Shown: one piece after another, positions 1 to 64,000 of the stretch
Position numbering within the stretch: the stretch's first letter is position 1
How the letters are laid out: every line of letters begins with the position of its first letter
DNA from: Patescibacteria group bacterium
GTDB lineage: Bacteria > Patescibacteriota > Microgenomatia > UBA10105 > UBA927
NCBI GenBank assembly: GCA_038062895.1
Contig: JBBTWJ010000005.1
Coordinates: forward strand, 3,715-67,714
Reading direction: 5' to 3'
DNA length: 64,000 nucleotides
Notes under the pieces: generated by a model
Told to the model about the DNA's origin: nothing
The model's database searches: none
The model's input: the letters and a program-made list of their open reading frames with translations, nothing else
Position numbers and translations under genes: made by a program

Positions 1-436
1 AAAGCTTTTGATACTCCATCCCAAGAAGCGACGCTATCCCCATAGATGCAGCCCACGTTCTGATGACTTCCTTCGGTTTCTTTACCTGATAGAGCATTGC
101 CATGATGAGTAAATTTTCCATGATGGTCATTCTGGGTACCATATCCATATACGCGGATGCAAAATTAACCCGTTGTAATATCTTTTCCCGATCATCCCTG
201 TACCGCATGCCAAACATCGTCAAGTCGCCGGACGTGGGAGTAATAAGGTCAAGAAGCATAAAGAGCGTTGTGGTCTTACCGGCACCATTAGGTCCTAAAA
301 TGCCCAACACCTCCCCCTCCTCCAAGGTAAAGGAGATATGATCAACAGCGGTAAACTCGCCTCGATTCGATCGAGTCGAAGCGGGCTCGCCAAAGGTCTT
401 CGTCAGACCCTGTGCGGATAGCACGATCTTATTCAT
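1..436 (-). CDS. ABC transporter ATP-binding protein (partial; C-terminus beyond window start)
   Basis: Minus-strand translation from ATG at 434-436 gives MNKIVLSAQGLTKTFGE...GILGPNGAGKTTTL (Walker A). The ORF runs off the window edge. Confidence 0.8.
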   Translation of the reverse strand, partial: MNKIVLSAQGLTKTFGEPASTRSNRGEFTAVDHISFTLEEGEVLGILGPNGAGKTTTLFMLLDLITPTSGDLTMFGMRYRDDREKILQRVNFASAYMDMVPRMTIMENLLIMAMLYQVKKPKEVIRTWAASMGIASLLGMEYQKL

Positions 437-665
437 AAATATGACTCCAAAGGGCCTGTCCATAAATAGCTTCTTAGATATTTATGGATACAGCCCTTTG
501 TGCCGCATCATCAAGTGAAAAAGGATTTATATTAATCCCGGATGCGGCCTTACAAGTGTACCTAAACGGGAGATCTCCTGGTCGCAGCAGACAAAGAGGA
601 TTCTAGCGAGGTAAAGACACTATACCACAATTATTTCTGCGTGTAAATCGTGGTGTACGGCGCTA

Positions 666-1538
666 TTACCAGCTACTGCTGGATCCTCCGCCGCCGGAAC
701 TGCCGCCGGAGAAACCGCCAAATGATCCGGAAGATCCACCACTTCCACCGCTCCAGAATCCCCCGCCGGTATGAAAGAATCCATTTTTTCCACCGGATTT
801 TTTGGTGACCTCATAATTTCTGGAGAGAATAGCATCCAATAGAAGCCCGACCAATGATAAAAATATCGCCAGTACCACGCTCATACTCACGCTTCCCAAC
901 CATGAACCAAAACCCACACCGGCAATCGCTCCAGCTGCCCCACCTAACCAGACGGTTTTACTTCTCGCCATAAAAGAACACAGATAGATAAAAAGAAAAA
1001 TCATCATCCAAAAGGGAATGGGAAATTGCTCTGCTGTCGGGGTTGGTTTATTTGCTTCTCCTGCGGATCCGGAAAGCTCTTTTTCTATGGATGCTAACGC
1101 GTTGCTGACTCCTAGGCCATACTTGCCTTCACGAAACGCCGGCGTCACATCATTTCTCAATATCTCTCCAGCATCCCCATCCGTAAGATACGGCTCTAAC
1201 CCGTATCCCACTTCGATGCGCATTTTGCGGTCGTCAATTGCGGCCAAAAATAATACACCATTATCTTTCCCTTTTTTCCCAATCTTCCACTCCTCGAAAA
1301 GACGTACTGCCTTCTCTTCTACGGTGTCTCCCTCAAGCGAACGGATTAGCGCTACGGCGATTTCATTGCCCGAAGACTCCTGGTAGGACACAAGGGTTTG
1401 TTCAATCGACTGCTTTTCCTCAATACGTAACACTCCCGCAAAATCGTTGATATGACCTGTGGGAGCGGGAATGCCGGTTGCGGCAAATATACGCACCGCA
1501 AAAGCTAGAGAGGCGATCACTACAAAAAGACGTGACAT
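666..1538 (-). CDS. TPM-domain (TLP18.3/Psb32/MOLO-1-like) protein with Gly/Ser-rich C-terminal tail
   Basis: 290 aa with signal peptide, TPM-like core (GVLFLAAIDDRKMRIEVGYGLE), a TM segment, then a GGSGGSSGS-rich tail. Confidence 0.75.
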   Translation of the reverse strand: MSRLFVVIASLAFAVRIFAATGIPAPTGHINDFAGVLRIEEKQSIEQTLVSYQESSGNEIAVALIRSLEGDTVEEKAVRLFEEWKIGKKGKDNGVLFLAAIDDRKMRIEVGYGLEPYLTDGDAGEILRNDVTPAFREGKYGLGVSNALASIEKELSGSAGEANKPTPTAEQFPIPFWMMIFLFIYLCSFMARSKTVWLGGAAGAIAGVGFGSWLGSVSMSVVLAIFLSLVGLLLDAILSRNYEVTKKSGGKNGFFHTGGGFWSGGSGGSSGSFGGFSGGSSGGGGSSSSW

Positions 1539-1547
1539 ACGGTGGGA

Positions 1548-2102
1548 TTAAAATTGAACTTTTGGAGCTGACTCACTTCCCTCGGCAGATTCAAAGTACG
1601 CCCTCCGGGTAAATCCGAATATGCCCGCGAGCATATTGCCGGGGATAATGGAAAGTGATGTGTTGTAACTTTGAACAAGTTCATTGTAACGCCTGCGTTC
1701 TACAGCGACTCTGTTTTCCGTGCCACTAAGCTCATCCATCAGGCGCGAGACCGCCACATCGCTTTTGATCTCCGGATAATTTTCCATGATGACCAAAAGT
1801 CTGCCTAACGCAGATTCCATTTGACTTGCTGCTGCTGCTTTTTGATCCACTGAAGATGCGCCACTGTATCGGGTACGCGCTTCGGCGATATCACCGAATA
1901 CTTTCTGTTCCTGTTTCTGCAAACCCTTGACGGACTCGACGAGATTGGGAATAAGATCAAACCGGCGCTGGTACTGCACCTCCACCTGCTTCCATTGTCC
2001 GTCAATGGCATTGCTTTGTGTCGCAAATCCGTTGTAACTGCCCACAAGCCATGCTCCAAGAAGAAGAACAACGCCGACAATCGCAAGAGCTATTTTATTC
2101 AT
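1548..2102 (-). CDS. LemA family protein
   Basis: N-terminal TM then a LemA-like core (NAIDGQWKQVEVQYQRRFDLIPNLVE...YPEIK). Start moved to the internal Met MNKIALAIV at 2102. Confidence 0.85.
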   Translation of the reverse strand: MNKIALAIVGVVLLLGAWLVGSYNGFATQSNAIDGQWKQVEVQYQRRFDLIPNLVESVKGLQKQEQKVFGDIAEARTRYSGASSVDQKAAAASQMESALGRLLVIMENYPEIKSDVAVSRLMDELSGTENRVAVERRRYNELVQSYNTSLSIIPGNMLAGIFGFTRRAYFESAEGSESAPKVQF

Positions 2103-2151
2103 ATTCAATAATCTACTATACCACATCCTGTCTCGTCTGTATGCTGCATTA

Positions 2152-3246
2152 CTAAACCTTAAAATATGCAAATACTTCTGCCATAGCCTCAAGTCCCCGA
2201 GCGAGATTTCTCATGGTCTGTTCGGAGCTGTCCACAGTAGAACGTTTTTTGCGCAAATGAAGCTTGGATACGAGATACCGGAGCTTAAACAACTCAAACT
2301 TTTCCTTCCAATCGCCCAATTTCCTCACTTCTTCATACCCACGAACAAACCAGCTCATCCGGGGCTCGCCAAAAAACAAACTGTACGCCGCAAGCTCCAT
2401 GATGGGATCGCCGCCCACGCATTCATCCCAATCCATCATCGCAGTAATTTCTTTGCCGTCTGTAAGGATGTTCCAATCAGCAATGTCGTTGTGAATGACG
2501 ACAGGATTATTGATCGTAAGAAGATCTTCGTGTTTCGCAAACACCGCCTCGATAATTTTTCTTTGCCTCGGGGTAATCGTCTCTGAATCCTGAAGGTACC
2601 CGAGATCTTCTTCTAGTCCTGCTCTCACATGTTCTGATAAATTGTTGTACTGGCCCACTAATCGTCCTTCATTTTTTGCAATGTCGTTTCGGAAAAAACC
2701 AAATCCCTTGGGCGTCATCGTGTGAATGCGTGCGGCATAGCGGCCGGTTTGGATCACTAACTGTTCTTCTAAATCCGAAGATAATGGCCAAAAATCCTGC
2801 ATGGGTTTCCCCGACTCGCGCGTCATGATCATATAGTCAAACGGCACACGTTTGCGCGTATCATCAACCACGAGGCATGTATACGTCGGGACACCCGCGG
2901 CGCGGGCAAGATTGGTCGCCACAGACTCCACCCAAAAGTACCCGTTTTTCACTTCCGGCGGATGCATCCGAATGACGATCTCCCTGCCGCTTTTTAGGAT
3001 AACCGGAACGACCGTATTGATGAGTCCTCGTGCGATGAATGGCTCGACGCGAGCAACCTCTGTATCAACGCCAGAAAAACCCGCACGAATCATGCCAAAT
3101 ACGACTGCTCTTCGCAGTAAACGCTCGTCAAACCGTTCATGACGGGTGAGGAAGATCTCTTTATCCTGCTGAGCGGAAATGCGCCTGTTCACCTGCCAGT
3201 AGAACATGTTGGACCGGTCAGAAAGATCGAGTATTTGAGAAGTCAT
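2152..3246 (-). CDS. Phosphotransferase-family kinase (APH/CotS/choline-kinase-like fold)
   Basis: 364 aa with Brenner motif HNDIADWNIL and a DWDE metal-binding motif, typical of the aminoglycoside phosphotransferase / protein-kinase-like superfamily. Confidence 0.7.
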   Translation of the reverse strand: MTSQILDLSDRSNMFYWQVNRRISAQQDKEIFLTRHERFDERLLRRAVVFGMIRAGFSGVDTEVARVEPFIARGLINTVVPVILKSGREIVIRMHPPEVKNGYFWVESVATNLARAAGVPTYTCLVVDDTRKRVPFDYMIMTRESGKPMQDFWPLSSDLEEQLVIQTGRYAARIHTMTPKGFGFFRNDIAKNEGRLVGQYNNLSEHVRAGLEEDLGYLQDSETITPRQRKIIEAVFAKHEDLLTINNPVVIHNDIADWNILTDGKEITAMMDWDECVGGDPIMELAAYSLFFGEPRMSWFVRGYEEVRKLGDWKEKFELFKLRYLVSKLHLRKKRSTVDSSEQTMRNLARGLEAMAEVFAYFKV

Positions 3247-3247
3247 A

Positions 3248-4006
3248 TCATTGTTTTGGGAATATTCGCCGCCATGTATGTCGAATATTCATGCGAAGCC
3301 GCATAAAAGGAGTGATATGACCGCCTTCCAAGGGAATTCGAATCTCGAGATAAAATCGCTGAAGATGGTGGAGGAGGCACAGAAATAGTTCATCTTTCCC
3401 TTTTGTTTTTCCGCGACAAATGTGATGATGTGCGCCTATGGCAACCGTCTGAATCGGCACGGTAAGTGTAATGTTTGTCATGTCATCCCGGTCCAGAGCG
3501 CCATCTTCTTTATCCTTCGCTTCCACCTGCATCGCAGCATAACGCGCTTCCAGCTTATCCTCGCTGTACTGGGTGTATCGCATAGCGATCAACTTGTCCC
3601 AGAGATCCAAATACTGCTTCTCGATCCCGTACCCGCGGAGTGTCTCCCGATGAGCATTGGGAATTTCTTCCCGAACCAGAGAAAAAAACTCTCCCATTTC
3701 TTCAACGGTCCGAAGATCTTTTGCATCAAGCGTGAGCATGATAAGCGTGATAGTCGCAACTACAAGTTCATTAAATACCCTATCTTGTTCGACTTTTTCC
3801 AGGCTTTCAAACCCCAACAGTTTTCTGTATGTATTGTCTTGATAGATCCGAAATGCAAAGCTGCTTGCGGCCTGATCAAAAGAAGCTGCGAGAATCTTTG
3901 CCGTTTTTGCAGGTGGCAACGGCCGGTTGGACCCTCGAATTTTCATTCTTTTCATTTCTTCATCTAAATCCATAGGTGTTATCTTTTTTTTCGGTTTTCC
4001 CGCCAT
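3248..4006 (-). CDS. Hypothetical protein
   Basis: 252-aa ORF. Its stop abuts the start of the kinase-like gene and there is a palindromic element in its upstream region. No recognisable domain. Confidence 0.5.
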   Translation of the reverse strand: MAGKPKKKITPMDLDEEMKRMKIRGSNRPLPPAKTAKILAASFDQAASSFAFRIYQDNTYRKLLGFESLEKVEQDRVFNELVVATITLIMLTLDAKDLRTVEEMGEFFSLVREEIPNAHRETLRGYGIEKQYLDLWDKLIAMRYTQYSEDKLEARYAAMQVEAKDKEDGALDRDDMTNITLTVPIQTVAIGAHHHICRGKTKGKDELFLCLLHHLQRFYLEIRIPLEGGHITPFMRLRMNIRHTWRRIFPKQ

Positions 4007-4073
4007 ATGTTGTGAACAGTAATATCAAATATTAGCATATAACTACTTCCCCAACCTCATTTTTTCAGTAAAT

Positions 4074-4120
4074 ACTTGTACGTTATACGTTGCGACCGCA
4101 ACTTGCAACATACATGTCTC
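4074..4120. repeat. 38-bp near-perfect palindrome, copy 1 (upstream of hypothetical gene 3248..4006)
   Basis: cgttatacgttgcgaccgcaacttgcaacatacatg, with inverted arms TGTATGTTGCAAGT/ACTTGCAACATACA around a GCGACCGC core. Confidence 0.8.
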
Positions 4121-4136
4121 GATAAAAAAATCTTCT

Positions 4137-4952
4137 CTAGCTGGTTGCTTTTCGTAAATTCCGTACCGCTCGCCGAGCATTCATCGCCGGCCAATCGGCT
4201 GACAATAATTCTTTAGGCAAACACGGGTCAGACAAAAGCGCTTCGATATATCGTTGTCGAACCTTCCTCTCCCTCTGTGTCACATTCGCCTCTTTTGCCT
4301 CTGTATGTTGTAAGTGGCGACCGCTACTTGCAACATACATGTCTGTCAGTTGCGTCGCTTCTTCAATAATTTCTCGGTACGCTTCCTCAAGAGCATCGAG
4401 GTTCCAAATTTTTCTAACCAACAGCGCCTGATCCCCTGCAAGAATAGCTGATACTTCAAGCACAAACGCTGTGTCTCCCAAATCCTGGCTTTCTAAATAT
4501 TCCCGTAGGTCAATACTCACATCGTGAGGCGTAATCCAAACCGACTCTTGAAGCATCCCCAACCCGAGTTGCCGTAACTTATCCCGCAAGAGTTCTCTTG
4601 TACTTTTATCAATTTCGACAATATCAAAAATCACCAAGCGCCACCGTTTGTCCCACGGCATATTGGCAAGACGCAATAAGGGAAAAACTCTGGTCATCCT
4701 CTCTTTTCCTTCAGACGTCAAACGAAGATATATCTCGTCTCCCTTGATCACTTTTTCGATATCACCCGTCTTAAGTTGTCGTCCGACCACGCGGGAAAAG
4801 TTATGGCGACGATATCGTGTCGGTACCCACCCATAGAGGCTATGACAGCCGCGAGCCATCACCCCAAATGGATCCTTCACTTCCTCAAATACATCCAGAG
4901 CGCCAGCAATCCCTAACAACAGCACGTCGCCTGGTCTCAAAAGTTTTTTCAT
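4137..4952 (-). CDS. PaaX-family transcriptional regulator
   Basis: 271 aa. The pattern ...WDKRWRLVIFDI...LRQLGLGMLQESVWITP and the C-terminal ELLSADWP..NARR match the PaaX middle and C-terminal regions. Confidence 0.7.
   Translation of the reverse strand: MKKLLRPGDVLLLGIAGALDVFEEVKDPFGVMARGCHSLYGWVPTRYRRHNFSRVVGRQLKTGDIEKVIKGDEIYLRLTSEGKERMTRVFPLLRLANMPWDKRWRLVIFDIVEIDKSTRELLRDKLRQLGLGMLQESVWITPHDVSIDLREYLESQDLGDTAFVLEVSAILAGDQALLVRKIWNLDALEEAYREIIEEATQLTDMYVASSGRHLQHTEAKEANVTQRERKVRQRYIEALLSDPCLPKELLSADWPAMNARRAVRNLRKATS
4300..4348. repeat. 38-bp palindrome, copy 2 (inside PaaX-like CDS, translated as DMYVASSGRHLQHT)
   Basis: tgtatgttgtaagtggcgaccgctacttgcaacataca. Confidence 0.8.
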
Positions 4953-4979
4953 ACAGTCAAAAAAGTCACTCCCCGCTCG

Positions 4980-5030
4980 CTTATATGTATGTTATAAGTT
5001 GCGACCGCGTCTTGCAACATACAGGTTTTT
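4980..5030. repeat. 38-bp palindrome, copy 3 (promoter region of PaaX-like gene)
   Basis: tatgtatgttataagttgcgaccgcgtcttgcaacatacag. Confidence 0.8.
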
Positions 5031-5120
5031 CAATGAAAACAAAGGGAGTTTCACAAATCAGGGAGAAAGATTGACTGTGTTTCAGTTATTCAAGTCGTAA
5101 ATAACTCTATCTAATAACTC

Positions 5121-6938
5121 CTACTTTCGCTCCGCGCGGGTGCGGTCAAGCTTCGTGAGGTATTTTTTCCGAAGCCTCAAGTTAAGTGGGGTGATTTCCA
5201 GAAGTTCATCCTCTTCCAAAAAATCCAAACACTGTTCCAAGGAGAGCACGACGGGTGGATCCAGCTGTATGGCGATATCGGCGTTCGCTGAATGGATGTT
5301 GGTGAGTTTTTTAAACTTACACACATTAATATCAATATCTTCCTGACGGTTATTGAGCCCTATGATCATACCCTCATACACCGGCACTCCGGGACCGATG
5401 AGCGCTTTCCCCCGGTCCTGCACCGTCGTGAGCGCGTACCCAGATGATTTGCCGGTTTCAAACGCAACGAGCACCCCGTTTCGAAGCTTGGGCACCCGAG
5501 GCATCTCGGGAAAATAGCCAATGATCCGTGTCGAAAAAATTCCGTTTCCCCGCGTTTTGGTCAGGATATCGCCGCGAAACCCTAAGAGATTTCTACTTGA
5601 CACTTTATACACCATCCGGGTCGTCCCCCGATCATCCGTATGGGTATCCAAAAGCTCGGCCTTGCGTCTTCCTAAATCTTCGGTCACCACGCCGACGAAG
5701 GATGAATCAATATCAATCGTTATTTCTTCAAATGGCTCGGATACGACTCCGTCAATCGTTTTGAGAATGACTTCCGGCTTACCGACTTGCATTTCATACC
5801 CTTCACGCCGGAGCGTTTCTAAAAGTATTGCCAAATGGAGTTCACCGCGGCCAGCTACAACGAAACTACTTCCACCACCATTTTCTTCGATGATGAGTCC
5901 GATATTCGTCTGTTTTTCGCGCATGAGCCTCTCTCCAATTTGACGCGCGGTACAAAATTTCCCCTCCCGACCGGCAAACGGGGAGGTGTTGGCGGAAAGC
6001 GTGATCTTGAGTGTCGGGGGCTCCAAATGAATAGCCGGATAGCCGGTCGGATCAGAGGGATCGGCGATCGTGTTGCCAATTGCTGCCTCCGAAACGCCGG
6101 TCATGGCAATAATGTCGCCGGAATCTCCACTCGTTACAGGAGCTCTGGCCAGTCCCACACTCGTAAATACCTCATCGATACGAAAAGTTCCAAGTTTTTC
6201 ATTCTCGTTGAGAAGTACGATCGACTGACCGGGTCTCACAGTACCTTGACTCACTTTTCCGATAGCAAATGTTCCTTTGTGCGCATCAAAATCCAACGTC
6301 GATACCAACATTTTAAACGGCATATCCGTGTGGACTTCCGGCACCGGAATGTTTTTTACAATTGCGTCAAACAACGGCTCGAGTGATCCGGGGGCCTCCA
6401 TATCCGCGGGGTACGTGGCCCACGCCTTCCCTTGCCGCCCAACGGCATACACGACCGGAAACGCCAAATGATCTTCATGGTGCGCTAAATGAAGAAACAG
6501 ACTTTCTATTTCACGAAGAACTGCATCCGGACGAGCGTCCTTGCGGTCAATCTTATTAATAACGACGATAACTTTTAAATTGAGTTCCATCGCTTTTTGC
6601 AGCACAAATTGTGTCTGCGGCAAAGGGCCTTCGGCTGCGTCAACGACCAGAAGCGCTCCGTCGGCCATATTGATGACACGCTCGACTTCGCCCCCGAAAT
6701 CCGCGTGTCCCGGAGTGTCAATGATATTGATCTTCGTCCCGTGGTACATAACTGCGGTGTTTTTGGCGAGTATCGTAATCCCTTTTTCCCGCTCCAGGTC
6801 ATTGGCGTCCAAAATAGTGGTTTGCCCCATCTCTGCCTGGTTGTCGCGGAATGTATGGGTCTGTTTGAGCATCCCGTCTACGAGGGTCGTTTTTCCATGA
6901 TCGACATGGGCGATGATAGCGACGTTTCTGATATCCAT
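5121..6938 (-). CDS. typA: Translational GTPase TypA/BipA
   Basis: MDIRNVAIIAHVDHGKTTLVDGML..DSNDLEREKGITI... The G-domain motifs and EF-G-like architecture across ~605 aa are clear. Start taken at the MDIRN Met. Confidence 0.95.
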   Translation of the reverse strand: MDIRNVAIIAHVDHGKTTLVDGMLKQTHTFRDNQAEMGQTTILDANDLEREKGITILAKNTAVMYHGTKINIIDTPGHADFGGEVERVINMADGALLVVDAAEGPLPQTQFVLQKAMELNLKVIVVINKIDRKDARPDAVLREIESLFLHLAHHEDHLAFPVVYAVGRQGKAWATYPADMEAPGSLEPLFDAIVKNIPVPEVHTDMPFKMLVSTLDFDAHKGTFAIGKVSQGTVRPGQSIVLLNENEKLGTFRIDEVFTSVGLARAPVTSGDSGDIIAMTGVSEAAIGNTIADPSDPTGYPAIHLEPPTLKITLSANTSPFAGREGKFCTARQIGERLMREKQTNIGLIIEENGGGSSFVVAGRGELHLAILLETLRREGYEMQVGKPEVILKTIDGVVSEPFEEITIDIDSSFVGVVTEDLGRRKAELLDTHTDDRGTTRMVYKVSSRNLLGFRGDILTKTRGNGIFSTRIIGYFPEMPRVPKLRNGVLVAFETGKSSGYALTTVQDRGKALIGPGVPVYEGMIIGLNNRQEDIDINVCKFKKLTNIHSANADIAIQLDPPVVLSLEQCLDFLEEDELLEITPLNLRLRKKYLTKLDRTRAERK

Positions 6939-7034
6939 AAAAAAATACGCCCGCATGCCGGACTAAGCGCATTGCGGGTCGCGTTCTGACTATATATATA
7001 TTATACTACATCGAGTCATTTTACGCTCATCACC

Positions 7035-7790
7035 ATGCCAATACTGCTTTTCTATAGTTTAATTGCGGGTCTTTTTTCGCTTGCGGGCGGCGCATTACTT
7101 TTGGTTCTGGGTACGAGAATACGGCAGGCCATCACTACATCACTTCTCTCTTTTGCCGCGGGAGCCTTTATAGCAACCAGCCTCACGGACCTTATTCCCG
7201 AAGCTATCGAACAAGCCGATGATCCGCATCCTATCCTCATGGCAGTCATGGTCGGGCTCGTAGCATTTTTTATCCTCGAACGTTTCCTTATGCGTTATGG
7301 ATCCCGCAGCGATAGACACGAACATGCCGATCACACGGAAACGCTTCCGACGCTTCTCATCCTGGGAGACACCATCCACAACTTTCTGGACGGAGTCGTC
7401 ATTGCAATAGCCTTTGTCGCTAACCCCGCGTTAGGACTGACCACTACGCTTGCCATCGCAGCACACGAATTACCACAGGAAATCGGCGACTTCAGCGTGC
7501 TTCTCAATCACGGATGGTCACGCATGAAAGTCCTTCTGGTCAATGTACTCCAATCTCTGGCCACGATTCCGGGAGTCATTGTCGGATTTACGGCGGGCAA
7601 TGTATTTACCCCGCACCTTCCGAGCTTTTTGGGGGTTGCCGGTGGTATATTTCTCTATCTGGGAGCCTCTGACCTCATCCCCGAACTGCATCACCGCGCC
7701 GGACACAAGCACGTCCTGCGGGTCGTCGTGCCGTTTATCGCAAGCATCTTCCTCGTCACCATCCTCGTGCGGCTCACGCATGGGGGGTAA
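7035..7790 (+). CDS. ZIP-family zinc/metal transporter
   Basis: 251 aa, multi-TM, with HNFLDG and AHELPQEIGDF metal-binding motifs. Confidence 0.85.
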   Translation: MPILLFYSLIAGLFSLAGGALLLVLGTRIRQAITTSLLSFAAGAFIATSLTDLIPEAIEQADDPHPILMAVMVGLVAFFILERFLMRYGSRSDRHEHADHTETLPTLLILGDTIHNFLDGVVIAIAFVANPALGLTTTLAIAAHELPQEIGDFSVLLNHGWSRMKVLLVNVLQSLATIPGVIVGFTAGNVFTPHLPSFLGVAGGIFLYLGASDLIPELHHRAGHKHVLRVVVPFIASIFLVTILVRLTHGG

Positions 7791-7794
7791 TAAT

Positions 7795-8799
7795 TTACTG
7801 CAAAGATACAAGTATTCTATCCACCAATACAGTGGTCTTCACATTATCTTCAGCGGAAGTCATCGGTTGTTTATGTTCTAATAAACACCGCAGAAAATGC
7901 TCAAGTTCATACACGTACCCATTCATATAAAGCGCCTGCAACCCGCCGGAGCCGCTGGTATCTATGGAAGTGGAGACTTCCGTTTTCTCATTCAACTGCT
8001 GCCAGCCGGGCGACGGATTAACCGGTTCGTAGGAAGACCGTACCACAAGTTTGGAAATATTTTCGACTTTGAGAAATCCGTGCGTTCCCGTAATGGTCAT
8101 CTCCTCGAAGTGTCTTCCCCATGACGGAAGTCCGGCAAAATAGAAAAGCCCGTTCTTCCCGCTCACAAAACGAAAGTTGCACGTTAAACTCACTCCCTGA
8201 TCGGTATTGGCGGCAAAACTTTGCACCTCGGATACCTCGCCCATGTAATAACGAAGCAAATCTATCGTATGGATCGCGCCATACCGGAGGTACGCCTCGA
8301 TATCCGTCCCAAAATTCCGAACCCCGAACATCCCGTGCATAGTGAGAATATCCCCAAAGTCTTTTTTGCTTTCCATGCGCTCGTGCATAATTTTATATGA
8401 CGGCGCAAACCGTTTCATGTATCCCACCATCACGGTTTTACCCGTTTTTTTAGAAACGTCGGCGACATCTCTCGCCTCCTTTTCGTTCCATCCAAGCGGC
8501 TTTTCGACAAATACCGGGACTCCCGCCAAAAGACAATTCTTCACGATCCCCGCATGCCGGTCTCCGGTTGTGACGATCACTACTGCATCAAGTTTTTCCT
8601 TCTCGAGCATCGTCCGGTAGTCATCATGAGAGGATTGGGCATGAAATCGCCGAGCTGCCGCCTCTGCGCTTTCCTTGTGCTGCGTCGCGATACTTTGGAT
8701 GCGCGCGCCAAGAAGTTCCAGAGATGGGTACATGTTTGCCGTCGCATGCCGTCCGGCGCCGATACATCCCAATCGAAGATCACTTACATTTTTATTCAT
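7795..8799 (-). CDS. Gfo/Idh/MocA family NAD(P)-dependent oxidoreductase
   Basis: N-terminal Rossmann LGCIGAGRHA..., the EKP motif (VFVEKPLG) and a C-terminal alpha/beta domain. Confidence 0.85.
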   Translation of the reverse strand: MNKNVSDLRLGCIGAGRHATANMYPSLELLGARIQSIATQHKESAEAAARRFHAQSSHDDYRTMLEKEKLDAVVIVTTGDRHAGIVKNCLLAGVPVFVEKPLGWNEKEARDVADVSKKTGKTVMVGYMKRFAPSYKIMHERMESKKDFGDILTMHGMFGVRNFGTDIEAYLRYGAIHTIDLLRYYMGEVSEVQSFAANTDQGVSLTCNFRFVSGKNGLFYFAGLPSWGRHFEEMTITGTHGFLKVENISKLVVRSSYEPVNPSPGWQQLNEKTEVSTSIDTSGSGGLQALYMNGYVYELEHFLRCLLEHKQPMTSAEDNVKTTVLVDRILVSLQ

Positions 8800-8865
8800 A
8801 AGATCTATCTAAAATATCACATACGCTCATTATGATACATGTATATTACTATCACAATGATACGG

Positions 8866-9774
8866 TTATTTAACTGTGAATGAGTATTCATCCGACCAGA
8901 TATTTTTTCCGCTAATGAAGGCAAGCGCACGGAAATAATATACGCCGGGATCCGTAATGCTCGCATTTCCGATGAACCGGAGCGGGACGGCGATGCTACC
9001 ACTGGTGAAATCCTGCGTGAGGATCGCATACGGCGTCTGAGGGAGATCGACTGTTGCCTCGAGCTTTCCGGGTTTGGATGTTTTTCCTCCGGCGATAGCC
9101 GTAAATCCAATAGTGGCCGCCGGACCGTATATATCCCACGTAAACGCTGCGTTTTCTCCCAAGGTGACGACGGTTGGAAAATTCGATACTTTTATATCGT
9201 GCTTTAGTTTTGATGTTACGGCAAAATTCCGCTCGCTGCTCCAGTAATGCTTTTCTCCGATGCGGGCATACCCCCGGTAAAAGTATGTACCCGCGGTACT
9301 CATGGGCATACTTCCTACAAACCGCAGCGGCACACCATATGTCCCATCCATAAAATCCTGAAGCGCACGGGTATACTGTGTCTGTTCGGGAGAGGCTTGG
9401 GTCACGAGTACTCCCGGATCGCTTGTCGTGCCATAATACACGGTCGTCGTGCGGATGGTCGTTGGTGGAGCATCCACGTGCCAGGTAAATGATGCGATGT
9501 CCCCTTCAATGATATCTCCCGGTCCATCAATCACGGTAACCAGAGGCATCTGTATAGATGGTGTAGGGGATGAAAATAGTGGACTGGGTGTCGGAGATTG
9601 CGTCGTCTTTTCGGTGGAAATATTGAGCGCATCAAAGTGTGTTTGATCGGAAACAGCTGTACTTCCAAGCACCTTGGGAGCATCCGGTGGTGATGCTGGA
9701 CGGGCATACTTCCATCCGACGATCCCCACGGAAACAATCACCATACCGGAAAACAAAACAAAGAGGCGGTTCAT
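8866..9774 (-). CDS. Membrane-anchored/secreted protein with two tandem ~100-aa repeat domains
   Basis: N-terminal TM, a Pro/Ser/Thr linker, then a duplicated module (..FTW.....VPLRF.G..........YFYR..A.I.GK..WS.E..F.V). Confidence 0.6.
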   Translation of the reverse strand: MNRLFVLFSGMVIVSVGIVGWKYARPASPPDAPKVLGSTAVSDQTHFDALNISTEKTTQSPTPSPLFSSPTPSIQMPLVTVIDGPGDIIEGDIASFTWHVDAPPTTIRTTTVYYGTTSDPGVLVTQASPEQTQYTRALQDFMDGTYGVPLRFVGSMPMSTAGTYFYRGYARIGEKHYWSSERNFAVTSKLKHDIKVSNFPTVVTLGENAAFTWDIYGPAATIGFTAIAGGKTSKPGKLEATVDLPQTPYAILTQDFTSGSIAVPLRFIGNASITDPGVYYFRALAFISGKNIWSDEYSFTVK

Positions 9775-10136
9775 GTCTTGGGTTGTGTCTGCCTGCCTTT
9801 AATTTTTTCGAGCGAATACATGATCCGGTCATGGAGATTAATATTTTTCACTCTGGCAAACCGGAGGATGGCAACGAGGATATCTCCTAATTCCTGCTGG
9901 TATGTTTCGTCGCGCTGGGCCGCAAGATTGGTCTTTTTTCGTCCGTGTTCTGCGAGGTATGCCCGGGCCATCTCCCCGATTTCCTCGACAAGTGTCAGGA
10001 TGAGGATCGATCCAAACTCTTTGGAGTCGCGCGATCCCTTATCCACATCGCTTAAAATGTTGAAGTATTCCCGGAAGGGCGATTTTTGGTACGTGGGTTT
10101 ATGCGGCGTGATCATTTCTAGGAGAAAGTATACCAC
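9771..10136 (-). CDS. MazG-like nucleotide pyrophosphohydrolase
   Basis: All-alpha NTP-PPase signature (FREYFNILSDVDKGSRDSKEFGSILILTLVEEIGEMARAY). The start could be the Met at 10115. Confidence 0.7.
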   Translation of the reverse strand: MVYFLLEMITPHKPTYQKSPFREYFNILSDVDKGSRDSKEFGSILILTLVEEIGEMARAYLAEHGRKKTNLAAQRDETYQQELGDILVAILRFARVKNINLHDRIMYSLEKIKGRQTQPKT

Positions 10137-10689
10137 TATTACGTAATCGTATTACCTTCTCCACCATCCGAAGAAACTCTGGCCGGGCATTATAATCTGC
10201 CGCATCCTCAAGCCGGATCCAGGCCAAATCGTTTGATTCCTGACTGACCGTCAGCGGTTCCTGTGCGTTGGCTGTAAACAAAAAACGCACATCGTAATGG
10301 GTGTGCTCGGGGCTTGTACCATGGACCGGAATCGTGTGGACATCGATATCAAATATGGTATTCCCCAAAATCGAATACCGGATATCTTCAAGTCCCGACT
10401 CTTCCCGCGCCTCCCTCATAGCCGTTTCCGATACGATCGGGTGATCGTCGCTGTGTCCGCCAAACTGAAGCCACATGCTCATCTTTTTGTGATGCGTGAG
10501 GAGTGTATATGCATAGTCACGGTCAACGACAAACGCGGAACCGGTGACATGCCCGGGCAACACAGAGTGACCAAAACAATCCGGGTGGGTAAGAACAAAG
10601 TCTTTGACTTTTTGTAACGATTCGTTTTCCTGGTTATCGTAAGACACAAACGATGCGAGAAGATCGAGGAGGGATTGTCTCGGATCCAT
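10099..10689 (-). CDS. NUDIX hydrolase
   Basis: Nudix box GGHSDDHPIVSETAMREAREESGL. Start moved to the internal Met MDPRQS at 10689, which leaves a short divergent intergenic region with hflX. Confidence 0.8.
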   Translation of the reverse strand: MDPRQSLLDLLASFVSYDNQENESLQKVKDFVLTHPDCFGHSVLPGHVTGSAFVVDRDYAYTLLTHHKKMSMWLQFGGHSDDHPIVSETAMREAREESGLEDIRYSILGNTIFDIDVHTIPVHGTSPEHTHYDVRFLFTANAQEPLTVSQESNDLAWIRLEDAADYNARPEFLRMVEKVIRLRNSGILSPRNDHAA

Positions 10690-10725
10690 AGAGAGAGTAT
10701 ATCCTAATAGACTATAATCAGTCCT

Positions 10726-11847
10726 ATGCGAGAAACAGCTCATCCTATTTCCATGCTTTTTGTGTGTCTGGCTGACGCCAAGCTTGCCCAGTCGGAGATA
10801 GAAAAAGATATTACCGAACTTTGGAATCTCGCCTCCGCATTGGGGGGAGCAACAGTCGTCGACATCATCCTTCAAAAAGGAGTGCCGCAACGGCCGCTCT
10901 ACATCGGTCCCGGAAAAGCGCAGGAGGTGGCGAGCTACATTAAAAACCATTCAGTCGATGTCATCGTTGTGGGTGGCATGCTCACCCCGAACCAAAAATT
11001 TAATCTGACGAAAATGTACTGGGACACGAATCCCACCATAGAAGTGTGGGACCGGATGGATCTCATCCTCTCAATTTTTTCCCGCCACGCACGCACCACG
11101 GAGGCCAAACTCCAGATCGAAATGGCGCGTATGCGCCATATGGGACCGAGTATATTCGGCATGGGCATGATCCTCTCGCGCCAAGCCGGAGGCATCGGGA
11201 CACGAGGGATAGGAGAAACCAATACCGAACTCATGAAACGGCACTGGAAGCACGAAATGAAACGCGTGACGGATGAGCTTGGTAAGCTGCGGGGTGTCCG
11301 GGAAAGACAAATCGAACACCGGAGAAACGCCGGATTATCGACCGTTTCCCTGGTGGGATACACCAACGCGGGCAAGACGTCTCTCTTTAACGCCCTTACT
11401 CACAAAAAAAACCTCGTAGAAAACGTGTTATTTGCGACCCTTGATAGCGCTGTTGGAGAAATTTATATTCAGGAATTAGGCAAATCCGTTGTCATATCCG
11501 ATACCATCGGATTTATTAAAGATCTTCCGCCGGAACTTATCGAGGCGTTCACATCGACGCTTCTTGAATCCATAAGCGCTGATGTGGTCCTTCATATCAT
11601 CGATGCATCCGATCCTGACATATTTGGAAAAATCGATGTAGTTGAGGATATCCTCCATCAGCTTGAGATTCCCGAGGAAAAAGTTGTGCTGGTGTTTAAT
11701 AAAATTGACGCAGTCCCCAATCTCGATCGCGAAAAAATCATGACACGGACCGTCCCCTACCCCCACGTATTTCTCTCAGCCGCCACCCGGGATGGGATAG
11801 ACGCGCTTCTGGCGCTTCTTCTTCCGAGATTAACGAAGGAGGGTTAG
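10726..11847 (+). CDS. hflX: GTPase HflX
   Basis: HflX N-domain, then G-domain motifs GYTNAGKTSLFNAL, DTIGF and NKID. Confidence 0.9.
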   Translation: MRETAHPISMLFVCLADAKLAQSEIEKDITELWNLASALGGATVVDIILQKGVPQRPLYIGPGKAQEVASYIKNHSVDVIVVGGMLTPNQKFNLTKMYWDTNPTIEVWDRMDLILSIFSRHARTTEAKLQIEMARMRHMGPSIFGMGMILSRQAGGIGTRGIGETNTELMKRHWKHEMKRVTDELGKLRGVRERQIEHRRNAGLSTVSLVGYTNAGKTSLFNALTHKKNLVENVLFATLDSAVGEIYIQELGKSVVISDTIGFIKDLPPELIEAFTSTLLESISADVVLHIIDASDPDIFGKIDVVEDILHQLEIPEEKVVLVFNKIDAVPNLDREKIMTRTVPYPHVFLSAATRDGIDALLALLLPRLTKEG

Positions 11848-11852
11848 AGCTT

Positions 11853-12608
11853 CTAGCGCAGATAGAGCATCAACAAACTTACGGCGCTCAGGATGGTCCA
11901 AAAAATAGCGGGGAGGGCGCCAATCATTGCCATTTTTTTATTAAGACGGAATAGGAGTTGTGAATTTTTGATAAACGATCCATAAAAAAGAATGGGCAAC
12001 AGAAAAAGAAGGTTAAATGATATGTGACCCGGCGGTTCAAATAAACTATAGAGAAGTGTGCCGACCAGTCCCACCGCGTACCATCCCAAAAAGTTCCGGA
12101 TGGGAATACCAAAATACGCACTTCCCTTTTCCCATGTCCAGTGTTTTTTAATATTCACGGCGACGGGGTCCAGAATTAAATCCAGAGACACAAGTATCAG
12201 CGGTGTGCCGAATATCACGGCATAATACGGCAAGCCAAACGCAGTAACGATAAGTATCGCGAGGCAAAAAGAAAGATATTTAAGTATCACCCACGCGAGA
12301 GCAATTTCCAACGGATACACGCCCAAGAATAGTATACGGGAAGAAAAAAACCAGTGGTTAGTATTGTATTTGTATTTGGCCCCGAATATCCCGACCGGCG
12401 TTTTGAGACTCACGAGTTCCGCAATAGTGCTGACGATATACGTTATGAGGAGTAGGTAGAGGATTCCGGGTCCAAATAGGTAGGTTCCATGGATAATAAC
12501 GGCGACTATTGCCAGTAGCGCAAACGAGACGAACGATCCGGAAAACTGGAGGACGAGGATGGGCAAAAGCGAGATGATGACAATAATGATGGCGTTTGCG
12601 TCCAACAT
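11853..12608 (-). CDS. Polytopic membrane protein (hypothetical)
   Basis: 251 aa with 7-8 predicted TM helices. No confident family assignment. Confidence 0.55.
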   Translation of the reverse strand: MLDANAIIIVIISLLPILVLQFSGSFVSFALLAIVAVIIHGTYLFGPGILYLLLITYIVSTIAELVSLKTPVGIFGAKYKYNTNHWFFSSRILFLGVYPLEIALAWVILKYLSFCLAILIVTAFGLPYYAVIFGTPLILVSLDLILDPVAVNIKKHWTWEKGSAYFGIPIRNFLGWYAVGLVGTLLYSLFEPPGHISFNLLFLLPILFYGSFIKNSQLLFRLNKKMAMIGALPAIFWTILSAVSLLMLYLR

Positions 12609-12765
12609 GACAAAACGTATGATACCAGATTCGGGAGTCTTGTCTTATGCCGTGGGGCGTTCACCCTCCGCGTTTTTTGCTCTGAAATTCAAAGAAATTT
12701 GAGGTCAAATATATTTGAGCTCCCTGTTCCAAGTTTTGCTCTGACCAATGCTTTGAAATCAGTTA

Positions 12766-13413
12766 TCAAGGTTTTTCAGTACCCTGTTTGAGCCGAACAA
12801 GCAAGACAGAGATTGAACGAAATTTCGCTTCTAACCACTTCAATGGTTTAATGTTTAATATGTGTTTAAATAATTTAGAAAATATTGAAAATCTATATTC
12901 ATTCAAGTTAGATTTTATATTTTGAATCACTAAAATATCTACCAACAACATTTTCTTCACTGCATTTGCATTCTTTATTACCGTTTTTTTATTCTCTTGA
13001 GCATCACCGTTACCGTTCCTTATGTTGTTAAGTAATTCGTTATCTACTTCCAAGATTCTATTAAGCAGAATTCTAATATTTCTATAAGCATCATCGTTAT
13101 CTATTGGTCTTTGGTATAAAAAGTCTTCAATTGCTCTTGTTTTATAGCTTGCATAAGTAATTTTATTAGATTTGAGATACTCATCTTTTTTCTCAATAAG
13201 CTCATTAGCTAACCATGTATCAAACTCTAAATCACCAAGAAGATTATTAATCATTCTAATTTTTTCATTTAGATTGATGCTATTTCTTAAACGACTCTCG
13301 ATGAATAGAAATACGAGAAAAGTAGCAATGAAACCACCAATAATATTGGCAATAAACTGTCCATTTAACAAATCCCAAATCAGATGAGGAATTTTGGTGA
13401 GATTAAGATACAT
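12766..13413 (-). CDS. Hypothetical protein, AT-rich (likely horizontally acquired)
   Basis: 215-aa ORF in a ~30% GC stretch with Asn/Lys/Ile-rich composition. Its start abuts the 3' end of tRNA-Asn. Confidence 0.45.
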   Translation of the reverse strand: MYLNLTKIPHLIWDLLNGQFIANIIGGFIATFLVFLFIESRLRNSINLNEKIRMINNLLGDLEFDTWLANELIEKKDEYLKSNKITYASYKTRAIEDFLYQRPIDNDDAYRNIRILLNRILEVDNELLNNIRNGNGDAQENKKTVIKNANAVKKMLLVDILVIQNIKSNLNEYRFSIFSKLFKHILNIKPLKWLEAKFRSISVLLVRLKQGTEKP

Positions 13414-13416
13414 TCA

Positions 13417-13489
13417 GCTCCCCCGACAGGACTCGAACCTGTAACCTGCCGATTAACAGTCGGACGCTCTACCGTTGAGCTACAGGGGA
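13417..13489 (-). tRNA. tRNA-Asn (GTT)
   Basis: The reverse complement folds as a cloverleaf: TCCCCTG-TA-GCTCAACGGTAGAGC-...CTGTTAA...-ACAGGTTCGAGTCCTGT-CGGGGGA, with anticodon GTT. Confidence 0.9.
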
Positions 13490-13516
13490 ATGATATTTCT
13501 TCCCCTGTCTACTCTA

Positions 13517-13558
13517 CCAACAGGAAGCCGTCCACCGACTGGCGGACTACAGGGGAAT
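13517..13558. repeat. Direct repeat DR1 (hairpin + copy of tRNA-Asn 5' end)
   Basis: caggaagccgtccaccgactggcggactacaggggaat. It ends with ctacagggga, identical to the 5' end of tRNA-Asn, and overlaps the GIY-YIG stop. Confidence 0.7.
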
Positions 13559-13795
13559 TAGTTTTTTAATGAACTGTCTACCTTGATAACTTTTTAATTG
13601 TTTTTCTCTTATCAGAGCACTCGTTTTGTCTGCACAATCCTCGCGATATATTAATTCCCACATTCCTTTTGCTTTTGCAGTAAAGTGGTTGCCACGTTTT
13701 TGATTGTGTTCAAAGATTCTTCTTTTTAGATTATTTGTTTGACCAATATAAATTTTCCCAGCCTCCTGATTATAAAGTGCATAAATAGTCCACAT
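13547..13795 (-). CDS. GIY-YIG nuclease family protein (small, UPF0213-like)
   Basis: 82 aa: YALYNQEAGKIYIGQTNNLKRRIFEHN, a GIY-YIG motif. Confidence 0.85.
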   Translation of the reverse strand: MWTIYALYNQEAGKIYIGQTNNLKRRIFEHNQKRGNHFTAKAKGMWELIYREDCADKTSALIREKQLKSYQGRQFIKKLIPL

Positions 13796-13803
13796 AGCCT
13801 TAT

Positions 13804-13846
13804 TCTACAGGAAGCCGTCCGCCGACTGGCGGACTACAGGGGAATG
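13804..13846. repeat. Direct repeat DR2
   Basis: tacaggaagccgtccgccgactggcggactacaggggaat, a near-identical copy of DR1 sitting 8 bp upstream of the GIY-YIG start. Confidence 0.7.
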
Positions 13847-13985
13847 TAAAGGAACTATTTATTATACCATGGCTTTTGGAGAATACCACCAATCCATCCC
13901 ATAAATTCACCCATATCACGGGGGTGTGTAATGGTCTACCCACGGAGCAAATTATCCTAATAATTTCTTCTGATATAATCATTTC

Positions 13986-14828
13986 ATGAGAAAAACTCAT
14001 ACAACACCCTATCCAGAATTAGATGTAGTTCTTGAAAGCCATGCAGAAAAAATACAACAAGCGCTTGGCGATAATATTATTGGATTTTACTCGCAGGGCT
14101 CCTTGGCTATTGGAGATTTTGATTTAACTTCAGATGTAGATTTTGTTGTCATTACGAAAGAGGATCTAAAGGAAGATCAGGTTCATGCTGTGCAAAAAGT
14201 GCACACGCAAACATGTTCGCAAGATAGTAGATGGGTGAAGCATCTGGAATATTCATTTTTCCCACTGCAATTATTCAGAACGCATTCGTCTCCCTATACA
14301 GACGGAAGCGCTGATACATCTGAAGAAAGGAAGCTTTGGTACTTTGATAATGGAAGTCCAGTTATTGAAAAATCAGATCATGATAATACCCTCGTGACCC
14401 GATGGACAGTAAGAAAGAAAGGTAAAGCGGTAATGGGACCAGACCCAAAGATATTATTGAGTCCTATTCATCCAGATGATTTGCGAAGAGAGATAAGAGG
14501 AACGCTCATTGGATGGGGATCCGAAGTGGTTAAAAATCCGGATCCATTTAAAAATAGATTTTATCAAGCTTATTTTGTGCTAAATTACTGTCGCGTATTG
14601 CAGGATTTAGAAGAGGGTAGAATCACCTCTAAGCTTGAAGGAGTTAATTGGGCAAAGCAACATGTAGACCCTACATGGATACCGCTTATTGATTATTGCT
14701 GGAAGGAAAGACAAGACCCAGACATTTCTATTGGGCAACCGGCGGATTCGGAAATTTATGATCAAGTTATAGATTTTGTTCAATATGCTATTGATAAAGG
14801 AATGAACTTTCAAATAGGTATAAAATAG
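13986..14828 (+). CDS. Nucleotidyltransferase-domain protein (ANT/AadA-like, with DUF4111-like C-terminal domain)
   Basis: Pol-beta-type NTase motif GSLAIGDFDLTSDVDFVV with an alpha-helical C-terminal domain. Lies in the low-GC region. Confidence 0.65.
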   Translation: MRKTHTTPYPELDVVLESHAEKIQQALGDNIIGFYSQGSLAIGDFDLTSDVDFVVITKEDLKEDQVHAVQKVHTQTCSQDSRWVKHLEYSFFPLQLFRTHSSPYTDGSADTSEERKLWYFDNGSPVIEKSDHDNTLVTRWTVRKKGKAVMGPDPKILLSPIHPDDLRREIRGTLIGWGSEVVKNPDPFKNRFYQAYFVLNYCRVLQDLEEGRITSKLEGVNWAKQHVDPTWIPLIDYCWKERQDPDISIGQPADSEIYDQVIDFVQYAIDKGMNFQIGIK

Positions 14829-14890
14829 GTCCGAACACCGTCGATGGTGCGGAGCCAGTTGGCACTTCATACGCCAAATGATAAATTAGA

Positions 14891-15133
14891 TTGGAGGTGA
14901 AAATTATGGAAGAGACAAAAAAATGCCCAACATGTGATATTCAAATGGAAATGGGGAGAATGTTAAACAATGCTATGGTGTGGACAGGAAGCACGTCATT
15001 TAAGGATAGTAAAGAATTCTATGATACATGTGTAAAGGGGTGTGAGGCACACCCAGCATACGGTGTAGCGGCTTATAGGTGTCCTACGTGTAATATCATT
15101 GAACTTTATACTGTTGAGAATGAAAAAGCATAA
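14891..15133 (+). CDS. Small zinc-ribbon protein (hypothetical)
   Basis: 80 aa with two CPTC motifs (CPTCD...CPTCN). Confidence 0.5.
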   Translation: MEVKIMEETKKCPTCDIQMEMGRMLNNAMVWTGSTSFKDSKEFYDTCVKGCEAHPAYGVAAYRCPTCNIIELYTVENEKA

Positions 15134-15298
15134 ATAGAGCAGTAGTAGGTCCAAACACCGTCCATTGCGCCGAACAAATGCCTTTTGTTTCAAGATTTTT
15201 CCAACGACTCTATACCCAGAGAGGATTCGGGTTCATTAATGCAGTCTATAATTCCTGCTTCTTTTGCATTACTTTTTTTCTAATGAGATAATCAATAC

Positions 15299-16030
15299 AT
15301 GCTAAAGAGCATCATTCGGATTGCAATACTTGCAGCCATCGGCGGAACTATCATTGTTTTGCTTGTAGTGGGGTTTGTACGCACCGATGGATTTACAAAT
15401 TTTAGCAAAATTAAGGACGGTTTATCTTTTAATGAAGCATTTGTTCCAGGGGAAGTCCTTATAACGTTGCACCCGTATATCGATGTGACGGCGCTTGATG
15501 AATATCTCTTCAAATATCCTGAACTTAACAGAGATAGAAAACGAGGCAAAACTCTTTATCTTCCTTCTTTCGGAACATTGAGTTTGAAGGGATATAAACA
15601 GCTGACGCAAAAAGTTATTACGTTAAAGGATGAAGCAAAAAACGATTCTGATCTCCTCGTTGCTCAAGAGAAGCTCCGGAGTATATATGAACTCTTAAAA
15701 AGTAATCCTTTTTTAACCAATTCAAATATCTGGGATACGTTTTATAAAAATACGAAGCCGGAAGAAAGTAATTTTTCGGTTATTCACTATTTTTTCAAGC
15801 CAGGAATATCCCAGGCTGACCGTGATAATTTCTTTCGCTCATATCCCGAACTTGAAATCGTTGATGACAGGCAAGAATCACAAACGTTTACCGTCTTTGT
15901 TCCGAAAGGAAAAGAACAGTATTGGGTGCAACAGTTTTCCAAACAGCCGTTTGTGAAGGTAGCTTGGTTAAACAATATAATAAAATTAAATAAAGCTGGT
16001 AGCGAGATTCATCAGATGCTTGAAGAATAA
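15299..16030 (+). CDS. Hypothetical membrane-anchored protein
   Basis: 243 aa with a single N-terminal TM (IAILAAIGGTIIVLLVVGFV). Low GC. Confidence 0.5.
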   Translation: MLKSIIRIAILAAIGGTIIVLLVVGFVRTDGFTNFSKIKDGLSFNEAFVPGEVLITLHPYIDVTALDEYLFKYPELNRDRKRGKTLYLPSFGTLSLKGYKQLTQKVITLKDEAKNDSDLLVAQEKLRSIYELLKSNPFLTNSNIWDTFYKNTKPEESNFSVIHYFFKPGISQADRDNFFRSYPELEIVDDRQESQTFTVFVPKGKEQYWVQQFSKQPFVKVAWLNNIIKLNKAGSEIHQMLEE

Positions 16031-16246
16031 AAGGATTCGAAATCCATTCCATTTTTTCAAATAGTAATTTAGACCGTGCTGACATGAAAAATTTCCATTA
16101 AAGAGCTAACCTATATAGTAACTGATATCACTTTAAAACTAATTTTTACAAAGCCATTTTTCTGTCCGTGTGCAATCCCATTGAGGGAGCATAAACATTC
16201 TATCTACAAATTTCTTCAATCTTACTGTATCGAATATAATGACGTC

Positions 16247-16756
16247 ATGAAACAATTCCGGTTCAGTCCCATAAAAAACAAGGCACAATTCTTTGGGGCT
16301 ATAGCGTATATCCATTTCGCCTGCCATAAGCTCTGTAAGCAGACTATGGGGAACTATCTGCCCGTCGCCGGAAATATCGGTGTGTTTTGCCACTTCGATG
16401 ATGAATATACGTATCTCAAAAAGCTCCAATCGGAGCTCGCGGATTTATCTCAAAGTGTATACGGCAAATACTTCAAACTTCACAAGCCCTTCGTTGTCCC
16501 CGAGAAAGGTGATGTTCCGGAGACTACATACAGCTACCTCTATATCCGCAAACCTAACCCAAACAAAGATCAGGTGGGTGATGTAGATTTTTATCTGGAA
16601 CCTGAAAAATACGCAGTGCTCAAACAGGCGCTGTTAAACGGAAAAGTCATCAAAGGGGCACGGATTCTCCCCAACCGCCCCGAGCTGGATTTCATCGAAA
16701 TATACGATCCGGAAGTCGACGCGTGGGGCTATATCGGTAAAAAAATTTGGCAGTAA
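16247..16756 (+). CDS. Hypothetical protein
   Basis: ORF 16181..16756 on the same strand as its neighbours. Start placed at the internal Met MKQFRF. It overlaps an antisense 96-aa ORF that is considered spurious. Confidence 0.45.
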   Translation: MKQFRFSPIKNKAQFFGAIAYIHFACHKLCKQTMGNYLPVAGNIGVFCHFDDEYTYLKKLQSELADLSQSVYGKYFKLHKPFVVPEKGDVPETTYSYLYIRKPNPNKDQVGDVDFYLEPEKYAVLKQALLNGKVIKGARILPNRPELDFIEIYDPEVDAWGYIGKKIWQ

Positions 16757-16780
16757 ATATTCAAAATATTCTCATAGATA

Positions 16781-17380
16781 TTGATGAAGGAAAAATCTAA
16801 CATTATTGCCCTCTTTGGTGCAAGCGGCAGGACCGGTCAGGCGATACATGCTCAGGCACTCACCCGAGGCATAATCGTCAGGCCGTTTAACAAAAAAAAT
16901 CCCTCCCCGCAAGATTTACGCAAGGCCATCAAAGGATCATACAGCGTCATCATTGTATTCGGACCCAGAGCGCCGTATACAGATGTTTTTTGCGCAGAAA
17001 CAACGGAGAAAATTGTCACCGCGATGAAAAAAACAGGCGTTCGTCGCCTCATCTGCCAAACAGGTGCGATGATCGGAGATTATCCCAAAAACCGGTCATT
17101 TTTCTTCGAACTATTCAGTGGGAAATTCCGAAGCAGTAATCCCATCGGGTACAATGATCGGGTACAACAGGAAAAAATCGTCGCATCTTCATCGCTGGAT
17201 TGGACGATCGTCAAGCCACCGCGGCTCACTGACACGACGGATAACACGACGGTTCAGGCAGGAGTCCATGTCAAGGTCGGACTTCTCTCATCCGTTTCCC
17301 GAAAAAGCTTGGCGCGATTTCTCCTTGACGAACTATTAACACCCCATCACATCCGCCAGGCAGTATTTGTGAAAAATTGA
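16781..17380 (+). CDS. NAD(P)H-binding / NmrA-like (atypical SDR) protein
   Basis: N-terminal LFGASGRTGQ (GxxGxxG Rossmann). Confidence 0.8.
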   Translation: MMKEKSNIIALFGASGRTGQAIHAQALTRGIIVRPFNKKNPSPQDLRKAIKGSYSVIIVFGPRAPYTDVFCAETTEKIVTAMKKTGVRRLICQTGAMIGDYPKNRSFFFELFSGKFRSSNPIGYNDRVQQEKIVASSSLDWTIVKPPRLTDTTDNTTVQAGVHVKVGLLSSVSRKSLARFLLDELLTPHHIRQAVFVKN

Positions 17381-17401
17381 GCAGGAGAATATTATACGAC
17401 T

Positions 17402-17764
17402 ATGAATGGATCATTCCTAAAAGATACCTTTGGCTGGGGATTTCTCCTGTGGCTCGTGGGGTACATCCTCGGGATCCTTCTTTTTATGCTCGTGCCGCCT
17501 TCCATGATCGGATGGATCATCATGCCAGTGGGGACAATCATCACGGTATGGATTCTCCGAAAAAAGATCGAGGGGTCAACGTTTTACTATTATCTCCTGG
17601 TCGGGGGTGTATGGACGATGATAGCGATACTGTGCGACTATCTATTCCTCGTAAAGGTATTTAAACCCACCGACGGTTACTACAAGCTGGATGTCTATCT
17701 CTACTATCTGCTCACCTTTCTGCTTCCCCCGTTTATCGGTTGGAAAAAATTAAAATCAAAGTAA
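17402..17764 (+). CDS. Small membrane protein (hypothetical)
   Basis: 120 aa with 3-4 hydrophobic helices. Confidence 0.5.
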   Translation: MNGSFLKDTFGWGFLLWLVGYILGILLFMLVPPSMIGWIIMPVGTIITVWILRKKIEGSTFYYYLLVGGVWTMIAILCDYLFLVKVFKPTDGYYKLDVYLYYLLTFLLPPFIGWKKLKSK

Positions 17765-17832
17765 ACCAAGGGTTAAAAACGGCATAACATTCACAACAAT
17801 GAAATGGAGGCCCCTGTGGTACTATCTAATTT

Positions 17833-18678
17833 ATGAATTGGTTCTTTCTCACGATTATCAGCGCCGTGGCCTACGCAGCTGCCGAAATCATCGGCAAATA
17901 CATATCCGATAAAAAGTCAGAACCTGTCTTCATAGGCATCATTGCGGCCGGATTTACAGCAGCCGTCTCACTGTTGTTTGCCGTATGGGAATCCCCTGCC
18001 ATCCCCACCAACATCTGGGCCATTACCGGTCTTGTGTCCTCCGGTGCCCTCGTCGCCGTGGGCGTCATGACGTATTACGAGGGACTCAAACATTCCGACG
18101 TATCAGAGTTTAGCCTTTTCAGCCGAAGCCGGATGCTCATCATCGTCATCGGCGGACTGGTGTTTTTCCAAGAACGCTTCACGTTTCTTCAGGCGGCCGG
18201 CGGGCTCCTTGTTCTCTGTGGTGTATTTTTTCTTTCCTGGGAAGGAAAAGGTATCCATTTTGGAAAAGGGGCAAAATTTGCATTGGCAACCGCCGTATTA
18301 TTCGGACTCGGTGCCCTCATTGATAAAGCGGTCATCCCTTACTTTACCGCCATGATGTATACGTTTCTGATCTATCTTTTCACGGTGCTATTCATGATTC
18401 CGCTTGTTCTTGTGCGACTGAAAAAAGGCGCGCCACTACCAAAGCGTTCTACGGTTGGAATTCTAAGCATCGTGGGAATACTGTATGGCGCATCCGCCTA
18501 CTGCATCTATGCGGCGTACCTTCAGAGCGGACCAGCGTCGCTTGTCACGCTCGTCAGTCAATTGGAAATACCTATCGCCGTCCTCTGGGGAATCTTTGTC
18601 ATGAAAGAACAAAAAAAGATATTTCCAAAGCTCATGAGCATGGCCCTCCTCATCCTGGGCATTGTGTTATTGAAGTGA
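17833..18678 (+). CDS. EamA/DMT-family transporter
   Basis: 281 aa, 10 TM, with duplicated EamA-like halves. Confidence 0.8.
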   Translation: MNWFFLTIISAVAYAAAEIIGKYISDKKSEPVFIGIIAAGFTAAVSLLFAVWESPAIPTNIWAITGLVSSGALVAVGVMTYYEGLKHSDVSEFSLFSRSRMLIIVIGGLVFFQERFTFLQAAGGLLVLCGVFFLSWEGKGIHFGKGAKFALATAVLFGLGALIDKAVIPYFTAMMYTFLIYLFTVLFMIPLVLVRLKKGAPLPKRSTVGILSIVGILYGASAYCIYAAYLQSGPASLVTLVSQLEIPIAVLWGIFVMKEQKKIFPKLMSMALLILGIVLLK

Positions 18679-19713
18679 TGATTCATCCTTCAATATATAG
18701 TATGTAGCTTTCCCTTTGCCTTTCCTTTTAATATATCCGAGGGAAAGCAGTCTCTTGAAATCTTTAGTTCTCGTCGCTTTGGCTCGGGTGACGAGCGCGG
18801 CATATCTTTTATCCGTGATAAAACCTTGTTCTTTCATGTGCTTTAGAAGTTTCCGGTCATGCTCTTGTAATTCTGTCCGTGGATCAATCCCTGCTTCCGC
18901 TAACAGCTTTTGAACACGGAGAAGTTCATCAATAATTCCCTCGGTAAAGTATTCTAGCCACACGGTGAAATCAATCTTGTTTTTTAACTCATAATAGTCT
19001 CCATACTCTCCCACAGTTTGGAAATATCGAGAGACGTTCTGATTATAATAATTTTCAAAACTAAATAGATTAAAGGTGTTCAGGCCCATTTGCGCTAACA
19101 ATATTTTTGTTGCTAACCGTGTTGTCCGTCCATTACCATCCATAAATGGATGAATGATGACCATCTGTTTATGAAAAATTCCAGCTATAATTAACGGATC
19201 TATATGACCTTTATTTTGATGGATATATTGGACCAACTCTAACATCAACGGTTTCACATCTTGAACATCGGGAGGTAAAAATGCCACTTGATGCGTTTTG
19301 GGGTTGTTGACGACTACTGGTTTCTGCCGAAGGCTACCGGATTCAAACGCCGGCAGTAATCCGCTTGTGACTTGTTTTTGTATATGCAAAATGTACTCAA
19401 AAGACAGCAATGAAAATTGTTTACCCTGCTGCTTCTGTAATGTAATCAATGCTTGATTATAGTTTAAAACTTCCCGTTCGCTATCCCTGATGTGTTCTGG
19501 CTTGGACTTAAGAATCTTTTTCACTTCCGTCAAAGGCAACGGATTGCCCTCGATACTGGTTGAGGCATGCGTCGATAAACTTCGTGCCGACTTTTCAAGA
19601 GCTATCAATACCACAGAGGAGAATCGGCGATTATTGAGCTCTCCAATCAGCGTATTAATCCGTTTAATGTTTGCAAGCAGCTGATTGGTGATAGTGTAAC
19701 GGGGTTGAAACAT
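18667..19713 (-). CDS. fic: Fic family protein (AMPylation/Fido domain) with C-terminal wHTH
   Basis: Fic motif HPFMDGNGRTTR. Confidence 0.9.
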   Translation of the reverse strand: MFQPRYTITNQLLANIKRINTLIGELNNRRFSSVVLIALEKSARSLSTHASTSIEGNPLPLTEVKKILKSKPEHIRDSEREVLNYNQALITLQKQQGKQFSLLSFEYILHIQKQVTSGLLPAFESGSLRQKPVVVNNPKTHQVAFLPPDVQDVKPLMLELVQYIHQNKGHIDPLIIAGIFHKQMVIIHPFMDGNGRTTRLATKILLAQMGLNTFNLFSFENYYNQNVSRYFQTVGEYGDYYELKNKIDFTVWLEYFTEGIIDELLRVQKLLAEAGIDPRTELQEHDRKLLKHMKEQGFITDKRYAALVTRAKATRTKDFKRLLSLGYIKRKGKGKATYYILKDESSLQ

Positions 19714-19715
19714 AG

Positions 19716-19748
19716 TAGTCGAATTATAGTCGAATTATAGTCGATTGG
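19716..19748. repeat. 11-bp tandem repeat (agtcgaattat x ~2.7) in the divergent Fic/SDR promoter region
   Basis: tagtcgaattatagtcgaattatagtcgattgg. Confidence 0.7.
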
Positions 19749-19779
19749 CAAGAGTATATAAACTTGATATGATCAAGGT

Positions 19780-20535
19780 ATGACCAAACAAAATATCGCC
19801 CTTATCACGGGATCTTCAAGCGGCATCGGCGCAGGAATTGCCAAGGTGTTAGCTCGCCACGAATATCTGGTGATAATTACGTATAAGGATCATAAAAAAT
19901 GGGGCGAAGATGTCGTTGCTGCCATCAAAAAAGAGAACGGCAAAGCAGTCCTCCGCGAGCTCGATGTCACGGATGAAGAAAGTGTGAAGGCGTGTTTTGA
20001 TTTCGTCATGAAAGAATACGGCTACCTCAATGTCCTCGTCAATAATGCCGCTGTCGATGGCATAGCTCCCATAGAAACCTGTACGTTTGATAGGTGGAAA
20101 AACATTACGAGAACAAAAATCGATGGAAATTTCCTTTGTACCAAATACGCGCTCCCGCTTCTGAAAATCCCCGGCAAGGCTGACCTGATCGTCATCATGT
20201 CCAGCATGGGCGAGAGACCGGATTCTGATGATGTCCCTTACTGTGTAGGAACAGCGGGGACGATCGCCTTCGTCAAAGCTATGGCAAAGGGTCTGGCAAA
20301 ATACGGCATCAGAACAAACGGCATTGGTCCGGGAGAAACAAAAACACATAACGGATACTGGGCTGAGGCAGGCCTTATGACCGATGACGCGTGGGATAAA
20401 TTCGCAAAAGGCAATCCTCTCGGAAGAGTCACAACGCCTGAAGACGTCGGTGAGACAGCCCTTGCCATCATTGAAAACAAAACAGCTTTCTGGAACGGAA
20501 ACTTCATCTACGTCAACGGCGGTGGCCACCTGTAA
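19780..20535 (+). CDS. SDR family oxidoreductase (FabG-like)
   Basis: TGSSSGIGAGIA, NNAAV and a Y..K catalytic region. Confidence 0.9.
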   Translation: MTKQNIALITGSSSGIGAGIAKVLARHEYLVIITYKDHKKWGEDVVAAIKKENGKAVLRELDVTDEESVKACFDFVMKEYGYLNVLVNNAAVDGIAPIETCTFDRWKNITRTKIDGNFLCTKYALPLLKIPGKADLIVIMSSMGERPDSDDVPYCVGTAGTIAFVKAMAKGLAKYGIRTNGIGPGETKTHNGYWAEAGLMTDDAWDKFAKGNPLGRVTTPEDVGETALAIIENKTAFWNGNFIYVNGGGHL

Positions 20536-20609
20536 TTCCTCCGCCCTACTAACCATGTGTGCAATCCTTGCCAGTTTCTAAAAACCCTCTCACACTATCA
20601 ACGGAACAA

Positions 20610-21350
20610 TCAAATAAATAACCACGCGGTAAAAATCGAAATAGTGAGGAACGAAAGCTGGGTGATGACGCGGGCTGACTGACTCCCAAAAAGCTCGCTT
20701 AAACGAACAACGAGAACAAATAGAAAAAAAACGGCAGCAAGAATCGAAATTGGTGGAAGCCATAATGCTCCCACCGCCCCCCCAGCTCCCCGTTTCATAA
20801 ACCACTCAGCCATTCCTTGATTTTTAAGAACGATAAAATGAACGGCAATCGCAATAAACGCCAGGCGCGCGCCCCAGTACTGGAGCTTCCACCAAACTCT
20901 CGTCCCGATTGCCCGCTCCACGGCTGCGCCGGAGAGCAGAAGAAGGATAAACATGATCACTAAACCTGCAAGTCCCGAGTATGCCGAGACTGGTTGAGCA
21001 GTATAAAATCCCCACGGACCGCGGCGGGCAAGCGGAAACATGGAAAGGTACACGTGGGCCACTCCGGTAAAAAATGTAAGGACTCCCAGTTCTTTGCGGT
21101 ATTTGAGAGCGTGATCAAACAGAGTAAAGAGTCGGGAAAGAGGTCCAAGCAGTAAAACAATCCCAAGGAGAAACAACGTACTCGTTGCTAGACTTTTGTT
21201 CAGCGTTGATAACCCTTCCACTCCATAGCGCACCGCGGCGTACCGGTATACCAGCCAAACCGTGATCGCAGTGACAACTAGCGCTACTGCGTATTGTCGA
21301 ATGTTTTCCCCATTTGCCGATACCATCGGTTTCACCCGTTTCTTTGCCAT
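20610..21350 (-). CDS. Membrane protein, ferric-reductase-like TM domain (MsrQ/YedZ-like)
   Basis: 246 aa, 6 TM, with conserved His residues in the TM helices (GVAHVYLSM; AVHFIVL). Confidence 0.5.
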   Translation of the reverse strand: MAKKRVKPMVSANGENIRQYAVALVVTAITVWLVYRYAAVRYGVEGLSTLNKSLATSTLFLLGIVLLLGPLSRLFTLFDHALKYRKELGVLTFFTGVAHVYLSMFPLARRGPWGFYTAQPVSAYSGLAGLVIMFILLLLSGAAVERAIGTRVWWKLQYWGARLAFIAIAVHFIVLKNQGMAEWFMKRGAGGAVGALWLPPISILAAVFFLFVLVVRLSELFGSQSARVITQLSFLTISIFTAWLFI

Positions 21351-21407
21351 ACCGTATTTAGTATAAGCCCACAGAGAGAAACTGCAAGAAGCTGATATAA
21401 TAAACTT

Positions 21408-21890
21408 ATGAACATCGAGTGGTGTACGTTCTTAGGTAAAAAAGGAAAACGCGGCGTGATCACGCTTAAGCCGCTTGGGGTTGCAAGAAACGACGTGAAG
21501 AAACCCTCGCTTTCCGGATGGAGCGATCTCGTCACTGATATCGTCATCAGCAAAAAATACGAACGGGGACTTGATGGCATGGAGGACTATTCCCACATCA
21601 TCGTCCTTTACTGGTTGGATCAGGAAAAAGAGTGCCACCTCAAGCACCACCCGCAAGGAAGAGCGGATATCCCCTACATCGGCATATTTGCCTGCCGCTG
21701 CCCCCAGCGGCCAAATCCCATCGGTATGTCCACAGTGCCATTGATTTCCCGTAAAGGAAATGTTTTGAAAGTGAAGGGTCTGGATATTCTGGACGGGACG
21801 CCCATTTTAGACGTCAAACCCTATTGGCCGGTGTATGATAAGGTAGAAAAAACCGTCATCCCTCCGTGGGTTAATAAGCTCGTTTTTTGA
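21408..21890 (+). CDS. trmO: tRNA (adenine37-N6)-methyltransferase TrmO/TsaA family
   Basis: GLDILDGTPILDVKPY with the YaeB-like fold signature. Confidence 0.85.
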   Translation: MNIEWCTFLGKKGKRGVITLKPLGVARNDVKKPSLSGWSDLVTDIVISKKYERGLDGMEDYSHIIVLYWLDQEKECHLKHHPQGRADIPYIGIFACRCPQRPNPIGMSTVPLISRKGNVLKVKGLDILDGTPILDVKPYWPVYDKVEKTVIPPWVNKLVF

Positions 21891-21891
21891 G

Positions 21892-23016
21892 CTATTCGAG
21901 GTAATCGCGCAATTTTTTACTTCTACTTGGGTGCCTTAATTTCCGGAGTGCCTTGGCTTCTATCTGCCGGATGCGCTCACGGGTGACGCCAAACTGCGCG
22001 CCCACTTCCTCAAGCGTCCGGGGCCGACCGTCTTCAAGTCCAAATCGTAAAATGAGCACTTTCTTCTCGCGGTCGGAAAGCGTCGCTAATACTTCTTCCA
22101 TGTGCTCTTTGAGGAGTTGCCGGCTGGTCTGATCATAGGGCGTGGGACCCGGATCGGAAATGAAGTCGCCTAAGTGGCTGTCTTCCTCATCGCCTACCGG
22201 CGTCTCAAGACTGGTCGGCTCCTGGGAAACTTTTTGAATCTCGCGCACTTTGGAGACGTCTATCTCCATGACCTTGGCTACCTCCTCGGGGGTCGGCTCC
22301 CGCCCCAATTCCTGCATGAGGCGGCGGCTCGCGCGGACAAAACGATTGATCGTCTCCACCATATGGACGGGAATGCGAATCGTGCGGGCCTGATCGGCAA
22401 TCGCCCGCGTAATCGCCTGACGGATCCACCAGGTGGCGTAAGTCGAAAACTTAAATCCTTTACGCCAGTCGTACTTTTCTACTGCACGAATCAGTCCCTG
22501 GTTTCCCTCCTGGATAAGGTCAAGGAGGCTCATGCCCCGACCGATATATTTTTTGGCGATGGAAACGACCAACCGAAGATTACTTTCCGTGAGCTTTTTC
22601 TTGGCGCGTTTGTCACCTTTTTCGTAGCGTTTGGCGAGGCTCATCTCGTCCTCAAACTTGAGAAGCGGCACCCGGCCGATTTCCTTAAGATACATACGGA
22701 CCGGATCAGACACGCCCTCATCCCCCGCGCGGGCAAGTGCTTCAATTTCTTTTTCCAGGTCAGCGATACTTTTACTGGCTTCCTTTTCTATATCCTGGCT
22801 CGTCGTCTCAAACACATCCACCCCGGCCCTGATGAGCTGGTCGTAAAGGTGATCAAGTTCCGGTATATGGTCTTCGGGTTTGGGAAAAAGAGTGAGGATA
22901 TCATCCTGTGTCACGAAGCCGTTGTCTTTGCCTTCCTTCAGAAGGTCGCTTATCGATGCCACGGAAGAGTGAGGTTTGGTAGCCATTGTGTTCGAACGTT
23001 CCCGCCTCTTGTTCAT
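21892..23016 (-). CDS. rpoD: RNA polymerase sigma factor RpoD (sigma-70)
   Basis: Regions 1.2 through 4 are present ([27 protein letters not shown], and a region-4 HTH). The start may be the Met at 22986. Confidence 0.95.
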
Positions 23017-23080
23017 CTCAATAAAGAAAAACGGAGACAGTAGTAAACGTCGCGTACTTCAAGGATCAAGTATAACAGGT

Positions 23081-24862
23081 TTAGCGTGGCTTTTCCAGAG
23101 TGTTAAGAGATTCCGTCAGACTCCGAAGCTCTTCCTGCAGAGCACTCTCCCGATCAGAGGGCGTATCCCCAACCAGTTCACGCGAAATTTCCGTCATCCG
23201 GCGCCGAAGGTTGGCGCGTTTAAGGGCAAACAAGGCCTTGGTCCAATCTTTACTCAAGCGTTCTGCGTCGTCCAAAAGATCCCCTATGTCCCACAAAAAT
23301 GCTTCATCAAGTGTCGCTACGAGCTCCTGGGGCAACTGGTCGGCAAAATCTTTGATAAGAAAAATCGTGTGATCGTTAAGATAATGGTCTAATTGTTCAA
23401 TGATCTGCCGGACTGATGAGATCGTGAGGTCTGAAGGATGCAACATCCCGTTAAACTCTTCATAAAGCTCTGTCGTTTTTCCCTGCAAAAGAATCGCTAA
23501 TATGTAGAGCTCTAAATTCTCCTCCAGGCCACGGCCTTTTTTCGTCGCTTGATTTCCACGTTCCTCCTCTTTGCGGCCCGTTACTTGTTGACGCGCTTGC
23601 CTCCGCATCCCATCGTTGATAGCATCCTCCGAAACCTCCAACACACCGCTTAGTTTTTTGATGTAATGCCCCTGCACGATAGGGTTTTCGATTTTGGCAA
23701 TGATGGGCAGAAGCTCATCGCTAATTTTTCGTTTACTGAAGGAATCGTTCGTATCGTACCGTTTGAGGGCCGACGCGATGAAGTAATCATATATAGGTTC
23801 TGCCGCTTTGAGTGCTTTTTTAAAAAGTGCGGGATTCTCCCGCGCCGCGTCATCGGGATCTTTGCCGGTGGGCATCGAAGCGACCCGCAAATCCAGTCCC
23901 GCCCGATCGGCTATCTCAATCCCCCGCCGGGCCGCAGCGTCTCCTGCCAGATCGCTATCGAGTGCCAACACGAGCCGGTCGGCAAAACGCCGGAGGAGGT
24001 TGACGTGTCCCTCGGTAAGAGCCGATCCTTTTATCGCCACCACGTTTCCCACTCCGGCTTGAAACGAGGAAATCACGTCAAACTCTCCTTCCATGACAAT
24101 GGCCTCGCTTTCTTTTTGGATAGCCGATTTGGTGACATCTAGTCCATAGAGCACATTGCTCTTGCTATACACGAGCGTTTCAGACGTGTTGATATATTTG
24201 GCTTCCTTAGCCTCCGGATCCAAAAGCCGACCGGAAAATCCGACGACGTTGCCGCGGTGATCCTTGAGCGTAAACATGATCCGACCACGGAACCGGTCAT
24301 ACCCACCGCGATTGGAGGGGATCATGAGCCCCGCCTGATCGAGGACTGATTCATCATATCCTTTCTTTTTGAGGTATTTCAGGAGTCCATCCCAACTGTT
24401 GGGACTGTAGCCCAGACCAAATGTTTTGATGGTTTTGTCCGTCACTCCACGGGTTTTGAGGTAATCGCGGGCTTTCTGACCTATCGTGTGTTTTGTGAGA
24501 AGAAATTGATAATACTCGCTTGCCAGATGGTTGGCAGCATATATTTTTTCCTTGAGTTTGGCCTCCGGCGTATCCCCCATCCGGCGTTCCAGTTTGACCC
24601 CTGCTTTCTCCGCTAAGCTCTCCAGAGCTTCCACAAAGTCGACGCGCTCGTACTCCATCACAAAATCGATGACACTTCCGCCCTTCCCGCAGCCGAAACA
24701 CTTCCATGAGGCGCGCTCCGGAGACACGATAAATGATGGTGTTTTTTCACTATGAAACGGGCACAGCGCCTTCCAATGCCGGCCAGCTTTTTTAAGATTC
24801 ACGCGGCCGCCGATCACATCAATAATATTCGTCCTGGTTTTGACTTCATCTATGTCACTCAT
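23081..24862 (-). CDS. dnaG: DNA primase DnaG
   Basis: CHC2 zinc finger (CPFHSEKTPSF..CFGCGKGG), a TOPRIM domain and a C-terminal helicase-interaction region. Located upstream of rpoD. Confidence 0.95.
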   Translation of the reverse strand: MSDIDEVKTRTNIIDVIGGRVNLKKAGRHWKALCPFHSEKTPSFIVSPERASWKCFGCGKGGSVIDFVMEYERVDFVEALESLAEKAGVKLERRMGDTPEAKLKEKIYAANHLASEYYQFLLTKHTIGQKARDYLKTRGVTDKTIKTFGLGYSPNSWDGLLKYLKKKGYDESVLDQAGLMIPSNRGGYDRFRGRIMFTLKDHRGNVVGFSGRLLDPEAKEAKYINTSETLVYSKSNVLYGLDVTKSAIQKESEAIVMEGEFDVISSFQAGVGNVVAIKGSALTEGHVNLLRRFADRLVLALDSDLAGDAAARRGIEIADRAGLDLRVASMPTGKDPDDAARENPALFKKALKAAEPIYDYFIASALKRYDTNDSFSKRKISDELLPIIAKIENPIVQGHYIKKLSGVLEVSEDAINDGMRRQARQQVTGRKEEERGNQATKKGRGLEENLELYILAILLQGKTTELYEEFNGMLHPSDLTISSVRQIIEQLDHYLNDHTIFLIKDFADQLPQELVATLDEAFLWDIGDLLDDAERLSKDWTKALFALKRANLRRRMTEISRELVGDTPSDRESALQEELRSLTESLNTLEKPR

Positions 24863-24909
24863 GGTAAATCGGACTATAACACGAAGGGGTTGAGAGGTCT
24901 AACAACGGA

Positions 24910-26088
24910 CTATGATATCGCTTTTTGATTCCCAACAAGCACGATAGAAAGCGGCAATACGGTAATCAAGGTAAGCACGCCAAGAATCGTATAGATCATC
25001 CGCACGCCGTAGGAGGCGATGATAGGGCCAGACAGAGAAGTAATCACGACGTAAACAACTCCCACGATCATGGAGAGGGCGGATATGGCCGTCGCCCGGT
25101 ATTTGCTATCAAATTGCTCATTGGTATAGCGCGTTAGGACAATCCAACGCCCAGTACCCACCATAACCGCACCCGCAATAAACGGCACGGCCCACCATCC
25201 TTGGAAAAGAATTCCGGGCAAAAAACAAAGGAGCATCATAGCCGGAAAAAAGTATATCAATCGCTTCCGCGTAAAAATGTGATTGTTTTTCAAAAAAGCC
25301 GTCAGCACAAAGACATTAAACAACCGGATGCCGCCAATCAGGTATCCGCGCATCGCGTCGGCAAACCCGAGCTCCACGAGGATAAAATCGAAAAAATAAA
25401 GATTATTCGTCCAGGTAATGCCGGCGACAGCAATATAAAAAAGTGACATGAATGCAGCACTTTTTGACTTAAATGCTTCGAGTAACCCACGCTTCATCTG
25501 AAAAAAATAACTCCTGATGGTAAACCTCGCGGAGTCAATCGCCGGTTCGATAAAAAACAGTGCGATGATCCCACCCACGACACTCGTCGCCGCCCATCCC
25601 ACGTACGGTAGTCCTTGCCAAATTCCGTACAACACCCCGCCGGAGGCGACGGCTACGACAAGGCCGATCTGATACCAGAAACTGTTGCGGGCAGTCACCT
25701 TACTATACGTTTGCTCCAACCCATCCTGTTTATGCGAATCATATACAAGCGCCTCAAGCGCCCCGGAAACAAGTGCATCGCCTAAGCCCCAAATGATGAC
25801 AGCGATAAGCATCTCGGCAAATCCATGACTCGTAAGGAGTAAAATTGCCGCCAGAGCCCACGCGATATGGCCAGCGACGACCGACCATTTCCGGCCAAAA
25901 ATATCCGCAAGCGCGCCTGTGGGAAGTTCGAGAATAAGCTGAGACGCATACTGAACGGCAACAAGAAGAGATATCTGCACGGTCGTAATGCGCTGTTGAT
26001 AAAAAACGATCCAGATGGGGATAGTGAATATGAGGGCGCTGAAGAACTGGGATACAATAAATATGGTGTCGTTGCGTTTGGAGATCAT
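24910..26088 (-). CDS. MFS transporter
   Basis: 12-TM MFS pattern. Start at the internal Met MISKRN. Confidence 0.8.
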   Translation of the reverse strand: MISKRNDTIFIVSQFFSALIFTIPIWIVFYQQRITTVQISLLVAVQYASQLILELPTGALADIFGRKWSVVAGHIAWALAAILLLTSHGFAEMLIAVIIWGLGDALVSGALEALVYDSHKQDGLEQTYSKVTARNSFWYQIGLVVAVASGGVLYGIWQGLPYVGWAATSVVGGIIALFFIEPAIDSARFTIRSYFFQMKRGLLEAFKSKSAAFMSLFYIAVAGITWTNNLYFFDFILVELGFADAMRGYLIGGIRLFNVFVLTAFLKNNHIFTRKRLIYFFPAMMLLCFLPGILFQGWWAVPFIAGAVMVGTGRWIVLTRYTNEQFDSKYRATAISALSMIVGVVYVVITSLSGPIIASYGVRMIYTILGVLTLITVLPLSIVLVGNQKAIS

Positions 26089-26093
26089 ATGCG

Positions 26094-26387
26094 TCACCCT
26101 ATCGTGACTCCCACGAAGTCGATCTTGGGGAAAACTTTTTTGACCTCTGCCCAAAACTTCTCGGAGAGCTTTGCCGAAAACTGACCAAACTTACCGGTCG
26201 CCATATTGGCACAAAGCCGTCGTTCGTACTCGCGGATTACTTCAACAACCTCCGCGCCGTACTGATTAAATAACTTCTGCCACTGGGTGGGGTTCATGGC
26301 ATACTCCCTATGGATATCCGCGAAGTTATCAAAGAGCTCTTTGTGCTCTTCCATCATTTTCGCCATCATTTTTTGATACTCACTCAT
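26094..26387 (-). CDS. Hypothetical protein
   Basis: Roughly a 97-aa acidic helical ORF starting at MSEYQKMM. Confidence 0.4.
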   Translation of the reverse strand: MSEYQKMMAKMMEEHKELFDNFADIHREYAMNPTQWQKLFNQYGAEVVEVIREYERRLCANMATGKFGQFSAKLSEKFWAEVKKVFPKIDFVGVTIG

Positions 26388-26530
26388 ACCAGGTAGTAAA
26401 ATTTCGCTGTTCCTTGCGGAACAAAAACTCATCCTCGATGAACGTATAATCTCCCCATATACCAGATAATTCAATTTCACGATGTGTCATCACGTCGTGC
26501 GAAATTTCACTACCTGGCATAATTTTTCAC

Positions 26531-27394
26531 TCATGAAAACAATAATAATGCGATCCCTACGGTCATGCCGCCAACAGCAGCGAACTTTTTCCATGACAGA
26601 TGATCTCCAAAGAGGAGGGCAACGAGCACCGTATACACGGCGTTGGATGCGGCGTTGATGGTGCCCACGTATCCCAAGTTGGGGGCGGCGATTTCCGCGG
26701 ATAATTTGAAAAAATAGAATCCGGAAACCGATATGCCCAAAAGACCAAGCAGCCCCAATATTTTTGCGTCCATCTTCTGTCTTTTTGTCTGCACTCGCAC
26801 AATATCCACACCCGTCAGGCCAAGGGTGGCGATACAAACCCAAAAAAGCTGCGGAATGGTTCCGATCCCCTGTTGAGCGAAATATTTTCCAGAAAGAGAG
26901 GTCGTCCCAAAACACACCATGGCAACGACTGCGTAGATGACCCATTCATAATTGATTCTATTCATCTTCTTTCCCCGCTGATACGCAACCAGTGCCGCGC
27001 AGACAAGGATGAGACCCGAAAGAGTAAATTTATACCAAGATATTTCGGACCCATAGAGAATGACTGCGGCAAACAAGGTATAGACGGCATAACTTTTTTG
27101 GATGATCAAGCTGTAGCCGGCGTTGGGTGCGCCTTCCATCGATTTGTATCCGGCAATTGTTCCAATGTAATTGAGGACCGCCCGGAAGACAATAAACGAA
27201 ACAAGCAAAACGACCGGATACATCAGGGGCAATTTGTTGATAACGGCAAGAACAAAAAATACGACGGTGGGAAATGCATAGTTTGCGATGGTGTAGATCC
27301 GTTTATCGACCCCAAGCATCTGCAACTTTTTTACCGAAAGGTAAAAAATGATAGAGCATACAAACATGAGAAGGCTTGAAATGATCCAAGACAT
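26531..27394 (-). CDS. DMT-superfamily membrane transporter (EamA-like)
   Basis: About 10 TM helices in two duplicated halves. Confidence 0.6.
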   Translation of the reverse strand: MSWIISSLLMFVCSIIFYLSVKKLQMLGVDKRIYTIANYAFPTVVFFVLAVINKLPLMYPVVLLVSFIVFRAVLNYIGTIAGYKSMEGAPNAGYSLIIQKSYAVYTLFAAVILYGSEISWYKFTLSGLILVCAALVAYQRGKKMNRINYEWVIYAVVAMVCFGTTSLSGKYFAQQGIGTIPQLFWVCIATLGLTGVDIVRVQTKRQKMDAKILGLLGLLGISVSGFYFFKLSAEIAAPNLGYVGTINAASNAVYTVLVALLFGDHLSWKKFAAVGGMTVGIALLLFS

Positions 27395-27398
27395 AGTC

Positions 27399-27650
27399 CT
27401 AATTATATACAACAGACCGGTGTCCCGCAGTGATAACAGTTATGATCCCATCTGTTTTATCTACCGTATAAATAATTCTATACACCCCAACGCGCAAGGA
27501 AAATCTACCGGTTAACTCACGAGTAAGCGGTTTGCCGATAAACGGGTCTTCTGAAATTTCTCCTAATGCTTCCAATACGGCTTTCTGGTGGTCAATCTTC
27601 AATCTTTTTAACCCTTTTCCTGCTTTAGGTGAAATGCGAAGTTTATACAT
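27399..27650 (-). CDS. Type II toxin, RelE/ParE family
   Basis: 83 aa (...RFSLRVGVYRIIYTVDKTDGIITVITAGHR), overlapping the upstream antitoxin gene by 8 nt. Confidence 0.85.
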   Translation of the reverse strand: MYKLRISPKAGKGLKRLKIDHQKAVLEALGEISEDPFIGKPLTRELTGRFSLRVGVYRIIYTVDKTDGIITVITAGHRSVVYN

Positions 27651-27918
27651 GAAGCTTCAGATCCTTTTTCAGCTGTGGAAAGGTGATATATCTGCCTTTT
27701 TTAATATCTTCTTCTCCTTCTCTAATGGCCTTCATGAGCTTTGGGTCACTTAAAATTTCTAACGTTTCTTTCCATGATTCAAATTCAGCAACAGACATAA
27801 GCACTGCCGCGGGGTACCCGTTGACGGTAATAATATACTCATCGAGACGCAACCTCGCGTTATCCACAAGCGTGGTTAATTCTTCTCGTACTTTTGTGAT
27901 AGGAAGTGTTTGGATCAT
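27643..27918 (-). CDS. Type II antitoxin, Phd/YefM family
   Basis: 91 aa (MIQTLPITKVREELTTLVDNA..ITVNGYPAAVLMSVAEFESWKETLEIL). Confidence 0.85.
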   Translation of the reverse strand: MIQTLPITKVREELTTLVDNARLRLDEYIITVNGYPAAVLMSVAEFESWKETLEILSDPKLMKAIREGEEDIKKGRYITFPQLKKDLKLHV

Positions 27919-27949
27919 ATCATGATATTACATAATTCTGTACAGAGTG

Positions 27950-28819
27950 TCAATATGCATGTAATCCAAAATGATTAAATATATCCAATACCCCATTCTC
28001 ATTGACGTCCGGACCTATATAATAGGTTCCTTTTGGTCTTCCCGCAACAAGCTTTTTGAGATCTTCACTTGCATTTCCCATAGCGCTGGCAAAGCCGCAA
28101 ACCTCAAGAAAGTTCCAGTCCGTCAACCCGTCCCCGACGCCCAACGTTTGAGCAAGGGGTATGCCTGTGTGTCTGGCAATGGTGAGCGCTGCGCTCTTTT
28201 TCGAAATGCCGGGAGCCGTAACAATTCCAAAACGATATGGTATTGCAGTCGGATGAAGTCCCCACTGAAGCGAAATTGTATTTCCATAAGGAGCAAGCGC
28301 ATCGATAATTTCCTGCTTATCGTTCTCATCTTTGGAAACCGGCATGATTTTGACGACGTCACTCGTCACGACTACATCAGAAAGGGAATCGACGAGAGCG
28401 GGCTGGCGACCCAGTATCACTGTGTGTTTGGTCGTGATATCAGATGCAGCATCCTTGGCTATGAAGTACCCGTCAACGGTATAAAGTTCGACATACGTCC
28501 CACGAGACAAAAGTACTTCTAGTATCTTTTTTGCAATAGTTCTCGCGATACCATGCTTTTCGATCACGGCATTATTGAAAAAATCCATCACCACCGCCCC
28601 TCCATCACCGATATGAAGATTGTTGAGATGTGCGGCTTTTACAATTTCTTTAATGGCAAATGTGCCTTTGCCGGTACAGAGGCTCACGGGTATACCCTTC
28701 TCCCGAAGATGTTTGAGGGCCGCGATGACATGAGGGTGCGGCATCGGATTATTGATACCTTTTTTGCTACCGACGATCACTCCATCCACATCAAGAATAA
28801 TGCCTTTAATCATACCCAT
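27950..28819 (-). CDS. HAD-IIB (Cof-type) phosphatase
   Basis: Motif I ILDVDGV and motif IV GVGDGLTD. Confidence 0.85.
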   Translation of the reverse strand: MGMIKGIILDVDGVIVGSKKGINNPMPHPHVIAALKHLREKGIPVSLCTGKGTFAIKEIVKAAHLNNLHIGDGGAVVMDFFNNAVIEKHGIARTIAKKILEVLLSRGTYVELYTVDGYFIAKDAASDITTKHTVILGRQPALVDSLSDVVVTSDVVKIMPVSKDENDKQEIIDALAPYGNTISLQWGLHPTAIPYRFGIVTAPGISKKSAALTIARHTGIPLAQTLGVGDGLTDWNFLEVCGFASAMGNASEDLKKLVAGRPKGTYYIGPDVNENGVLDIFNHFGLHAY

Positions 28820-28842
28820 GATAAATGTTTCTATCCAATTCT

Positions 28843-29361
28843 CTATTTATCTTTCTTCACCCTATATTTCACTTGTAACAAATCATCGTTTATCTTCTCA
28901 AAACTTACGAGCTCCAACTGCATATAGGGAAAATCTGCTTCAAACAGATGGATACCTTTTGCCATTATTAGGGGATGAATATCGAGGATGATGTCATCGA
29001 TGAGTCCGACTTTGAGAAACGACCCGTTCACGTGGCCGCCGCCGATAATAAGTACGCGATCTAATCCTCGTTGTTCAACAAGTTTTAATACTCCTTGCGG
29101 TGTCGCATCGGTGAAGATGACGTCTCCCTTTGATTGAGTCAACAGCGCTTTGTCATGTGTCATGACGATATTGAGAGCGCCTTTGTACGGGAATGCGTTA
29201 TATTTGACGCACTCATCATACGTCCGCTTCCCCATGATGGCCACCCCTGCCTTCGCCGTCATGGCATACAACGCATCAATATCTTTGACCCACTCCGTAT
29301 CGTCATTGGGGCCGGCAACAAATCCATTGATCGTGATAGCCATGAGTAAGGTGACACGCAT
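28843..29361 (-). CDS. Dihydrofolate reductase-like (RibD C-terminal domain family) protein
   Basis: ...LLMAITINGFVAGPNDDTEW...VAIMGKRTYD..LIIGGGHVNGSFLK. Confidence 0.8.
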   Translation of the reverse strand: MRVTLLMAITINGFVAGPNDDTEWVKDIDALYAMTAKAGVAIMGKRTYDECVKYNAFPYKGALNIVMTHDKALLTQSKGDVIFTDATPQGVLKLVEQRGLDRVLIIGGGHVNGSFLKVGLIDDIILDIHPLIMAKGIHLFEADFPYMQLELVSFEKINDDLLQVKYRVKKDK

Positions 29362-29377
29362 AGTCTGTAGTATAACC

Positions 29378-30673
29378 TCACGAACCGGATCTTGGTACTG
29401 TTTGCATCTTCCCTGCTACCCAACCACTTGCCCATGCCCATGAAAGATTAAACCCACCCACCATGCCATCGACATTGAGAATTTCCCCGGCAAAATAGAG
29501 TCCGTTCGCTTTCCGGGACGCAAGGGTCTGCGGATCCACCTCTGCCGTGTCTACGCCACCGGCCGTAAACTCCGCTTCGTTCCATCCTCGAGTCTCCGTC
29601 ACATCCGCCGTAAAGGCGATAAGCGTTTTGACGAGTCGGTCAATTTCCCCCCGGGTGATCTCTCCTGATAGCCGTTCCTTGGGAATCTCTGCCACTGCAC
29701 AGGCTGCTCCGGATGCTTTTTGCGTGAGCAGTCCCCATAAGCTGTGAGCCACGGGATACGACGGGTGACGTTGCCACCGCTCCGACAAAATTTTTCTCAC
29801 GCCATCAACGGGCGCATTTGGGAAAAAAGACAATCGCACGGATGTATCCGTTTTCTTTTCACGATTAATCCGCACAGAGAAATCGAAACTAATATCCAAT
29901 ATTGCCGGACCGGAAAATCCATACTGGGTAAACATGACATCTCCGACGGCAGTCGTCCGGTCTTGTCCACCCACAACGGACGTCGCCTGCATCACCATTT
30001 TTTCTCCCTGGAGGAAATGCGATAGAAAATTTTTGGAAACAATAGGGACGGCGCTGACCACAGGAGGAATAATGGTGTGACCGATACTTGCGGCTAAGTC
30101 ATATCCTGAACCATCAGATCCCAGGGATGGATATGTTTTTCCGCCGGAGGAAAGAATAATTATCCGGGCAGCATAGTCTCCTTTATCAGAAACGATTTTC
30201 CATGCGACTCCATTTTTGACAATCGCTGAAACAGACGTAGTACAAAAAATGCTGATCCCTTTTTCCACTAACGCGTCCACCAGCATATCGCGGACGGTCT
30301 TGGCGTGATCAATAACCGGAAATATTTTTCCTTTGTTCGTTTTCCTTTCTTCATAGACCGGCACGCCCAAATCATCAAAAAACTTCATGATATCCATGTA
30401 TCCGAATTGGTTAAAGACAGACGAAATGAATGGCATGTCCCCATGAAAAAAGCCATCGGGACCCTTATCCAGATTCCTATTGGTCAAATTTCCCCGACCG
30501 GCCCCGGCGGTCAAAAATTTCCGTCCCAATTCTGTCGTCCGGTCAATAATGGCAACGGAAAAAGTGGGGTGATGATGTTTCACGGAAAGGGCGGCCATGA
30601 TCCCCGCCGCACCCCCACCGATAATTGCGACATCAAATGATGTGTGTTGTGGTGCCATAAAATTCAGGATCAA
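29378..30673 (-). CDS. NAD(P)/FAD-dependent oxidoreductase, HI0933/BaiN family
   Basis: FAD-binding motif DVAIIGGGAAG plus the HI0933-like insert domain. Confidence 0.85.
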   Translation of the reverse strand: MILNFMAPQHTSFDVAIIGGGAAGIMAALSVKHHHPTFSVAIIDRTTELGRKFLTAGAGRGNLTNRNLDKGPDGFFHGDMPFISSVFNQFGYMDIMKFFDDLGVPVYEERKTNKGKIFPVIDHAKTVRDMLVDALVEKGISIFCTTSVSAIVKNGVAWKIVSDKGDYAARIIILSSGGKTYPSLGSDGSGYDLAASIGHTIIPPVVSAVPIVSKNFLSHFLQGEKMVMQATSVVGGQDRTTAVGDVMFTQYGFSGPAILDISFDFSVRINREKKTDTSVRLSFFPNAPVDGVRKILSERWQRHPSYPVAHSLWGLLTQKASGAACAVAEIPKERLSGEITRGEIDRLVKTLIAFTADVTETRGWNEAEFTAGGVDTAEVDPQTLASRKANGLYFAGEILNVDGMVGGFNLSWAWASGWVAGKMQTVPRSGS

Positions 30674-30688
30674 TCGGGGTCTTTATAT

Positions 30689-31660
30689 TTATCCAGCAGA
30701 TGGAGTCGGCTTTCGATCCCAACGATGAGCCCTTAATTTTTTTATTAATTCAGAATGCAATGAGCCTTTTTCACTCGCTTTTGCATTGGCATCAACATTA
30801 ATGACCTTCCGCATGCCGGGGATAACAGTACTCACATCAGGATTAGAAAGAATAAACTGAAGTGCCATTTCCGGTAATGTCACATCTTTTGGTAAAAGTT
30901 TTTGTAGCTGTTGGGCCCGCTCGACGCTTGCCTTGAGATTATTGGGGCCAAAATAGCTATTGCGCCAGTCGCCTTCCGGCCAGTGACTTTCTAAACTCAG
31001 TGTTCCAGTCAACGTTCCTTCATCAAACGGGACCCGCGCAATGACCCCAACGTTTAACTCGCGGCATGCCGGAAAAAGTTTTTCTTCGGGAGCCTGATCA
31101 AAAATGTTATAGATTACCTCTACCACGTCGATGAGCCCCGTCCGCATGGCGCGGATGGCGTTCTCCGGTTCCCACCGGTCAATGCTTATACCAAATGCCT
31201 GGATGAGTCCATCGCGCTTCAGCTCTTCCACGGCTTTTTGCCACACCTCATCGTCCGCCCAAACATCATCCCATCCATGGAGCAATACGAGATCAAGCCT
31301 ATCCAATCCTAAATTCGTCAAACTTTTCTTTGTGTATTCTAGGAGATGTTCTGACGGAAATTCTTCGAGGAGTTTATATTCCGGTTTCATGGGATAACGG
31401 AAACTCTTTGGGGGGATTTTTGTCGCTGTATATAATCGTTGGTTTGGATAACTTTTCAGAAGCTGTCCCAATAATTTTTCACTCCGGCCATTGCCATAGA
31501 CCCACGCCGTATCAAAAAAAATTACTCCTAATTCTACAGATCGATGAAGTGCATCAAGCGATTCATTATCATCCGACCCCGTCCAACTCCCCATGCCCCA
31601 CATGCCATGGCCCAATTCACTTACCTTCCACCCTGTTTTTCCAAGCGTACGATAGGTCAT
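30689..31660 (-). CDS. Aldo/keto reductase (paralog A)
   Basis: RTLGKTGWKVSELGHGMWGMG...FDTAWVYGNG. Confidence 0.9.
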   Translation of the reverse strand: MTYRTLGKTGWKVSELGHGMWGMGSWTGSDDNESLDALHRSVELGVIFFDTAWVYGNGRSEKLLGQLLKSYPNQRLYTATKIPPKSFRYPMKPEYKLLEEFPSEHLLEYTKKSLTNLGLDRLDLVLLHGWDDVWADDEVWQKAVEELKRDGLIQAFGISIDRWEPENAIRAMRTGLIDVVEVIYNIFDQAPEEKLFPACRELNVGVIARVPFDEGTLTGTLSLESHWPEGDWRNSYFGPNNLKASVERAQQLQKLLPKDVTLPEMALQFILSNPDVSTVIPGMRKVINVDANAKASEKGSLHSELIKKLRAHRWDRKPTPSAG

Positions 31661-32037
31661 AATGGAAAAAAATTAAGCTGATGCTCTGGTATTCCGAGAG
31701 AAGTTCCATAGCGTTTCACTAAGCCATATTGCTCTTTGCTTTTTCGCTCTATATAGAAAATCTTATCACGAAAAATAATATAGTGATTGGTCTCATTTTT
31801 GAAATCTGCATACCATGAACCACCATGATTCCGGTCAAGGGACGCACTAATTGCTACGCTAATTTCTTTTGCCTTTCCATCCGGGACTTCCACTGTGTGA
31901 AGGGTCCACTGCGTAAGCCAAGGTGTTTTATGATACCTCGTCACCGCCTCAACATTCGTTGAGGTAATTTTTACCATCTTGAGAATATCGAGATTCTCAA
32001 GAGATTCCTCGATGATCACCCCATGAAAATATACCAT
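31657..32037 (-). CDS. Hypothetical protein
   Basis: 126-aa ORF in a low-GC stretch with no recognisable domain. Confidence 0.5.
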   Translation of the reverse strand: MVYFHGVIIEESLENLDILKMVKITSTNVEAVTRYHKTPWLTQWTLHTVEVPDGKAKEISVAISASLDRNHGGSWYADFKNETNHYIIFRDKIFYIERKSKEQYGLVKRYGTSLGIPEHQLNFFPL

Positions 32038-32058
32038 ATGAATTTAGGGATTTTATTA

Positions 32059-32526
32059 CTATTTCTTTCTAATACGAATTCGTCGCAAACCATACTTCTC
32101 AAATTCAATTTCATAAATAACAATGCATTCTGTTCTTTTTATAAATCGTTCATCCCGTGACATGTGCTTTATTTCCGCTTCTGTGTACTTTTCAAAAAAA
32201 TCCCTTTCTCCCAATCCTTCAGCCAACTTATCCCACATGCTTTCCTCATCGTATGCTTCATGCATCCTATGAACATCGGTATTTTCCTCAAATACCCGGG
32301 TTGGATAATAACGATCTCCATCGGACGCCTCATGAGCCATATATTTATCTAATCCAAACTTTGGTGCTTGAGAAAAAATATAATCTTCAACTTGCTCATA
32401 ATCTTTCCGCAAATCATCCACTCTATACCCATTAGCCATCCAGTTACCCAAAAACACTGCTTTCATAACAGTAAAAAACTGTTGCTTGGTAAATACGATG
32501 GAAATCGTAGGATTACTTTTTTTCAT
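32059..32526 (-). CDS. Hypothetical protein
   Basis: 155-aa ORF, low GC. Confidence 0.5.
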   Translation of the reverse strand: MKKSNPTISIVFTKQQFFTVMKAVFLGNWMANGYRVDDLRKDYEQVEDYIFSQAPKFGLDKYMAHEASDGDRYYPTRVFEENTDVHRMHEAYDEESMWDKLAEGLGERDFFEKYTEAEIKHMSRDERFIKRTECIVIYEIEFEKYGLRRIRIRKK

Positions 32527-32639
32527 ATCTTCGTTTTATACTCGCATCTCGCCCCCCTATTAGCTTCAGATTATTTGAAAAGAATTTGAACCCCTAATCC
32601 CACTTTGTCAAAAGCATGATAGTGCATAGAATTATTGTG

Positions 32640-33041
32640 TCACACGACGTAATCCTGTCTCAAATTGTCCGTCAAAAAGTTTTTGAGCGCTATCATGTCT
32701 TTTTTCTCTGGATCGTATAGATATGATGTGATACCAACCGACTCCGCGCTTTTTACAACCTTTGGATCATGCTCAAAATAAATAACGTCGTCTGGTTGTA
32801 ATCCGAATTGTCCAAGCATTATCTCATAATATGTTGGGTCTGTTTTCTCTGGATTATGTTTGAGTGTAAAAACTTCATACGGCGTATTTTTCAAACCAAA
32901 CTCCTCAAACTGTTCATCATTTGCTCCTGTCAATATAATTTTTCTGTTCGGAAATGTTTCAAGCAGATCGTACATTTCCTTAAAGACACCATCGCCCTCT
33001 ATTACAAACGTGTCTACCGCATCAACGAGAATTATTCTCAT
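32640..33041 (-). CDS. Small HAD-like hydrolase (putative)
   Basis: 133 aa with a motif-I-like N-terminus (ILVDAVDTF). Weak. Confidence 0.45.
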   Translation of the reverse strand: MRIILVDAVDTFVIEGDGVFKEMYDLLETFPNRKIILTGANDEQFEEFGLKNTPYEVFTLKHNPEKTDPTYYEIMLGQFGLQPDDVIYFEHDPKVVKSAESVGITSYLYDPEKKDMIALKNFLTDNLRQDYVV

Positions 33042-33061
33042 ATATCTAAATCTCTTAATAT

Positions 33062-34267
33062 CTATAACTTATTTTCTTCTTTCCAAATGTTGGCTACTGC
33101 TTTTGCAATAATATTAGGGACGCTTTTATCCAGCGGGGAAGGAAGAATGTTGGTGGCGGTTGGATGTTTGACGGTCGAGGCCAGAGCAAACGAGGCGGCG
33201 ATCTTCATGCTGTTGGTGATTGTCGTTGCCCGCGCTTGTATCGCTCCCAAAAAAACTCCGGGGAATGCCAAGACGTTGTTGACCTGATTAGGAAAATCAG
33301 ACCGCCCCGTTCCCATGATAAAAGCGCCGGCTTTCCGGCCCTCGTCCGGCATGATTTCCGGATTAGGATTTGCCATGGCAAACACAATGGGTTTTTCACT
33401 CATGAGTTTGATCCACTCCGGACGCAACACGCCGCCGGTGCTGACGCCGATAAAAACATCTGCGCCATGCATGGCATCTTTCAGACTCCCCTCTATATCA
33501 TTTCTGTTGGTAATCGCGGCGAGCCGCCTCTTCCAAGGGTTCTCTGCTATGTCCGTTCTCTTTTTAGAAAGTATTCCTTTGGAATCACACACAATAATTT
33601 CCCGGACGGGCTCGCACACGTTCGGATCATGCCCGACGCATAAGAGAAGTTGAGCTATCGCCGTCCCCGCCGCACCTGCACCACTTATGACGACCTTTAG
33701 ACTTCTCATGTCTTTTTGGGCTACCTTCGTTGCGTTGATGAGCGCCGCAAGAAGTACAATTGCCGTGCCGTGCTGATCATCATGAAATACAGGGATGCCG
33801 ATGTCCTGGAGCGCTTCTTCTATCTCAAAACACCGGGGTGCAGAAATGTCTTCGAGATTCACGCCTGCAAAAACCGGGGAAATATTTTTGACGAGATTAA
33901 TGATTTCAAAAGAGTTTTGCGTATGAACAGTGATGGGGAATGCATTGATCCCTGCGTATTCTTTAAAAAGAAGAGCTTTCCCTTCCATGACCGGAATGGC
34001 GGCATACGGTCCGATGTTTCCCAGTCCCAAAACCGCGCTTCCGTCAGACACAATGGCAATAGAATTTCCCTTCATCGTCAGGTCATAGGCTTTGAGCGGA
34101 TCCCTCGCTATGTCCCGGGACACTTGCGCGACACCAGGGGTATACACGAGCGCAAGATCATGTTTATTTTTGACCGCTACCTTTGCTTGTATCTCAATCT
34201 TACCTTTTAGTTTTTTGTGAAGCCTCACGGACTCCTGATAGATATCCATAGGTACTACGTAAGACAA
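33062..34267 (-). CDS. NAD(P)-dependent malic enzyme (short form)
   Basis: LALVYTPGVA...VSDGSAVLGLGNIG...VNLEDI...ISGAGAAGTA. Confidence 0.9.
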   Translation of the reverse strand: MSYVVPMDIYQESVRLHKKLKGKIEIQAKVAVKNKHDLALVYTPGVAQVSRDIARDPLKAYDLTMKGNSIAIVSDGSAVLGLGNIGPYAAIPVMEGKALLFKEYAGINAFPITVHTQNSFEIINLVKNISPVFAGVNLEDISAPRCFEIEEALQDIGIPVFHDDQHGTAIVLLAALINATKVAQKDMRSLKVVISGAGAAGTAIAQLLLCVGHDPNVCEPVREIIVCDSKGILSKKRTDIAENPWKRRLAAITNRNDIEGSLKDAMHGADVFIGVSTGGVLRPEWIKLMSEKPIVFAMANPNPEIMPDEGRKAGAFIMGTGRSDFPNQVNNVLAFPGVFLGAIQARATTITNSMKIAASFALASTVKHPTATNILPSPLDKSVPNIIAKAVANIWKEENKL

Positions 34268-34289
34268 TAACTCAATTCGGAAGAATTCA

Positions 34290-35237
34290 TTATCCTGCCG
34301 ATGGCGCCGGTTTCCGGTCCCAGCGGTGACTTCGTAATTGTTTCATTAATGCAGGAGGCAATGACCCTTTTTCACCCGTAATCACATTTAAGTCAACGTT
34401 TTTCATCTTTCGCATGCCGGGGATGACCGTGCTCACGTCAGGATTAGTCAGGATAAACCGGAGTGCCATTTCCGGCAAGGTCATGTCCTTGGGTAATACT
34501 TTCTTTAATGCTTCTGCCCGCGCGACGCTCGCTTTGAGATTTTCCGGTCCAAAATATATGTTTCGCCAATCGCCTTCCGGCCAATGACTATCGAGCGTGA
34601 GATTGCCCGTCAATGTTCCCTCGTCAAATGGAACACGCGCAATGACTCCGACGTTTAGCTCGCGGCACACAGGAAATAATTTGTCTTCAGGCGCTTGGTC
34701 AAAAACATTGTAAATAACCTCAACCACGTCTATGAGGCCCGTTCGGATAGCTTTGATAGCATTTTCCGGTTCCCAGCGGTCAATGCTTATTCCAAAGGCC
34801 TGAATCAATCCTTTGCGCTTGAGCTCTTGTACGGCCTTTTGCCACGCATCATCATCCGCCCACACGTCATCCCAACCATGAAGCAATACCAAATCAAGCT
34901 TTTCTAATCCTAAATTTTTTAAACTTTTCTTCACATATTCAATCAGATGATCACGAGGATATTCTTCAGTAAGTTTATATTCCGGCTTCATGGGATACCG
35001 GAAACTTTTCGGAGGAATTTTGGTAGCCGCATAGAGGCGTTTGTTTGGATACTTTTGTAAAAGTTTGCCAAGAAGTTTTTCGCTCCGGCCATTGCCATAT
35101 ACCCACGCCGTGTCAAAGAAATTAACTCCACGTTCCACTGAACGATGCAAGGCATGAAGTGATTCCTTGTCATCCGATCCCGTCCAACTCAATTCGCTCA
35201 CCTTCCATCCTGTTTTTCCTAGTGTACGATAGTGCAT
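34290..35237 (-). CDS. Aldo/keto reductase (paralog B, lacking the GHGMWGMG loop)
   Basis: About 85% identical to 30689..31660, with a 24-bp in-frame deletion near the N-terminus. Confidence 0.9.
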   Translation of the reverse strand: MHYRTLGKTGWKVSELSWTGSDDKESLHALHRSVERGVNFFDTAWVYGNGRSEKLLGKLLQKYPNKRLYAATKIPPKSFRYPMKPEYKLTEEYPRDHLIEYVKKSLKNLGLEKLDLVLLHGWDDVWADDDAWQKAVQELKRKGLIQAFGISIDRWEPENAIKAIRTGLIDVVEVIYNVFDQAPEDKLFPVCRELNVGVIARVPFDEGTLTGNLTLDSHWPEGDWRNIYFGPENLKASVARAEALKKVLPKDMTLPEMALRFILTNPDVSTVIPGMRKMKNVDLNVITGEKGSLPPALMKQLRSHRWDRKPAPSAG

Positions 35238-35300
35238 ATGTTTTGCTGAAGACTATTATATCAGGGTTAACCCCACGCTAGATGATATAATCCTTCCATT

Positions 35301-35386
35301 GGAGGAGTGGCCCAGCGGCTACGGCACACCCTTGGAAAGGGTGCGGGAGCAATCCCTCGCAGGTTCGAGTCCTGTCTCCTCCGCCA
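35301..35386 (+). tRNA. tRNA-Ser (GGA)
   Basis: GGAGGAG...CACCCTTGGAAAGGGTG (anticodon GGA), a long variable arm, a GGTTCGAGTCC T-arm and an encoded CCA. Confidence 0.9.
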
Positions 35387-35498
35387 TCACGTACAAAATA
35401 AATATCGGGTTATTCTGGCAATCCGGAGTGTTAGAAAAGCATGTTCTAACTGAAAAGTGAATTTGGCCTGAGAGGGGGCGGGATTAGAACCTAAAAAT

Positions 35499-36242
35499 AT
35501 GAATGACAGAGAATCATTGCCTACCTATCGTGTCGATGGGGATGTAGCTTGGTATGACCATTTTTTGCCAAAATTTGAGGGGAAGTCACTAATTGGCCTC
35601 ATAAATGGTATGACCAAGGAGGACACGGTTAAGGTTTTGGATCTTGGTGCTGGAGATTATACATTTGCCATCGATAGTCAGACCCGATGGAATGGAAAAG
35701 TAGCTATTACCGGTGTGAGCCGCGATAATTTTCTAACTCCAGAGCGGATGCGGACGATTGTTCAATTGGGAATTCAGACTATTCAGAGTGAAACGGTTGA
35801 TATACCACAGAAGCTTTCTCCCGATTATCAGCTTGCGGTATCAGTTCTAACTAATATTTATGACACGAAAGCAGATTACGTTGATATTATGTGGAGAATG
35901 CTAACAAATGGCGGCATTGGACTACTGGATAATTTACCCATAGCTTCTAAAATAAATGTTGCGGAATTAACAAGAACATTACGTCGGGAAGGATATGTGA
36001 TTGAGATCAAAAACGCTCATCAATTACTCCCAGATCGGATCATACATTCCAAGCCGCCTGCGACTCAACCGGTGCCTCAAAATGAACGTTTTGTATACCG
36101 TAAAGCATTGGAACAACTTCAGAATGAACAATCGAAACCGAGTAAGGAGCATGCTGTGCCGGTTACCGGCATAGCATTCCGGAAAGTTGATGGTAAGGGC
36201 AATTTAGGTAGGAGGATCCGGGAATTAACTCAGCGGCAGTAA
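35499..36242 (+). CDS. Hypothetical protein with SAM-MTase-like motif
   Basis: VLDLGAGDY resembles methyltransferase motif I. The remainder is not assignable. Confidence 0.5.
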   Translation: MNDRESLPTYRVDGDVAWYDHFLPKFEGKSLIGLINGMTKEDTVKVLDLGAGDYTFAIDSQTRWNGKVAITGVSRDNFLTPERMRTIVQLGIQTIQSETVDIPQKLSPDYQLAVSVLTNIYDTKADYVDIMWRMLTNGGIGLLDNLPIASKINVAELTRTLRREGYVIEIKNAHQLLPDRIIHSKPPATQPVPQNERFVYRKALEQLQNEQSKPSKEHAVPVTGIAFRKVDGKGNLGRRIRELTQRQ

Positions 36243-36518
36243 GGATTGATTTACGTTATAATTCAATTGCTTAGGATGAAGCACGGCAGTCTGGAAATAG
36301 GTTATAACTTTGTAAATGGTTCTCCGCATTGACGTTTCTTTGCGATCCTGAGAAAAGTCGAAGGAGAGCTTAGAAACGACAATGCCCTCCTAAATTTGCT
36401 CTTCGAGCCGCGCTACGAATAGTAAGTAAGGCGAGAAGTAAGAATGGAAGGGCAAGTTTGAATCGGAATTTAGCCTGAGCCCGACAGGAAGCGGGAATAG
36501 AACCCAACCTTAAATCAT

Positions 36519-36953
36519 ATGGAAATTGCGAAAGTTGACCATATACAGGAGGCAAAGGTATTGCTTGAACTGGATAATAAAGCATTCCACCGAGATTTTG
36601 ATTTACCCTCGAGAAACCTCCAAGAACAGATAGATTATTTGCAAGGAAGTGATGTTTATATTTTATACGATACTCATAAAGCTGTTGGATTTTTTGCTTT
36701 CAAGAAACAGGAGGATGGCATAGAGATTATGGCAATAGTGGTAACTCCGAAACAACAAAGAAAAGGATACGGAAAGACTATGATGAAAAAACTATTAGAA
36801 TTAACTACTGGTAATTCACTTCATTTAGTCACACATCCTAAAAATTCAGGTGCAATATCGTATTATCTAAAATCAGATTTTGAAATTTATGGATGGAAAG
36901 ATAACTATTATGGGGACGGTCAACCAAGGTTATTGTTGAAACGGACAAATTGA
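36519..36953 (+). CDS. GNAT family N-acetyltransferase
   Basis: QQRKGYGKTMM (acetyl-CoA-binding Q/RxxGxG/A motif). Confidence 0.8.
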   Translation: MEIAKVDHIQEAKVLLELDNKAFHRDFDLPSRNLQEQIDYLQGSDVYILYDTHKAVGFFAFKKQEDGIEIMAIVVTPKQQRKGYGKTMMKKLLELTTGNSLHLVTHPKNSGAISYYLKSDFEIYGWKDNYYGDGQPRLLLKRTN

Positions 36954-36997
36954 TATTGCGATGTTTTAAAATAGGTTCTGATTAGTCATGGTCCGCA

Positions 36998-37771
36998 TTG
37001 TTTTCTCCGCATATGAAATATAAAGCAGTAATTTTTGATCTCGACGGGACCGCTATTCCTGCTCTACCAAACGGTCTACCTTCCGACAGACTCATCAACA
37101 CGCTCAAGTCCAAAAAGGGTGCTCTGTATTTTTCCTGCGCAACCGGAAGAGCGTGGACGTTTTCTAAGCATGTGGTGCGGGCGCTTGACCTGCATGATCC
37201 GTGTATCATTTCAGCCGGTACGCAAATTGTTGATCCTCAAACAGGCAAAATCTTGTGGCAGGTGCTTATTGATCCGCCTGACGTGACACGAATTATTAAA
37301 TTACTGAAACCATACACCTATGAAATTTTAGTCAATGATGAATATCCGGGAGATGGTAAGTGTGCTGCAGACCGGGATCATAATTTTGCAATTAATTATA
37401 TTAATGCTCAAGCCGTCTCCATGACTGATGCGACGAAGATATGCAAGAAACTAGCAGCTGTAAAGGGAGTCACATCCACTAAGGTTCACAGTCAAACGCC
37501 CGGCCGGATCGATCTTCATATTACCCATAGTCAGGCAACAAAAAAACACGCAGTCCATAAACTTTGTGAAATGTTGGAGATTGCCACAAGCGAAACAATT
37601 GGTGTCGGAGACGGACTCAACGATCTTCATTTGTTTTCCGGAGTCGGATATAAAATAGCGATGGGGAACGCGGTACCAGAATTACAAAGCCAAGCTGATC
37701 GAATTATAGATTCCCTGGAACACGATGGGCTTGCCGCATATATTGAAGAATTGACAACGGAATACGTGTAA
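36998..37771 (+). CDS. HAD-IIB (Cof-type) phosphatase
   Basis: IFDLDGT and GVGDGLNDL. Confidence 0.85.
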   Translation: MFSPHMKYKAVIFDLDGTAIPALPNGLPSDRLINTLKSKKGALYFSCATGRAWTFSKHVVRALDLHDPCIISAGTQIVDPQTGKILWQVLIDPPDVTRIIKLLKPYTYEILVNDEYPGDGKCAADRDHNFAINYINAQAVSMTDATKICKKLAAVKGVTSTKVHSQTPGRIDLHITHSQATKKHAVHKLCEMLEIATSETIGVGDGLNDLHLFSGVGYKIAMGNAVPELQSQADRIIDSLEHDGLAAYIEELTTEYV

Positions 37772-37775
37772 TCCT

Positions 37776-38708
37776 ATGTCCTCCCGAACCAAAGCCATCA
37801 TTGCTATCATCATCGCATCCGTCTTGTGGGCTACGTCCGGAGTGTCTGCTAAGCTCCTCGTCCAGGTACTCAACCCTTTCGTCGCGGCATTTTACCGCTT
37901 CCTCATCGCATCGTTTTGCATACTTCCTTTCTTCTTGCGGGCAAAAAAACCAAAAGGATATCTCAAAAATCTCATACCGTTGGGACTCCTCGGTACCGCC
38001 AACATTATCTTTTTTTACATAGGCATGACGACCACGACAGCCAATGCCGCGGCCCTCGTCTACGCAGGGACACCACTTGCGACCGCGCTTCTGGCAAAGC
38101 TGCTCATCAAAGAAGACGTGTCGCGGAAAAAGTTTCTTGGGGTTTTGATCGGTCTCCTGGGAGTCGTCTTCATTGTCGTATTGCCGGTCTTGGACAAAAC
38201 GAACCAGCTCGTCGGTGATCTACGCGGAAATATATTTATATTGCTCGGACTCCTCTCCTGGGCGACCTATACGATATTTTCCCGAAAATATTTATCGAAC
38301 GGTACGTACACGCCATTTCTCATGGTCGGCGTGAACTTCTTCACTAATTGCGCCGTCACTCTGGTCATTGCCCTTGCTACCCGGCAGCAATTTCTTCCTC
38401 CGGAGGCTCTTACCTTCCGGTTTCTCTTAATCCTCATCTATACCGGTGTACTCCTTACCTTCGTGACGTATGGGCTTTTCCAATGGGCGATCCAACACAT
38501 ATCCGCGACAACCGCGTCGCTGAAAAACTATCTTGAGCCGGTTTTAGGAGTAGGTTTCAATTCCTTGTTGCTCGGAGAAACGATTACGGGGGGATTTCTC
38601 GCAGGAAGCATCCTCGTCATTATCGGCGTTATAATCACAACCGGGACAAAACTCATGGAGCAGGGTAAAAAATTACTTCAAAAACTCTTCGTGGATGGTG
38701 GCGCGTAG
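37776..38708 (+). CDS. EamA/DMT-family transporter
   Basis: 310 aa, 10 TM. Confidence 0.85.
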   Translation: MSSRTKAIIAIIIASVLWATSGVSAKLLVQVLNPFVAAFYRFLIASFCILPFFLRAKKPKGYLKNLIPLGLLGTANIIFFYIGMTTTTANAAALVYAGTPLATALLAKLLIKEDVSRKKFLGVLIGLLGVVFIVVLPVLDKTNQLVGDLRGNIFILLGLLSWATYTIFSRKYLSNGTYTPFLMVGVNFFTNCAVTLVIALATRQQFLPPEALTFRFLLILIYTGVLLTFVTYGLFQWAIQHISATTASLKNYLEPVLGVGFNSLLLGETITGGFLAGSILVIIGVIITTGTKLMEQGKKLLQKLFVDGGA

Positions 38709-39245
38709 ATTTTTCCACCAATCGTGGGAATCGGATGCTGCCAAATCCTTCGCGAGCTCAATGGCTTCCGGCAGTCGGAGGCGGGTCAGGTTACCGTCCA
38801 GCCACTCCCGCGCATGGGTGTTCCCTTTTTCCTCCAAAAGTTTAAGTTCAACGAGAAACGCAATCACGTTGGCTTCATAGGCGACACGCGCCTCAAGCGA
38901 CTCTTTTTTCTCAAACTCATCCAGCCGGGCTAAAAGCCCATCATCGATACCGGCAAAAATATCCCGGTTGGCTTTATCCTGATCCCGCGTCATGTAAAAC
39001 GTGGCGATTTTATCCAGGTCCCCCGTGCGGGCTTCATGGAAATCATGAAACACAGACATCACGAGCACTGTCTCGAGATTTGCTTTCAGTTCCTTAGCCA
39101 AAAAGTAGGCAATAACGCAGGTCATAAACGTATGCTCGCCGACCCCTTCCTGATTATCTCCCAGGATTTGCCAGCCGGTCCGCTGCATCCGTTTGACGAC
39201 GGCTGCTTCGTAGACGAGATTGGTGATAGATTTGGTATTTTTCAT
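38673..39245 (-). CDS. HD-domain phosphohydrolase (YfbR-like 5'-deoxynucleotidase family)
   Basis: HTFMT...VFHDFHEARTGD (H...HD...D). Confidence 0.85.
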   Translation of the reverse strand: MKNTKSITNLVYEAAVVKRMQRTGWQILGDNQEGVGEHTFMTCVIAYFLAKELKANLETVLVMSVFHDFHEARTGDLDKIATFYMTRDQDKANRDIFAGIDDGLLARLDEFEKKESLEARVAYEANVIAFLVELKLLEEKGNTHAREWLDGNLTRLRLPEAIELAKDLAASDSHDWWKNLRATIHEEFLK

Positions 39246-39286
39246 ATGTTGTTGCCCGCCACGTTTCCCGCCAACGCGGGATTACG

Positions 39287-39361
39287 TGGCGCACCTGGCG
39301 AGAATCGAACTCGCATCACCGGCTTCGGAGGCCAGTACTCTATCCGTTAAGCTACAGGTGC
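39287..39361 (-). tRNA. tRNA-Arg (CCG)
   Basis: The reverse complement is GCACCTG-TA-GCTTAACGGATAGAGT-A-CTGGC-CTCCGAA-GCCGG-..-GCGAGTTCGATTCTCGC-CAGGTGC-G-CCA. Confidence 0.85.
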
Positions 39362-39469
39362 TACAGGTGCAAAATTCGTACCCCGTAAGTATACCTCAAC
39401 TGCGTGATGAAATAGAAATTTTACCGTAATAGAATAGACAAAATACACCACGTGGTGTATTTTGTCTCA

Positions 39470-39883
39470 TCAGCGGATTTTTGTCAGGTCACTATCCAAA
39501 ACTACTGGCTGAAGAGCGTGCATTTCCGTCAAGTAATCCATTTGAGGAATTGGGTTTAGGAGAAATATCTTTTTGCCCAACCAAAATGCGATCCCCATTT
39601 CTAAAAAGGTGTTCCCGCCAATATATCCGGCAATCCCCTTCTTATCTAAATTGAGAACCAATATCGCATCAGACTCATGAATAAAGTTAAAGTGATCCCG
39701 GATGACATCATACTCAACTTTGATGAGTACTTTTTCCTCATCAGTGTCTTTGTATGACTCATTTTTGGTGATGTCGTAAACCCCCTTAGGAACAAAAACC
39801 ACGTGACCAAACTCCTCGAGCTTCTTTTTATACGCGAGCATCTCTTCGTGAAACTGCATGCTACCGCAAATTGTGATCGTCAT
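39470..39883 (-). CDS. Nucleoside 2-deoxyribosyltransferase-like protein (putative)
   Basis: C-terminal GGNTFLEMGIAFWLGKK resembles the NDT family catalytic Glu region. Confidence 0.5.
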   Translation of the reverse strand: MTITICGSMQFHEEMLAYKKKLEEFGHVVFVPKGVYDITKNESYKDTDEEKVLIKVEYDVIRDHFNFIHESDAILVLNLDKKGIAGYIGGNTFLEMGIAFWLGKKIFLLNPIPQMDYLTEMHALQPVVLDSDLTKIR

Positions 39884-40674
39884 AGGTGTATATCTTTCGT
39901 TTCAACCGCATTATAGACCTCATCAAAAAACATATTTTTCCGCCACGGTGTAATGGAGATGACATTCTCCATAAGTGCTCCAACTTCTTCACTCGCTTCG
40001 TGATCTCTCGATGAAGGAATGGTGCCGACGGAATACGTAAACCGGTGGCTCTTTCCATCTTTTTCTATTGGGTAGTTATAAAATGTCTGTACATTATCCA
40101 ATGGTTTCGTGATCCGAGCGTGCATCGTCGCTTTTTCAGGAAAATTAACGTTCACTATGGCCGCCCCCCATACATCGAGTGAAAATATTCTATTCAACAG
40201 CGATGAAAGCGTCTTGATGGGATACGGATCATAGCCATCAAGTGACTCGTTGACGTCGTGTGGACGTAAATAATGCTCCTGTCCCACGTGCCAAGAAAGA
40301 ATTATTGCTTTTGGCGCGATATGTAACGCGACTCCATGCACCGCTGCTGATATAGTGCCAGAAGGAATCCCTTGCCCTATGTTTGCACCGAGATTCATAC
40401 CGGAAATAATATAGTCAAACGGAGGATAATTTCCCGCGACGAACTCCATGACGTCTGCCGGATACCCATCTACCCATAACGCCTTCACCCCATCAACCAC
40501 ATCCTCTCCCCACGAAGCGCCGGTCTTGAGACTGACGTGACCGCCGACTCCGCTCATCTGCGATTTGGTCGCGGCTATCGTGATATCAGCGAGATCGCCA
40601 AGCGCGCGGATGACCAAGCGCGTACCGATTGATTGGTATCCATCATCTCCGGTGAGCAAAATCCGCTTTTTCAT
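39880..40674 (-). CDS. surE: 5'/3'-nucleotidase SurE
   Basis: ILLTGDDGY N-terminal motif over a SurE-length protein. Confidence 0.9.
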   Translation of the reverse strand: MKKRILLTGDDGYQSIGTRLVIRALGDLADITIAATKSQMSGVGGHVSLKTGASWGEDVVDGVKALWVDGYPADVMEFVAGNYPPFDYIISGMNLGANIGQGIPSGTISAAVHGVALHIAPKAIILSWHVGQEHYLRPHDVNESLDGYDPYPIKTLSSLLNRIFSLDVWGAAIVNVNFPEKATMHARITKPLDNVQTFYNYPIEKDGKSHRFTYSVGTIPSSRDHEASEEVGALMENVISITPWRKNMFFDEVYNAVETKDIHL

Positions 40675-41123
40675 AATTTGATCTTGTGTAATTCTATCTC
40701 ATAATCCACCCAACCGCTCGGACGAAACCCCATCTTTTTATACCATGATTTAGGAAATACTTGTCTATCATCTATCAAGAAATGTATTCCGTGAATACGT
40801 TTTTTCTTAACAAGCGACACGAGCGTTTGAAAAATAAGCTTTGCAACTCCCTGTCGTTTATACGGCTCAAATACCTGTAAAGAATCAACAAACAAATACT
40901 GCCCTTCATAATTTGGGTCCAACCGACAAAACACCCCACCCAAACAGACGCCTTCATCATTAACCACAGCAAAACACCAATCGGGAAAATTCGTAAGGCT
41001 TCTCCTTAAATAATCGTTTGATGTGGCGATCGTAAATCGGCGGCCTTTTTTCTCTGAATAAATTCTGGCGAAGTCGTGAACCAGAAGATCAAAATAATTT
41101 TTGGTAATGGAGACAATTTGCAT
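40671..41123 (-). CDS. GNAT family acetyltransferase
   Basis: EPYKRQGVAKLIF motif. Start set at the Met MQIVSITK to avoid overlap with the tRNA-Ser gene. Confidence 0.7.
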   Translation of the reverse strand: MQIVSITKNYFDLLVHDFARIYSEKKGRRFTIATSNDYLRRSLTNFPDWCFAVVNDEGVCLGGVFCRLDPNYEGQYLFVDSLQVFEPYKRQGVAKLIFQTLVSLVKKKRIHGIHFLIDDRQVFPKSWYKKMGFRPSGWVDYEIELHKIKL

Positions 41124-41126
41124 AAG

Positions 41127-41213
41127 CGGTGGGGGCGAGATTTGAACTCGCGTGGGCCTTTCGACCCCCATGGTTTTCGAGACCAGGCAGTTAAACCACT
41201 CCTGCACCCCACC
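41127..41213 (-). tRNA. tRNA-Ser (CGA)
   Basis: The reverse complement is GGTGGGG...CTGGT-CTCGAAA-ACCAT with a long variable arm and a GCGAGTTCAAATCTCGC T-arm. Confidence 0.85.
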
Positions 41214-41236
41214 TAAAACTGCCCTAGCAAAAAATG

Positions 41237-41309
41237 CGCACCCGGCGAGATTCGAACTCGCAACCGTCAGATCCGCAATCTGATGCTCTATCCATTAAGC
41301 TACGGGTGC
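41237..41309 (-). tRNA. tRNA-Arg (GCG)
   Basis: The reverse complement is GCACCCG-TA-GCTTAATGGATAGAGC-A-TCAGA-TTGCGGA-TCTGA-..-GCGAGTTCGAATCTCGC-CGGGTGC-G. Confidence 0.85.
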
Positions 41310-41370
41310 TTCTGGGACGAAACCCATATAATATGGACGTATTATACCTTGAACCCTAGGTAAACGTAAA

Positions 41371-41892
41371 TTACGCAGCGGGTTTATCCAGAGGAATTTT
41401 TTTAGAAAGCCAGGAGGCGGCGTTATCCGACCACGTCCGATCAGGCTCCGATCGGAAGGGTATGTGCTTGGCTATGATATCCCGTACCTTTTCCGGCTTC
41501 TCATTCCCGAGGAGTACAAATACCCTGGGAGAAAAATACGGATGCAGGACAACCATGTGCTGATCCCATTGTTCCTCCAGCCAAAAATCGATTATCTCCT
41601 CCCAACGGTAGAAATGCCCGGCGCTTTCTATCCCCAGGTTGGTAATCCGATGAGATACTTCCTCCGGCGGAACCGTCGAGAGGACGTAAATGAGAAATAC
41701 GATGGAGAGAACGGCGGCAATAAGAACAAACTCACGCGCAAAGACTAAAATAATGGTGAGTAAAAATACGATCGCCCCGATGTTGGTGAAGTACGCGCGG
41801 TCACGCCGCTTAAAAAGACGCGAGGGGCTCGTCCAGGAAAGGAAAACTTCCTCCTCGCGACTCTCACTCACCCGAGCAGACTGTTTATCCAT
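41371..41892 (-). CDS. Hypothetical membrane protein
   Basis: Two TM helices, then a ~90-aa soluble domain. Confidence 0.5.
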   Translation of the reverse strand: MDKQSARVSESREEEVFLSWTSPSRLFKRRDRAYFTNIGAIVFLLTIILVFAREFVLIAAVLSIVFLIYVLSTVPPEEVSHRITNLGIESAGHFYRWEEIIDFWLEEQWDQHMVVLHPYFSPRVFVLLGNEKPEKVRDIIAKHIPFRSEPDRTWSDNAASWLSKKIPLDKPAA

Positions 41893-41941
41893 GAAGTCAG
41901 TATACCATATCAAATTCTGCTATAATCAATGCGCTTCCTGA

Positions 41942-42026
41942 GGAGAGTGGGCCGGACGGTAAGGCACAAGTTTGCTAAACTTGCACCGTGAATAACGGTG
42001 AGTGGGTTCGACTCCCACACTCTCCG
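41942..42026 (+). tRNA. tRNA-Ser (GCT)
   Basis: GGAGAGT...CAAGT-TTGCTAA-ACTTG with a long variable arm and a GTGGGTTCGACTCCCAC T-arm. Confidence 0.85.
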
Positions 42027-42031
42027 CCCAG

Positions 42032-42113
42032 GGAGGGTGGGCAGGACGGTAATGCGCGAGTCTTGAAAACTCGTGGGCGCAAGCCCTAAGAGGTTCGACC
42101 CCTCTACCCTCCG
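42032..42113 (+). tRNA. tRNA-Ser (TGA)
   Basis: GGAGGGT...CGAGT-CTTGAAA-ACTCG with a variable arm and an AGAGGTTCGACCCCTCT T-arm. Confidence 0.85.
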
Positions 42114-42117
42114 CAGA

Positions 42118-42759
42118 TTAATCCCGACTCCGAATAAAAAGTGCTTTGCCACGATGAACATTGATCGTGGCAACATTCCCACGGATTTCGTTGCTGATGC
42201 CGAGTGTTTGTCCACGATGAATAATCGTATGGGTGAGGTTGTAGGCGAAACCAATAAGAGAAACCTCTATGGTTTCTGTGATTGCAAGAACGGAAACATA
42301 TCGAAAACGAGCTTCTTTTTTGATCGTCAAAACGTTCTCGACAACCATTACCTCATTGTTCTCATCCCGGATCACTCCCACAACCCCTTTATCATGTAAT
42401 CTCTCTAACAGATGAACGTTCGCCAGGGTGTGATCCAGCCTATCTCCAACGGCTCCATAGATAATCACTTCTTTTGCCCCAATCGTTATTGCGTGGTCCA
42501 CGGCAAGCTCCATATCCGACGCGTCTTTTTTCTGCGGGTGCTCTTCAATCCGCTTACTCTTCTGTTTAATGAACCGAAGCTCGCTTGCGTTCACTGAATC
42601 AAAATCACCGATGGCAATATCCGGAATGATGTTATATTTAATTAACCAATATGCCCCACGGTCAACACCGATGACGTAATCCGCACCACTAATCCCCGAA
42701 ATAAACTTTTCACTAAGCTCCCCGCCCCCAATAATTGTGATCGTTTTAATCTGTTTCAT
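42118..42759 (-). CDS. Thiamine pyrophosphokinase
   Basis: ITIIGGGE...GADYVIGVDRGA...IGDFDSV and a C-terminal thiamine-binding domain. Start at the Met MKQIKT. Confidence 0.85.
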   Translation of the reverse strand: MKQIKTITIIGGGELSEKFISGISGADYVIGVDRGAYWLIKYNIIPDIAIGDFDSVNASELRFIKQKSKRIEEHPQKKDASDMELAVDHAITIGAKEVIIYGAVGDRLDHTLANVHLLERLHDKGVVGVIRDENNEVMVVENVLTIKKEARFRYVSVLAITETIEVSLIGFAYNLTHTIIHRGQTLGISNEIRGNVATINVHRGKALFIRSRD

Positions 42760-42771
42760 TTTTAATTTTCT

Positions 42772-42806
42772 CAAGGCCACCCCTTGCAAACGCCAAGGGG
42801 TGGCCT
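42772..42806. repeat. Perfect 14-bp-stem hairpin (copy 1), a likely bidirectional terminator or REP-like element
   Basis: aaggccaccccttgcaaacgccaaggggtggcctt, identical to 60675..60709. Confidence 0.75.
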
Positions 42807-42817
42807 TTAACACGATA

Positions 42818-43504
42818 TTATCGGGCCATCGTAACAGCCCAGACGAAACGGGCTCCCGCGCGCTTGAGGGTCTCGGCTGCGGCCCGCATGGTCGCGCCAG
42901 TCGTAAAGACATCGTCAAAAAGTATTACATAGCTAGATGGTTTGATGGTTGGATGGTTATAAGAAAATACATCTTTCATATTTCGAAGTCTTTCCCGCCG
43001 GTCTTTCATTTCCACCTGCGGAGTAGTCGCCTTGACGCGCCTTAGAATATCGACTCGCATGGGGATATGCAACTGATCAGCAAGTAAACGACCTAACACT
43101 TCGGCTTGATTGAATCCGCGATCGCGGAAACGAGAGGGATGGAGGGGAATGGGGATAAGAGTAGCTTCGTTAATTCGTAGTTTCGTTGCTTCGTTAAAGA
43201 ATGAAGCAGGAATAAGCGATACAAACTCTTTGACGAGGTCAGTGACGCGGCGATATTTGAGGGTTTTGACAGCCTTCTTAATGATCCCGTCGTAACGGAA
43301 TATACTCGTGAGGCCATCAAGAGAATATTTACTCTGACACCGCGGGTGGGTGAGACCCCCTATCGCCGGGCGTTCACAGATGGGGCAAATAGTTTCCGAT
43401 GCCCCGATGACTCGAACGATGGAGGCACACCGGTTACAAAAATACTTACCGAACCGCCAACATGTGAGGCAGCGTTTGGGGAAAATGAGGTCGAGGATAT
43501 GCAT
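42818..43504 (-). CDS. comF: ComF family protein (phosphoribosyltransferase domain, ComFC-like)
   Basis: N-terminal Cys4 (CLTCWRFGKYFCNRC...CPICERP) and a C-terminal PRTase motif VILFDDVFTTGATM. Start at the Met MHILDL, because the upstream ORF extension overlaps the tmRNA. Confidence 0.85.
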   Translation of the reverse strand: MHILDLIFPKRCLTCWRFGKYFCNRCASIVRVIGASETICPICERPAIGGLTHPRCQSKYSLDGLTSIFRYDGIIKKAVKTLKYRRVTDLVKEFVSLIPASFFNEATKLRINEATLIPIPLHPSRFRDRGFNQAEVLGRLLADQLHIPMRVDILRRVKATTPQVEMKDRRERLRNMKDVFSYNHPTIKPSSYVILFDDVFTTGATMRAAAETLKRAGARFVWAVTMAR

Positions 43505-43555
43505 TTTCTTAAGGTACTTCCTTGCTTCTGCAAGGAAGTACCTTGTAAAACCCTG

Positions 43556-43978
43556 TGGAGACGGAGAGGAATGACCTCTCGTCCAAGAACTTGTTCTCAA
43601 CACATCTACAGGCGTAGTCAATCAATAGTTGTCATTCCTTCCGTAACCGATTGACAGGAAAGAAGAAATCAAGACGAATTGGGCTTGACCATCCTTGGAA
43701 CGTCATACCAGGGCGGCTGCATCCCGACTGTGTTTTCACCTCTTGATAGTCACCGGGCAAACAACTCAAGAGATGGCTGTATTAGGCCGCTAACGGTAAA
43801 GCCGCGTACCTACCAGCGAACCTTCGAGCAGAAAGCGCTTGCTCTGCAGCAGCAACTTGTGCCTCAAGTTCATCTAAAGCTTTATCAGCATTTAGGTTTT
43901 TTAAGCTTGTTTTACGACCACGCTCAAGGTCGGCCTGCAGTGTAAAAGAGCAAATTCCTGTCGAATCAATACGTCCCC
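43556..43978 (-). ncRNA. ssrA: tmRNA (ssrA)
   Basis: The 5' end (minus strand) GGGGACGUAUUGAUUCGACAGGAAUUUGC resembles E. coli GGGGCUGAUUCUGGAUUCGACGGGAUUUGCG. The 3' end GGACGAGAGGUCAUUCCUCUCCGUCUCCA has a T-arm plus an acceptor strand pairing with the 5' GGGGACG. An internal tag ORF ends ...AALPLAA-UAA. Located next to smpB. Confidence 0.8.
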
Positions 43979-44061
43979 ATTTTAATAAACGAATCGAATT
44001 TCAATAAATAAATACTTCTCATTCGTTTATTAGGTTATTCTATTATTTCCTTATTCGTTTA

Positions 44062-44505
44062 TTACTTCACTTTCCCCCGGAACTCGGTTTCCAGTTCTCT
44101 CTTTTGATCTTCCCGCTTCTTGATTTCGCGCTTTTCGTACTGCTTTTTTCCGCGCGCCAAGCCTACTTCGAGCTTCACCAGGGAGCCTTTAGTATACCAA
44201 AAGAGTGGCACGAGGGTCAAATTGGCGCTATCGAGCTTACTCTTGAGACTAATAATCTCTTTTTTGTGGATAAGGAGCTTGCGGGTCCGGGCCGGATCGT
44301 ATCCTTCCGGACGCGCATACATATACGGAAAAATCTGAGCACCAACCAGGAATAGTTCTGACCCGATCACTTTGACGTAAGACCCATCCAATTTTGCGTT
44401 TCCGTTACGCAGTGACTTGACCTCGCTCCCCACGAGGTGTATCCCCGCTTCAAAGCGGTCCAGTATTTCGTAATCAAACGTGGCTTTATGGTTGACGATT
44501 TTCAT
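44062..44505 (-). CDS. smpB: SsrA-binding protein SmpB
   Basis: HKATFDYEILDRFEAGIHLVGSEVKSLR...LLIHKKEI. Confidence 0.95.
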   Translation of the reverse strand: MKIVNHKATFDYEILDRFEAGIHLVGSEVKSLRNGNAKLDGSYVKVIGSELFLVGAQIFPYMYARPEGYDPARTRKLLIHKKEIISLKSKLDSANLTLVPLFWYTKGSLVKLEVGLARGKKQYEKREIKKREDQKRELETEFRGKVK

Positions 44506-46298
44506 TTCAGTTCCACAGAGTATATCTTTCCGTCAGCTAAAAGCAAAATACGCTTGAGCTTTTCAGAAACGAAGAGCTGGTTGGGGACCATGCTTCCGGC
44601 CCAAACGTATTGGGCCTGATACACGCCTTCTTTGTCCAAAACTACCACGCGTTTGTTGTCGCTATCTAAAACATAAAGAAGCTTATCCTCTTCCGTGGTG
44701 GCGACCACCAGTGTTTTTCCCAATGACGGCTCCACGCCACGGGGCGCAAACGTTTCTTCCTTCCCCTGCACAAAATGAATAATTCTCCTATCCCCGGTCC
44801 CCACCCAAATCCCACCATCCGCCGCCATACCCGTCCCCTGCGATAAATCCGGAAGTGTATCGGGATTGAGATACTCACGAATTTCAGAAAATCCCTTCTC
44901 TGTAGCAACATACTTCCAAATCCGACTCTTGCCGGTGTCCAAGAGATACAAATTGCCCCCATAGGAAACGACTGACGCAATAGTCCCCCATTGAGTATCC
45001 CCCCTTACCACTAATGGCGTGGTCTTCCCGTCGCTCGCTGACACACGATGAAGACCTCCATCTACAAGGACAAATATTGTATCCCCGTGTACAGCGAGAA
45101 GGCTAGCCCCACGATAACTTTCGCCGCCTCCGATGATCCGTCCATTCTTCGATTGAATGGCGACGACTGCCGCAGTCGGCCCACGCGTATCCAAAAGTGC
45201 GAGCGCATCACCATCTGATCCGAATGAAGAAATCGACGCCGACGCCTTGAGCAGGGTAAGGTCATAAAATAGTGAGGGTTCGCCGCGGTAAACCTGCATA
45301 GCAATGGTCAATTGATCCACGACGTCTTTATAAAGTTTTGCCACTGCTTTGCCTTCTATGCTGGAAGGGGCCAACCCTTCACGAAGCGGCGAAAGCAACG
45401 TCTTGGCATCGCTTAGCCGTTCCCGACCCTTAACCGGATTAAGCTCGAGAAGGGCAACTCCCTCATCAAAAGCGTGCTGCGACTGGGCGAGAACCTCCGC
45501 AACGTGCGTTTCCACTTTTTGCCCCATCTGTTTGACAATTCCCAATACGACGCTTAATAAAAACAGCAGAACAAGAATGGCGGTGATGGGCACCATTGGC
45601 CTCTGCCACGGGATAGGTACATTTTTCAGGCGGTCTTTGAGACGTCTCGGATGAAGCATATAGGTGGCTATGCGCCTCACGCGGGATAGCCGAACAATCC
45701 GGGAAGGAGGCGCTTCTTTTTCCACTGGCACAAGTCCCTTCACTCTCACGATGAGGGCTGCTCCTCCCAAGCTTGATCCGCCTTCCTCTGACGGATGCTC
45801 GTGGATGGCAAGGGTCATTTTTTCCGCAACGTCCGCTGCGTCTCCATCACCAAAAAGCGCATTGGTTTCTTCATGAGAGAGCGTCCGGGCAACGCTTTTT
45901 GTCATGAGAATAAGTGTATCGCCCTCCTCTACTTGCCCAGATATGGCACCCGGCTTATCCATAAGGGTCGCCAGGCTCGACCCTCGCTTGAGGGATACCC
46001 GTCCCTCTCCCAACAGCACCACATAGAGAACCGCTCCCACTGGCACCAGAAGAATGAGACTGGTCACCGGCTCCTCCATGGCGTGGATGGCGATTTCTTG
46101 AGCTGCCTTTAAACTTTTTGGTGGATCTGCAGTCTGCTCGCTTAACCGGGCCAATACCTTGACTCCCCAATCCCGGGCGCGTCCGTCGGGATCCTCGATC
46201 TCCACCACACCATAGGCCACGGGAGATGATAATACCTGTCCCCAATGGAAATCATCAGCCGGTCCGAGGACGAACCCAAGTGATGGCAATATCTTCAT
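44502..46298 (-). CDS. Membrane protein with C-terminal beta-propeller-like repeats (hypothetical)
   Basis: 598 aa: an N-terminal soluble domain, a TM (ITAILVLLFLLSVVLGIV), then repeats such as GNLYLLDTGKSRIWKY / LLYVLDSDNKRVVVLD (NHL/YVTN-like). Confidence 0.55.
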   Translation of the reverse strand: MKILPSLGFVLGPADDFHWGQVLSSPVAYGVVEIEDPDGRARDWGVKVLARLSEQTADPPKSLKAAQEIAIHAMEEPVTSLILLVPVGAVLYVVLLGEGRVSLKRGSSLATLMDKPGAISGQVEEGDTLILMTKSVARTLSHEETNALFGDGDAADVAEKMTLAIHEHPSEEGGSSLGGAALIVRVKGLVPVEKEAPPSRIVRLSRVRRIATYMLHPRRLKDRLKNVPIPWQRPMVPITAILVLLFLLSVVLGIVKQMGQKVETHVAEVLAQSQHAFDEGVALLELNPVKGRERLSDAKTLLSPLREGLAPSSIEGKAVAKLYKDVVDQLTIAMQVYRGEPSLFYDLTLLKASASISSFGSDGDALALLDTRGPTAAVVAIQSKNGRIIGGGESYRGASLLAVHGDTIFVLVDGGLHRVSASDGKTTPLVVRGDTQWGTIASVVSYGGNLYLLDTGKSRIWKYVATEKGFSEIREYLNPDTLPDLSQGTGMAADGGIWVGTGDRRIIHFVQGKEETFAPRGVEPSLGKTLVVATTEEDKLLYVLDSDNKRVVVLDKEGVYQAQYVWAGSMVPNQLFVSEKLKRILLLADGKIYSVELK

Positions 46299-46326
46299 TG
46301 AAGATATCGTACCACGAAAACAGAAA

Positions 46327-46545
46327 TCAGAGGATAATCACGGCGAGGATAAAAAGGCCCACGGCCGCCGCAAAATGGAGAATGGTCAGGATGCGAAGGA
46401 TGGGTTCAAATCCTTCCTCAAGGACGGCTGCCATGAGTTGTTCTTGCCGGATCATGATTCCAGCAAAAAGGCTATAGAGCCCCAAACCCACGAGCGTCAA
46501 TACTTTGATGATCGTCAGCGCGATGGTCATGATCGGTGGTGTCAT
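46327..46545 (-). CDS. Small membrane protein (hypothetical)
   Basis: 72 aa with 2 TM, overlapping the upstream gene's stop. Confidence 0.35.
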   Translation of the reverse strand: MTPPIMTIALTIIKVLTLVGLGLYSLFAGIMIRQEQLMAAVLEEGFEPILRILTILHFAAAVGLFILAVIIL

Positions 46546-47162
46546 ATAGATCCGGGCAAGTTCTCCGTGAGACTTCGTATCTTTTCAACGACTTTATCCG
46601 GACGCGGCACGGCAAGAAACTCCAGGTTAGGCATTTCCCCGGCCGTCTGAACATACACATTACCATAGTGAAACACCGTAGCAAAAATGCCGCCCGAAGT
46701 ATAGGAGATATCCTGAATGCGCTCAAGTTCCGCCTGAGAGAACCGCTTGAACAGGAGGTATTGGAAATCTATGTCAATGATGCGCTCGTTGGTGACGATG
46801 TAGATATTGAAAAACCAATGGAGAAAGTTCACAAGTGCAAATCCTAGCGTCACCAAATACCATGACAGCGTCCCGATCAGGACGTAGACAAACGGCAAAG
46901 GAGCAGGAAGACTTCGGAGTATCAGGGGAAAAAGCACAGACGGCGCCAGAAGAAATATGATGGTCACGGCAATCCACGGCACGTTGACGATGAGATGCTG
47001 CCGCAAGAATAAAGCAACCTGCTCTTCTGCTTCTTGCGTTTCAAACCGAACGCCATATGGATTGACGGCAAACGCGGTCAGCGGACTCATGCGGGCGTGG
47101 GCATGCGTCTTGATGGGTTTTTTGACTGGTTTGGTAACGGGAGCTTGGAAAAGTGTAGGCAT
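46542..47162 (-). CDS. Bacterial PH-domain (bPH_2/YdbT-like) membrane protein
   Basis: A 2-TM hairpin followed by a PH-like domain (NIYIVTNERIIDIDFQ...). Confidence 0.6.
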   Translation of the reverse strand: MPTLFQAPVTKPVKKPIKTHAHARMSPLTAFAVNPYGVRFETQEAEEQVALFLRQHLIVNVPWIAVTIIFLLAPSVLFPLILRSLPAPLPFVYVLIGTLSWYLVTLGFALVNFLHWFFNIYIVTNERIIDIDFQYLLFKRFSQAELERIQDISYTSGGIFATVFHYGNVYVQTAGEMPNLEFLAVPRPDKVVEKIRSLTENLPGSI

Positions 47163-47176
47163 TTCCCGCTATTCTA

Positions 47177-48982
47177 CTACTTTCGCTCTACATTAAACAA
47201 TGGTCCGACAATTTGAATGTTGGCCGGAGCGCGAAGGTTAAAAAAGTCTTTAAACTCGCTTCCGTCAAACGTAGAGGTCCCGGCATTCCCACTCACGCTT
47301 ACCTGTGTCACCCGCCCTCCTCCCCAGTCGACCCCGCTTGCGCGAATTTCAGAAACGGAGGTAAACGGAGTAACCCCACGGGAAGAAAGTTCCTGACGAA
47401 CTTTTTCGCGGCTCCACGAATCGGTGCCGGCAGGATTAGGTTTATCCGGCTGATAGAGGTGCTCCTTCGTGCCTCCGTCTTGACGCGCGAGAAGGATGAC
47501 ATTGACGATGTCAGCCACTTCTTCTTCTTTGAGCCATGCGGATTTGGCATACTCACCACGAAACCCCTGGGCGGCATAAAAACACGGCGAATCACGGTCG
47601 TACCCTTTGGACAACAAATCGTCAACGTTCCCCACATCCCCTGTTGTATCCCGAAGTCTTTTCGTCCAAGGCCTATGTGCGCTTCCCCACACATCATCGT
47701 TTCTAAATGTATATCCGCCAGCTGTAGACGCATACCACCCGGTGACCACTTGCCCGTCGCGCGTCATGACCTCTCCTTCGGTCTCCCGCACTGCTTTTTC
47801 CCAATCGCCTCCCTTGTTGCCGCCTTTATAAACCTGACAGGCTTGAGTCGTACAAATTTCTTTGGCGCCGTTGCCGGTATACGAGAGAGCATAGGAGCGA
47901 GCCGAGACAACTTGCGCTTTGAGCGCCGCCATGGGCCAGTCGCCGGGCATCTCATAAATACCAAGCATATACTCATCCAAAGCCATTTCGCCATAGCCCT
48001 GTACTTTAATCCGCATATTTTTATCCTTTTTCTCAAAACTAATACCGTCAAAGTATGCACGCAAAATATCCTGATAGGACTGACCTGCTTTTGCCCGGCC
48101 ATACGCTCCATACTGGCTCAATCCCACGCGGTGTGGGATGCCGAAGGTAAAAAACGCCCACGCCGGACGGAAACCGGGATCAAGCTTCCGGTCATCCGTA
48201 CAATACAGTGGTCCGGCCCCGAGACTGGTCGGCAAGCCCAAGCCTGAAAGCTTTTGCGCGAGAAAGGATTGTTGCTTAACCGTAAGACTCCCGATAATGC
48301 TCGTAAGCTTCCCCTGATACGCGCTTGCCTCGCCCACGAGCTTCCTCACAGATACAGCTCGCTTATCGGTTTCTTCTTTCAGATAGGAAAGCGAGGCTGC
48401 CTCCACTTCCAGTGTTTTTTTCCTATTTTCTAAATCTTTGACAGAGATGGCTGTCTGGGTTATGGCTTTTTTGTCTTCGTCCAGTGCCGCCATCTGATAA
48501 GCAAGGGACCGGAGGACCACCCCAATATTACTGCTCCCTAAAAACGTCACGAGTGGGTTATTGCTCTGTACGCGGATATAGAGCTGTCGGGCGCGCCGGG
48601 ATGCAAGCTCCAAAAGGCCTCCTATTTCTTTTTCTCCGGCGGCAATAGCTGCGACTTTCTTTGCTAAATCCGCTTCAAGCAGTTTAATCCTGCTTTGAAA
48701 TGCCGCGATATCCGACTCCATCTTACGAAGAGCGTCCACATGAGGTTTTTTGGCTGTCTCCATCTGATTCCAGGCTTCCTGACATTTGTCTATTTTAGCC
48801 TTGCACTCGCCGGGATTTCCACAGGTAGGATCGCACGATTGCGCAAGCACAATCGAATTATCCAATAATCCAATTATCCAATAAACCAATAATCCAATAA
48901 TCAAACCCTTCAAAACGGTTTTCATTTGTTGATGTATTCTACCATGCCCTGATCTTTCCTTTTCTTTCTCCCTTTGGTACAC
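47177..48982 (-). CDS. SpoIID/LytB-domain protein with N-terminal coiled coil
   Basis: C-terminal half has AALKAQVVSARSYAL...CTTQACQVYKG...TGWYASTAGGYT (SpoIID/LytB). N-terminal TM and coiled coil. The start may be the Met at 48925. Confidence 0.8.
   Translation of the reverse strand: MYQREKEKERSGHGRIHQQMKTVLKGLIIGLLVYWIIGLLDNSIVLAQSCDPTCGNPGECKAKIDKCQEAWNQMETAKKPHVDALRKMESDIAAFQSRIKLLEADLAKKVAAIAAGEKEIGGLLELASRRARQLYIRVQSNNPLVTFLGSSNIGVVLRSLAYQMAALDEDKKAITQTAISVKDLENRKKTLEVEAASLSYLKEETDKRAVSVRKLVGEASAYQGKLTSIIGSLTVKQQSFLAQKLSGLGLPTSLGAGPLYCTDDRKLDPGFRPAWAFFTFGIPHRVGLSQYGAYGRAKAGQSYQDILRAYFDGISFEKKDKNMRIKVQGYGEMALDEYMLGIYEMPGDWPMAALKAQVVSARSYALSYTGNGAKEICTTQACQVYKGGNKGGDWEKAVRETEGEVMTRDGQVVTGWYASTAGGYTFRNDDVWGSAHRPWTKRLRDTTGDVGNVDDLLSKGYDRDSPCFYAAQGFRGEYAKSAWLKEEEVADIVNVILLARQDGGTKEHLYQPDKPNPAGTDSWSREKVRQELSSRGVTPFTSVSEIRASGVDWGGGRVTQVSVSGNAGTSTFDGSEFKDFFNLRAPANIQIVGPLFNVERK
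48836..48905. repeat. 8-bp tandem repeat (~6 units, [at]atccaat) within the signal/TM-coding region of the SpoIID-like gene
   Basis: ttatccaataatccaattatccaataaaccaataatccaataatcaaac, encoding GLIIGLLVYWIIGLLDN. Confidence 0.7.
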
Positions 48983-48992
48983 TCATATATGT

Positions 48993-49373
48993 ATGCGGAG
49001 ACTATTTTGGATCATTCTGGCAATCTCTGTGTTTGTGTCTACGGGAACCGCGTATGCCGCGGATCCGTTCTGTCCCGGCAATAAACAGGGGATAAACACT
49101 GCGATCGGCTGCATTAACGCCGACGGCACCGGGGGTATCGTAAAAGAAATATTCCGATTGGGAACGGGTATTGCCGGAGGCATCGCGTTTCTTCTCATTC
49201 TTTTCGGTGGGTTTCAGATCATGACCAGCACCGGCAATCCCGAAAAGCTCAACGAGGGTAAAGAACTTATCGCCTCGGCCATCACCGGACTCCTCATGAT
49301 TCTTTTTTCCGTATTTCTCCTCAAGTTTATCGGTGTAGACTTACTCTGTATTCCCGGTTTCGGTTCGTGCTAA
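48993..49373 (+). CDS. Pilin-like small membrane protein (TrbC/VirB2-like, CPR 'T4SS pilin' type), paralog 1
   Basis: Signal peptide, then two hydrophobic helices flanking GGFQIMTSTGNPEKLNEGKELI. Confidence 0.7.
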   Translation: MRRLFWIILAISVFVSTGTAYAADPFCPGNKQGINTAIGCINADGTGGIVKEIFRLGTGIAGGIAFLLILFGGFQIMTSTGNPEKLNEGKELIASAITGLLMILFSVFLLKFIGVDLLCIPGFGSC

Positions 49374-49379
49374 ATCACT

Positions 49380-49721
49380 ATGGAATCCGTATTTGCTCAA
49401 AAACTTGAAATACCAGGCAATGGCCCAACTAAAGAACTTATCGAGGGGCCAACGGGGTTAACTATGAACTCCATCGGAGATATTATCAATAAAGCAATCC
49501 CCTACATCTTCTCGTTTGCCGGACTCGCTCTTCTTCTCATGCTCATCATGGCGGGATTTGACCTCCTCACAAGCGCCGGGGACGCAAAAAAACTGGAAAT
49601 GGGCAAGCAGCGCTTGACCTATGCGGTTGTCGGCATCATCCTGATCATCGTGGCCTATTGGCTGGTACAGATAGCCGGCATCATCTTCGGGGTTGCAGAG
49701 ATACAATCAGTGTTTAAATGA
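49380..49721 (+). CDS. Pilin-like small membrane protein, paralog 2
   Basis: AGFDLLTSAGDAKKLEMGKQRLTYAVVGIILIIVAYWLVQI motif. Confidence 0.7.
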   Translation: MESVFAQKLEIPGNGPTKELIEGPTGLTMNSIGDIINKAIPYIFSFAGLALLLMLIMAGFDLLTSAGDAKKLEMGKQRLTYAVVGIILIIVAYWLVQIAGIIFGVAEIQSVFK

Positions 49722-49789
49722 ACCAGATCCTTCGACTCTCCCTCGACATCGCTCGGGATCGCTCAGGATGATCGCGATTACTTTCGCGA

Positions 49790-50503
49790 TCATTTTCCAA
49801 ACCGTCGTTTTCGTTTTTGAAACTCTTCAATCGCCTCATCCAGTTTTTCCGGTGTAAATTCCGGCATAAACCACGTCGGAAAATACAGCTCGCTATACTC
49901 CGACTGCCACGGGAGAAATCCACTTAACCGCTGTTCTCCGCCGGTGCGGATGATAAGCTCGGGATCAGGAATACCATGCGTGTCTAAATACTGATGAAAA
50001 TCTTGTTCGGTCAACTTTAAACTTTTAACTTTAAACTTTAAACTTTCGCGCCATCTGTTGATGGCGCGTAGTATCTCATCTCTCCCACCGTAGTTGAGCG
50101 CAAAGACCGCCGTGATGGTCGTATTATTTTTCGTTTGGTGAGCGACGTCACTCAAGGATTTCTGGATATCAGCCGGAAACTTAGCCAGATCACCGATTGC
50201 GCGGACGCGGACGCCTTTCTCATGAAGACGGGCCCATCGGTTCTTGATCACATGACGGAATATCGTCATGATTCCGCGCACCTCTGGCGCTGCGCGGTTC
50301 CAATTCTCTGTAGAAAATGCCCAAAACGTCATATATTTGACTCCCCGCTTTGCGGCGTGTTCGATGAGGGGCTCAAGCACATCATTGGCCACCCGCCTGT
50401 GTCCTTCGAGAATCGGAAGTCCCCGTTCCTTTGCCCACCGGCGGTTGCCATCCATGATGACGGCGATATGGGTTGGAATATTCGTTGTATTTCCCATAAT
50501 CAT
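49790..50503 (-). CDS. uppS: Isoprenyl transferase (undecaprenyl diphosphate synthase, UppS)
   Basis: HIAVIMDGNRRWA...FSTENW...ELIIRTGGEQRLSGFLPWQ. Contains an in-frame heptamer repeat. Confidence 0.9.
   Translation of the reverse strand: MIMGNTTNIPTHIAVIMDGNRRWAKERGLPILEGHRRVANDVLEPLIEHAAKRGVKYMTFWAFSTENWNRAAPEVRGIMTIFRHVIKNRWARLHEKGVRVRAIGDLAKFPADIQKSLSDVAHQTKNNTTITAVFALNYGGRDEILRAINRWRESLKFKVKSLKLTEQDFHQYLDTHGIPDPELIIRTGGEQRLSGFLPWQSEYSELYFPTWFMPEFTPEKLDEAIEEFQKRKRRFGK
50013..50047. repeat. Heptanucleotide tandem repeat (aacttt[atc] x5) inside uppS CDS
   Basis: aactttaaacttttaactttaaactttaaactttc, translated as ..ESLKFKVKSLKLTE.. Confidence 0.85.
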
Positions 50504-50560
50504 TTTTTGTGTTTCCTACTCTTAATATATTTCTACACTTCTACATAGAAGTGTAGAATA

Positions 50561-51538
50561 TTAAAATAAATGATCTTTAATAAGATGCGCTCCGCGGGAG
50601 GGTTTGTTGACAATGACATCACGAATTTCGTCAATATCAGTTAATTTTGCTTTCAATGCGTCAACAGTGTTTGAATGACAAATAAGGTGAACATCCTGTC
50701 CGGTGTTAATAGTAAAATAGACTTCTATCCCTTCATCTCGCCACTTCTTAATAAGTCTTATAACCTGGAGCGTCCCCGGTGTCCAATAGATGAGTGGTGG
50801 TCTTGAAGTGAGCATCACCGCGTGCATCTCAAGAGCCTCTGCCTCAATAAGTTCTCCAAGGAGAGAAAAACGTTTTTCTGCCAACAGTTTTTTTGCCTGT
50901 ATTAATTTTTTTTTCATCCCTGCCAGACGCACCGGAAAAAAGGGGCTTGATGCAACGCGCGCCATTCCTTGAGTCGTGGGTACGGATTTTTTTCCTTCAT
51001 TAACGACTACCACGACATCAACGATATCCCACCAATCCGGCGGATAAAGGGAAACGCCGTAGGATGTATCACTCGTGTTGCCGTCGATCCACTCCACAAA
51101 CCCATCCGGAATAGATCTGCACGCAGAGCCGGAGCCCTGACGCGCGAGTATCGACAATTCTTTTTCATCAAGTTCTAACCCGGCTGCAGCAACTGCGGCA
51201 ACTGTTAGCGCCGCAAATCCAGAAGCAGAAGAGGATAATCCCGTACCAGAAGGAAAATTATTGACGGTGACGACTTTGGCGTAATCGTCCATACGCGCAA
51301 CCTTGCGAATCCGATCTAAATGCGTAATCGCTCTACTTCCATCAATTGCTTCCTGGATACCGTTAATCTCTATAACGTCCTCCTTATGCATTGGGCTGAA
51401 TTCCACGGTCGTTGTTGTCATCAAACCAGAAAGGTTCATTGATAAACTACCGTTTTCCGGCAAGCGTAATGCGTCATTTTTCTTTCCCCAATACTTGATA
51501 AATGCAATATTTGAGGGAGCAACAGCTGTAGCTTTCAT
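50561..51538 (-). CDS. mvaD: Diphosphomevalonate decarboxylase
   Basis: PSNIAFIKYWGK...GTGLSSSASGFAAL...SGSACRS. Start at the Met MKATAV, with a 4-nt ATGA overlap with the upstream gene. Confidence 0.9.
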   Translation of the reverse strand: MKATAVAPSNIAFIKYWGKKNDALRLPENGSLSMNLSGLMTTTTVEFSPMHKEDVIEINGIQEAIDGSRAITHLDRIRKVARMDDYAKVVTVNNFPSGTGLSSSASGFAALTVAAVAAAGLELDEKELSILARQGSGSACRSIPDGFVEWIDGNTSDTSYGVSLYPPDWWDIVDVVVVVNEGKKSVPTTQGMARVASSPFFPVRLAGMKKKLIQAKKLLAEKRFSLLGELIEAEALEMHAVMLTSRPPLIYWTPGTLQVIRLIKKWRDEGIEVYFTINTGQDVHLICHSNTVDALKAKLTDIDEIRDVIVNKPSRGAHLIKDHLF

Positions 51539-52983
51539 GATAAAATTCCTGCTTTTTTGAGCGAAACTTCTGCACATCTCGTAAGCACAATTTCCTTCGT
51601 TGCCACTTTAAATGGTATCTCCCGGGGAGAAAAAAATTCCACACGATCTACTTCCTCATGATTTATCCGAAACGGGCCATTGGATACCCCTCTATATAGC
51701 GCTGCCATTTCCGACTCCTGGTTATCTTGTACGACAAACCTGGAAAGCGGGGTAACTGGCATATCGACTCCCAGTTCTTCCTGAAGCTCGCGGTGAAGCG
51801 TCTCTTCGTACTCCTGACCTTTCCGCACATGGCCCGCGCAGGATATACCCCAAAGTCCCGCGCCCGTATCTTTAGAACTGCTCCTTTTTTGGAGAAGCAC
51901 ATTCCCTTTTTTATCAAAAATAACGGCTCCTACCGTGCGATGGATAAGTGACTTGTCATGATGGCAGTCATAGCGGCTGCGAAACCCAAGCACTCTGTCA
52001 TCTTTATCGACGACGATAAATTCTTCTTTCTGGTCATCGGTTGTCTCGATGCGGACACCTTGAGCGTTTGGGTGGACATCAATCGCTTCACCACCCGCAT
52101 CCGCTATCGCTTTTTGTATGGCTTCTCTCTTATCGCTCGGCCCAAGGGCGATCATACAATCTCCGCCCCCTGCACCGGAGAGCTTGGCGCCCCAAGCTCC
52201 TGCCTTTTTTGCCGCACTAATCATCGCTTCTAACTTTTCGCTGCTCACTCCCAAATCCCGCAGGTACTCATGATTAAAATCCATGAGTCTCCCCACCCGT
52301 TCCCAATCCCCTTCCAACATCCGCATTTTCGCTTCCTCAACCAATTTGGTTATCGCCTGAAAAATCCGCTCCACTTTCTCCGGATTCTTTTCCTTCTTTT
52401 CGGCCACTTGTTTTATAAGCATCGTCGTATCCGCTTTCACTCCCGTGTATCCAACAATGAGTGGCATTTCTGATACAGTTTGATCGTTTGATTCCCGGTA
52501 TTGAGCGTGGATTTCTTCAATAACTTTGCCGCCGGCAATGAAATAGAGGGTTCCCCCATACACGGCCGCTGCCACATCAAATCCGCTCCCCATCCCCTGC
52601 ACGGCTAACACCGTTTTATATGAAAGGTCAAAAAGCTCGCGCGACGTCACTTCTTTTTTGAAAAGCAAGGCAAGCGCCTTTACTACCCCCACCGTTACCG
52701 AGGCAGATGATCCGAAACCATATTTGCCCGAAAAGTTACTTTGTGTTTTGATCCGGAACCCAACCGATGGAATACCCCACCCTTTTTGTGCCTGCCGGAC
52801 CGCTTCATCCACAAAGCGGGTATCACCCGCTTGGGGCGCATCTACCACGACCTTACTTTCCTCAATTTTTTCCACTCCAACCGTAAGCCGCTCATCAATC
52901 GCGGTAACCAAAGAAGGATAGCCGTACACGACGGCGTGTTCACCCATTACCATTAATTTCCCTGGCGCGGAAATTAAAACCAT
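51535..52983 (-). CDS. Fusion protein: GHMP kinase (mevalonate/phosphomevalonate kinase-like) + isopentenyl-diphosphate isomerase type 1 (Nudix)
   Basis: N-terminus APGKLMVMGEHAVVYG..GFGSSAS (GHMP). The C-terminal ~160 aa has HRTVGAVIFDKKGNVLLQKRSSSKDTGAGLWGISCAGH...ELQEELGV, the IDI-1 pattern. Confidence 0.85.
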   Translation of the reverse strand: MVLISAPGKLMVMGEHAVVYGYPSLVTAIDERLTVGVEKIEESKVVVDAPQAGDTRFVDEAVRQAQKGWGIPSVGFRIKTQSNFSGKYGFGSSASVTVGVVKALALLFKKEVTSRELFDLSYKTVLAVQGMGSGFDVAAAVYGGTLYFIAGGKVIEEIHAQYRESNDQTVSEMPLIVGYTGVKADTTMLIKQVAEKKEKNPEKVERIFQAITKLVEEAKMRMLEGDWERVGRLMDFNHEYLRDLGVSSEKLEAMISAAKKAGAWGAKLSGAGGGDCMIALGPSDKREAIQKAIADAGGEAIDVHPNAQGVRIETTDDQKEEFIVVDKDDRVLGFRSRYDCHHDKSLIHRTVGAVIFDKKGNVLLQKRSSSKDTGAGLWGISCAGHVRKGQEYEETLHRELQEELGVDMPVTPLSRFVVQDNQESEMAALYRGVSNGPFRINHEEVDRVEFFSPREIPFKVATKEIVLTRCAEVSLKKAGILS

Positions 52984-53059
52984 AAATTGTTATTGGTTAG
53001 TTAGTTAATTAGTTACTTAGCTATAATTTATCTAACTAACAAAGTAACGAAATAACGAA
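52984..53059. repeat. Intergenic inverted-repeat spacer (module gttagttag/gttacttag/taactaac)
   Basis: ttggttagttagttaattagttacttagctataatttatctaactaacaaagtaacgaaataacgaactaac. Confidence 0.7.
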
Positions 53060-54031
53060 CTAACTTTTCTTCTCCAACCGTATCCCTTCTTCTCCTAATC
53101 TGATCGGTTGAATGGAAAATCCATATGGCTTGCTTATGGCAGATATCTTATCCGGGTCTTGGGTATAGCATAATAAAAATCCCACACCCTCCGCTTTTCC
53201 GCCGCCACCGAGGATCTTCGCTGCACCTCCGGCCTTTTCAATTTTCCTGATGAGCGGAATGACTTTCCTGCTTACCACTTCCATTCCCTCCAAGCTTCGC
53301 TGTCCGGCGGTCATTGCATCCATCAATTCTTTCTCATCCCCCTCCTTGATCGCCACCGCGATATTTCGAGTTTGTATTTCATTCTCATCAAATAATCTAT
53401 TCATTCTTGACGCCTGACGCCTGACGCCTGACGCTACCAAAGAAATCATCTCCCCTGTCGTCTCCTTCGGTTTCCCGGTATTGATGAGAAAAAAATGATT
53501 GAGACTTTCGGGTATCTTGAATGGCAACTGCCAGATGCTTTTGAGAAATTCAAGTTCCTTCCGAAACCAAATAAGTCCGCCCATGGTCACCGTCGTATTA
53601 TCTCCGCCGGAAGGATTCCCGTGCATTTTTTTCTCGACTTCATAGGCAATCTGGTTAATCGCAGCCGGATTCCAAACTTTTTTAAGATAATAGGTTAGGG
53701 CTCCGACGACTCCAACGGCTACTGCGGCCGATGAGCCCAAATGATAACCGGCAGGAATATCGGAAACAACCGTAATCTTCATCGGTGGAAGATTTGCAAG
53801 TTTATACTCCCGCTTGACCACCTCAACTACATGACGGATATAGTCGGACGGCTCACTGGAGTCGATAAGTATTTTTTCTCTGGATCCCCGCGTTCGCGGG
53901 GATGACAAAGAAAGCGACTCGACAGTCACACGCAAACGGAGGTTGATGGCGGCAAGAAGCGCGGGCTTACCATAAACAACCGCGTGTTCGCCCATTAAAT
54001 GCACTTTACCGGGAACGCTTACTGTAACCAT
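53060..54031 (-). CDS. mvk: Mevalonate kinase (GHMP kinase)
   Basis: VPGKVHLMGEHAVVYGKPALLAAI...GYHLGSSAAVAVG...KILGGGG. Contains a translated palindromic element and a heptamer repeat. Confidence 0.85.
   Translation of the reverse strand: MVTVSVPGKVHLMGEHAVVYGKPALLAAINLRLRVTVESLSLSSPRTRGSREKILIDSSEPSDYIRHVVEVVKREYKLANLPPMKITVVSDIPAGYHLGSSAAVAVGVVGALTYYLKKVWNPAAINQIAYEVEKKMHGNPSGGDNTTVTMGGLIWFRKELEFLKSIWQLPFKIPESLNHFFLINTGKPKETTGEMISLVASGVRRQASRMNRLFDENEIQTRNIAVAIKEGDEKELMDAMTAGQRSLEGMEVVSRKVIPLIRKIEKAGGAAKILGGGGKAEGVGFLLCYTQDPDKISAISKPYGFSIQPIRLGEEGIRLEKKS
53399..53428. repeat. Heptanucleotide tandem repeat ([ct]tgacgc x4) inside mvk CDS
   Basis: ttgacgcctgacgcctgacgcctgacgc, translated as ASGVRRQASR. 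Confidence 0.8.
53878..53908. repeat. Palindromic element family A' inserted in-frame in mvk (translated LSSPRTRGSRE)
   Basis: ctctggatccccgcgttcgcggggatgacaa, with arms GGATCCCCGCG/CGCGGGGATC. Confidence 0.8.
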
Positions 54032-54116
54032 AAATAGTTAGTTAGCAACGCTAGTTACTTCGTTACTTAGAAAAAATTTCTACCAAGTAACTAAATAACG
54101 CGCGTTGCTCGTGTTG
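54032..54116. repeat. Intergenic inverted-repeat spacer; left arm is the reverse complement of a segment in 54432..54508
   Basis: agttagcaacgctagttacttcgttacttag ... ctaagtaac...gttgctaac. Confidence 0.7.
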
Positions 54117-54431
54117 CTAACACGGTTTCACTTTTATCCCATACGGAATCACGCCCTCATTGTTTGGCTTAATGGTGCGGCGGACAACAGTAATAACCTT
54201 CATTCCCATAAGCTTTTCCTTCCCAGCCTGTCCGCCGGCTGGCGGATCTACAAGTTGTGCGGTTATTCTTTCTCCCCCACTAAGCTCGACAAGGACCACG
54301 GGATACGGAGCCTGATCGGAAAAATCAGCCGGAGGAACACGCACCATGGTCCACGAGATTATTTTCCCGATTTTCCCGAGCATTTTACCAACGTTCTTTT
54401 GATTTCTCCAAAGCTTGACCGGACTAAGCAT
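54117..54431 (-). CDS. DUF35 OB-fold/Zn-ribbon protein (thiolase/HMG-CoA synthase scaffold, archaeal type)
   Basis: 104 aa (...WTMVRVPPADFSDQAPYPVVLVELSGGERITAQLVD...) sitting between the thiolase and kinase genes. Confidence 0.7.
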   Translation of the reverse strand: MLSPVKLWRNQKNVGKMLGKIGKIISWTMVRVPPADFSDQAPYPVVLVELSGGERITAQLVDPPAGGQAGKEKLMGMKVITVVRRTIKPNNEGVIPYGIKVKPC

Positions 54432-54508
54432 AATTGTTACTTGGTTAGTTGGTTACTTAGTTATTAGTAAAAAATTTTTCTAAGTAACGAAGTAACTAGC
54501 GTTGCTAA
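54432..54508. repeat. Intergenic inverted-repeat spacer
   Basis: ttacttggttagttggttacttagttattag...ctaagtaacgaagtaactagcgttgctaactaac. Confidence 0.7.
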
Positions 54509-55663
54509 CTAACTTTTAAGTATATGAGCCACCGCGGTCGCTCCGCTTCCTCCGACGTTATGGGCAAGTCCCACGCGCGCGCCTTTCACTTGTCTGGCTC
54601 CTGCCACCCCCCGAAGTTGCGTCACCAATTCAACAACCTGCTTGACGCCCGTCGCGCCAATCGGATGACCACAGCCTTTCAGTCCCCCAGACGGATTGAC
54701 GACTAATTTTTTCGCTTTCCCCAGCGTCACTTCTCCCCGTGATATCGCTCGAGCTGCCATTCCCTTGCGATAAAATCCTATATCTTCCAGAGCTAAAATT
54801 TCTGCAATCGTAAAACAATCATGCACCTCGGCGATATCAATATCGCGAGGCCCGACGCCGGCAATCGCATAAGCGCGACGCGCAGCTTCTTGAGAAGCCG
54901 CAAGCTCGGTCAAGCTCTCTCTTTGGGCAAGTCCCAATGTGTCTGTTGCCACTGCGCTTGCGACAATTTCAATCTCCTTTTCCCTTTTTCCGTTTACCTT
55001 TTTCCTTGAAAGTATGAGTGCTGCTGCTCCGTCTGAAATCGGTGAGCAATCTAATAACTTCAGGGGGTCGGCGACAGCGTGGCTTCTTAGAACCTGCTCG
55101 ATGGTGAGAAGACTTCGAAATTGTGCGTTAGGGTTTAAACTCGCATGAAAATGATTTTTTACGGCAACTGCCGCCAGATCTTCTTGGGTCGTCCCATACT
55201 CCTGCATATGAATACGGGCAAGAATGGCGTAGAGCCCCGGAAACGTACAACCAGATGAACGCTCTTGAGCAGTCCCCGCGCCCATGAGCGCTGTCGCCAC
55301 ATCTTCTGGCTTGTGATCCGTCATCTTTTCGACCCCAAGTACGGCAACCGTCTCATACTGACCGGAGGCGATGGCGTTAAATGCGTTGTGAATAGCCAGG
55401 CCTCCCGACGCGCACGCGCCTTCAACCTTAAAAGCAGCAGCGTGAGTAAATCCCAGTTCCTCTGCAAAAAATGCCCCCAAATGCTCCTGTCCACCCAACA
55501 TGCCGGAGAGCATATTGCCTACGAATAACGCCTGAATGTCCCGCGGCTTCATAGCAGCATCTTTCAGCGCGCCGTCCATGGCCTCATGGGCGAGCGTCCT
55601 GGGAGAGACGCTCCAAAGCTCACCGAATTTAGTTGTAGAAGCACCGATGATAGATACATTCAT
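54509..55663 (-). CDS. Acetyl-CoA C-acetyltransferase (archaeal-type thiolase)
   Basis: MNVSIIGASTTKFGEL...ACASGGLAI.., a thiolase fold without the bacterial PhaA-type N-terminus. Confidence 0.9.
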   Translation of the reverse strand: MNVSIIGASTTKFGELWSVSPRTLAHEAMDGALKDAAMKPRDIQALFVGNMLSGMLGGQEHLGAFFAEELGFTHAAAFKVEGACASGGLAIHNAFNAIASGQYETVAVLGVEKMTDHKPEDVATALMGAGTAQERSSGCTFPGLYAILARIHMQEYGTTQEDLAAVAVKNHFHASLNPNAQFRSLLTIEQVLRSHAVADPLKLLDCSPISDGAAALILSRKKVNGKREKEIEIVASAVATDTLGLAQRESLTELAASQEAARRAYAIAGVGPRDIDIAEVHDCFTIAEILALEDIGFYRKGMAARAISRGEVTLGKAKKLVVNPSGGLKGCGHPIGATGVKQVVELVTQLRGVAGARQVKGARVGLAHNVGGSGATAVAHILKS

Positions 55664-55758
55664 AGTTGCTTGGTTAGTTGGTTACTTGGTTACTTAGAAA
55701 GAACTAAGTTGCTAAGTAACAGGTGTTGCTAACTAACAATCTAGCGAATTACCATTCG
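55664..55758. repeat. Intergenic inverted-repeat spacer
   Basis: ttgcttggttagttggttacttggttacttag...ctaagttgctaagtaacaggtgttgctaactaac, followed by a second palindrome ctagcgaattaccattcgctag. Confidence 0.7.
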
Positions 55759-56862
55759 CTAGATTTTGTGTGTCTGTTTCAAATATTGCACGTAATCAAT
55801 GTACGTTTTTTTCGCTATTTGCTGCTGCACTAAACTTTGACTTTTGACTTTTGACTTTTGACTTTTGACGAGCGCTTCTGTCGTCTCCCACACAAACCCG
55901 TCGCTGCCGGCTCCCGATCCGTAGGACACCATAAAAATCTTCTCTCCGGGTTTGGCGATATCCAATACCGCGGCAAGCCCCATCATGGTAGAAGCTGAAT
56001 AGGGATTTCCAATGGTGTCCACGACAAGTGAGGGCAGTATCTGATCAGGCGTAAACCCTAAGCGCTTCGCTGCGTCCCGGGGAAATCTCCCGTTGGGCAT
56101 ATGAAAAACACAATAGTCAATATCAGAAGGTTTACACTGAACCTTTTCAAAAAGGCGACGTGCGGCCCCTATAACATGCGCAAAATATGCCGGCTCTCCG
56201 GTGAACCTCCCTGCATGAGATGGATAGGCCACACCATCACGTCGCCAAAAGTCCGGCGTGTCCGAAGAATAGGAAGTGTAGGCAAGAAGTTTTGCAACGA
56301 TAGGTTTAGTTGTTCCTTGGGGATCAATTTTCTTGCGGCCGCTTTTGTTTTGATCCTCATCTCCTTTTCCCATTAAAAACGCGGCTCCGGCGGCGGCGGA
56401 CGTGTATTCCAACACGTCGTGGGGTTTGCTTTGGGCCGTATCAGCACCCACGGCCATACCATAGCGCATATGACCGGATCCCACGAGCCCTGCGATTGCC
56501 TGCATCCCCGCGGTCCCCGCTTTACAGGCAAACTCAAAATCTGCCGCCAGATAATTATTTCCTACGCCAAGAAGTTCTCCGACAATCGTGGACGTTGGAT
56601 TAACCGCATACGGATGACTTTCTGATCCCACAAATAGAGCTTCTATAGACTGGGGACTTAGCCCCTCTACTCCGCTCAAGGCGCTTCGGGCGGCTTCAAG
56701 GGCTATCGTCACTGCGTCCTCGTCTGGAGCCTGTACGGATTTTTCCGTAACGAGAAGCGATGAAGTGACGTCCTGTCCGTCCTTTTTCCACGCAGCAGCG
56801 ATATCGCTTAGACGGATGCGGTACTGCGGAATATAGGTGCCGTATGAAACAATTCCTACCAT
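55759..56862 (-). CDS. mvaS: Hydroxymethylglutaryl-CoA synthase (archaeal type)
   Basis: MVGIVSYGTYIPQYRI...AGTAGMQA (catalytic Cys region). A heptamer repeat lies near the C-terminus. Confidence 0.9.
   Translation of the reverse strand: MVGIVSYGTYIPQYRIRLSDIAAAWKKDGQDVTSSLLVTEKSVQAPDEDAVTIALEAARSALSGVEGLSPQSIEALFVGSESHPYAVNPTSTIVGELLGVGNNYLAADFEFACKAGTAGMQAIAGLVGSGHMRYGMAVGADTAQSKPHDVLEYTSAAAGAAFLMGKGDEDQNKSGRKKIDPQGTTKPIVAKLLAYTSYSSDTPDFWRRDGVAYPSHAGRFTGEPAYFAHVIGAARRLFEKVQCKPSDIDYCVFHMPNGRFPRDAAKRLGFTPDQILPSLVVDTIGNPYSASTMMGLAAVLDIAKPGEKIFMVSYGSGAGSDGFVWETTEALVKSQKSKVKSQSLVQQQIAKKTYIDYVQYLKQTHKI
55834..55868. repeat. Heptanucleotide tandem repeat ([ct]tttgac x5) inside HMG-CoA synthase CDS
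   Basis: ctttgacttttgacttttgacttttgacttttgac, translated as KSQKSKVKSQS. Confidence 0.85.
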
Positions 56863-56983
56863 ATATTTAAATCCAAAATCCTAATTTCTAAATTCTAAAC
56901 AATATCAAAATTCAAATATCCAATGCTCTAAACTGTTTTGTATTTTGAATTTTGGTCATTTGAATTTATTTTGAATTTAGGAT

Positions 56984-58147
56984 TTAGTGCTTAGAGCTTC
57001 CGCGCGCAAGACGTTGATGCGCGCGGGCTAAGGTTCCCTCCGACAACGACGCAAGAAGTGAAATTTCACCAGCGAGTACGGCGGCTGCAATAATCTCCGC
57101 AAGCCGTTGAGCGTTTTTCCCATTATCCCCACCGGCAACGCCAAGAATGTTCAAGGCTTCTTTTTGTGTCCCAAGCCCTGTCCCGCCACCAACCGTCCCG
57201 ACCATAAGATCCGGGAGACATACATTGATATATACATCGTGACCATCAACTACTTCCATCGTCGTTATCCCCACGCTACACTCTCCCACGTGTCCGAGGT
57301 CTTGCCCTGTCGCCAAAAACATCGCCGCGATAACGTTGGCGTATTGGGCGTTAAATCCCATGGATCCGCTTATCGCGCTTCCGATCATACATTTAGCGAG
57401 CCATACTTCATAAACCTTTTGTGCCGTTGTTTTAAGAACATTTTTAAGAACACTCGCAGGAATAGTCACTTCTGCCCACACCTTGATCCCGCGATTTTCT
57501 ATGAAGTTAAGCCACGCGGATTTTTTGTCTATGTCAAAATTCCCGGCAAGTGAAAGGCATTTCACCCCGGTTTCCTCTTCGATATATGAGGCAAGAGCGT
57601 CGCTTGCTATTGTTGCCATGTTCATGCCCATAGCATCCTCGGTGTCAAACGTAAATCGCACAAACCGATATCTCCCAACCCCACGGGTCAACAACTTCTT
57701 TAACGTTATATGACGTGATGTTTTGGCGGCTACCTCCTGTAGATCATTCAAGTGCTCATTCAAAAATTTATATAAACGGTCGCTCTGTGCAAGATCTTTC
57801 ACTTTAAATACCGGACCCCGTGTCGCTCCCACCCGATGACTATCAACCGTCGACCCACCGCTTTCGGTGATCGCTTTACACCCCCGGCTCACGGAAGCGA
57901 CGAGAGCGCCTTCGGTCGTGGCGAGGGGAATATACCCACTGAAAACTTTAAACTTTAAACTTTTAACTTTGAGGGGGCCGGCGATACCTAGTGGGACTTG
58001 TGCCGCTCCGACCATGTTTTCGCAGTTTTTCGTTGATGCAACGGACTGGTCCAGAGTAAAGCTGCCGATGTTGATTAAATCAACCTTCAACTGTTTCTCC
58101 AGGGCGCTTCTGCGGTCCGTAACTGTTTTGTAATCACGAAGATTCAT
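56984..58147 (-). CDS. mvaA: HMG-CoA reductase
   Basis: ENMVGAAQVPLGIAGPL...ATTEGALVAS...DAMGMNM...GTVGGGT. Start at the Met MNLRDYK (ATGA overlap with the upstream Yip1 gene). Confidence 0.9.
   Translation of the reverse strand: MNLRDYKTVTDRRSALEKQLKVDLINIGSFTLDQSVASTKNCENMVGAAQVPLGIAGPLKVKSLKFKVFSGYIPLATTEGALVASVSRGCKAITESGGSTVDSHRVGATRGPVFKVKDLAQSDRLYKFLNEHLNDLQEVAAKTSRHITLKKLLTRGVGRYRFVRFTFDTEDAMGMNMATIASDALASYIEEETGVKCLSLAGNFDIDKKSAWLNFIENRGIKVWAEVTIPASVLKNVLKTTAQKVYEVWLAKCMIGSAISGSMGFNAQYANVIAAMFLATGQDLGHVGECSVGITTMEVVDGHDVYINVCLPDLMVGTVGGGTGLGTQKEALNILGVAGGDNGKNAQRLAEIIAAAVLAGEISLLASLSEGTLARAHQRLARGSSKH
57943..57970. repeat. Heptanucleotide tandem repeat (aacttt[atg] x4) inside HMG-CoA reductase CDS
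   Basis: aactttaaactttaaacttttaactttg, translated as LKVKSLKFKV between GPL and ATTEG. Confidence 0.85.
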
Positions 58148-58923
58148 AAAAACGGTACTCGAAATATTCCCAACCGGTACATCCCCCAACTCCAAACTCC
58201 CATAACCGGACCGACTACACCAACAACTGCCAAAATCCGCCAAAGATCAAGCTTGAGTCCGAACCGGAGCGTAAGATACCCAAGCGTCAGCTTCCAAAAA
58301 AAGAGTGTCGTGCTCACGACCAGAAATAACACGCTAAACCCCGTGCCCGCAATACTCGCGGTCCTTGGTGGGGGCAGCAATATATAGAGAAGCGAGGTCA
58401 TAAAAAACCAACAAACCGTGGGAAGCATCGTATATCCCCAACCAACCGCAATTCCTTTCATTGTCCCCTTCCCGCCGAACTGCTTCCCCACAAGCCAAAC
58501 CACACAGACAACAAGCATATAGGTCACCAGTGCGGCGACGGCCAGCACGACCGCGTGCTTAGAGAGAAGAAAGGGTCGAAACGCTGCGACTTTGACCAGG
58601 CTTGCAAGAGAAAAGTAGACGATGGCCAACGCTGCGACATACACAAGCTCCCACGCGCCTCCCTTGCCTACAACCTTGCGATACGTTTCGTATGGACGGA
58701 CTACGAGACCAATGGTGGTACGACCAAATGCGATACCGGACATGATGAGCTGATCAAGCATAGTATGAAAAAGTAGTGGTATGAAGTTAGTCGAAGGATA
58801 AGGGCTAAAACCCGCGGTTAAAATCCTCTTTGGAGGAGAGTAACAAGAAGGGTGATGGTTGAACCGATCAGGAAGTACAGGATAAGCACACATGCCGCAG
58901 CCGACAAAACAAAATACGGCCAT
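58144..58923 (-). CDS. Yip1-family membrane protein
   Basis: 5 TM with a Yip1-like topology. The start may be the Met at 58761. Confidence 0.6.
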   Translation of the reverse strand: MAVFCFVGCGMCAYPVLPDRFNHHPSCYSPPKRILTAGFSPYPSTNFIPLLFHTMLDQLIMSGIAFGRTTIGLVVRPYETYRKVVGKGGAWELVYVAALAIVYFSLASLVKVAAFRPFLLSKHAVVLAVAALVTYMLVVCVVWLVGKQFGGKGTMKGIAVGWGYTMLPTVCWFFMTSLLYILLPPPRTASIAGTGFSVLFLVVSTTLFFWKLTLGYLTLRFGLKLDLWRILAVVGVVGPVMGVWSWGMYRLGIFRVPFL

Positions 58924-59048
58924 GGCATAACTTTCAGCCTGCGGATAAACGATTTATAGACAGGCGTGAACGGTCCCAACGTCTGTGGGGGGAGGTCTAC
59001 AACCTGCTCCCAACGGGTAAGAAATTTTTTGTAGGTGACGTCTTTCAT
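58818..59048 (-). CDS. Small membrane protein (possible anti-sigma factor)
   Basis: 76 aa with a single TM, immediately downstream of the ECF sigma factor. Confidence 0.4.
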   Translation of the reverse strand: MKDVTYKKFLTRWEQVVDLPPQTLGPFTPVYKSFIRRLKVMPWPYFVLSAAACVLILYFLIGSTITLLVTLLQRGF

Positions 59049-59126
59049 GATTTTGACGTCATTCTGGAAGCCGAAGGCTGATAGAATCTCCAGGGGATCC
59101 TATCGCTTCGCTCCAGGATGACATTT

Positions 59127-59666
59127 TTAAATAGAAAGGAATGCTTCTACGAACGCTTTTCTCGCTCGAAACAGTTGCGACTCTGCGCTTTTAAAGCTTA
59201 TGGTAAGTTTTTCTGCAATTTCTGAAACGCTAAATCCATCTGCGTATTTGAGAACGAGAACACTCTTATACATCGGCAGAAGCCGACCCAAGGCTCTATA
59301 AATTTTCTCCCGAAGCAGGCTCGCATCAAGCTCTTCCTCCGGTCCTAAAAGCGGAGCTACAAATGATTCAAGTTGCGGCACCGCAGAAAACACGACGTGA
59401 CGGATTTTCTTTCTCCTATACCAGTCAATCACCTTGTGGCTTGCGATCGCGTAAAGAAACGTCTTGAGCTTGGACGCTCCGGTAAAATCACGGATGGCCT
59501 CAAGAAACCCAAAAAGCGCATCTTGCAACACCTCTTCGGCATCATCGGGGTTGGCAATCTTCGCGCGGATAAAGAGACGAAGCTTCGGGGTATACATCCG
59601 GTAAAATACCGAAAGTGCCTGGCGATCGTGCGCGAGGATTTGAGTAATGAGTTCCTGGTCATTCAT
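59127..59666 (-). CDS. ECF-type RNA polymerase sigma factor (sigma-70 family)
   Basis: Region 2 (FYRMYTPKLRLFIRAKI...EEVLQDALFGFLEA) and a region-4 HTH (YADGFSVSEIAEKLTISFKSAESQLFRARKAF). Confidence 0.85.
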   Translation of the reverse strand: MNDQELITQILAHDRQALSVFYRMYTPKLRLFIRAKIANPDDAEEVLQDALFGFLEAIRDFTGASKLKTFLYAIASHKVIDWYRRKKIRHVVFSAVPQLESFVAPLLGPEEELDASLLREKIYRALGRLLPMYKSVLVLKYADGFSVSEIAEKLTISFKSAESQLFRARKAFVEAFLSI

Positions 59667-59697
59667 GAATTGAATGCAAAACGACTAAAAGACTATA

Positions 59698-60648
59698 TCA
59701 TGCTTGGCGGTTGAGCGCAAAACTTGCAAAGTCAGTAAGAAGCGCTCCCATGCCGACAGACGCATGAATCGCTTGGGTCGCCTGAGCCGTCTGCTTTCCA
59801 AGCTTCTTGGCCTGTGTGCGGAAAGCGTCCTCACCAACTTCACCATCAAGGAAATCATCGCGCAGTTGATATGCCTCTCCCACCGCCAGGCCGTACGGTA
59901 CAAACGATTCGAGCGTTTTCTCATCCGACCCGGCGATGCTCGCTCCGATCTGAAGAGGCCGGACGACGCTGTACCAAGCAGTTTTATAACGGTTAATCGT
60001 TGCCCTGTCGGCGCTGGGCAATCCAGCGGAGGCCAACACATCCAGGCTCTGACCCAAAATCACCTCTTGTTTCATTTTCTGATAATTTACCCACACGCTC
60101 GACCAATTCCGGGAATCCTTTGGATTCCCGGAATTAACGGCCCGGTTCATCAGTTCATCCGCCCACGCCAATGCGAGGTCGCCGGCGAGGATAGCCATGC
60201 TCTCGCCGAAACGCGAACTCCCCATCCGATTCCGGGAATCCAAAGGATTCCCGGAATCTAGCGCAACCTGCTTAAACTTTTCATGAACAGTGGGACTGCC
60301 GCGGCGCATCGCATCTTCGTCAATAATATCGTCATGGATGAGAGCAAACGACTGAAATAGTTCAATTCCCATCATGGCAGAGAGCACGTTGTCATCCCCG
60401 ACCCGATCGGGGATCCAGGTATTGCGCTGGATTCCCGCGTGCGCGGGAATGACAGACTGGTGCCCCAGCCATACCAGAAACGCCCGGGTCCGCTTGCCGC
60501 CGCGGGAGGTGAGATCGGCTATTTGGTCAACGAGTTGTATGGTCTGCGGATGGATGTTTTTCGCTTCACTGTGTTTGGTCGTAAAAAAGTGTTGAAGTTC
60601 ATGATCGACGTTCTTCTTGACATCATGAAGGGCTGTAGTGAGATCCAT
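59698..60648 (-). CDS. Polyprenyl diphosphate synthase (FPP/GGPP synthase family) carrying three translated palindromic insertions
   Basis: FARM motif LIHDDIIDEDAMRRG and SARM motif GEAYQLRDDFLD. Start at the Met MDLTTALHD; the longer ORF extension is encoded by an intergenic repeat copy. Confidence 0.9.
   Translation of the reverse strand: MDLTTALHDVKKNVDHELQHFFTTKHSEAKNIHPQTIQLVDQIADLTSRGGKRTRAFLVWLGHQSVIPAHAGIQRNTWIPDRVGDDNVLSAMMGIELFQSFALIHDDIIDEDAMRRGSPTVHEKFKQVALDSGNPLDSRNRMGSSRFGESMAILAGDLALAWADELMNRAVNSGNPKDSRNWSSVWVNYQKMKQEVILGQSLDVLASAGLPSADRATINRYKTAWYSVVRPLQIGASIAGSDEKTLESFVPYGLAVGEAYQLRDDFLDGEVGEDAFRTQAKKLGKQTAQATQAIHASVGMGALLTDFASFALNRQA
60105..60142. repeat. Palindromic element family B (14-bp arms) inside polyprenyl synthase CDS, translated NSGNPKDSRNW
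   Basis: aattccgggaatcc-ttt-ggattcccggaatt. Confidence 0.85.
60229..60262. repeat. Palindromic element family B, second copy, inside polyprenyl synthase CDS, translated DSGNPLDSRNR
   Basis: gattccgggaatcc-aaa-ggattcccggaatc. Confidence 0.85.
60427..60454. repeat. Palindromic element family A inside polyprenyl synthase CDS, translated SVIPAHAGIQ
   Basis: ctggattcccgcgtgcgcgggaatgaca. Confidence 0.85.
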
Positions 60649-60674
60649 GGGAGAAGTATACCAAATTTCATAAG

Positions 60675-60709
60675 GCCACCCCTTGCAAACGCCAAGGGGT
60701 GGCCTTGAA
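60675..60709. repeat. Perfect hairpin (copy 2), identical to 42772..42806
   Basis: aaggccaccccttgcaaacgccaaggggtggcctt. Confidence 0.75.
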
Positions 60710-60724
60710 AAACACATTTGAACT

Positions 60725-60752
60725 CTGGATTCCCGCCGTCGCGGGAATGACA
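60725..60752. repeat. Palindromic element family A, intergenic copy
   Basis: ctggattcccgccgtcgcgggaatgaca. Confidence 0.8.
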
Positions 60753-60804
60753 ATTCTTCGCATATTGTTGACAGTCGCCTTCAGCTTTCCGTACACTTAT
60801 ACTC

Positions 60805-61113
60805 ATGGAGCGTATCTTTGCCGTCGACCTTCAAAATACATCACCAACGTTTAGCGCGTATCCCACGTTCGGGGCATTAGTCACCATCATCGTGCGCAAC
60901 TCATTCGTGCTGGCTGGCATCATAAGCTTCCTGCTTTTGGTTTTCGGAGGATTTAGCGTTATAATGGCAGCAGGATCTGGCGACACGAAGGAGCTTGAGA
61001 AAGGTCAAAAGACGATCACGTATGCGATCCTGGGACTTATTCTCGTCGTCACGTCGTACTGGATCGTCCAGATTATCGAAAAAGTGTCGGGTGTCAAACT
61101 TATCACACCATAA
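60805..61113 (+). CDS. Pilin-like small membrane protein, paralog 3
   Basis: FGGFSVIMAAGSGDTKELEKGQKTITYAILGLILVVTSYWIVQII. Confidence 0.7.
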   Translation: MERIFAVDLQNTSPTFSAYPTFGALVTIIVRNSFVLAGIISFLLLVFGGFSVIMAAGSGDTKELEKGQKTITYAILGLILVVTSYWIVQIIEKVSGVKLITP

Positions 61114-61114
61114 T

Positions 61115-61492
61115 ATGTTCATGTTTACTTCTAAAATTTTTGCTCAAGGAAGCGCGGCAAACGACGTCGTCGGTAGTGTCACAAACCCCCTGGTGGCTTA
61201 CGGCAGCGTCACACAAGGGCTCATCCCGTTTTTTACCAATCTCATCCGCCTCATGTTTGTCGGAGCGGGTATATACGCCTTCATAAATTTCATTATTGCC
61301 GGATACCAGTATATGAGCGCGGGCGGCGATACCAAGGCGCTTGCTTCTGCCTGGGCGCGCATTTGGCAATCTCTGTTGGGGCTCGTCATCATCGTAGGTT
61401 CGTTTGCCCTGGCGGCACTTTTTGGATATCTTATATTCGGCAACGCGGGCTTTATTCTTAATCCGGTCATTTATGGACCGGGAGACAAATAA
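61115..61492 (+). CDS. Pilin-like small membrane protein, paralog 4
   Basis: Start at ATG 61115 just after the previous stop. IAGYQYMSAGGDTKALASAWARIWQSLLGLVIIVGSF. Confidence 0.65.
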   Translation: MFMFTSKIFAQGSAANDVVGSVTNPLVAYGSVTQGLIPFFTNLIRLMFVGAGIYAFINFIIAGYQYMSAGGDTKALASAWARIWQSLLGLVIIVGSFALAALFGYLIFGNAGFILNPVIYGPGDK

Positions 61493-61494
61493 CT

Positions 61495-61884
61495 ATGAAG
61501 GTGTTTGCTTCAGAACCACTTGGAACAATCGGGGGCGAGGGACTGGGACCCTGGGGCTTAATCGGAAAAAACCTTAGCGCTGATAACGGTGTTGCCGGAT
61601 TAAGAGCAGTTACCGCAACAATTTCCGGGGTCATCGGCGTCATGACGGTGGCTGCCGGCATCTGGTTTATCTTCCAAGTCCTCATCGGAGGCTTTTACTG
61701 GATCACATCAGCAGGCGACAAAACGAAACTCAATGAAGCACGCGACCGCATACAAAATGCGGCAATCGGACTCGTCGTCGTCGTCGCAGGATGGTCGATC
61801 CTCGCGCTCGCCGGACAATTCTTGGGGTACGATATTGTCATCAGCAATCCCGGAGAAGTAATAAAACAATTAAAAATACAATAA
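61495..61884 (+). CDS. Pilin-like small membrane protein, paralog 5
   Basis: IGGFYWITSAGDKTKLNEARDRIQNAAIGLVVVVAGWSILAL. Confidence 0.7.
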   Translation: MKVFASEPLGTIGGEGLGPWGLIGKNLSADNGVAGLRAVTATISGVIGVMTVAAGIWFIFQVLIGGFYWITSAGDKTKLNEARDRIQNAAIGLVVVVAGWSILALAGQFLGYDIVISNPGEVIKQLKIQ

Positions 61885-61893
61885 CAATTTACT

Positions 61894-61921
61894 CTGGATT
61901 CCCGCCTGCGCGGGAATGACA
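61894..61921. repeat. Palindromic element family A, copy overlapping the start region of the next pilin gene
   Basis: ctggattcccgcctgcgcgggaatgaca. Confidence 0.8.
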
Positions 61922-62266
61922 CACATGAATCGAACACTAGCTCAGCTTATCAATCCCGTCATCCCGGAGATCATCGGCAAGGGACCAGTCGAAAAAGGAA
62001 GTGTCGCCATCGGCATACTCCTCACACAAGTATTTAGCGCGCTTTTTTTATTCGCATTCATCACCGCATTTTTATATCTCATCACCGGAGCCATGCATTG
62101 GATCACAAGCGGTGGAGACAAAACCAAGCTTGAGGAAGCGAGAAACCGCATCATCCACTCAATCGTCGGCATCATCGTGGTGGCCTCATCATGGGCGATT
62201 ATCACGCTTATTGGTCAATTTATCGGATTGGATCTTGAAAATCTTCCGATCCCGACGATCAAATAG
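61916..62266 (+). CDS. Pilin-like small membrane protein, paralog 6
   Basis: TGAMHWITSGGDKTKLEEARNRIIHSIVGIIVVASSWAIITLI. The first ATG lies inside the repeat; the true start may be the ATG at 61925. Confidence 0.7.
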   Translation: MTHMNRTLAQLINPVIPEIIGKGPVEKGSVAIGILLTQVFSALFLFAFITAFLYLITGAMHWITSGGDKTKLEEARNRIIHSIVGIIVVASSWAIITLIGQFIGLDLENLPIPTIK

Positions 62267-62354
62267 ACCTAACCGTCTATTGACAAACAGCGTCCATTTG
62301 CAGAACAATAAGAAAGAGGATATAATCGATACTAGCTGATAAAGGAGGATCCAT

Positions 62355-62699
62355 ATGTTTGAACAAATTTTTGCCGCAGGAGAACCAACAATAACAATTT
62401 CCCGGGACAGAGCACAGTTTTTCAAAATCCAAAATTTGGGCGAGCTCATCAGTGCCGCTGTGGGCGCACTCTTGGTCATTGCCGCTCTCCTTGCGTTTTT
62501 CTTTCTTATCCTGGGTGGCATCCAGTGGATCACCTCCGGTGGAGATAAAACCGGCATGGAAGCAGCCCGCAATAAAATTACTCACGCCGTCGTGGGTCTC
62601 GTGATCGTCGGAGCCGCTTGGGCCATCATGATCCTCGTCCAGAACTTCCTGGGCGTCACGATCATCGGCGACACACTTACGCTTCCCAAGCCATTCTAA
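62355..62699 (+). CDS. Pilin-like small membrane protein, paralog 7
   Basis: Strong SD aaaggagg 6 nt upstream. LGGIQWITSGGDKTGMEAARNKITHAVVGLVIVGAAWAIMIL. Confidence 0.75.
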   Translation: MFEQIFAAGEPTITISRDRAQFFKIQNLGELISAAVGALLVIAALLAFFFLILGGIQWITSGGDKTGMEAARNKITHAVVGLVIVGAAWAIMILVQNFLGVTIIGDTLTLPKPF

Positions 62700-62787
62700 C
62701 AACTACGTGATGGGTGAATGAGGGATGAGTCAATACCATAACACTTCTGGACTTTGTTCTATAAACCCGCGATAATACAAGTATCGT

Positions 62788-63177
62788 ATGACTCGCAAAG
62801 CGTTTCCCTCATTCTATTATTCTCTTATTCCATTATTCGTTTATTTCTTTATTAGCTTGTCGCCCGTCAATGCCGCCCCGTGGGGCGGGTGTGTCATTGA
62901 GGAGGCGGCAACCCTCCAGTGTCTCGTCCCCATGTTTGAGCGCATCGTGCAGGGAATTCTTGCACTCTCCGGCGTTGCGCTCTTTGTGATGCTGGTCATC
63001 GGCGGATACAATTTTCTCCTCTCGGGAGGCGACCAAAAAAAGCTCGAGACGGCCCGTAGCACAATCACCACGGCGATCTTGGGGCTCGTGATCATGGTGA
63101 TTGCCTACCTCATCATCAAAACCATCGCAAACTTTACCGGTGTCCAGTCCGTCACTCAATTTAATATTCCGCAGTAG
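62788..63177 (+). CDS. Pilin-like small membrane protein, paralog 8
   Basis: IGGYNFLLSGGDQKKLETARSTITTAILGLVIMVIAYLII, with a Cys pair in the N-terminal region. Confidence 0.7.
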   Translation: MTRKAFPSFYYSLIPLFVYFFISLSPVNAAPWGGCVIEEAATLQCLVPMFERIVQGILALSGVALFVMLVIGGYNFLLSGGDQKKLETARSTITTAILGLVIMVIAYLIIKTIANFTGVQSVTQFNIPQ

Positions 63178-63209
63178 AAATAGAAACAAAGAGTGCCTAT
63201 ACTTATCGT

Positions 63210-64000
63210 ATGAAATCGTTTTTCGTTTCACTCTCGATTCTCATCTTCGCCTCGCTGTTCGGTCTGACCGTCTTGGCCAAACCCGTCCACGCCGCATCCT
63301 GGGCCATGCCCGGCGTCAACGATCTCCTTGATGCTATGTTTAAAACCGAAAACGGGGGAGTTAACGCAAATGGAGCTAATGTATTTGCCGGAAGAACCCA
63401 GATGACATGGCTAGTATGCGAAATCCTAGGATGCACTGATAAACTCGATGCCATTGGAGGCCCTGCAGTATTTCATTATAACAATAGCGCGGTCGCCGGA
63501 ATGGGGAACGCTATTGCAGGGCTTTATGATAAACCTCCTGCGTCAACGTATGCATTTGCCATTGAAGTGGGAGAAACTCTTGGGTTTATTCCTAAACAAA
63601 CATACGCTCAGGGCGTTGGATTCGCCGGCCTCCGACCGCTTTTGGGTATCTGGAAGGTGTTCCGAAACATCGCATACGGCATCATCGCTATCATCATCGT
63701 TATTGTTGGATTTATGGTCATGCTCCGGACGAAAATTGATCCTAAAACTGTCGTGTCCGTACAAAACGCCATACCAAAAATCGTCTGGGCGCTCATCCTT
63801 GTCACGTTTTCCTACGCCATTGTAGGATTTCTCATTGACATTATGTATGTACTTATGCTGCTTCTCGCAAACCTACTCATCGCCCCTTATAGCGAACTTT
63901 ATACTAATTGGGCGAACGCACAAAAATTCGTCTTCGTTCCGACAAATTGGGTCGATCAATTATTCCCCACCACAGCGGATAAATTTATCTCTAGTGGTTT
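63210..64000 (+). CDS. Secreted/polytopic membrane protein (partial; possibly VirB6/TrbL-like, accompanying the pilin array)
   Basis: ATG at 63210 with an uninterrupted frame to the window end. Signal peptide MKSFFVSLSILIFASLFGLTVLAKPVHA and several later TM helices. Absent from the ORF track because there is no stop within the window. Confidence 0.6.
   Translation, partial: MKSFFVSLSILIFASLFGLTVLAKPVHAASWAMPGVNDLLDAMFKTENGGVNANGANVFAGRTQMTWLVCEILGCTDKLDAIGGPAVFHYNNSAVAGMGNAIAGLYDKPPASTYAFAIEVGETLGFIPKQTYAQGVGFAGLRPLLGIWKVFRNIAYGIIAIIIVIVGFMVMLRTKIDPKTVVSVQNAIPKIVWALILVTFSYAIVGFLIDIMYVLMLLLANLLIAPYSELYTNWANAQKFVFVPTNWVDQLFPTTADKFISSG

Follow-up and report, generated by a model that had tools for sequence, protein, structure and literature searches.

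The window analysed here is a stretch of 64,000 nt (64 kb) from a groundwater Patescibacteria genome. It contains a mevalonate/isoprenoid operon, recognised from ORFs, Pfam and called genes, as well as a polyprenyl synthase gene belonging to the same co-directional gene string. Each operon gene was identified by its ORF and Pfam, and the gene order is kept in the Gottesmanbacteria loci L009–L065.

49790–58147, minus strand: mevalonate/isoprenoid operon
56984–58147, minus strand: HMG-CoA reductase (HMGR)
55759–56862, minus strand: HMG-CoA synthase (HMGCS)
54509–55663, minus strand: thiolase
54117–54431, minus strand: DUF35/OB
53060–54031, minus strand: mvk
51535–52983, minus strand: GHMP kinase–Nudix fusion (PMK/IDI)
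50561–51538, minus strand: MVD
49790–50497, minus strand: uppS
59698–60648, minus strand: polyprenyl synthase

Four heptanucleotide arrays of 4–5 units each (28–35 nt) are embedded, without breaking the frame, within uppS, mvk, HMGCS and HMGR, and a fifth, decayed array is found in the thiolase gene. The arrays were called with TRF, and their coordinates refer to the plus strand, while the host genes are on the minus strand.

50013–50046, minus strand: uppS array, AACTTTA x4.9, 92% pure
53407–53434, minus strand: mvk array, TGACGCC x3.9, perfect
55834–55869, minus strand: HMGCS array, TTTGACT x4.9, perfect
57943–57970, minus strand: HMGR array, AAACTTT x4.0, 95% pure
54975–55007, minus strand: degenerate thiolase array, TCCTTTT x4.7, 76%; AAAAAGG-like in the sense orientation, residues ~219–230

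A preliminary description of this DNA had listed the four arrays; all are present, and Pfam backs its gene identities, although its mvk coordinates (53399–53428) were about 7 nt too far left. It was also right that a change by a single 7-nt unit would shift the frame and, judging from the translations, that the present copy numbers keep all four genes in frame. In the sense orientation, the uppS array consists of two AAAGTTT units, AAAGTTA, AAAGTTT and a partial AAAGTT, encoding SLKFKVKSLKL (residues 152–162 of the 235-aa protein). The mvk array is (GCGTCAG)x3 GCGTCAA, encoding ASGVRRQASRM (residues 200–210); the HMGCS array is (GTCAAAA)x4 GTCAAAGT, encoding VKSQKSKVKSQS (residues 332–343); and the HMGR array is AAAGTTA (AAAGTTT)x3, encoding KVKSLKFKVFS (residues 60–70). 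Translation of the arrays yields lysine-rich peptides with a 7-residue period. The uppS and HMGR arrays each have one unit that departs from the consensus, AAAGTTA; as read from the sequence, this change does away with the in-frame TAA of a pure AAAGTTT array. Three perfect period-7 arrays of at least three units were observed, compared to none in 300 first-order Markov simulations of 64 kb, and no other period from 5 to 10 reached at least three perfect units in the window; chance would not be expected to produce any of the arrays. Within the operon span, the density of period-7 arrays is 9-fold that of the flanks.

Arrays also form the arms of hairpins in the spacers between the operon genes, and a palindromic mini-element is inserted in mvk.

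56863–56983, minus strand: HMGR–HMGCS spacer hairpin with 7-nt-periodic array arms (TRF 56868–56899, 56936–56954; inverted repeat I1; fold −22.8 kcal/mol, z = −3.0)
55664–55758, minus strand: HMGCS–thiolase spacer hairpin with octamer arms of the GTTACTTG type (TRF 55665–55695; fold z = −2.0)
54432–54508, minus strand: thiolase–DUF35 spacer, octamer-array hairpin (TRF 54436–54463; inverted repeat I7; fold z = −2.5)
54032–54116, minus strand: DUF35–mvk spacer, octamer-array hairpin (inverted repeat I3; fold −30.6 kcal/mol, z = −5.4)
52984–53059, minus strand: mvk–PMK/IDI spacer, octamer-array hairpin (TRF 52992–53020, 53037–53064; inverted repeats I6, I9; z = −2.6)
53882–53906, minus strand: palindromic mini-element GTCATCCCCGCGAACGCGGGGATCC, in-frame insert in mvk (SSPRTRGS)

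The hairpin architecture is kept between species while the sequence turns over. An Rfam search matched no family, the DUF35–mvk spacer giving only a sub-threshold chance match. The same mini-element occupies the same mvk site in L023, and this second mvk insertion site carries heptamer arrays in L051 and L056. The polyprenyl synthase gene, where inverted repeat I2 was detected, has three insertion hot spots, with palindromic elements in the window (60390–60453, 60229–60257 and 60106–60134) and heptamer arrays in relatives.

The four arrays belong to a large family of heptanucleotide arrays of ~30–34 nt and 4–5 units, documented for Gottesmanbacteria and for a single AlaRS of Parcubacteria type. 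In ~1 Mb of these loci, period 7 accounts for 55 of the 69 tandem arrays that have ≥3.5 copies and ≥85% purity. Five protein sites of the operon recurrently bear arrays in many of 57 related Gottesmanbacteria operons, with lineage-specific units; the site of the decayed thiolase array holds pure arrays in L032, L014, L065, L010 and L046. Orthologous array sites persist across Gottesmanbacteria and Daviesbacteria, and the unit changes in register: in HMGR all four units differ in the same way between the window (AAAGTTT) and L009 (AAAGTCW), with C for T. The 97 arrays comprise ~70 distinct units. Different sites of one genome resemble each other in unit more than sites of different genomes do, and related genomes reuse a given unit at more than one site and in their spacer hairpins; a 29-nt GCGTCAG array is identical in mvk (the window and L012) and thiolase (L010). 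The length distribution of perfect arrays has two modes, one of them a sharp peak at 30–34 nt, which recurs in a broader version in non-coding arrays; a further 103 arrays, whose units the search had not targeted, have their mode at 31–33 nt. Small inserts break the arrays in mvk and polyprenyl synthase of L011 and in several HMGR and AlaRS homologs.

Outside the operon, arrays occur in AlaRS, LigA, PheT, LepA, LeuRS, RecG, MurB, IscU, MreB and other genes of metagenome contigs, named here from conserved motifs in the translations rather than by a family search; among these hosts only that of AlaRS was placed, among Parcubacteria. The array (AAGTCAA)4AAGT has fixed ends, and across AlaRS, LigA, LepA, LeuRS, MreB and other metagenome genes each of the three reading frames is used; in a pattern-selected sample of this single unit the start phase is identical in 34 of 38 unrelated ORFs. 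The GTCAAAA unit of the HMGCS array was found in more than 120 metagenome stretches, and its arrays within ORFs are always sense-oriented. In Parcubacteria relatives, AlaRS proteins from scattered lineages carry differing inserts with a 7-residue period at one beta-turn.

At the protein level, the array sites are conserved, indel-tolerant positions, and segment lengths there are near those of PDB homologs. The preliminary description had asked whether the encoded peptides map to surface loops. They do so in the AF2 model of UppS, which places the array at the end of helix 138–153 and in coil 154–163, the internal block of lowest pLDDT (66), but in HMGR the array is predicted to form a beta-hairpin (strand 54–63, turn, strand 69–75; pLDDT 81–94). 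The proposed expansion of the HMGR loop relative to class I enzymes holds only in part, being a single residue compared to the archaeal class I structure 6HR7, while the excess over the short-loop class of close relatives is five residues. UppS homologs fall into loop classes of 31–32 aa and 39 aa, the array-bearing ones being 7 aa (21 nt) longer than the commonest class, and the short forms of HMGCS have 21 nt less; these classes support a step of +21 nt, that is, three units. For HMGR and mvk, the step between length classes is 15 nt instead of 21.

If the arrays were contingency loci, as the preliminary description proposed, one-unit slippage would toggle uppS, mvk, HMGCS or HMGR in subpopulations and thereby vary isoprenoid and lipid-carrier synthesis. 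The pure tracts and a unit length not divisible by three are consistent with this, in-register turnover points to slippage or conversion on evolutionary time scales, and two low-coverage contigs terminate at the uppS array (50003 and 50018). However, the tracts have only 4–5 units, the array sequences agree in all ten contigs from this population, without any copy-number difference, no out-of-frame array was seen among ~65 orthologous ones in the 57 related operons, and a collection of 15 billion proteins contained no length or frameshift alleles, each array-bearing protein being the sole member of its own 90% cluster. Moreover, each host is a core biosynthesis gene present in a single copy, and arrays of this kind also lie in AlaRS, LeuRS, LigA, MreB and others that could not plausibly be switched off. 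Nor is hypermutability supported. The uppS array is identical at 34 of 34 nt in L218, a separate species with 85% protein identity, and the longest exact matches to L012 are the mvk, HMGCS and HMGR arrays, with 63 nt spanning the mvk array; the HMGCS array lies in exact matches of 49 nt to L009 and 30 nt to L012. In shared arrays silent sites are conserved in 41 of 41 codons (four comparisons), as opposed to 39–54% elsewhere in the same genes, where silent sites are near saturation; conserved residues keep the same codon in the mvk (10/10) and HMGCS (12/12) arrays, and in mvk the freeze reaches ~18 nt into the flank. Phase variation is thus highly improbable. The preliminary description is borne out in part, since its other option, selfish repeats, stays live.

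The arrays are always in frame, unchanged between species, and recurrent at the same sites and in other essential genes, which argues for tolerated selfish or structural inserts rather than switches. On balance, we lean towards stably inherited, selection-filtered mini-satellite inserts, derived by slippage or from tiny mobile DNA and carried as passengers, selfish or structurally co-opted; how they are generated and that they lack a function are what we infer. A 7-nt unit may be amplified, by slipped-strand mispairing or template switching, in in-frame steps (+21 nt, three units), or a ready-made array of ~32 nt may be inserted. Selection would retain only stop-free, frame-preserving versions; the AAAGTTA variant that removes TAA and the sense orientation of GTCAAAA support such a filter. 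Afterwards the array would be homogenised, a change in one unit either spreading to all or being erased, and hence lineages would come to differ in unit but keep a locked length; the HMGR difference between the window and L009 supports concerted change. Simple slippage leaves unexplained the 30–34 nt length mode, the fixed ends of the AAGTCAA array, the frozen silent sites, the operon enrichment, the within-genome sharing of units and the 15-nt steps in HMGR and mvk.

Several of these features would follow if the ~32-nt array (e.g. AAGTCAAAAGTCAAAAGTCAAAAGTCAAAAGT) were itself a tiny mobile element, a discrete unit copied to new sites or overwriting existing arrays by a copy-paste or templated mechanism, whose in-frame survivors pile up in permissive loops of essential genes, like Rickettsia palindromic elements. 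The defined start phase and ends in unrelated ORFs and all frames, the length mode of the unselected arrays, the GCGTCAG array common to mvk and thiolase, the units shared by sites and spacer hairpins, the within-genome similarity, and the mini-elements that use array sites and sometimes interrupt arrays all point this way. Nevertheless, no terminal inverted repeats, target-site duplication or associated transposase were seen, sites retained across Gottesmanbacteria and Daviesbacteria with in-register unit change fit evolution in situ, unit diversity is high, and the phase evidence comes from one unit in a pattern-selected sample; we consider such an element unlikely. The frozen silent sites, including the mvk flank, suggest nucleotide-level selection, very frequent homogenisation or recombination. 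If selection is responsible, the arrays and array-armed hairpins could be cis-acting signals on the operon mRNA or DNA that affect processing, stability or translation pausing or bind a repeat-recognising factor, and the peptide would be a by-product. Besides the silent sites, the interspecies exact matches, the invariant uppS array, the 9-fold enrichment and the hairpin in every spacer, with its architecture kept, favour such a role. Units, however, vary by site and species, which makes one sequence-specific partner improbable; of 43 coding arrays, only 4 find a complementary 11-mer within their own locus, the same arrays also turn up in other lineages in housekeeping genes that are unrelated, Rfam gave no family, and concerted evolution, together with each unit position being read in all three codon positions, could slow visible divergence. 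A nucleic-acid function is accordingly quite doubtful.

Like the contingency repeats of Haemophilus, Neisseria and Campylobacter, the passenger inserts favoured here are coding tandem repeats with a unit not divisible by three, for which slipped-strand mispairing is expected, but they are short (4–5 units), invariant in the available assemblies, conserved across species, and always in frame, and their hosts are genes of core biosynthesis and housekeeping, not surface or restriction-modification genes. In Nostoc, Elhai et al. reportedly described in 2008 small dispersed repeats of 21–27 nt, putatively mobile, nested in tandem heptamer repeats. Heptamer arrays interrupted by small inserts are seen here as well, although in another phylum, and here it is the mostly coding array, and not just an insert nested in it, that acts like a dispersed unit with a set length. 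With stable hairpins in almost all of its spacers, this polycistronic operon resembles those with REP/BIME-type intercistronic hairpins, but the arms here are tandem 7–8-nt arrays, and architecture rather than sequence is conserved between species. Many bacteria have an excess of heptameric repeats, and polymerase slippage has been proposed to produce it (PMC4692102). Those of cyanobacteria and Xanthomonas (SSRs/STRR; Mazel 1990, Mrazek 2007, cited in PMC4692102) share the 7-nt unit and the period-7 excess and, as outlined in that source, are often intergenic, sometimes in inverted pairs able to form stem-loops. According to the same outline they are mostly intergenic and vary in length between close relatives, whereas the arrays here are in frame in essential genes, at orthologous sites, with the length locked at ~32 nt and the unit turning over. 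Rickettsia palindromic elements (Ogata 2000, 2002, in PMC10969869), as presented there, are likewise short in-frame inserts at fold-compatible positions of many unrelated metabolic and housekeeping genes; they are, however, palindromes of ~100–150 bp with conserved family sequences, in contrast to ~32-nt direct heptamer arrays of many units, and the true palindromic mini-elements of this operon occupy the insertion sites of the arrays.

The mevalonate/isoprenoid operon, delineated by ORFs and Pfam, comprises co-directional genes for a class I HMG-CoA reductase (HMGR), an archaeal-type HMG-CoA synthase (HMGCS), a thiolase, a DUF35/OB protein, mevalonate kinase (mvk), a GHMP kinase-Nudix fusion, diphosphomevalonate decarboxylase (MVD) and UppS. 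The contig that contains the window is 224,654 bp long and was obtained from groundwater of the Hainich observatory (well H41); judging by its relatives, it belongs to Candidatus Gottesmanbacteria (Microgenomates, Patescibacteria/CPR). The mevalonate pathway is already known from most Microgenomates (PMC6107057). The operon and the arrays within its genes are as follows, with coordinates on the plus strand:

49790-58147, minus strand: mevalonate/isoprenoid operon
50013-50046, minus-strand gene uppS: array, AACTTTA x4.9
51535-52983, minus strand: 482-aa protein with fused GHMP-kinase (phosphomevalonate-kinase-like) and Nudix (type 1 IDI-like) domains
53407-53434, minus-strand gene mvk: array, TGACGCC x3.9
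54975-55007, minus-strand thiolase gene: fifth, decayed array
55834-55869, minus-strand HMGCS gene: array, TTTGACT x4.9
57943-57970, minus-strand HMGR gene: array, AAACTTT x4.0

The preliminary description listed four heptanucleotide arrays, and both Tandem Repeats Finder (TRF) and direct reading recovered all of them, the mvk coordinates alone being shifted by approximately 7 nt. As it had stated, all four lie in frame inside coding sequences, with a unit of seven nucleotides, which is not divisible by three. Among periods 5-10, period 7 alone forms perfect arrays of at least three units in the 64 kb. A chance origin is ruled out, as a comparable array appeared in none of 300 Markov simulations, and so is an assembly artefact, since the arrays recur, always in frame, in independent assemblies, samples and species. 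An in-frame TAA would arise in a pure AAAGTTT array, and one AAAGTTA unit in both uppS and HMGR removes that stop. Programmed -1 ribosomal frameshifting on the in-frame U UUA AAG of the AAAGTTT arrays was rejected, as TAA is met immediately in the -1 frame; no split-frame orthologs supporting it were found among the related operons.

Several other features of the operon region were observed. The fusion gene and the start of MVD share 4 nt, and in several relatives the tblastn match of the fusion protein is limited to the GHMP-kinase part. The operon is flanked on both sides by opposite-strand clusters encoding small membrane proteins that resemble T4SS pilins (PF18895; 48993-49721 and 60805-63177). 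Compared with the archaeal enzyme 6ESQ, HMGCS has a Lys/Gly-rich insertion of ~17 residues (GDEDQNKSGRKKIDPQGTTKP) at residues ~165-190 (~56290-56370), which is no recognisable array.

We compared the window with 57 Gottesmanbacteria-type operons (approximately 1 Mb together with the window) by exact-match and local alignments. Arrays recur in many species at five orthologous sites, UppS ~150-165, Mvk ~200-210, thiolase ~220-230, HMGCS ~330-343 and HMGR ~60-70, while their units are lineage-specific, the uppS site being occupied, for example, by AAAGTTT, AAATCCC, AAATTTC, AAATGGC or CATCAAG. When this 1 Mb of loci is filtered for arrays of 3.5 or more copies and a purity of 85% or more, 55 of 69 have period 7, and the density of period-7 arrays is 20.3 per 100 kb in the operon span versus 2.2 per 100 kb in the flanks (approximately nine-fold).

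The suggestion that the arrays are hypermutable did not hold; instead they are conserved, forming the longest exact matches between species. In the related locus L012 the longest operon match, of 63 nt, spans the mvk array and its flanks; it is followed by two of 30 nt, at the HMGCS array and at a palindrome upstream of uppS, and by one of 28 nt at the HMGR array. In another related locus, L009, the longest is the HMGCS array (49 nt). At identical residues the same codon is used in 39-54% of cases outside the arrays, versus 10/10, 10/10, 9/9 and 12/12 inside the shared ones. The copy number is unchanged in species at 75-85% protein identity, and the closest UppS relative, with 85% identity and a different gene order, matches the 34-nt array base for base, the AAAGTTA unit included. 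At the same time, the HMGR array of L009 has C in place of the window's T in all four units, in register, which is concerted evolution or replacement of the whole array. A 29-nt GCGTCAG array is identical in the window's mvk and in the thiolase of a related locus, L010.

The locus with this closest UppS relative (L218, SRR22388279, 1-7155) has the gene order Yip1, a 370-aa protein, an amino-acid-kinase-fold protein, a 234-aa protein, Nudix, then UppS. The amino-acid-kinase-fold protein is possibly an isopentenyl phosphate kinase, and the gene string suggests that a sister lineage has a variant form of the late mevalonate pathway.

If the arrays were contingency loci, as had also been proposed, copy-number polymorphism and OFF alleles would be expected. 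Exact-protein look-ups yielded ten contigs, one of them the source contig, which represent eight or more samples; these population contigs are 99.97-100% identical to the window, with zero indels at the arrays in the assemblies. In the 90%-identity clusters of 15 billion sequences each of the five proteins is the sole member, and the nearest homologs are 79% (HMGR) and 85% (UppS) identical. Strain-level length variants were found neither by the exact-protein look-ups, where every contig recovered was identical, nor in the cluster listing. No frameshift was seen at the array sites among approximately 65 orthologous arrays from 57 related loci, and the only three split genes in related operons (HMGR in L036, mvk in L020, PMK in L019) are all interrupted away from the arrays. 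Thus, with neither polymorphic copy number in the ten contigs and protein clusters nor OFF alleles among the orthologous arrays, phase variation is disfavoured by every test that could be made.

Two low-coverage contigs terminate at the margin of the uppS array (positions 50003 and 50018). Together with the ends at 53907, 54065, 56938 (twice) and 48821, the independent low-coverage contig ends are clustered at arrays, palindromes and spacer hairpins, which could reflect assembly-graph effects or real heterogeneity.

In the AlphaFold model of HMGR (pLDDT 83.5) a beta-hairpin is predicted with confidence for the array residues (strand 54-63, turn, strand 69-75), and in that of UppS (pLDDT 86.4) the array takes in the last part of helix 138-153 together with the coil after it, the lowest-confidence internal block. 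Both sites are indel-variable in alignments: close homologs have HMGR loops of 9 or 14 residues and UppS segments of 31-32 or 39 residues (+7 aa, that is, +21 nt). The arrays are not pure insertions relative to the canonical enzymes, as the HMGR, UppS and HMGCS segments differ from PDB homologs by -1 to +4 residues (the comparison covers these three enzymes, the mvk alignment having stopped short of the array). Hence the arrays occupy native-length, sequence-tolerant segments.

The phenomenon is not exclusive to the operon. Scanning metagenome contigs for (GTCAAAA)x3.9 gave at least 120 stretches, of which 80 loci were analysed. In 51 of them the array lies inside an ORF of at least 240 nt, in the GTCAAAA sense every time, and no MVA gene is among these ORFs. 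The sequence (AAGTCAA)4AAGT occurs in at least 38 different large ORFs, in three frames. Judging by conserved motifs in the translations rather than by family search, the hosts include genes for AlaRS, LigA, PheT, LepA, LeuRS, RecG, PolA exonuclease and MurB, as well as IscU, IscS, MreB, GltX, UvrC, PriA and DapF. The AlaRS host has its relatives among Nealsonbacteria and other Patescibacteria. In most of these relatives the array site is a short beta-turn, and scattered lineages have differing inserts there with a periodicity of seven residues. Period 7 constitutes 189 of approximately 430 TRF rows in the metagenome loci. Some GTCAAAA matches are not Patescibacteria-like, among them high-GC contigs and one shared-flank family. 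A longer mobile element was sought through shared flanks and rejected, as these were seen in orthologous pairs only, apart from the one non-Patescibacteria-like family, with the left flank ACTAGTACCGCTNCGCGG. A literature search, incomplete in coverage, yielded no description of such arrays in Patescibacteria.

The lengths of perfect arrays are distributed bimodally, with the second mode at 30-34 nt and hardly any longer arrays. A mode of 31-33 nt was also observed for 103 arrays of other units from unrelated metagenome loci. About half of the arrays are coding, and 72% of these fall within 30-34 nt; the non-coding ones have a median of 32 nt as well, with a wider spread. The ends tend to be fixed: among the matches listed, AAGTCAA/GTCAAAA arrays in large ORFs start with AA(A)(A)GTCAAAA in 34 of 38 cases and finish with ...GTCAAAA or ...GTCAAAAGT, all three reading frames being used. 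Units are also shared within genomes, as pairs from different sites with at most one mismatch make up 17.6% within a genome versus 5.4% between genomes (permutation p < 0.0002; p = 0.01 in the site-stratified permutation). When the window's clade is left out, the values are 5 of 14 within a genome versus 4.2% between genomes.

Arrays outside genes are mostly situated in the operon spacers, often as inverted pairs forming hairpins with stable predicted folds; in the window the hairpin arms are built of octamers. Coding arrays and spacer-hairpin arms of the same or sister genomes have units in common. No known RNA families were found in the operon or its spacers. Long-range RNA pairing of the coding arrays was rejected, as the locus contains a reverse-complement 11-mer for only 4 of 43 arrays and same-strand copies for 13 of 43. 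Further short repeats of the window are palindromes and octamer arrays:

42936-42958 and 43164-43195, inside the minus-strand ORF 42818-43621: octamer arrays of the GATGGTTG and GCTTCGTT types
48851-48902, in the minus-strand gene 47177-48925: octamer array AATCCAAT x6.5
50530-50559, between MVD and uppS: 30-nt near-perfect palindrome TTCTACACTTCTATGTAGAAGTGTAGAA
53882-53906, 60390-60453 and ~60722-60750: palindromic mini-element GTCATYCCCGCG..CGCGGGRATCC
60106-60134 and 60229-60257, in frame in polyprenyl synthase: two perfect copies of the 29-nt self-palindrome ATTCCGGGAATCCWWWGGATTCCCGGAAT

Permissive sites are filled by palindromic mini-elements in some species and by arrays in others; polyprenyl synthase has three such shared sites, the others being the uppS site and mvk ~residue 40. 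Small inserts break up some of the arrays. The GTCATYCCCGCG..CGCGGGRATCC element is in frame in mvk and polyprenyl synthase, with a third copy upstream of the latter and no other occurrence in the 64 kb; the related locus L023 has it at the same mvk site. The ATTCCGGGAATCCWWWGGATTCCCGGAAT copies encode GNPLDSRN and GNPKDSRN, and relatives have heptamer arrays at those sites. The TTCTACACTTCTATGTAGAAGTGTAGAA palindrome folds with z = -4.5, is exact in L012 (15151-15180) and could be an operator, a terminator or an internal promoter element.

The AATCCAAT array encodes the signal-peptide/TM segment (GLIIGLLVYWIIGLLD) of a SpoIID-domain protein, and relatives have octamer arrays of other units at this site (L012 16795-16932, L028 16492-16535, L218 6070-6117). 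In the comparison contigs L003/L094 (ERZ1292628) a rare SNP-level difference at ~47561-48925 of the window coincides with SpoIID being called as two ORFs (165 and 409 aa, versus a single 582 aa), which may be a nonsense polymorphism. With the GATGGTTG and GCTTCGTT arrays lying in yet another ORF, in-frame short-period arrays are not limited here to isoprenoid genes.

Taken together, the data fit stably inherited mini-satellite inserts filtered by selection. Such arrays would originate by slippage or template switching, or arrive as ready-made ~32-nt arrays, and would then be kept homogeneous and tolerated at fold-permissive positions and in spacers. If they are only tolerated inserts, annotating heptamer tracts in Patescibacteria genes as phase-variable would be unwarranted, many lysine-rich 'insertions' of their proteins would have a DNA-level rather than adaptive origin, and the arrays would flag fold-permissive sites in enzymes.

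Plain slippage, though, leaves the fixed length, fixed ends, frozen silent sites, within-genome unit sharing and operon enrichment unexplained, as well as the in-register unit turnover and the co-location with palindromic mini-elements. Hence two other, more novel readings may be considered. The arrays may be tiny mobile or templated elements; they would then be the smallest DNA of this sort, written or copied into spacers and essential genes with their ends defined, and a dedicated process would uphold their homogeneity. Alternatively, they may be RNA or DNA signals that act in cis and are maintained by selection on the nucleotide sequence. That the ~32-nt arrays represent undescribed tiny dispersed elements of Patescibacteria of either kind, with the Gottesmanbacteria isoprenoid operon as a hot spot, seems to us rather unlikely, if conceivable. 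Should the features that slippage does not explain hold genome-wide, some process not yet recognised would be implied: either a mobile or templated element of very small size, or a mechanism that homogenises repeats within the essential genes of a major bacterial radiation about which little is understood.

With contingency loci the window's arrays share a period-7 tandem repeat in a coding sequence, the unit not being divisible by three. However, contingency loci are long tracts of many units, with high slippage rates, in surface or host-interaction genes, whereas the window's arrays have 4-5 units and reside in mevalonate-pathway enzymes, and their equivalents are also found in aminoacyl-tRNA synthetases, ligase and MreB. 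Small dispersed repeats of Nostoc are another analogue. Heptameric SSRs/STRRs (PMC4692102) are likewise head-to-tail heptamers with period 7 over-represented, but they vary in length among close relatives and are mostly intergenic, whereas the arrays described here have the 30-34 nt mode and are about half coding. Rickettsia palindromic elements (PMC10969869) are short elements residing in frame in many unrelated genes, similarly to (AAGTCAA)4AAGT, and their insertion is compatible with the fold, as at the HMGR beta-hairpin and the low-pLDDT loop of UppS; however, they are palindromes of ~100-150 bp with a family consensus, whereas the arrays are ~32-nt direct repeats with ~70 units.

Follow-up and report, generated by a model that had tools for sequence, protein, structure and literature searches.

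Known mevalonate operons in CPR bacteria

The mevalonate pathway of CPR bacteria has been described previously (Hoshino & Gaucher, 2018). In most Microgenomates, an archaeal-type thiolase and HMG-CoA synthase (HMGCS), a class I HMG-CoA reductase (HMGR), and linkage to a cis-prenyltransferase are the published norm (PMC6107057). The preliminary description of the present locus had singled out its archaeal-type thiolase, DUF35, and HMGCS genes as unusual in a bacterial context. They come, however, from a CPR genome, where the pathway is the norm, and are therefore no anomaly of this bacterium. The archaeal-looking first enzymes are real but lineage-wide and published in 2018; only some details of the operon are new.

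Genomic setting and content of the operon

The window analysed here is a 64 kb stretch of a 224,654-bp contig from Hainich groundwater, belonging to an uncultured Patescibacteria (CPR) bacterium. Its HMGCS shares 100 % identity with a MAG-derived NCBI protein that carries the annotation HMG-CoA synthase (Patescibacteria group bacterium), and comparison of this protein places the nearest named relatives of the source in Candidatus Gottesmanbacteria (72–81 %). Twelve collinear ORFs on the minus strand, to which all gene coordinates given below refer, were each identified by profile search (Pfam and NCBIfam). All twelve align with their references over the whole length, and none is truncated or frameshifted. 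ATGA start/stop overlaps join the Yip1 and HMGR genes (58147-58144) and the decarboxylase and kinase-Nudix fusion genes (51538-51535). The genes, their order, both overlaps, and a complete mevalonate route, with a gene for every step, are thus as first described. The sigma-70 housekeeping genes said to adjoin the operon are present in the window, as is a tmRNA, but rpoD (21892-23016) and dnaG (23081-24862) are about 27 kb distant. The region as a whole is best explained, with good confidence, as one operon of a Gottesmanbacteria-like CPR bacterium covering all steps from acetyl-CoA to undecaprenyl diphosphate, from which the peptidoglycan lipid carrier is derived.

The order ECF sigma factor, 76-aa protein, Yip1, HMGR, HMGCS, thiolase, DUF35, mevalonate kinase, putative phosphomevalonate kinase, decarboxylase, UppS is kept in a complete chromosome (L004) and in related loci L006, L084-L088, and L093, and the same order is seen in L094 and L097 as far as the contigs extend.

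The archaeal-type front end

The HMGCS (55759-56862, 367 aa) exceeds the cut-offs of TIGR00748 (422 bits against 353) and NF003274 (472 bits against 244), whereas the bacterial mvaS model TIGR01835 gives only 99 bits. Among solved structures it is closest to 6ESQ chain I (357 bits), with which the Glu/Cys/His/Asn motifs align. Likewise, the acetoacetyl-CoA thiolase (54509-55663, 384 aa) scores 478 bits with NF004720 (cut-off 420) and is closest to 6ESQ chain A (313 bits), with the CAS, HDCF, and GHP motifs kept in the alignment. The best solved match of the DUF35-family protein (54117-54431, 104 aa), for which PF01796 is the sole profile matched, is 6ESQ chain E. Together with the HMGCS-thiolase-DUF35 gene order, which is the same in about 70 archaeal loci, these matches support the archaeal type first assigned to the three proteins. 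The HMGR (56984-58147, 387 aa) is of class I, the NADPH type, with 389 bits for PF00368, 399 bits for TIGR00533, just under its cut-off of 442, and 49 bits for the class II model; its best solved structure is 6HR7 (336 bits). HMGCS and HMGR both score far higher with the archaeal or class I models than with the Gram-positive mvaS or class II models, which speaks against a typical Gram-positive mvaS/mvaA placement.

The DUF35 protein had been taken for an OB-fold/Zn-ribbon protein, of which only the OB-fold part stands. Residues 5-19 align with residues 3-17 of 6ESQ chain E, and residues 19-103 with residues 49-127, so that the ribbon (residues of about 18-48) has no counterpart here. The protein contains one Cys and no CxxC, and the best 120 homologues (median length 99 aa) all lack CxxC. 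By contrast, archaeal and FCB-group bacterial DUF35 proteins are about 130 aa long with two CxxC, where those of this operon are about 100 aa with none. An AlphaFold model (mean pLDDT 74) matches 6ESQ_E best, followed by MucC, PhlB, ChsH2, and BbsA. Loss of the ribbon was not found described in the literature searched and is apparently a new detail. The protein is presumed to be the scaffold of a thiolase/HMGCS complex; the two enzymes, tethered by the ribbon-less OB-fold, would produce HMG-CoA much as the archaeal channeling complex does, and the HMGR would convert this to mevalonate.

Bacterial trios of this architecture are also known as Friedel-Crafts acyltransferases, in which the HMGCS E-C-H-N tetrad and the thiolase HDxF are reported lost (PMC12960953), and PhlA, PhlC, PhlB, and MucC are among the structure and fold matches of the present proteins. 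A repurposed PhlABC/MucABC-type acyltransferase that makes no HMG-CoA is nevertheless hardly credible here. The tetrad and HDxF are both present, the archaeal complex is matched much more strongly (HMGCS, 357 bits against 180; thiolase, 313 bits against 99), and in every relative the trio stands between HMGR and mevalonate kinase.

Origin of the front end

The preliminary description left it open whether the pathway was horizontally derived or ancient. Many archaea have an HMGCS and a thiolase with about 50 % identity to the present ones and also share the gene order, as might be expected of a recent transfer from an archaeon to this bacterium, or of a chimeric or mis-binned archaeal contig. 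That such transfers or mis-binning do occur is shown by L054, a locus labelled Dojkabacteria (CPR), which nests inside the Methanosarcina clade in the tree. The other evidence makes this origin very improbable for the present operon. In the tree, the CPR loci form a single clade separate from every archaeon sampled and at equal distance from each archaeal group. The same protein is encoded by six independent contigs, which derive from several samples, and many relatives have the operon with genes 70–80 % identical to these, some of them on closed or near-closed chromosomes of about 1 Mb. The GC content of the operon is unremarkable and typical of the window, the flanks carry the CPR hallmarks of T4SS-pilin arrays and DUF5657, and UppS and the genes for the later steps are of bacterial type. 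Because of the unremarkable GC content, the separate CPR clade, and the recurrence of the operon in relatives, the archaeal-type front end belongs to the ancestral make-up of this bacterial lineage and is not a recent acquisition.

From mevalonate to isopentenyl diphosphate

The first of two GHMP kinases (53060-54031, 323 aa) is a mevalonate kinase (MK), with 177 bits for TIGR00549 against a cut-off of 163. Among solved structures it matches mevalonate kinases only, and its motif HGNPSGGDN is the counterpart of HGNPSGVDN in rat MK. The second forms the N-terminal part (52039-52983) of a fusion protein (51535-52983) with a Nudix domain. This fused kinase exceeds the cut-off of the MK model with 207 bits and has archaeal MKs as its best solved matches (136 bits), and in the NCBIfam profile search it passes no canonical phosphomevalonate kinase (PMK) model. 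However, its PMK-model score is about twice that of the other operon kinase (104 bits against 54), and it alone of the two matches PMK structures. It carries the motifs VQGMGSGFDVAAAVYGG and SGAGGGDCMIAL, to be compared with SGAGGGDCGIAL in the PMK 3GON and with VQGNGSCGDIASCMYGG and SGSGGGDCGIAF in Lin0012; GGGD is present in 96 of its 150 best representatives. It is therefore probable, on an MK/PMK assignment that rests on few motifs, that the fused kinase is an MK-like paralogue with PMK function. PMK-type motifs on a Nudix-fused kinase were not encountered in the literature searched.

The GHMP-family decarboxylase (50561-51538, 325 aa) scores 261 bits with the mevalonate (di)phosphate decarboxylase model TIGR01240 (cut-off 171). 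Its best solved matches are 6N0Z and 6N0X (302 and 297 bits), the latter identified as the phosphomevalonate decarboxylase of Anaerolinea thermophila (PMC9254496), against 223 bits for the true diphosphomevalonate decarboxylase of Enterococcus (MDD). This ranking would suit the haloarchaeal/Chloroflexi route, in which MK, phosphomevalonate decarboxylase, and isopentenyl phosphate kinase (IPK) act in turn, leaving the second MK-like kinase with another role. So would the failure of the operon to pass a canonical PMK model, and the presence of IPK in CPR bacteria, often adjoining such genes (PMC6107057), including the close relative L090. The two reference enzymes are, however, similarly close in overall identity (44 % against 41 %). 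At the two positions that differ between 6N0Z, an engineered variant, and 6N0X, the window enzyme has Lys and Met, as do 6N0Z and Enterococcus MDD; the second of these specificity positions varies among orthologues (M/H/Q), but at the position where the Anaerolinea enzyme has Asn and 6N0Z has Lys, the eight CPR decarboxylases all carry Lys or Arg. In addition, a second kinase with the PMK-type motifs GSxxD[VIL]A and GGGDC is conserved in the operon, and no IPK was found in the operon or in the larger window ORFs scanned (64 kb of an approximately 1 Mb genome). The haloarchaeal/Chloroflexi route is therefore unlikely. The decarboxylase is probably specific for diphosphomevalonate, and MK, the MK-derived PMK, and this enzyme would lead to isopentenyl diphosphate (IPP) by the classical route.

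The C-terminal Nudix domain of the fusion (51535-52038; PF00293, 72 bits) resembles type 1 IPP/DMAPP isomerase (IDI). The IDI models score highest but below their cut-offs (86.5 against 127 and 63.4 against 105.8), with the YfcD model nearly as good (76 bits), and the CPR orthologues do not conserve the position of the canonical IDI-1 cysteine. Neither this sub-cut-off score nor the missing cysteine was found described in the literature searched. Thus, of the GHMP kinase-IDI fusion first described, a kinase-Nudix fusion is clear, and the Nudix domain is presumed, from its sequence, to be the isomerase that would supply DMAPP.

Prenyl diphosphate synthases

The trans-polyprenyl diphosphate synthase (59698-60648, PF00348, 316 aa from a likely ATG start at 60648) has DDxxD motifs in its translation, and its matches to NCBIfam prenyl-synthase models are all under the equivalog cut-offs. 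It is probably of the short-chain FPP/GGPP synthase type. Its gene lies directly upstream of the ECF sigma factor gene in L084, L088-L093, L096, and L098, and is absent from this position in L004 and L085-L087. At the other end of the operon, the cis-prenyltransferase UppS (49790-50503), an undecaprenyl diphosphate synthase, scores 229 bits with TIGR00055 (cut-off 110) and 248 bits with PF01255, with the full profile covered. The trans-synthase would provide a short allylic primer, which UppS would elongate to C55.

A conserved ECF sigma factor module

Usually at the 5′ end of the operon are three genes not found described, as a module, in the literature searched. The first encodes an ECF-type sigma-70 family sigma factor (59127-59666, 179 aa; TIGR02937, 84 bits against a cut-off of 43; Sigma70_r2 and r4_2). 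The second encodes a 76-aa single-pass membrane protein (58818-59048) with one hydrophobic segment (residues 38-74), and the third a Yip1-family polytopic membrane protein (58144-58761, 205 aa as called; PF04893, 34 bits against 28.6) with about five hydrophobic segments by hydropathy. Across 12 loci, conservation in the 76-aa protein is strong in a cytoplasmic N-terminal stretch of about 40 aa (TYxKFVxRWEEVxDLPPQTLGP) and at the C-terminus (LQRGF). Its 72 homologue clusters are nearly all exactly 76 aa long, the named ones being Gottesmanbacteria or Patescibacteria hypothetical proteins. The profile search gave it no Pfam match and no recognisable anti-sigma domain. Of the ECF sigma factor and putative anti-sigma partner first reported, the module is truly conserved with the operon and the 76-aa protein stays a candidate anti-sigma factor.

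The module is seen only with the operon. ECF orthologues (50–91 % identity) always precede the 76-aa protein, Yip1, and HMGR, all 11 close orthologues found from the sigma side share this context, and the next most similar ECF sigma factors found have at most 34 % identity. The position of Yip1 is conserved in all related loci reaching that far.

An extended -10 promoter-like element, TGATATAGT (59692-59700, minus strand, by consensus match only), overlaps the prenyl synthase stop codon and precedes the ECF start codon by 34 nt. Of 17 related loci, 12 carry a TGnTAnAnT element 18-51 nt ahead of the start of the ECF gene, and loci without an upstream prenyl synthase have an additional -35-like TTGAGg at 17-bp spacing. 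This conserved element is of the housekeeping sigma-70 type and not ECF-type, which would fit a module that is a mere conserved neighbour and acts not on isoprenoid supply but on other genes, such as those of the flanking pilin-like arrays or of the cell wall. The divergently oriented T4SS-pilin-like arrays, which always flank the operon in the window and related loci, the absence of the module from the more distant CPR operon L007, and the lack of a detectable anti-sigma domain agree with such a role, which carries appreciable but minor weight. Against it, start/stop overlaps tie the module to the pathway, between Yip1 and HMGR in the window and between the sigma factor and the 76-aa protein in relatives (overlapping or abutting in L084, L086, L088, L090, and L093), and every close sigma orthologue is in the operon context. 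In L090, where an IPK and a Nudix protein replace the mevalonate genes, the module is kept with the prenyl synthase and UppS. There is also a precedent in Bacillus subtilis, in which SigM-YhdL-YhdK senses undecaprenyl phosphate (PMC11081497). It is plausible that the ECF module controls the supply of lipid carrier, and it may, as first suggested, place isoprenoid supply under envelope-stress control. The operon would be transcribed from the sigma-70-type promoter ahead of the ECF gene, with the lineage-specific module coupling transcription to membrane or lipid-carrier state.

Mevalonate operon and its genomic context

The operon adds one more example to a known type of CPR Microgenomates locus and is already annotated in a public MAG, and the additions made here are modest: a DUF35 protein without its zinc ribbon, a phosphomevalonate kinase (PMK)-like kinase fused to an IDI-like Nudix domain that lacks the canonical Cys, and an ECF sigma/76-aa/Yip1 module found exclusively with such operons. 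Twelve collinear ORFs on the minus strand lie within 49790-60753, in the order polyprenyl synthase, ECF sigma factor, 76-aa protein, Yip1, class I HMG-CoA reductase (HMGR), HMG-CoA synthase (HMGCS), thiolase, DUF35 OB-fold protein, GHMP kinase, GHMP kinase-Nudix fusion, GHMP decarboxylase and UppS. The ORF list of the window and profile searches confirm the twelve genes and the order given in the preliminary description. The two ATGA overlaps that it had reported are both present in the sequence and place the true starts of HMGR and the decarboxylase at 58147 and 51538, with which the public gene calls on the source contig agree. All of the enzymes align over their full length to references, and pseudogenisation was ruled out, as every gene is full length. 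In a consensus scan of 49300-61200, internal promoters and terminators showed no excess over shuffled sequence and no convincing internal terminator was found, which is weakly suggestive of a single transcription unit.

An identical HMGCS protein is encoded on six Hainich groundwater metagenome contigs, the longest of 224,654 bp, of which the window represents approximately bases 3715-67714; an assembly chimera was ruled out because six independent contigs carry the gene. The protein is also identical to one from an NCBI MAG labelled Patescibacteria group bacterium, and its closest named relatives are from Candidatus Gottesmanbacteria (72-81% identity). Archaea made up most of the matches when the genome collection was scanned with HMGCS by a peptide-pattern method, and a single genome among the matches carried a Gottesmanbacteria label. 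The flanks of the operon contain arrays of PF18895 T4SS-pilin-like genes, as well as DUF5657 and SpoIID, and together with the HMGCS relatives these identify the bacterial context as CPR of the Microgenomates group. Also within the window are a tmRNA, seven tRNAs, rpoD and dnaG.

The small pilin-like genes form divergently oriented arrays on either side of the operon (48993-49721 and 60805-63177), one array having two genes and the other six or seven, an arrangement that is the same in the complete Gottesmanbacteria chromosome (L004), in a locus labelled uncultured Gammaproteobacteria (L006) and in the related loci L084-L087. About 37 kb from the operon, the gene at 11853-12608 on the minus strand encodes a membrane protein that matches PF04240 ('carotenoid biosynthesis protein', 74 bits), possibly a further isoprenoid consumer in an organism for which carotenoid synthesis would not be expected.

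Archaeal-type HMGCS and thiolase

HMGCS scores 422 bits with TIGR00748 (cut-off 353) and 472 bits with NF003274 (cut-off 244), as against 99 bits with the bacterial mvaS model. Its best solved match is chain I of 6ESQ (357 bits), the HMGCS of a solved archaeal thiolase/HMGCS/DUF35 complex, with GSESHPY, FACKAGT, CVFHMPNG and GNPYS conserved, and in this alignment the Glu, Cys, His and Asn catalytic residues of the archaeal type are kept. The thiolase exceeds the cut-off of the archaeal (SCP-x-like) model NF004720 (478 bits against 420) and is below that of the species-specific model NF053570 (446 against 600); its best solved match is 6ESQ_A (313 bits), in which CAS, HDCF and GHP are aligned at the CxS, HDxF and GHx motifs. 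For HMGCS, thiolase and DUF35 the best solved matches are the three chains of this single entry, and the three genes are adjacent, in the same order and on the same strand as in approximately 70 archaeal loci. The archaeal type proposed earlier for the trio is therefore borne out by models, structural matches, motifs and gene order. HMGR scores 399 bits with the class I model and 49 bits with that of class II, and from the HMGCS and HMGR scores these enzymes do not belong with the Gram-positive mvaS and mvaA, the placement named beforehand as counting against an archaeal-type pathway. Tripartite complexes of this kind are reportedly also present in some bacteria.

The trio resembles the 6ESQ/6ET9 complex of Methanothermococcus thermolithotrophicus (Vögeli et al., 2018, as cited in PMC12960953) in its catalytic and HDxF motifs and in gene order, and differs from it in a DUF35 protein without the rubredoxin-like zinc ribbon of approximately 30 residues and in an HMGCS insertion of approximately 17 residues. 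The same three-protein architecture and DUF35 fold are found in the PhlABC and MucABC acyltransferases (5M3K, 9VBT). These have lost the E-C-H-N tetrad of HMGCS and the HDxF motif of thiolase (PMC12960953) and have kept the zinc ribbon, whereas in the window the motifs are kept and the ribbon is lost; a PhlABC-type acyltransferase was ruled out, since the catalytic motifs of both HMGCS and thiolase are intact. The operons of Gram-positive cocci (mvaS, mvaA, mvaK1, mvaD, mvaK2, fni) are also bacterial and encode the classical route ending in IPP, the route favoured for the window. Unlike these, the window has an archaeal-type HMGCS (422 bits, against 99 with the mvaS model), a class I rather than class II HMGR (399 against 49 bits), a thiolase with a DUF35 partner, a probable PMK that is mevalonate kinase (MK)-like, and a Nudix-type protein in place of the FMN-type isomerase.

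The HMGCS insertion relative to 6ESQ_I (DEDQNKSGRKKIDPQGTTKP, residues ~166-186, window 56280-56360) is absent from most relatives (343-349 aa), a few Gottesmanbacteria homologues being similarly long (360-367 aa). HMGCS and thiolase are separated by a spacer of 95 nt, which is much shorter in relatives. In it, a perfect inverted repeat with a 12-bp stem (AATCTAGCGAAT...ATTCGCTAGATT) is present at 55738-55765 and overlaps the stop codon of HMGCS.

DUF35 without a zinc ribbon

The DUF35 protein of the window is 104 aa in length, with one Cys and no CxxC. Alignment to its best solved match, 6ESQ_E (35.5 bits), pairs residues 5-19 with the N-terminal helix (chain 3-17) and residues 19-103 with the OB fold (chain 49-127); chain residues ~18-48 have no counterpart, and thus the rubredoxin-like ribbon, of approximately 30 residues and four Cys, is missing. 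DUF35 is present in all five CPR-type loci and is likewise ribbonless (100-106 aa); the DUF35 partners of Archaea, Cloacimonadota and Zixibacteria are of about 130 aa and have two CxxC. Among the 120 best database homologues (median length 99 aa), of which the named ones are from Gottesmanbacteria and Woesebacteria, none has a CxxC. A frameshift hiding the zinc ribbon was ruled out, as helix and OB fold are in frame and the same organization is seen in the 120 homologues. In the AlphaFold model (mean pLDDT 74) a helix is followed by five strands, with 6ESQ_E the best match and the DUF35 subunits of MucABC, PhlABC, ChsH2, Shy and BbsAB the next fold matches.

As judged from these homologues, the ribbonless DUF35 is a lineage-wide minimal form. 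It is a candidate scaffold that would still bridge thiolase and HMGCS, the role of the zinc ribbon having been deduced from secondary sources and sequences. A natural zinc-free DUF35 scaffold of about 100 aa would define a minimal channeling complex and be of interest for pathway engineering. In the archaeal type of complex the proteins are physically associated, and acetoacetyl-CoA is channeled through a fused CoA-binding site. A literature search found no paper naming DUF35 together with Patescibacteria. Outside the CPR, in an Ignavibacteria MAG (L082), the DUF35 that follows thiolase is full length (146 aa) and has lost both CxxC; zinc binding seems to have been lost there independently.

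Kinases, decarboxylase and Nudix domain

Both kinases pass the mevalonate kinase model TIGR00549 (cut-off 163), the fused kinase (fusion protein at 51535-52983) with 207 bits and the free-standing kinase (53060-54031) with 177 bits. The latter has the motif HGNPSGGDN, compared with HGNPSGVDN in rat MK and HGKPSGIDT in Staphylococcus aureus MK, and on the basis of model score and the HGNPSGxDN motif shared with the rat enzyme, its earlier labelling as mevalonate kinase is considered correct with moderate confidence. Neither kinase reaches the cut-off of a PMK model, the fused kinase scoring 104 bits against 166 with TIGR01220 and 97 against 500 with NF040957, and archaeal MKs are overall the nearest relatives of the fused kinase (136 bits). 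It scores about twice as high as the free-standing kinase with the PMK models, and is the only one of the two to match PMK structures. Its motifs, VQGMGSGFDVAAAVYGG and SGAGGGDCMIAL, have counterparts in the PMK of Streptococcus pneumoniae (NGSMGDLACI and SGAGGGDCGIAL) and in Listeria Lin0012 (VQGNGSCGDIASCMYGG and SGSGGGDCGIAF), GSxxD[VIL]A and SGAGGGDC being common to the fused kinase and the PMKs 3GON and 3K17. Within its best 150 representative homologues, GGGD is found in 96 and GSxxD[VIL]A in 88. These motifs point, with moderate confidence, to a PMK-Nudix protein. The presence of PMK motifs in an MK-like kinase is consistent with the idea of an origin of PMK by duplication of MK (PMC9254496).

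The fusion is present in L004, L085 and L087, is not present in L084 and L086, and accounts for about 8 of the 150 top representative clusters. Larger kinase-Nudix fusions occur in other lineages (P0338 and P0351, 928-952 aa; P0334, 504 aa), and the C-terminal half of the ~940-aa proteins consists of an MK-type kinase, with a GGGGG motif, and the Nudix domain. The mevalonate kinase gene of L085 (12555-13443 of a 995-kb contig) is in two pieces, of 70 and 104 aa, either as a pseudogene or through a long-read frameshift error.

The decarboxylase exceeds the cut-off of TIGR01240 (261 bits against 171) and is below that of the phosphomevalonate decarboxylase model NF040704 (172 against 475). Its best solved relatives are 6N0Z (302 bits) and 6N0X (297 bits), with the Enterococcus diphosphomevalonate decarboxylase (MDD) at 223 bits. 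6N0X is the phosphomevalonate decarboxylase of Anaerolinea thermophila, in which mutagenesis switched the specificity to the diphosphate (PMC9254496); this enzyme is the highest-scoring solved relative, with 44% identity. At two aligned positions, the N of YWGNRD and the H of TQGHAL in 6N0X are replaced by K and M in 6N0Z, and at these the window enzyme has Lys and Met, like Enterococcus MDD and unlike 6N0X (Asn, His), from which it also differs in being accompanied by a PMK-like kinase. In CPR orthologues the first position is K or R in all eight and the second is M, H or Q. With the meaning of the 6N0Z substitutions taken from secondary sources and sequences, the Lys and Met residues favour a diphosphate substrate. 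No MEP or IPK family was found among the approximately 50 ORFs scanned within the 64-kb window. Because of the Lys and Met residues, the PMK-like kinase and the lack of an IPK among the ORFs scanned, the classical (diphosphomevalonate) route is clearly favoured.

The preliminary description had called the fused protein a GHMP kinase-IDI fusion. The fusion of kinase and Nudix domain stands. The domain is below the cut-offs of the IDI models that are its best matches (NF002995, 86.5 against 127; TIGR02150, 63.4 against 105.8) and lacks the canonical Cys. The YfcD model scores nearly as high. In Escherichia coli IDI, the Cys of the NxxC(C/G)xHP motif is catalytic; the Nudix alignment included a sequence taken to be that of the E. 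coli enzyme. Canonical IDI fragments from two archaeal loci (L028 and L014) pass the IDI cut-offs and carry NTCCSHP. At this position the window has ISCAGH, with its Cys one position off, and CPR orthologues have ISAAGH, NAVGGH, TSVGGH or VSASGH. The His and ExE positions are conserved, and the complete Nudix box, RELxEELG, is kept in the CPR proteins. Scores below the IDI cut-offs and the lack of a conserved canonical Cys are common to the Nudix domains of the window (51535-52038), L004, L085 and L087, the more distant CPR operon L007, and L090, an operon lacking the HMGR-to-decarboxylase genes. What suggests an isomerase is the context of the domain. The low scores, the lack of the conserved Cys and the intact Nudix box make the IDI-I annotation of CPR proteins questionable, and its routine use in CPR genomes may hide a mechanistically different enzyme. 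A literature search on IDI catalytic residues found nothing usable.

ECF sigma factor module

The sigma factor is of the ECF type (TIGR02937, 84 bits against 43), with Sigma70_r2 and r4_2 domains and no region 3. A search from HMGCS showed that L004, L006 and the long contigs L084-L087 all keep the genes for the ECF sigma factor (179 aa), the 76-aa protein, Yip1, HMGR and so on to UppS in this order. A metagenome scan with the sigma factor identified 11 orthologues (59-91% identity), with the same neighbours wherever the contig was long enough, and the next-best sigma factors were no more than 34% identical. The more distant L007 is without the module. In the 76-aa protein, a conserved N-terminal part on the cytoplasmic side precedes a single transmembrane helix at the C-terminal end. 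The start of its gene often overlaps or abuts the stop codon of the sigma gene. The family of the 76-aa protein comprises 72 clusters, nearly all of exactly 76 aa, with named members only in Gottesmanbacteria/Patescibacteria; a Pfam search found no domain in it, including none of anti-sigma type.

A TGnTAnAnT element is found 18-51 nt before the sigma start codon in 12 of 17 loci, and in the window the promoter-like element is TGATATAGT (59700-59692). In loci without the prenyl synthase, TTGAGg is present 17 bp ahead of TGnTAnAnT, and from the match of this sequence and spacing to consensus a promoter of housekeeping type is predicted.

In L090 (Ga0082335_1017918, 1-5641), where the ECF sigma factor is 89% identical, the prenyl synthase, module and UppS are kept, and in place of the genes from HMGR to decarboxylase are those for an unknown 361-aa protein, an isopentenyl phosphate kinase (IPK; 197 bits, cut-off 120), a degenerate relative of MK and a Nudix protein that is not fused. 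The locus resembles a salvage-type operon variant, and its gene content argues that the module travels with polyprenyl synthesis and not with the mevalonate enzymes as such.

In the SigM-YhdL-YhdK system of Bacillus subtilis, the sigma factor is held by two membrane proteins, one single-pass and one polytopic, which respond to undecaprenyl phosphate in its free form (PMC11081497). Likewise, in the window an ECF sigma gene is followed by genes for a single-pass and then a polytopic membrane protein, and the supply of undecaprenyl phosphate is a theme common to both. The SigM-subfamily model, at 79 bits, is among the better sigma matches and is below its cut-off of 148. Unlike in B. subtilis, the module is physically part of the synthesis operon, and neither the 76-aa protein nor Yip1 showed detectable homology to YhdL or YhdK. 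The likeness is one of organization, and SigM-YhdL-YhdK is the nearest functional precedent. Envelope-linked control by the module, as suggested in the preliminary description, seems reasonable and is strengthened by the conservation found here. A literature search for ECF factors with an anti-sigma protein and Yip1 found nothing usable. The module, tied exclusively to the operon, is a testable candidate regulator in organisms about whose regulation very little is known.

The genomes of CPR bacteria are tiny, and it is generally held that these organisms cannot make most of their own lipids. That approximately 11 kb is spent on a full route from acetyl-CoA to lipid carrier suggests that the product cannot be scavenged. 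A tentative proposal, more doubtful as a whole than probable, joins the three features in Gottesmanbacteria-like CPR. The ECF sigma, 76-aa protein and Yip1 would be a dedicated sensor of polyprenyl phosphate status, hard-wired to the only isoprenoid supply operon as a minimal counterpart of B. subtilis SigM-YhdLK; the front end of the operon would run on the minimal zinc-free DUF35 scaffold; and as the last step, the cysteine-less Nudix would act on IPP, isomerising or otherwise controlling it by a mechanism unlike that of canonical type 1 IDI.

Origin and relation to other CPR clusters

HMGCS and thiolase sequences of 34 loci were concatenated for a neighbour-joining tree. In it, all CPR-type loci, among them the window and the Gottesmanbacteria chromosome, form one clade outside all of the sampled archaea, and Cloacimonadota, Zixibacteria and Ignavibacteria form a separate clade among the archaea. 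Identity to archaea of many phyla is uniformly 47-52%, and the GC content of the operon, 0.47-0.49, matches the window. These observations agree with the report that CPR mevalonate genes fall in CPR-specific clades close to archaea (Hoshino & Gaucher, 2018; PMC6107057). There, the CPR cluster is typically linked to a cis-prenyltransferase gene and MEP genes are sparse in the CPR (PMC6107057). The window matches the description of the Microgenomates cluster: a CPR genome, archaeal-type thiolase (AACT), HMGCS (HMGS), class I HMGR, two MK-family kinases (MVK, PMVK), a decarboxylase and an IDI-I-like protein, with the same cis-prenyltransferase linkage and placement in a CPR clade of its own near archaea. 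In a term search of that paper, neither DUF35 nor a sigma factor nor a fusion of kinase and Nudix domain was found, and the window goes beyond the cluster in its ribbonless DUF35, the linked trans-prenyl synthase and the ECF module at the head of the operon. The preliminary description was thus right in substance to report an archaeal-type pathway in a bacterium, although this is a known CPR trait (PMC6107057) rather than a peculiarity of the organism. Arguments about how the last common ancestor made isoprenoids have already drawn on the pathway's mix of archaeal-type and bacterial-type enzymes (PMC6107057), and to these the window adds nothing new.

Several related loci have CPR-type genes under other labels. 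L006, labelled uncultured Gammaproteobacteria, has a CPR-type operon and CPR pilin arrays, and L005 (labelled Methanoperedens) and L007 (labelled Gammaproteobacteria) have CPR-type genes that include the ribbonless DUF35. In L054, labelled Dojkabacteria, HMGCS and thiolase nest within the Methanosarcina clade. These four labels look doubtful, the loci probably being mis-binned contigs or, in the case of L054, the result of transfer.

Follow-up and report, generated by a model that had tools for sequence, protein, structure and literature searches.

A GHMP kinase fused to an IDI-like Nudix domain without the isomerase cysteine in the mevalonate operon of Gottesmanbacteria-type Patescibacteria

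The mevalonate gene cluster of the CPR was described by Hoshino & Gaucher 2018 (PMC6107057), who found that IPK is syntenic with 'IDI-I' in these bacteria and that the CPR IDI-I proteins are not monophyletic. The passages of that paper that were searched describe no kinase–Nudix fusion, stating only that fused partners were trimmed, and do not tell the canonical IDI apart from a Cys67-less paralogue (PMC6107057). The CPR/Patescibacteria mevalonate operons have been used in the debate on the ancestral isoprenoid pathway, with their 'IDI-I' accepted at face value. In canonical type-1 IPP isomerase (IDI; residues such as Cys67, Tyr104, and Trp161 are numbered as in E. coli IDI throughout), Tyr104 and Trp161 serve proton relay and carbocation stabilization. 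Some other Nudix proteins are hydrolases: plant AtNudx1/3, which work with IPK in the IP-IPP cycle, and human NUDT15 and NUDT18 hydrolyze IPP/DMAPP or longer prenyl diphosphates, and D. radiodurans DR0079 is a CDP/CTP-preferring Nudix hydrolase. Here we analyzed a stretch of 64,000 nucleotides from a Patescibacteria group bacterium (the window), in which a GHMP kinase domain (K2) and an IDI-related Nudix domain are encoded by a single gene. Our literature searches for a kinase–Nudix fusion, the Gottesmanbacteria mevalonate pathway, and the function of YfcD returned nothing relevant, and the impression given in an earlier, sequence-only reading of this DNA that such a fusion had not been described agrees with this outcome.

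The fused gene is an uninterrupted frame of 482 codons, free of internal stops and ambiguous bases, as expected of the single 482-aa protein proposed in the sequence-only reading. Pfam recovered GHMP_kinases_N at residues 58-144 (2.6e-15), GHMP_kinases_C at 223-296 (2.3e-16), and NUDIX at 348-459 (5.1e-20), all scoring far above their cutoffs (72.3 bits against 21.1 for NUDIX), and every motif quoted earlier is present, namely PGKLMVMGEHAVVYG (residues 7-21), GFGSSAS (89-95), KLSGAGGGDC (267-276), and HRTVGAVIF..LLQKRSSSKDTGAGLWGISCAGH..EELGV (348-405). The operon order HMGR-HMGS-thiolase-DUF35-K1-K2::Nudix-MDD-UPPS is conserved at fusion loci, and the genes of the window are collected in Table 1. 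The second GHMP kinase (K1) indeed lies upstream, at a distance of 76 nt from the fusion, and is identical in sequence to NCBI MEK7543614.1, a 'mevalonate kinase'. On the other side, the ATG of the likely MDD start (MKATAV) overlaps the TGA of the fusion as ATGA (51535-51538). On the phosphomevalonate-decarboxylase model NF040704 (MvaD), MDD scores 171.7, below the cutoff of 475.

Table 1. Coordinates of the features of the mevalonate locus in the window.
Feature	Coordinates	Strand	Evidence or remark
Undecaprenyl-diphosphate synthase (cis-prenyltransferase), UPPS	49790..50503	(-)	profile matches
Diphosphomevalonate decarboxylase (MDD)	50561..51538	(-)	TIGR01240 261 bits, cutoff 171.35
K2::Nudix fused ORF, 482 aa + stop	51535..52983	(-)	TGA at 51535-51537
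Lineage-B IDI-like Nudix domain (res 321-482)	51538..52023	(-)	Pfam, curated models, alignments, AF2/Foldseek
E423-S-E425	within 51703-51723	(-)	
Nudix box GHVRKGQEYEETLHRELQEELGV	51766-51834	(-)	
ISCAGHV	51826-51846	(-)	Ala383 = Cys67 column, 51835-51837
Nudix segment RYDCHHDKSLIHR	51937-51975	(-)	C340 at 51964-51966
Fusion junction TTDDQKE (res 314-320)	52024..52044	(-)	corresponds to the N-terminal MKTTDNQDE... of Nudix proteins encoded alone
K2 GHMP-kinase domain (res 1-313)	52045..52983	(-)	Pfam/NCBIfam, PDB, Foldseek, signature alignment
K2 motif III KLSGAGGGDCMIA	52147-52185	(-)	
K2 catalytic-Asp region GMGSGFDVAAA	52564-52596	(-)	
K2 motif II	52699-52719	(-)	
K2 motif I	52921-52965	(-)	
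K1, stand-alone GHMP kinase, 323 aa	53060..54031	(-)	canonical MK catalytic signature, divergent motif III
DUF35/OB-fold protein	54117-54431	(-)	upstream operon gene
Archaeal-type thiolase	54509-55663	(-)	upstream operon gene
Archaeal-type HMG-CoA synthase (HMGS)	55759-56862	(-)	upstream operon gene
Class-I HMG-CoA reductase (HMGR)	56984-58243	(-)	upstream operon gene; start uncertain
Yip1-domain protein	58144-58923	(-)	head of locus
Small ORF	58818-59048	(-)	head of locus
ECF sigma factor	59127-59666	(-)	head of locus
Trans-polyprenyl diphosphate synthase	59698-60753	(-)	head of locus; locus head spans 58144..60753

The Cys67 column of the 116 fused homologues is occupied by Ala (85), Gly (15), Ser (13), or Thr (3) and never by Cys, the query having Ala383; its Cys382 is situated one column ahead, where only 29 of the 116 have a Cys. 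The Tyr104 column holds V/T/S/I, the Trp161 column is variable (A/C/G/W), and position 83 is a Glu, the counterpart of the general base E53 of MutT, instead of the Arg of canonical IDI. The IDI metal ligands His25, His32, His69, and Glu114 and the catalytic Glu116 are kept (H341, H348, H385, E423, and E425 in the query; 114-116 of the 116 homologues), as are the diphosphate-binding residues R21, R51, and K55 and Glu87; hence, of the 'Cys/Glu active-site context' claimed earlier, the Glu stands and the Cys does not. The Nudix box of the query reads G384-x5-Q390-x7-R398-E399-L-Q-E402-E403-L-G-V, with the R, E, E, and E invariant and the first Nudix-box Glu replaced by Gln in 83 of the 116 fused proteins (Glu in 30). 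The domain scores under the cutoffs of both IDI models, TIGR02150 (60.7 against 105.8) and PRK03759 (83.4 against 127). Its AF2 model has a pLDDT of 96.7, and the top Foldseek matches are all Nudix proteins. The invariant C340 was considered as a relocated catalytic Cys and rejected: the same Cys-His pair occurs in human IDI1/2 and in some canonical CPR IDIs, and C340 is no evidence of a relocated base because the human enzyme has this 'CH' Cys in addition to the catalytic Cys86/87. A Cys of the C340 type is missing from many members of the broader family.

The 116 fused proteins and more than 60 stand-alone homologues share the signature R21-C24-H25-H32...non-Cys67...H69...E83-E86-E87...E114-E116, which defines lineage B. 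In lineage A, represented by the 120 closest canonical CPR IDIs, R83, Y104, E114, E116, and W161 are each present in all 120 and C67 in 112. Two different IDI-fold proteins occur in CPR mevalonate operons, sometimes together: L077 and L078 carry the kinase–Nudix fusion and a canonical IDI as a separate gene of the same operon, located in L078 between Yip1 and HMGR, where the window has no space for one, and tandem A::B proteins join a canonical IDI to a lineage-B Nudix (P0130 etc.). Locus L074 encodes IDI-Nudix228-IPK-NudixB-UPPS as separate genes without mevalonate genes, the IPK directly adjoining the lineage-B Nudix, and shows that the lineage-B function persists without mevalonate intermediates. 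Judged by its residues, by the two missed cutoffs, and by the canonical IDI of related operons, the fused domain is evidently not a canonical type-1 IDI, and the type-1 IPP isomerase claimed in the sequence-only reading is not supported. As the standard isomerase has a gene of its own in related operons, the fused domain probably does something so far uncharacterized. A canonical IDI was sought in the operon and flanks of the window and of 27 fusion-bearing genome loci and was found in none, and none of seven fusion-bearing single-contig genomes (~0.8-1.2 Mb) appears among the 120 closest canonical-IDI matches; lineage B could therefore be the only IDI-like enzyme at those loci and genomes. 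A search of the window found no IPK either, and neither FMN_dh nor AA_kinase was found in 20 further large ORFs of it. Members of the broader family are also fused to HAD phosphatases and Ppx/GppA. Relatives of ~410-450 aa, expected as IPK–Nudix fusions, turned out to be HAD-, KsgA-, and GNAT-Nudix proteins.

Our preferred explanation, tentative and of somewhat less than even confidence, is a natural fusion with two MK-like kinases, K1 and K2, in which the lineage-B Nudix domain would not isomerize but most likely hydrolyze. The ligand may be a prenyl diphosphate, C5 or longer, which the domain would most likely hydrolyze, for example IPP/DMAPP to IP/DMAP and Pi, both steps being proposed with low confidence; such hydrolysis could serve as an accessory valve for flux or toxicity control tied to the kinase, not as isomerization. 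Hydrolase-type chemistry, taken by itself, is slightly less than an even call: the hydrolase-type R-E-x-x-E-E box is kept and the closest solved relative is YfcD, but the five IDI metal ligands including Glu116, which a plain diphosphatase does not obviously need, are strictly conserved. The absence of a canonical IDI from the operon and flanks of the window and of the 27 loci, the frequent Gln in place of the first Nudix-box Glu, and the label IDI given to lineage-B proteins by JGI pipelines also count against a hydrolase, and a hydrolase within a biosynthetic operon is counter-intuitive. Isomerization independent of Cys seems rather unlikely. A wider proposal, plausible although we lean a little against it, is that lineage B is a widespread, hitherto unrecognized IDI paralogue and a core gene of the Microgenomates isoprenoid operon, catalyzing a distinct prenyl-diphosphate reaction (hydrolysis or Cys-independent isomerization) and representing an evolutionary intermediate between hydrolase and IDI. 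This paralogue, whether stand-alone, kinase-fused, or in tandem with a true IDI, would combine a His3Glu2 site with the full hydrolase box and no catalytic Cys; hydrolysis to the monophosphate would oppose IPK or the kinases, and Cys-independent isomerization would let some genomes drop the canonical IDI.

Both K1 and K2 are named 'mevalonate kinase' in public records, and both pass the mevalonate kinase (MK) model TIGR00549 (207 bits for K2 and 176.6 for K1; cutoff 163.05). K2 reaches 225.7 on PRK03926 and remains under the cutoffs of the phosphomevalonate kinase (PMK) models TIGR01220 (103.6 against 165.7) and NF040957 (96.8 against 500); K1 reaches no PMK cutoff either. K2 has the catalytic Lys (K9) and Asp (D136) as well as the motifs GFGSS and GAGGGDC, and none of these varies. 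The best PDB match of K2 is the M. mazei MK (138 bits, end to end, 30% identity), and Foldseek aligns the predicted K2 structure with this enzyme (6mde) at a TM of 0.85-0.87. K2 also displays the PMK-only states GGGDC, GSGFD-V-A, and VGYTG, and at the position of rat-MK E193, the Mg-ATP-binding Glu, the K2 family has Leu/Val and K1 and the three reference MKs aligned have Glu. At 12 MK/PMK-discriminating columns, drawn from two PMK and three MK references of which one was typed in, K2 is PMK-like at four and MK-like at four, and K1 at one and three, respectively; an NJ bootstrap on two PMK and three MK references places K2 with MK in 52% and with PMK in 15%. These HMM, PDB, NJ, column, profile, and structure signals are conflicting or weak, and the choice between MK and PMK for K1 and K2 is not decidable from sequence. 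For the PMK assignment of the fused kinase in the sequence-only reading, the PMK-type signatures speak in favor, and the MK model passed, the PMK cutoffs unreached, and the archaeal MK as closest match speak against. Pathway logic requires a PMK in an operon with a diphosphomevalonate decarboxylase as neighbor, and in our preferred explanation K1 and K2, as MK-like paralogues, would jointly supply both phosphorylations ahead of MDD.

K2 may alternatively be the MK, as NCBI and JGI annotate it. K1 would then be a PMK that has diverged, and the role of the Nudix domain would be accessory or regulatory, such as that of an IPP/DMAPP sensor feedback-controlling the first kinase. The end-to-end match with the M. 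mazei MK and the two MK model scores agree with such an assignment, as do the strong divergence of the C-terminal half and motif III of K1 and the relatively better score of the K1 family profile on the Listeria PMK. The single-kinase operons point both ways, L067 containing K2 and MDD only and L069 containing K1 and MDD only, and K1 has kept the E193-type Glu that K2 is lacking. The strictly conserved catalytic-type residues of the Nudix domain suggest an enzyme more than a mere sensor, and we regard this alternative as rather unlikely.

Considerably less probable is a bifunctional PMK-IDI, with K2 as the PMK and the Nudix domain as a working isomerase that uses a non-canonical base, e.g., the invariant Cys340, a neighbor of the first metal His, or the substrate diphosphate. 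K2 has the invariant PMK-type states F118, G132, S269, and D275 (GGGDC) and a Leu at the MK Glu193 position, and the canonical MK catalytic signature is retained by K1; nevertheless, K2 has the higher MK-model scores of the two kinases, stays far under the cutoffs of both PMK models, and is weakly grouped with MK in the tree. Similarly, the Nudix domain has retained every metal ligand of IDI as well as Glu116 and the diphosphate binders, its predicted fold is near that of IDI, and it is the sole IDI-like gene in the window and the 27 related loci, but it is missing the Cys67, Tyr104, and Trp161 that these organisms conserve in their canonical IDI, which co-occurs with lineage B in one operon or one protein. 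The 'CH' Cys shared with human IDI gives no sign of a relocated base, and a close relative (L027) has deleted the Nudix domain. Moreover, the PMK and IDI steps are not consecutive because the decarboxylase step intervenes, and this applies even under the sequence-only reading, in which the last phosphorylation would be coupled to isomerization.

The kinase–Nudix architecture is present in more than 100 clusters (90%-identity clustering) at 49-83% identity, and the fusion was found in 30 of the sampled operon loci (Gottesmanbacteria/Microgenomates), including closed ~1-Mb chromosomes; assemblies from NCBI, JGI, ENA, and Logan bear it in the same frame. Closed or near-closed chromosomes with the fusion are OY969569.1, OY970230.1, JBAQFJ010000001.1, CAWBPL010000002.1, CAZVTT010000001.1, and JAHFKK010000001.1. 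K2::Nudix is a natural, lineage-restricted gene fusion of Gottesmanbacteria-type Patescibacteria, and the core of the earlier claim, a GHMP kinase and an IDI-related Nudix domain in one polypeptide within a mevalonate operon, is borne out by the ORF, the Pfam domains, and this recurrence. The gene order K1-K2-Nudix-MDD-UPPS is conserved, and in the unfused relatives L072 and L076 the stop codon of K2 overlaps the start of the Nudix gene by 4 nt. Compared with these loci, the junction ...GVRIE-TTDDQKEEF... is the point where the C-terminus of the unfused K2 meets the N-terminus of the Nudix protein encoded alone, both of them conserved, and a small deletion over the overlap joined the two genes in one clade. 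The DNA of L027 is 93.5% identical through GVRIET and continues with a stop and the MDD start, the protein ending ...GVRIETL*; the Nudix segment was thus cleanly removed later in some descendants of the fused clade, which makes the locus a concrete example of a fusion gained and then lost between near-identical genomes. An artefact, in which a sequencing or assembly frameshift joined two neighboring genes, as a single indel error in a 4-nt overlap could imitate, is refuted by the in-frame recurrence across independent assemblies (the >100 clusters and 30 loci) with a conserved junction sequence, and retains practically no probability.

'Mevalonate kinase' or 'IDI' annotations and reconstructions are incomplete for these proteins, since the kinase-fused domain lacks the isomerase catalytic residues. 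A conserved predicted enzyme of uncharacterized chemistry is placed at the IPP node. A prenyl-diphosphate hydrolase would be a built-in flux or toxicity valve, possibly of use to those who engineer the pathway, and with a Cys-independent isomerase the IDI-1 mechanism would need revision. Either activity would add a new enzymatic component to the bacterial mevalonate/isoprenoid pathway.

Among known systems, IDI-1 (E. coli Idi, human IDI1) has the same Nudix-derived fold as the model of the fused domain (Foldseek TM ~0.81), shares with it H25, H32, H69, E114, E116, Glu87, R51, and K55, and resembles it in that the fused domain sits in a mevalonate operon. However, the fused domain has no Cys67 (0/116), no conserved Tyr104 or Trp161, a Glu for Arg83, and a loop before the ExE that is ~6 residues shorter. 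The closest solved relative of the Nudix domain is the Nudix hydrolase E. coli YfcD (PDB 2fkb; 102 bits to the profile, TM 0.86-0.88, rmsd 2.0 Å). In both, the R-E-x-x-E-E box is intact and the motifs KD..PG and GPF are present; in contrast, YfcD lacks the IDI metal site (H25, H69, E114, E116) that the fused domain keeps, and we know of no link between YfcD and isoprenoid genes. The archaeal MK (M. mazei, 6mde/4hac) shares the catalytic Asp and the motifs PGK...GEHAVVYG and GxGSS with K2, whereas K2 has Leu/Val for the Mg-binding Glu, GGGDC instead of GGGGC, and VGYTG instead of IG[DN]TG, carries the C-terminal Nudix domain, and adjoins a second MK-like kinase. PMKs (S. pneumoniae 3gon; Listeria Lin0012 3k17) share SGAGGGDC, GSxxD-[VLI]-A, VG[YW]TG, and Phe118 with K2 and, like it, lack the MK Glu, but motif I of K2 is the MK-type GEH instead of GEY and K2 is overall nearer MK. 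The plant and human prenyl-diphosphate Nudix enzymes offer, by analogy, a precedent for hydrolysis opposite IPK, which L074 puts beside a lineage-B Nudix; they are MutT-like and without the IDI metal site that lineage B keeps.

The kinase-Nudix protein K2::Nudix, in which K2 is the GHMP-kinase half, is encoded by a single intact ORF without a stop between its domains, and carries the Pfam domains GHMP_kinases_N (residues 58-144), GHMP_kinases_C (223-296) and NUDIX (348-459) with E-values of 1e-15 to 1e-20; all of the motifs quoted in the sequence-only reading were found in the translation. The co-directional locus runs from trans-polyprenyl synthase, ECF sigma factor, Yip1 and class-I HMG-CoA reductase (HMGR) through archaeal-type HMG-CoA synthase, archaeal-type thiolase, a DUF35/OB protein and the stand-alone GHMP kinase K1 to K2::Nudix, diphosphomevalonate decarboxylase (MDD) and undecaprenyl-diphosphate synthase (UPPS), and the MDD start codon overlaps the fusion stop codon as ATGA. 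The top database matches are Candidatus Gottesmanbacteria and Microgenomates MAGs, and K1 has exactly the sequence of NCBI MEK7543614.1, a protein of a Patescibacteria MAG. Across Gottesmanbacteria, the ECF sigma factor/small ORF/Yip1 block keeps its place between the polyprenyl synthase and HMGR genes and may serve specifically to regulate the mevalonate operon. Most related loci (L067, L071, L072, L074, L077 and L078) have the same flanking pilin arrays and SpoIID gene. Elsewhere in the window lie a weak generic Nudix protein, for which phmmer gave no relationship to the IDI lineage or to the lineage of the fused domain, and a low-G+C stretch that may be an acquired segment.

Positions of the features in the window and in the related loci (L numbers)
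Feature	Sequence	Position	Strand	Details
K2::Nudix fused ORF	window	51535-52983	minus	482 residues, uninterrupted frame, zero ambiguous bases
K1, stand-alone GHMP kinase	window	53060-54031	minus	co-directional with fusion
Thiolase (archaeal-type), DUF35 OB-fold protein, HMG-CoA synthase	window	54117-56862	minus	encoded together
ECF sigma factor, small ORF, Yip1-domain membrane protein	window	58144-59666	minus	between polyprenyl synthase and HMGR
trans-Polyprenyl synthase	window	59698-60753	minus	co-directional with fusion
Small T4SS_pilin-family gene arrays	window	48993-49721; 60805-63825	plus	both sides of isoprenoid locus
SpoIID-domain protein gene	window	47177-48982		after pilin array
Generic Nudix protein	window	10102-10950	minus	283 aa, Pfam NUDIX 31.5 bits
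Low-G+C stretch	window	12001-16000		G+C ~0.385 vs 0.45-0.52 elsewhere
Aminoglycoside-nucleotidyltransferase-like ORF	window	13974-14825		inside low-G+C stretch
Tandem two-Nudix protein P0130	L067	8001-9047		~350 aa
Tandem two-Nudix protein P0142	L071	8001-9068		~350 aa
Tandem two-Nudix protein P0127	L073	82-1137		~350 aa
Ser67 IDI-lineage gene	L072	3-530	minus	beside operon
Ser67 IDI-lineage gene	L075	9808-10341	minus	beside operon
Ser67 IDI-lineage gene	L076	1821-2372	minus	beside operon
IDI-to-UPPS gene block	L074, Gottesmanbacteria GCA_016194575.1	3624-9212		canonical IDI, odd 228-aa Nudix, IPK, lineage-B Nudix, UPPS

Among 5.8 billion proteins searched, more than 100 clusters with 49-83% identity, drawn from NCBI, JGI, ENA and Logan assemblies, share all three Pfam domains. 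GTDB species genomes contributed 66 loci when scanned, and the order HMGR-HMGS-AACT-DUF35-K1-K2-MDD-UPPS was near-universal in the loci annotated with the window's own operon proteins; with the window and two metagenomic operons (L077, L078) included, 30 cases have a K2 with the Nudix domain and 37 a K2 that lacks it, with zero Nudix genes within 8 kb. The fusion is therefore natural and no assembly error. The operon is clearly Patescibacterial, yet the records of many GTDB representative MAGs that carry it bear the title 'uncultured Gammaproteobacteria bacterium', which is apparently a default name or a labelling error.

In other Microgenomates (L072, L075 and L076; Levybacteria), the order is K1-K2-Nudix-MDD with a stand-alone Nudix gene of 164-168 aa, which overlaps the K2 stop by 4 nt in L072 and L076. 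In L076, ...GVRIEK* overlaps MKTTDNQDELFIVVD, whereas the window reads ...GVRIE-TTDDQKEEFIVVD in a single frame, as expected from a small deletion spanning that stop/start overlap. The domain has also been lost again in close relatives. L027, with 93.5% DNA identity to the 3' end of the window K2, ends ...GVRIETL*, followed by ~30 nt and the MDD start; the Nudix segment (~500 nt) is cleanly missing and one Nudix N-terminal residue is kept. Fused and unfused K2 are likewise intermixed in the K2 tree.

The sequence-only reading took K1 as mevalonate kinase (MK) and K2 as phosphomevalonate kinase (PMK). Since the decarboxylase scores above the cutoff of the diphosphomevalonate model (261 against 171), one of the two must be PMK, but the sequence cannot tell which. 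The curated models do not bear out that assignment of K2. The MK model TIGR00549 (cutoff 163) scores 207 bits for K2 and 176.6 for K1, and the PMK models stay far under cutoff for both (103.6 and 96.8 for K2; 54 and 42 for K1). Compared with solved structures, K2 aligns over its whole length with M. mazei MK (138 bits), ahead of the confirmed PMK Listeria Lin0012 (72 bits) and S. pneumoniae PMK (34 bits; the sequence used is identical to 3gon), while K1 matches MKs solely via its N-terminal half (78 bits). The AlphaFold model of K2 (pLDDT 88.9) comes closest to archaeal MK (TM 0.85-0.87, against 0.75-0.78 for PMKs), and a bootstrapped NJ tree, with distances of ~2 substitutions per site, at most weakly favoured K2+MK/K1+PMK (52%) over the alternative (15%). 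In favour of K2 as PMK, aligning 62 K1 and 61 K2 sequences with three MKs and two PMKs revealed invariant K2 states that are otherwise PMK-only among the references: Phe118, GSGFD-V-A, VGYTG, SGAGGGDC and a Leu where MKs have Glu (rat E193). In K1 the canonical MK catalytic block (IP.G..LGSS; E-K..H..PSGxDN) is intact, but motif III is degenerate. At 12 MK/PMK-discriminating columns, counted without bias, K2 shows 4 PMK and 4 MK states and K1 shows 1 and 3, and family profiles of K1 and K2 did not discriminate MK from PMK. Public records name both 'mevalonate kinase'. Operons with an MDD homologue and a single GHMP kinase also occur, with only K2 (L067, L068) or only K1 (L069, L070); either the partner is encoded at another site of the same genome or a different route is in use.

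The C-terminal domain had been read as a type-1 IDI with a Cys/Glu site; it is distinct from the canonical isomerase, and of that site the Glu stands and the Cys does not. The domain scores 83.4 and 60.7 against the NCBIfam IDI cutoffs of 127 and 105.8, and 74 with YfcD. We aligned 116 fused homologues to E. coli IDI, whose sequence was checked against a PDB alignment over residues 15-136 and whose numbering is used here. The metal ligands H25, H32, H69, E114 and E116 are present in 114-116 of the 116, and R51, K55 and E87 are invariant. In contrast, the Cys67 column holds Ala, Gly, Ser or Thr in all 116, aliphatic or small residues occupy the Tyr104 column, and Trp161 is not conserved. Position 83, Arg in true IDI, is Glu and completes an invariant R-E-x-x-E-E Nudix box. 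Cys382 of the query, the neighbour of the Cys67 column, is found in 29 of the 116. The invariant Cys340, just before the first metal His, gives no evidence for a relocated catalytic base, because human IDI and some canonical CPR IDIs have the same Cys-His pair.

An exhaustive HMMER search with the Nudix domain collected 7,411 relatives of diverse architectures, 1,611 of them below 1e-10; more distant ones are fused to HAD phosphatases, KsgA, GNAT or Ppx/GppA. Among the best 150, an IDI metal site with E83/E86/E87 and without Cys67 (lineage B) is common, and the canonical signature (C66-C67, R83, Y104, W161) occurs only in one stand-alone protein and in one domain each of tandem two-Nudix proteins. 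The pattern R-C-H-H...non-Cys...E-E-E...E-E is common to all of more than 60 stand-alone lineage-B proteins. Genomic contexts show that the fused domain is a paralogue coexisting with a real IDI. In Microgenomates mevalonate operons, tandem proteins encoded ahead of the kinases pair canonical IDI with lineage B (L067, L073) or lineage B with a following Ser67 IDI-lineage domain (L071), and L077 and L078 hold a canonical IDI gene and the fusion in one operon. L074 keeps the locus frame (polyprenyl synthase-sigma-Yip1...UPPS-pilins-SpoIID) and replaces the mevalonate genes by canonical IDI(177)-Nudix(228)-IPK-lineage-B Nudix(173), which looks like an isopentenyl-phosphate salvage version. The 120 closest homologues of the Gottesmanbacteria IDI, among them P0344 (L078) and P0388 (L077) from fusion-bearing operons as well as P0372 and P0356, all have R83, Y104, E114, E116 and W161, and 112 have C67. 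The other eight are of the Ser67 type, which keeps Tyr104, Trp161 and the full metal site; such a second IDI-lineage gene lies beside the operon in L072, L075 and L076. Further tandem proteins are P0121, P0123 and P0125; the canonical-type half (CC-H, R83, Y104, W161) is a Ser67 variant in P0142 and P0125, and JGI and NCBI annotate the whole protein as 'IDI'.

The layout of the fusion, how it arose and was lost, and the paralogy of its Nudix domain are established by these comparisons; the function is inferred. Because L074 retains lineage B without mevalonate genes, the substrate is probably at or beyond the IP/IPP/DMAPP level instead of a mevalonate intermediate. The fused domain would bind a prenyl diphosphate in an IDI-like pocket; the Cys/Tyr/Trp set for the carbocation proton shuttle is absent, and the Nudix-box Glu, the general base in MutT-type enzymes, is retained. 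We tentatively favour a diphosphatase, e.g., IPP/DMAPP to IP/DMAP. Some Nudix enzymes act on prenyl diphosphates, which, with the IPK adjoining the lineage-B gene in L074, lends this reaction some plausibility, and an accessory function would agree with the domain having been lost repeatedly. A Cys-independent isomerase appears somewhat less likely. The main argument against a hydrolase is that the IDI-specific metal site is strictly conserved. No canonical IDI was found in the window or in 27 genome loci carrying the fusion and, indirectly, seven fusion-bearing single-contig genomes (~0.8-1.2 Mb) are unmatched among the 120 closest canonical homologues; if they truly lack canonical IDI, lineage B must isomerise. 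The coupling of the last phosphorylation to isomerisation, proposed from sequence alone, would not join consecutive steps under either reaction, as the decarboxylase step intervenes.

CPR IDI-I is described as not monophyletic, with IPK syntenic with IDI-I, by Hoshino and Gaucher (2018, PMC6107057). Our literature searches found no paper describing the kinase-Nudix fusion, in line with the sequence-only reading, or separating the two IDI-fold lineages; many copies of the fusion are in databases under the names 'mevalonate kinase', 'NUDIX domain-containing protein' or 'IDI'. More interesting than the fusion, which is of moderate interest, is the uncharacterised IDI paralogue at the IPP node. 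In archaea, the thiolase, DUF35 OB-fold protein and HMG-CoA synthase form a channelling complex, and the same gene trio is found here in a bacterium. Compared with canonical IDI, the fused domain keeps the metal ligands but differs at Cys67, Tyr104, Trp161 and Arg83. Its best match by both sequence and fold is E. coli YfcD, which ranks ahead of IDI among solved relatives (single sequence and profile) and superposes on the predicted model (pLDDT 96.7) with a TM of 0.86-0.88, against ~0.81 for human and E. coli IDI.
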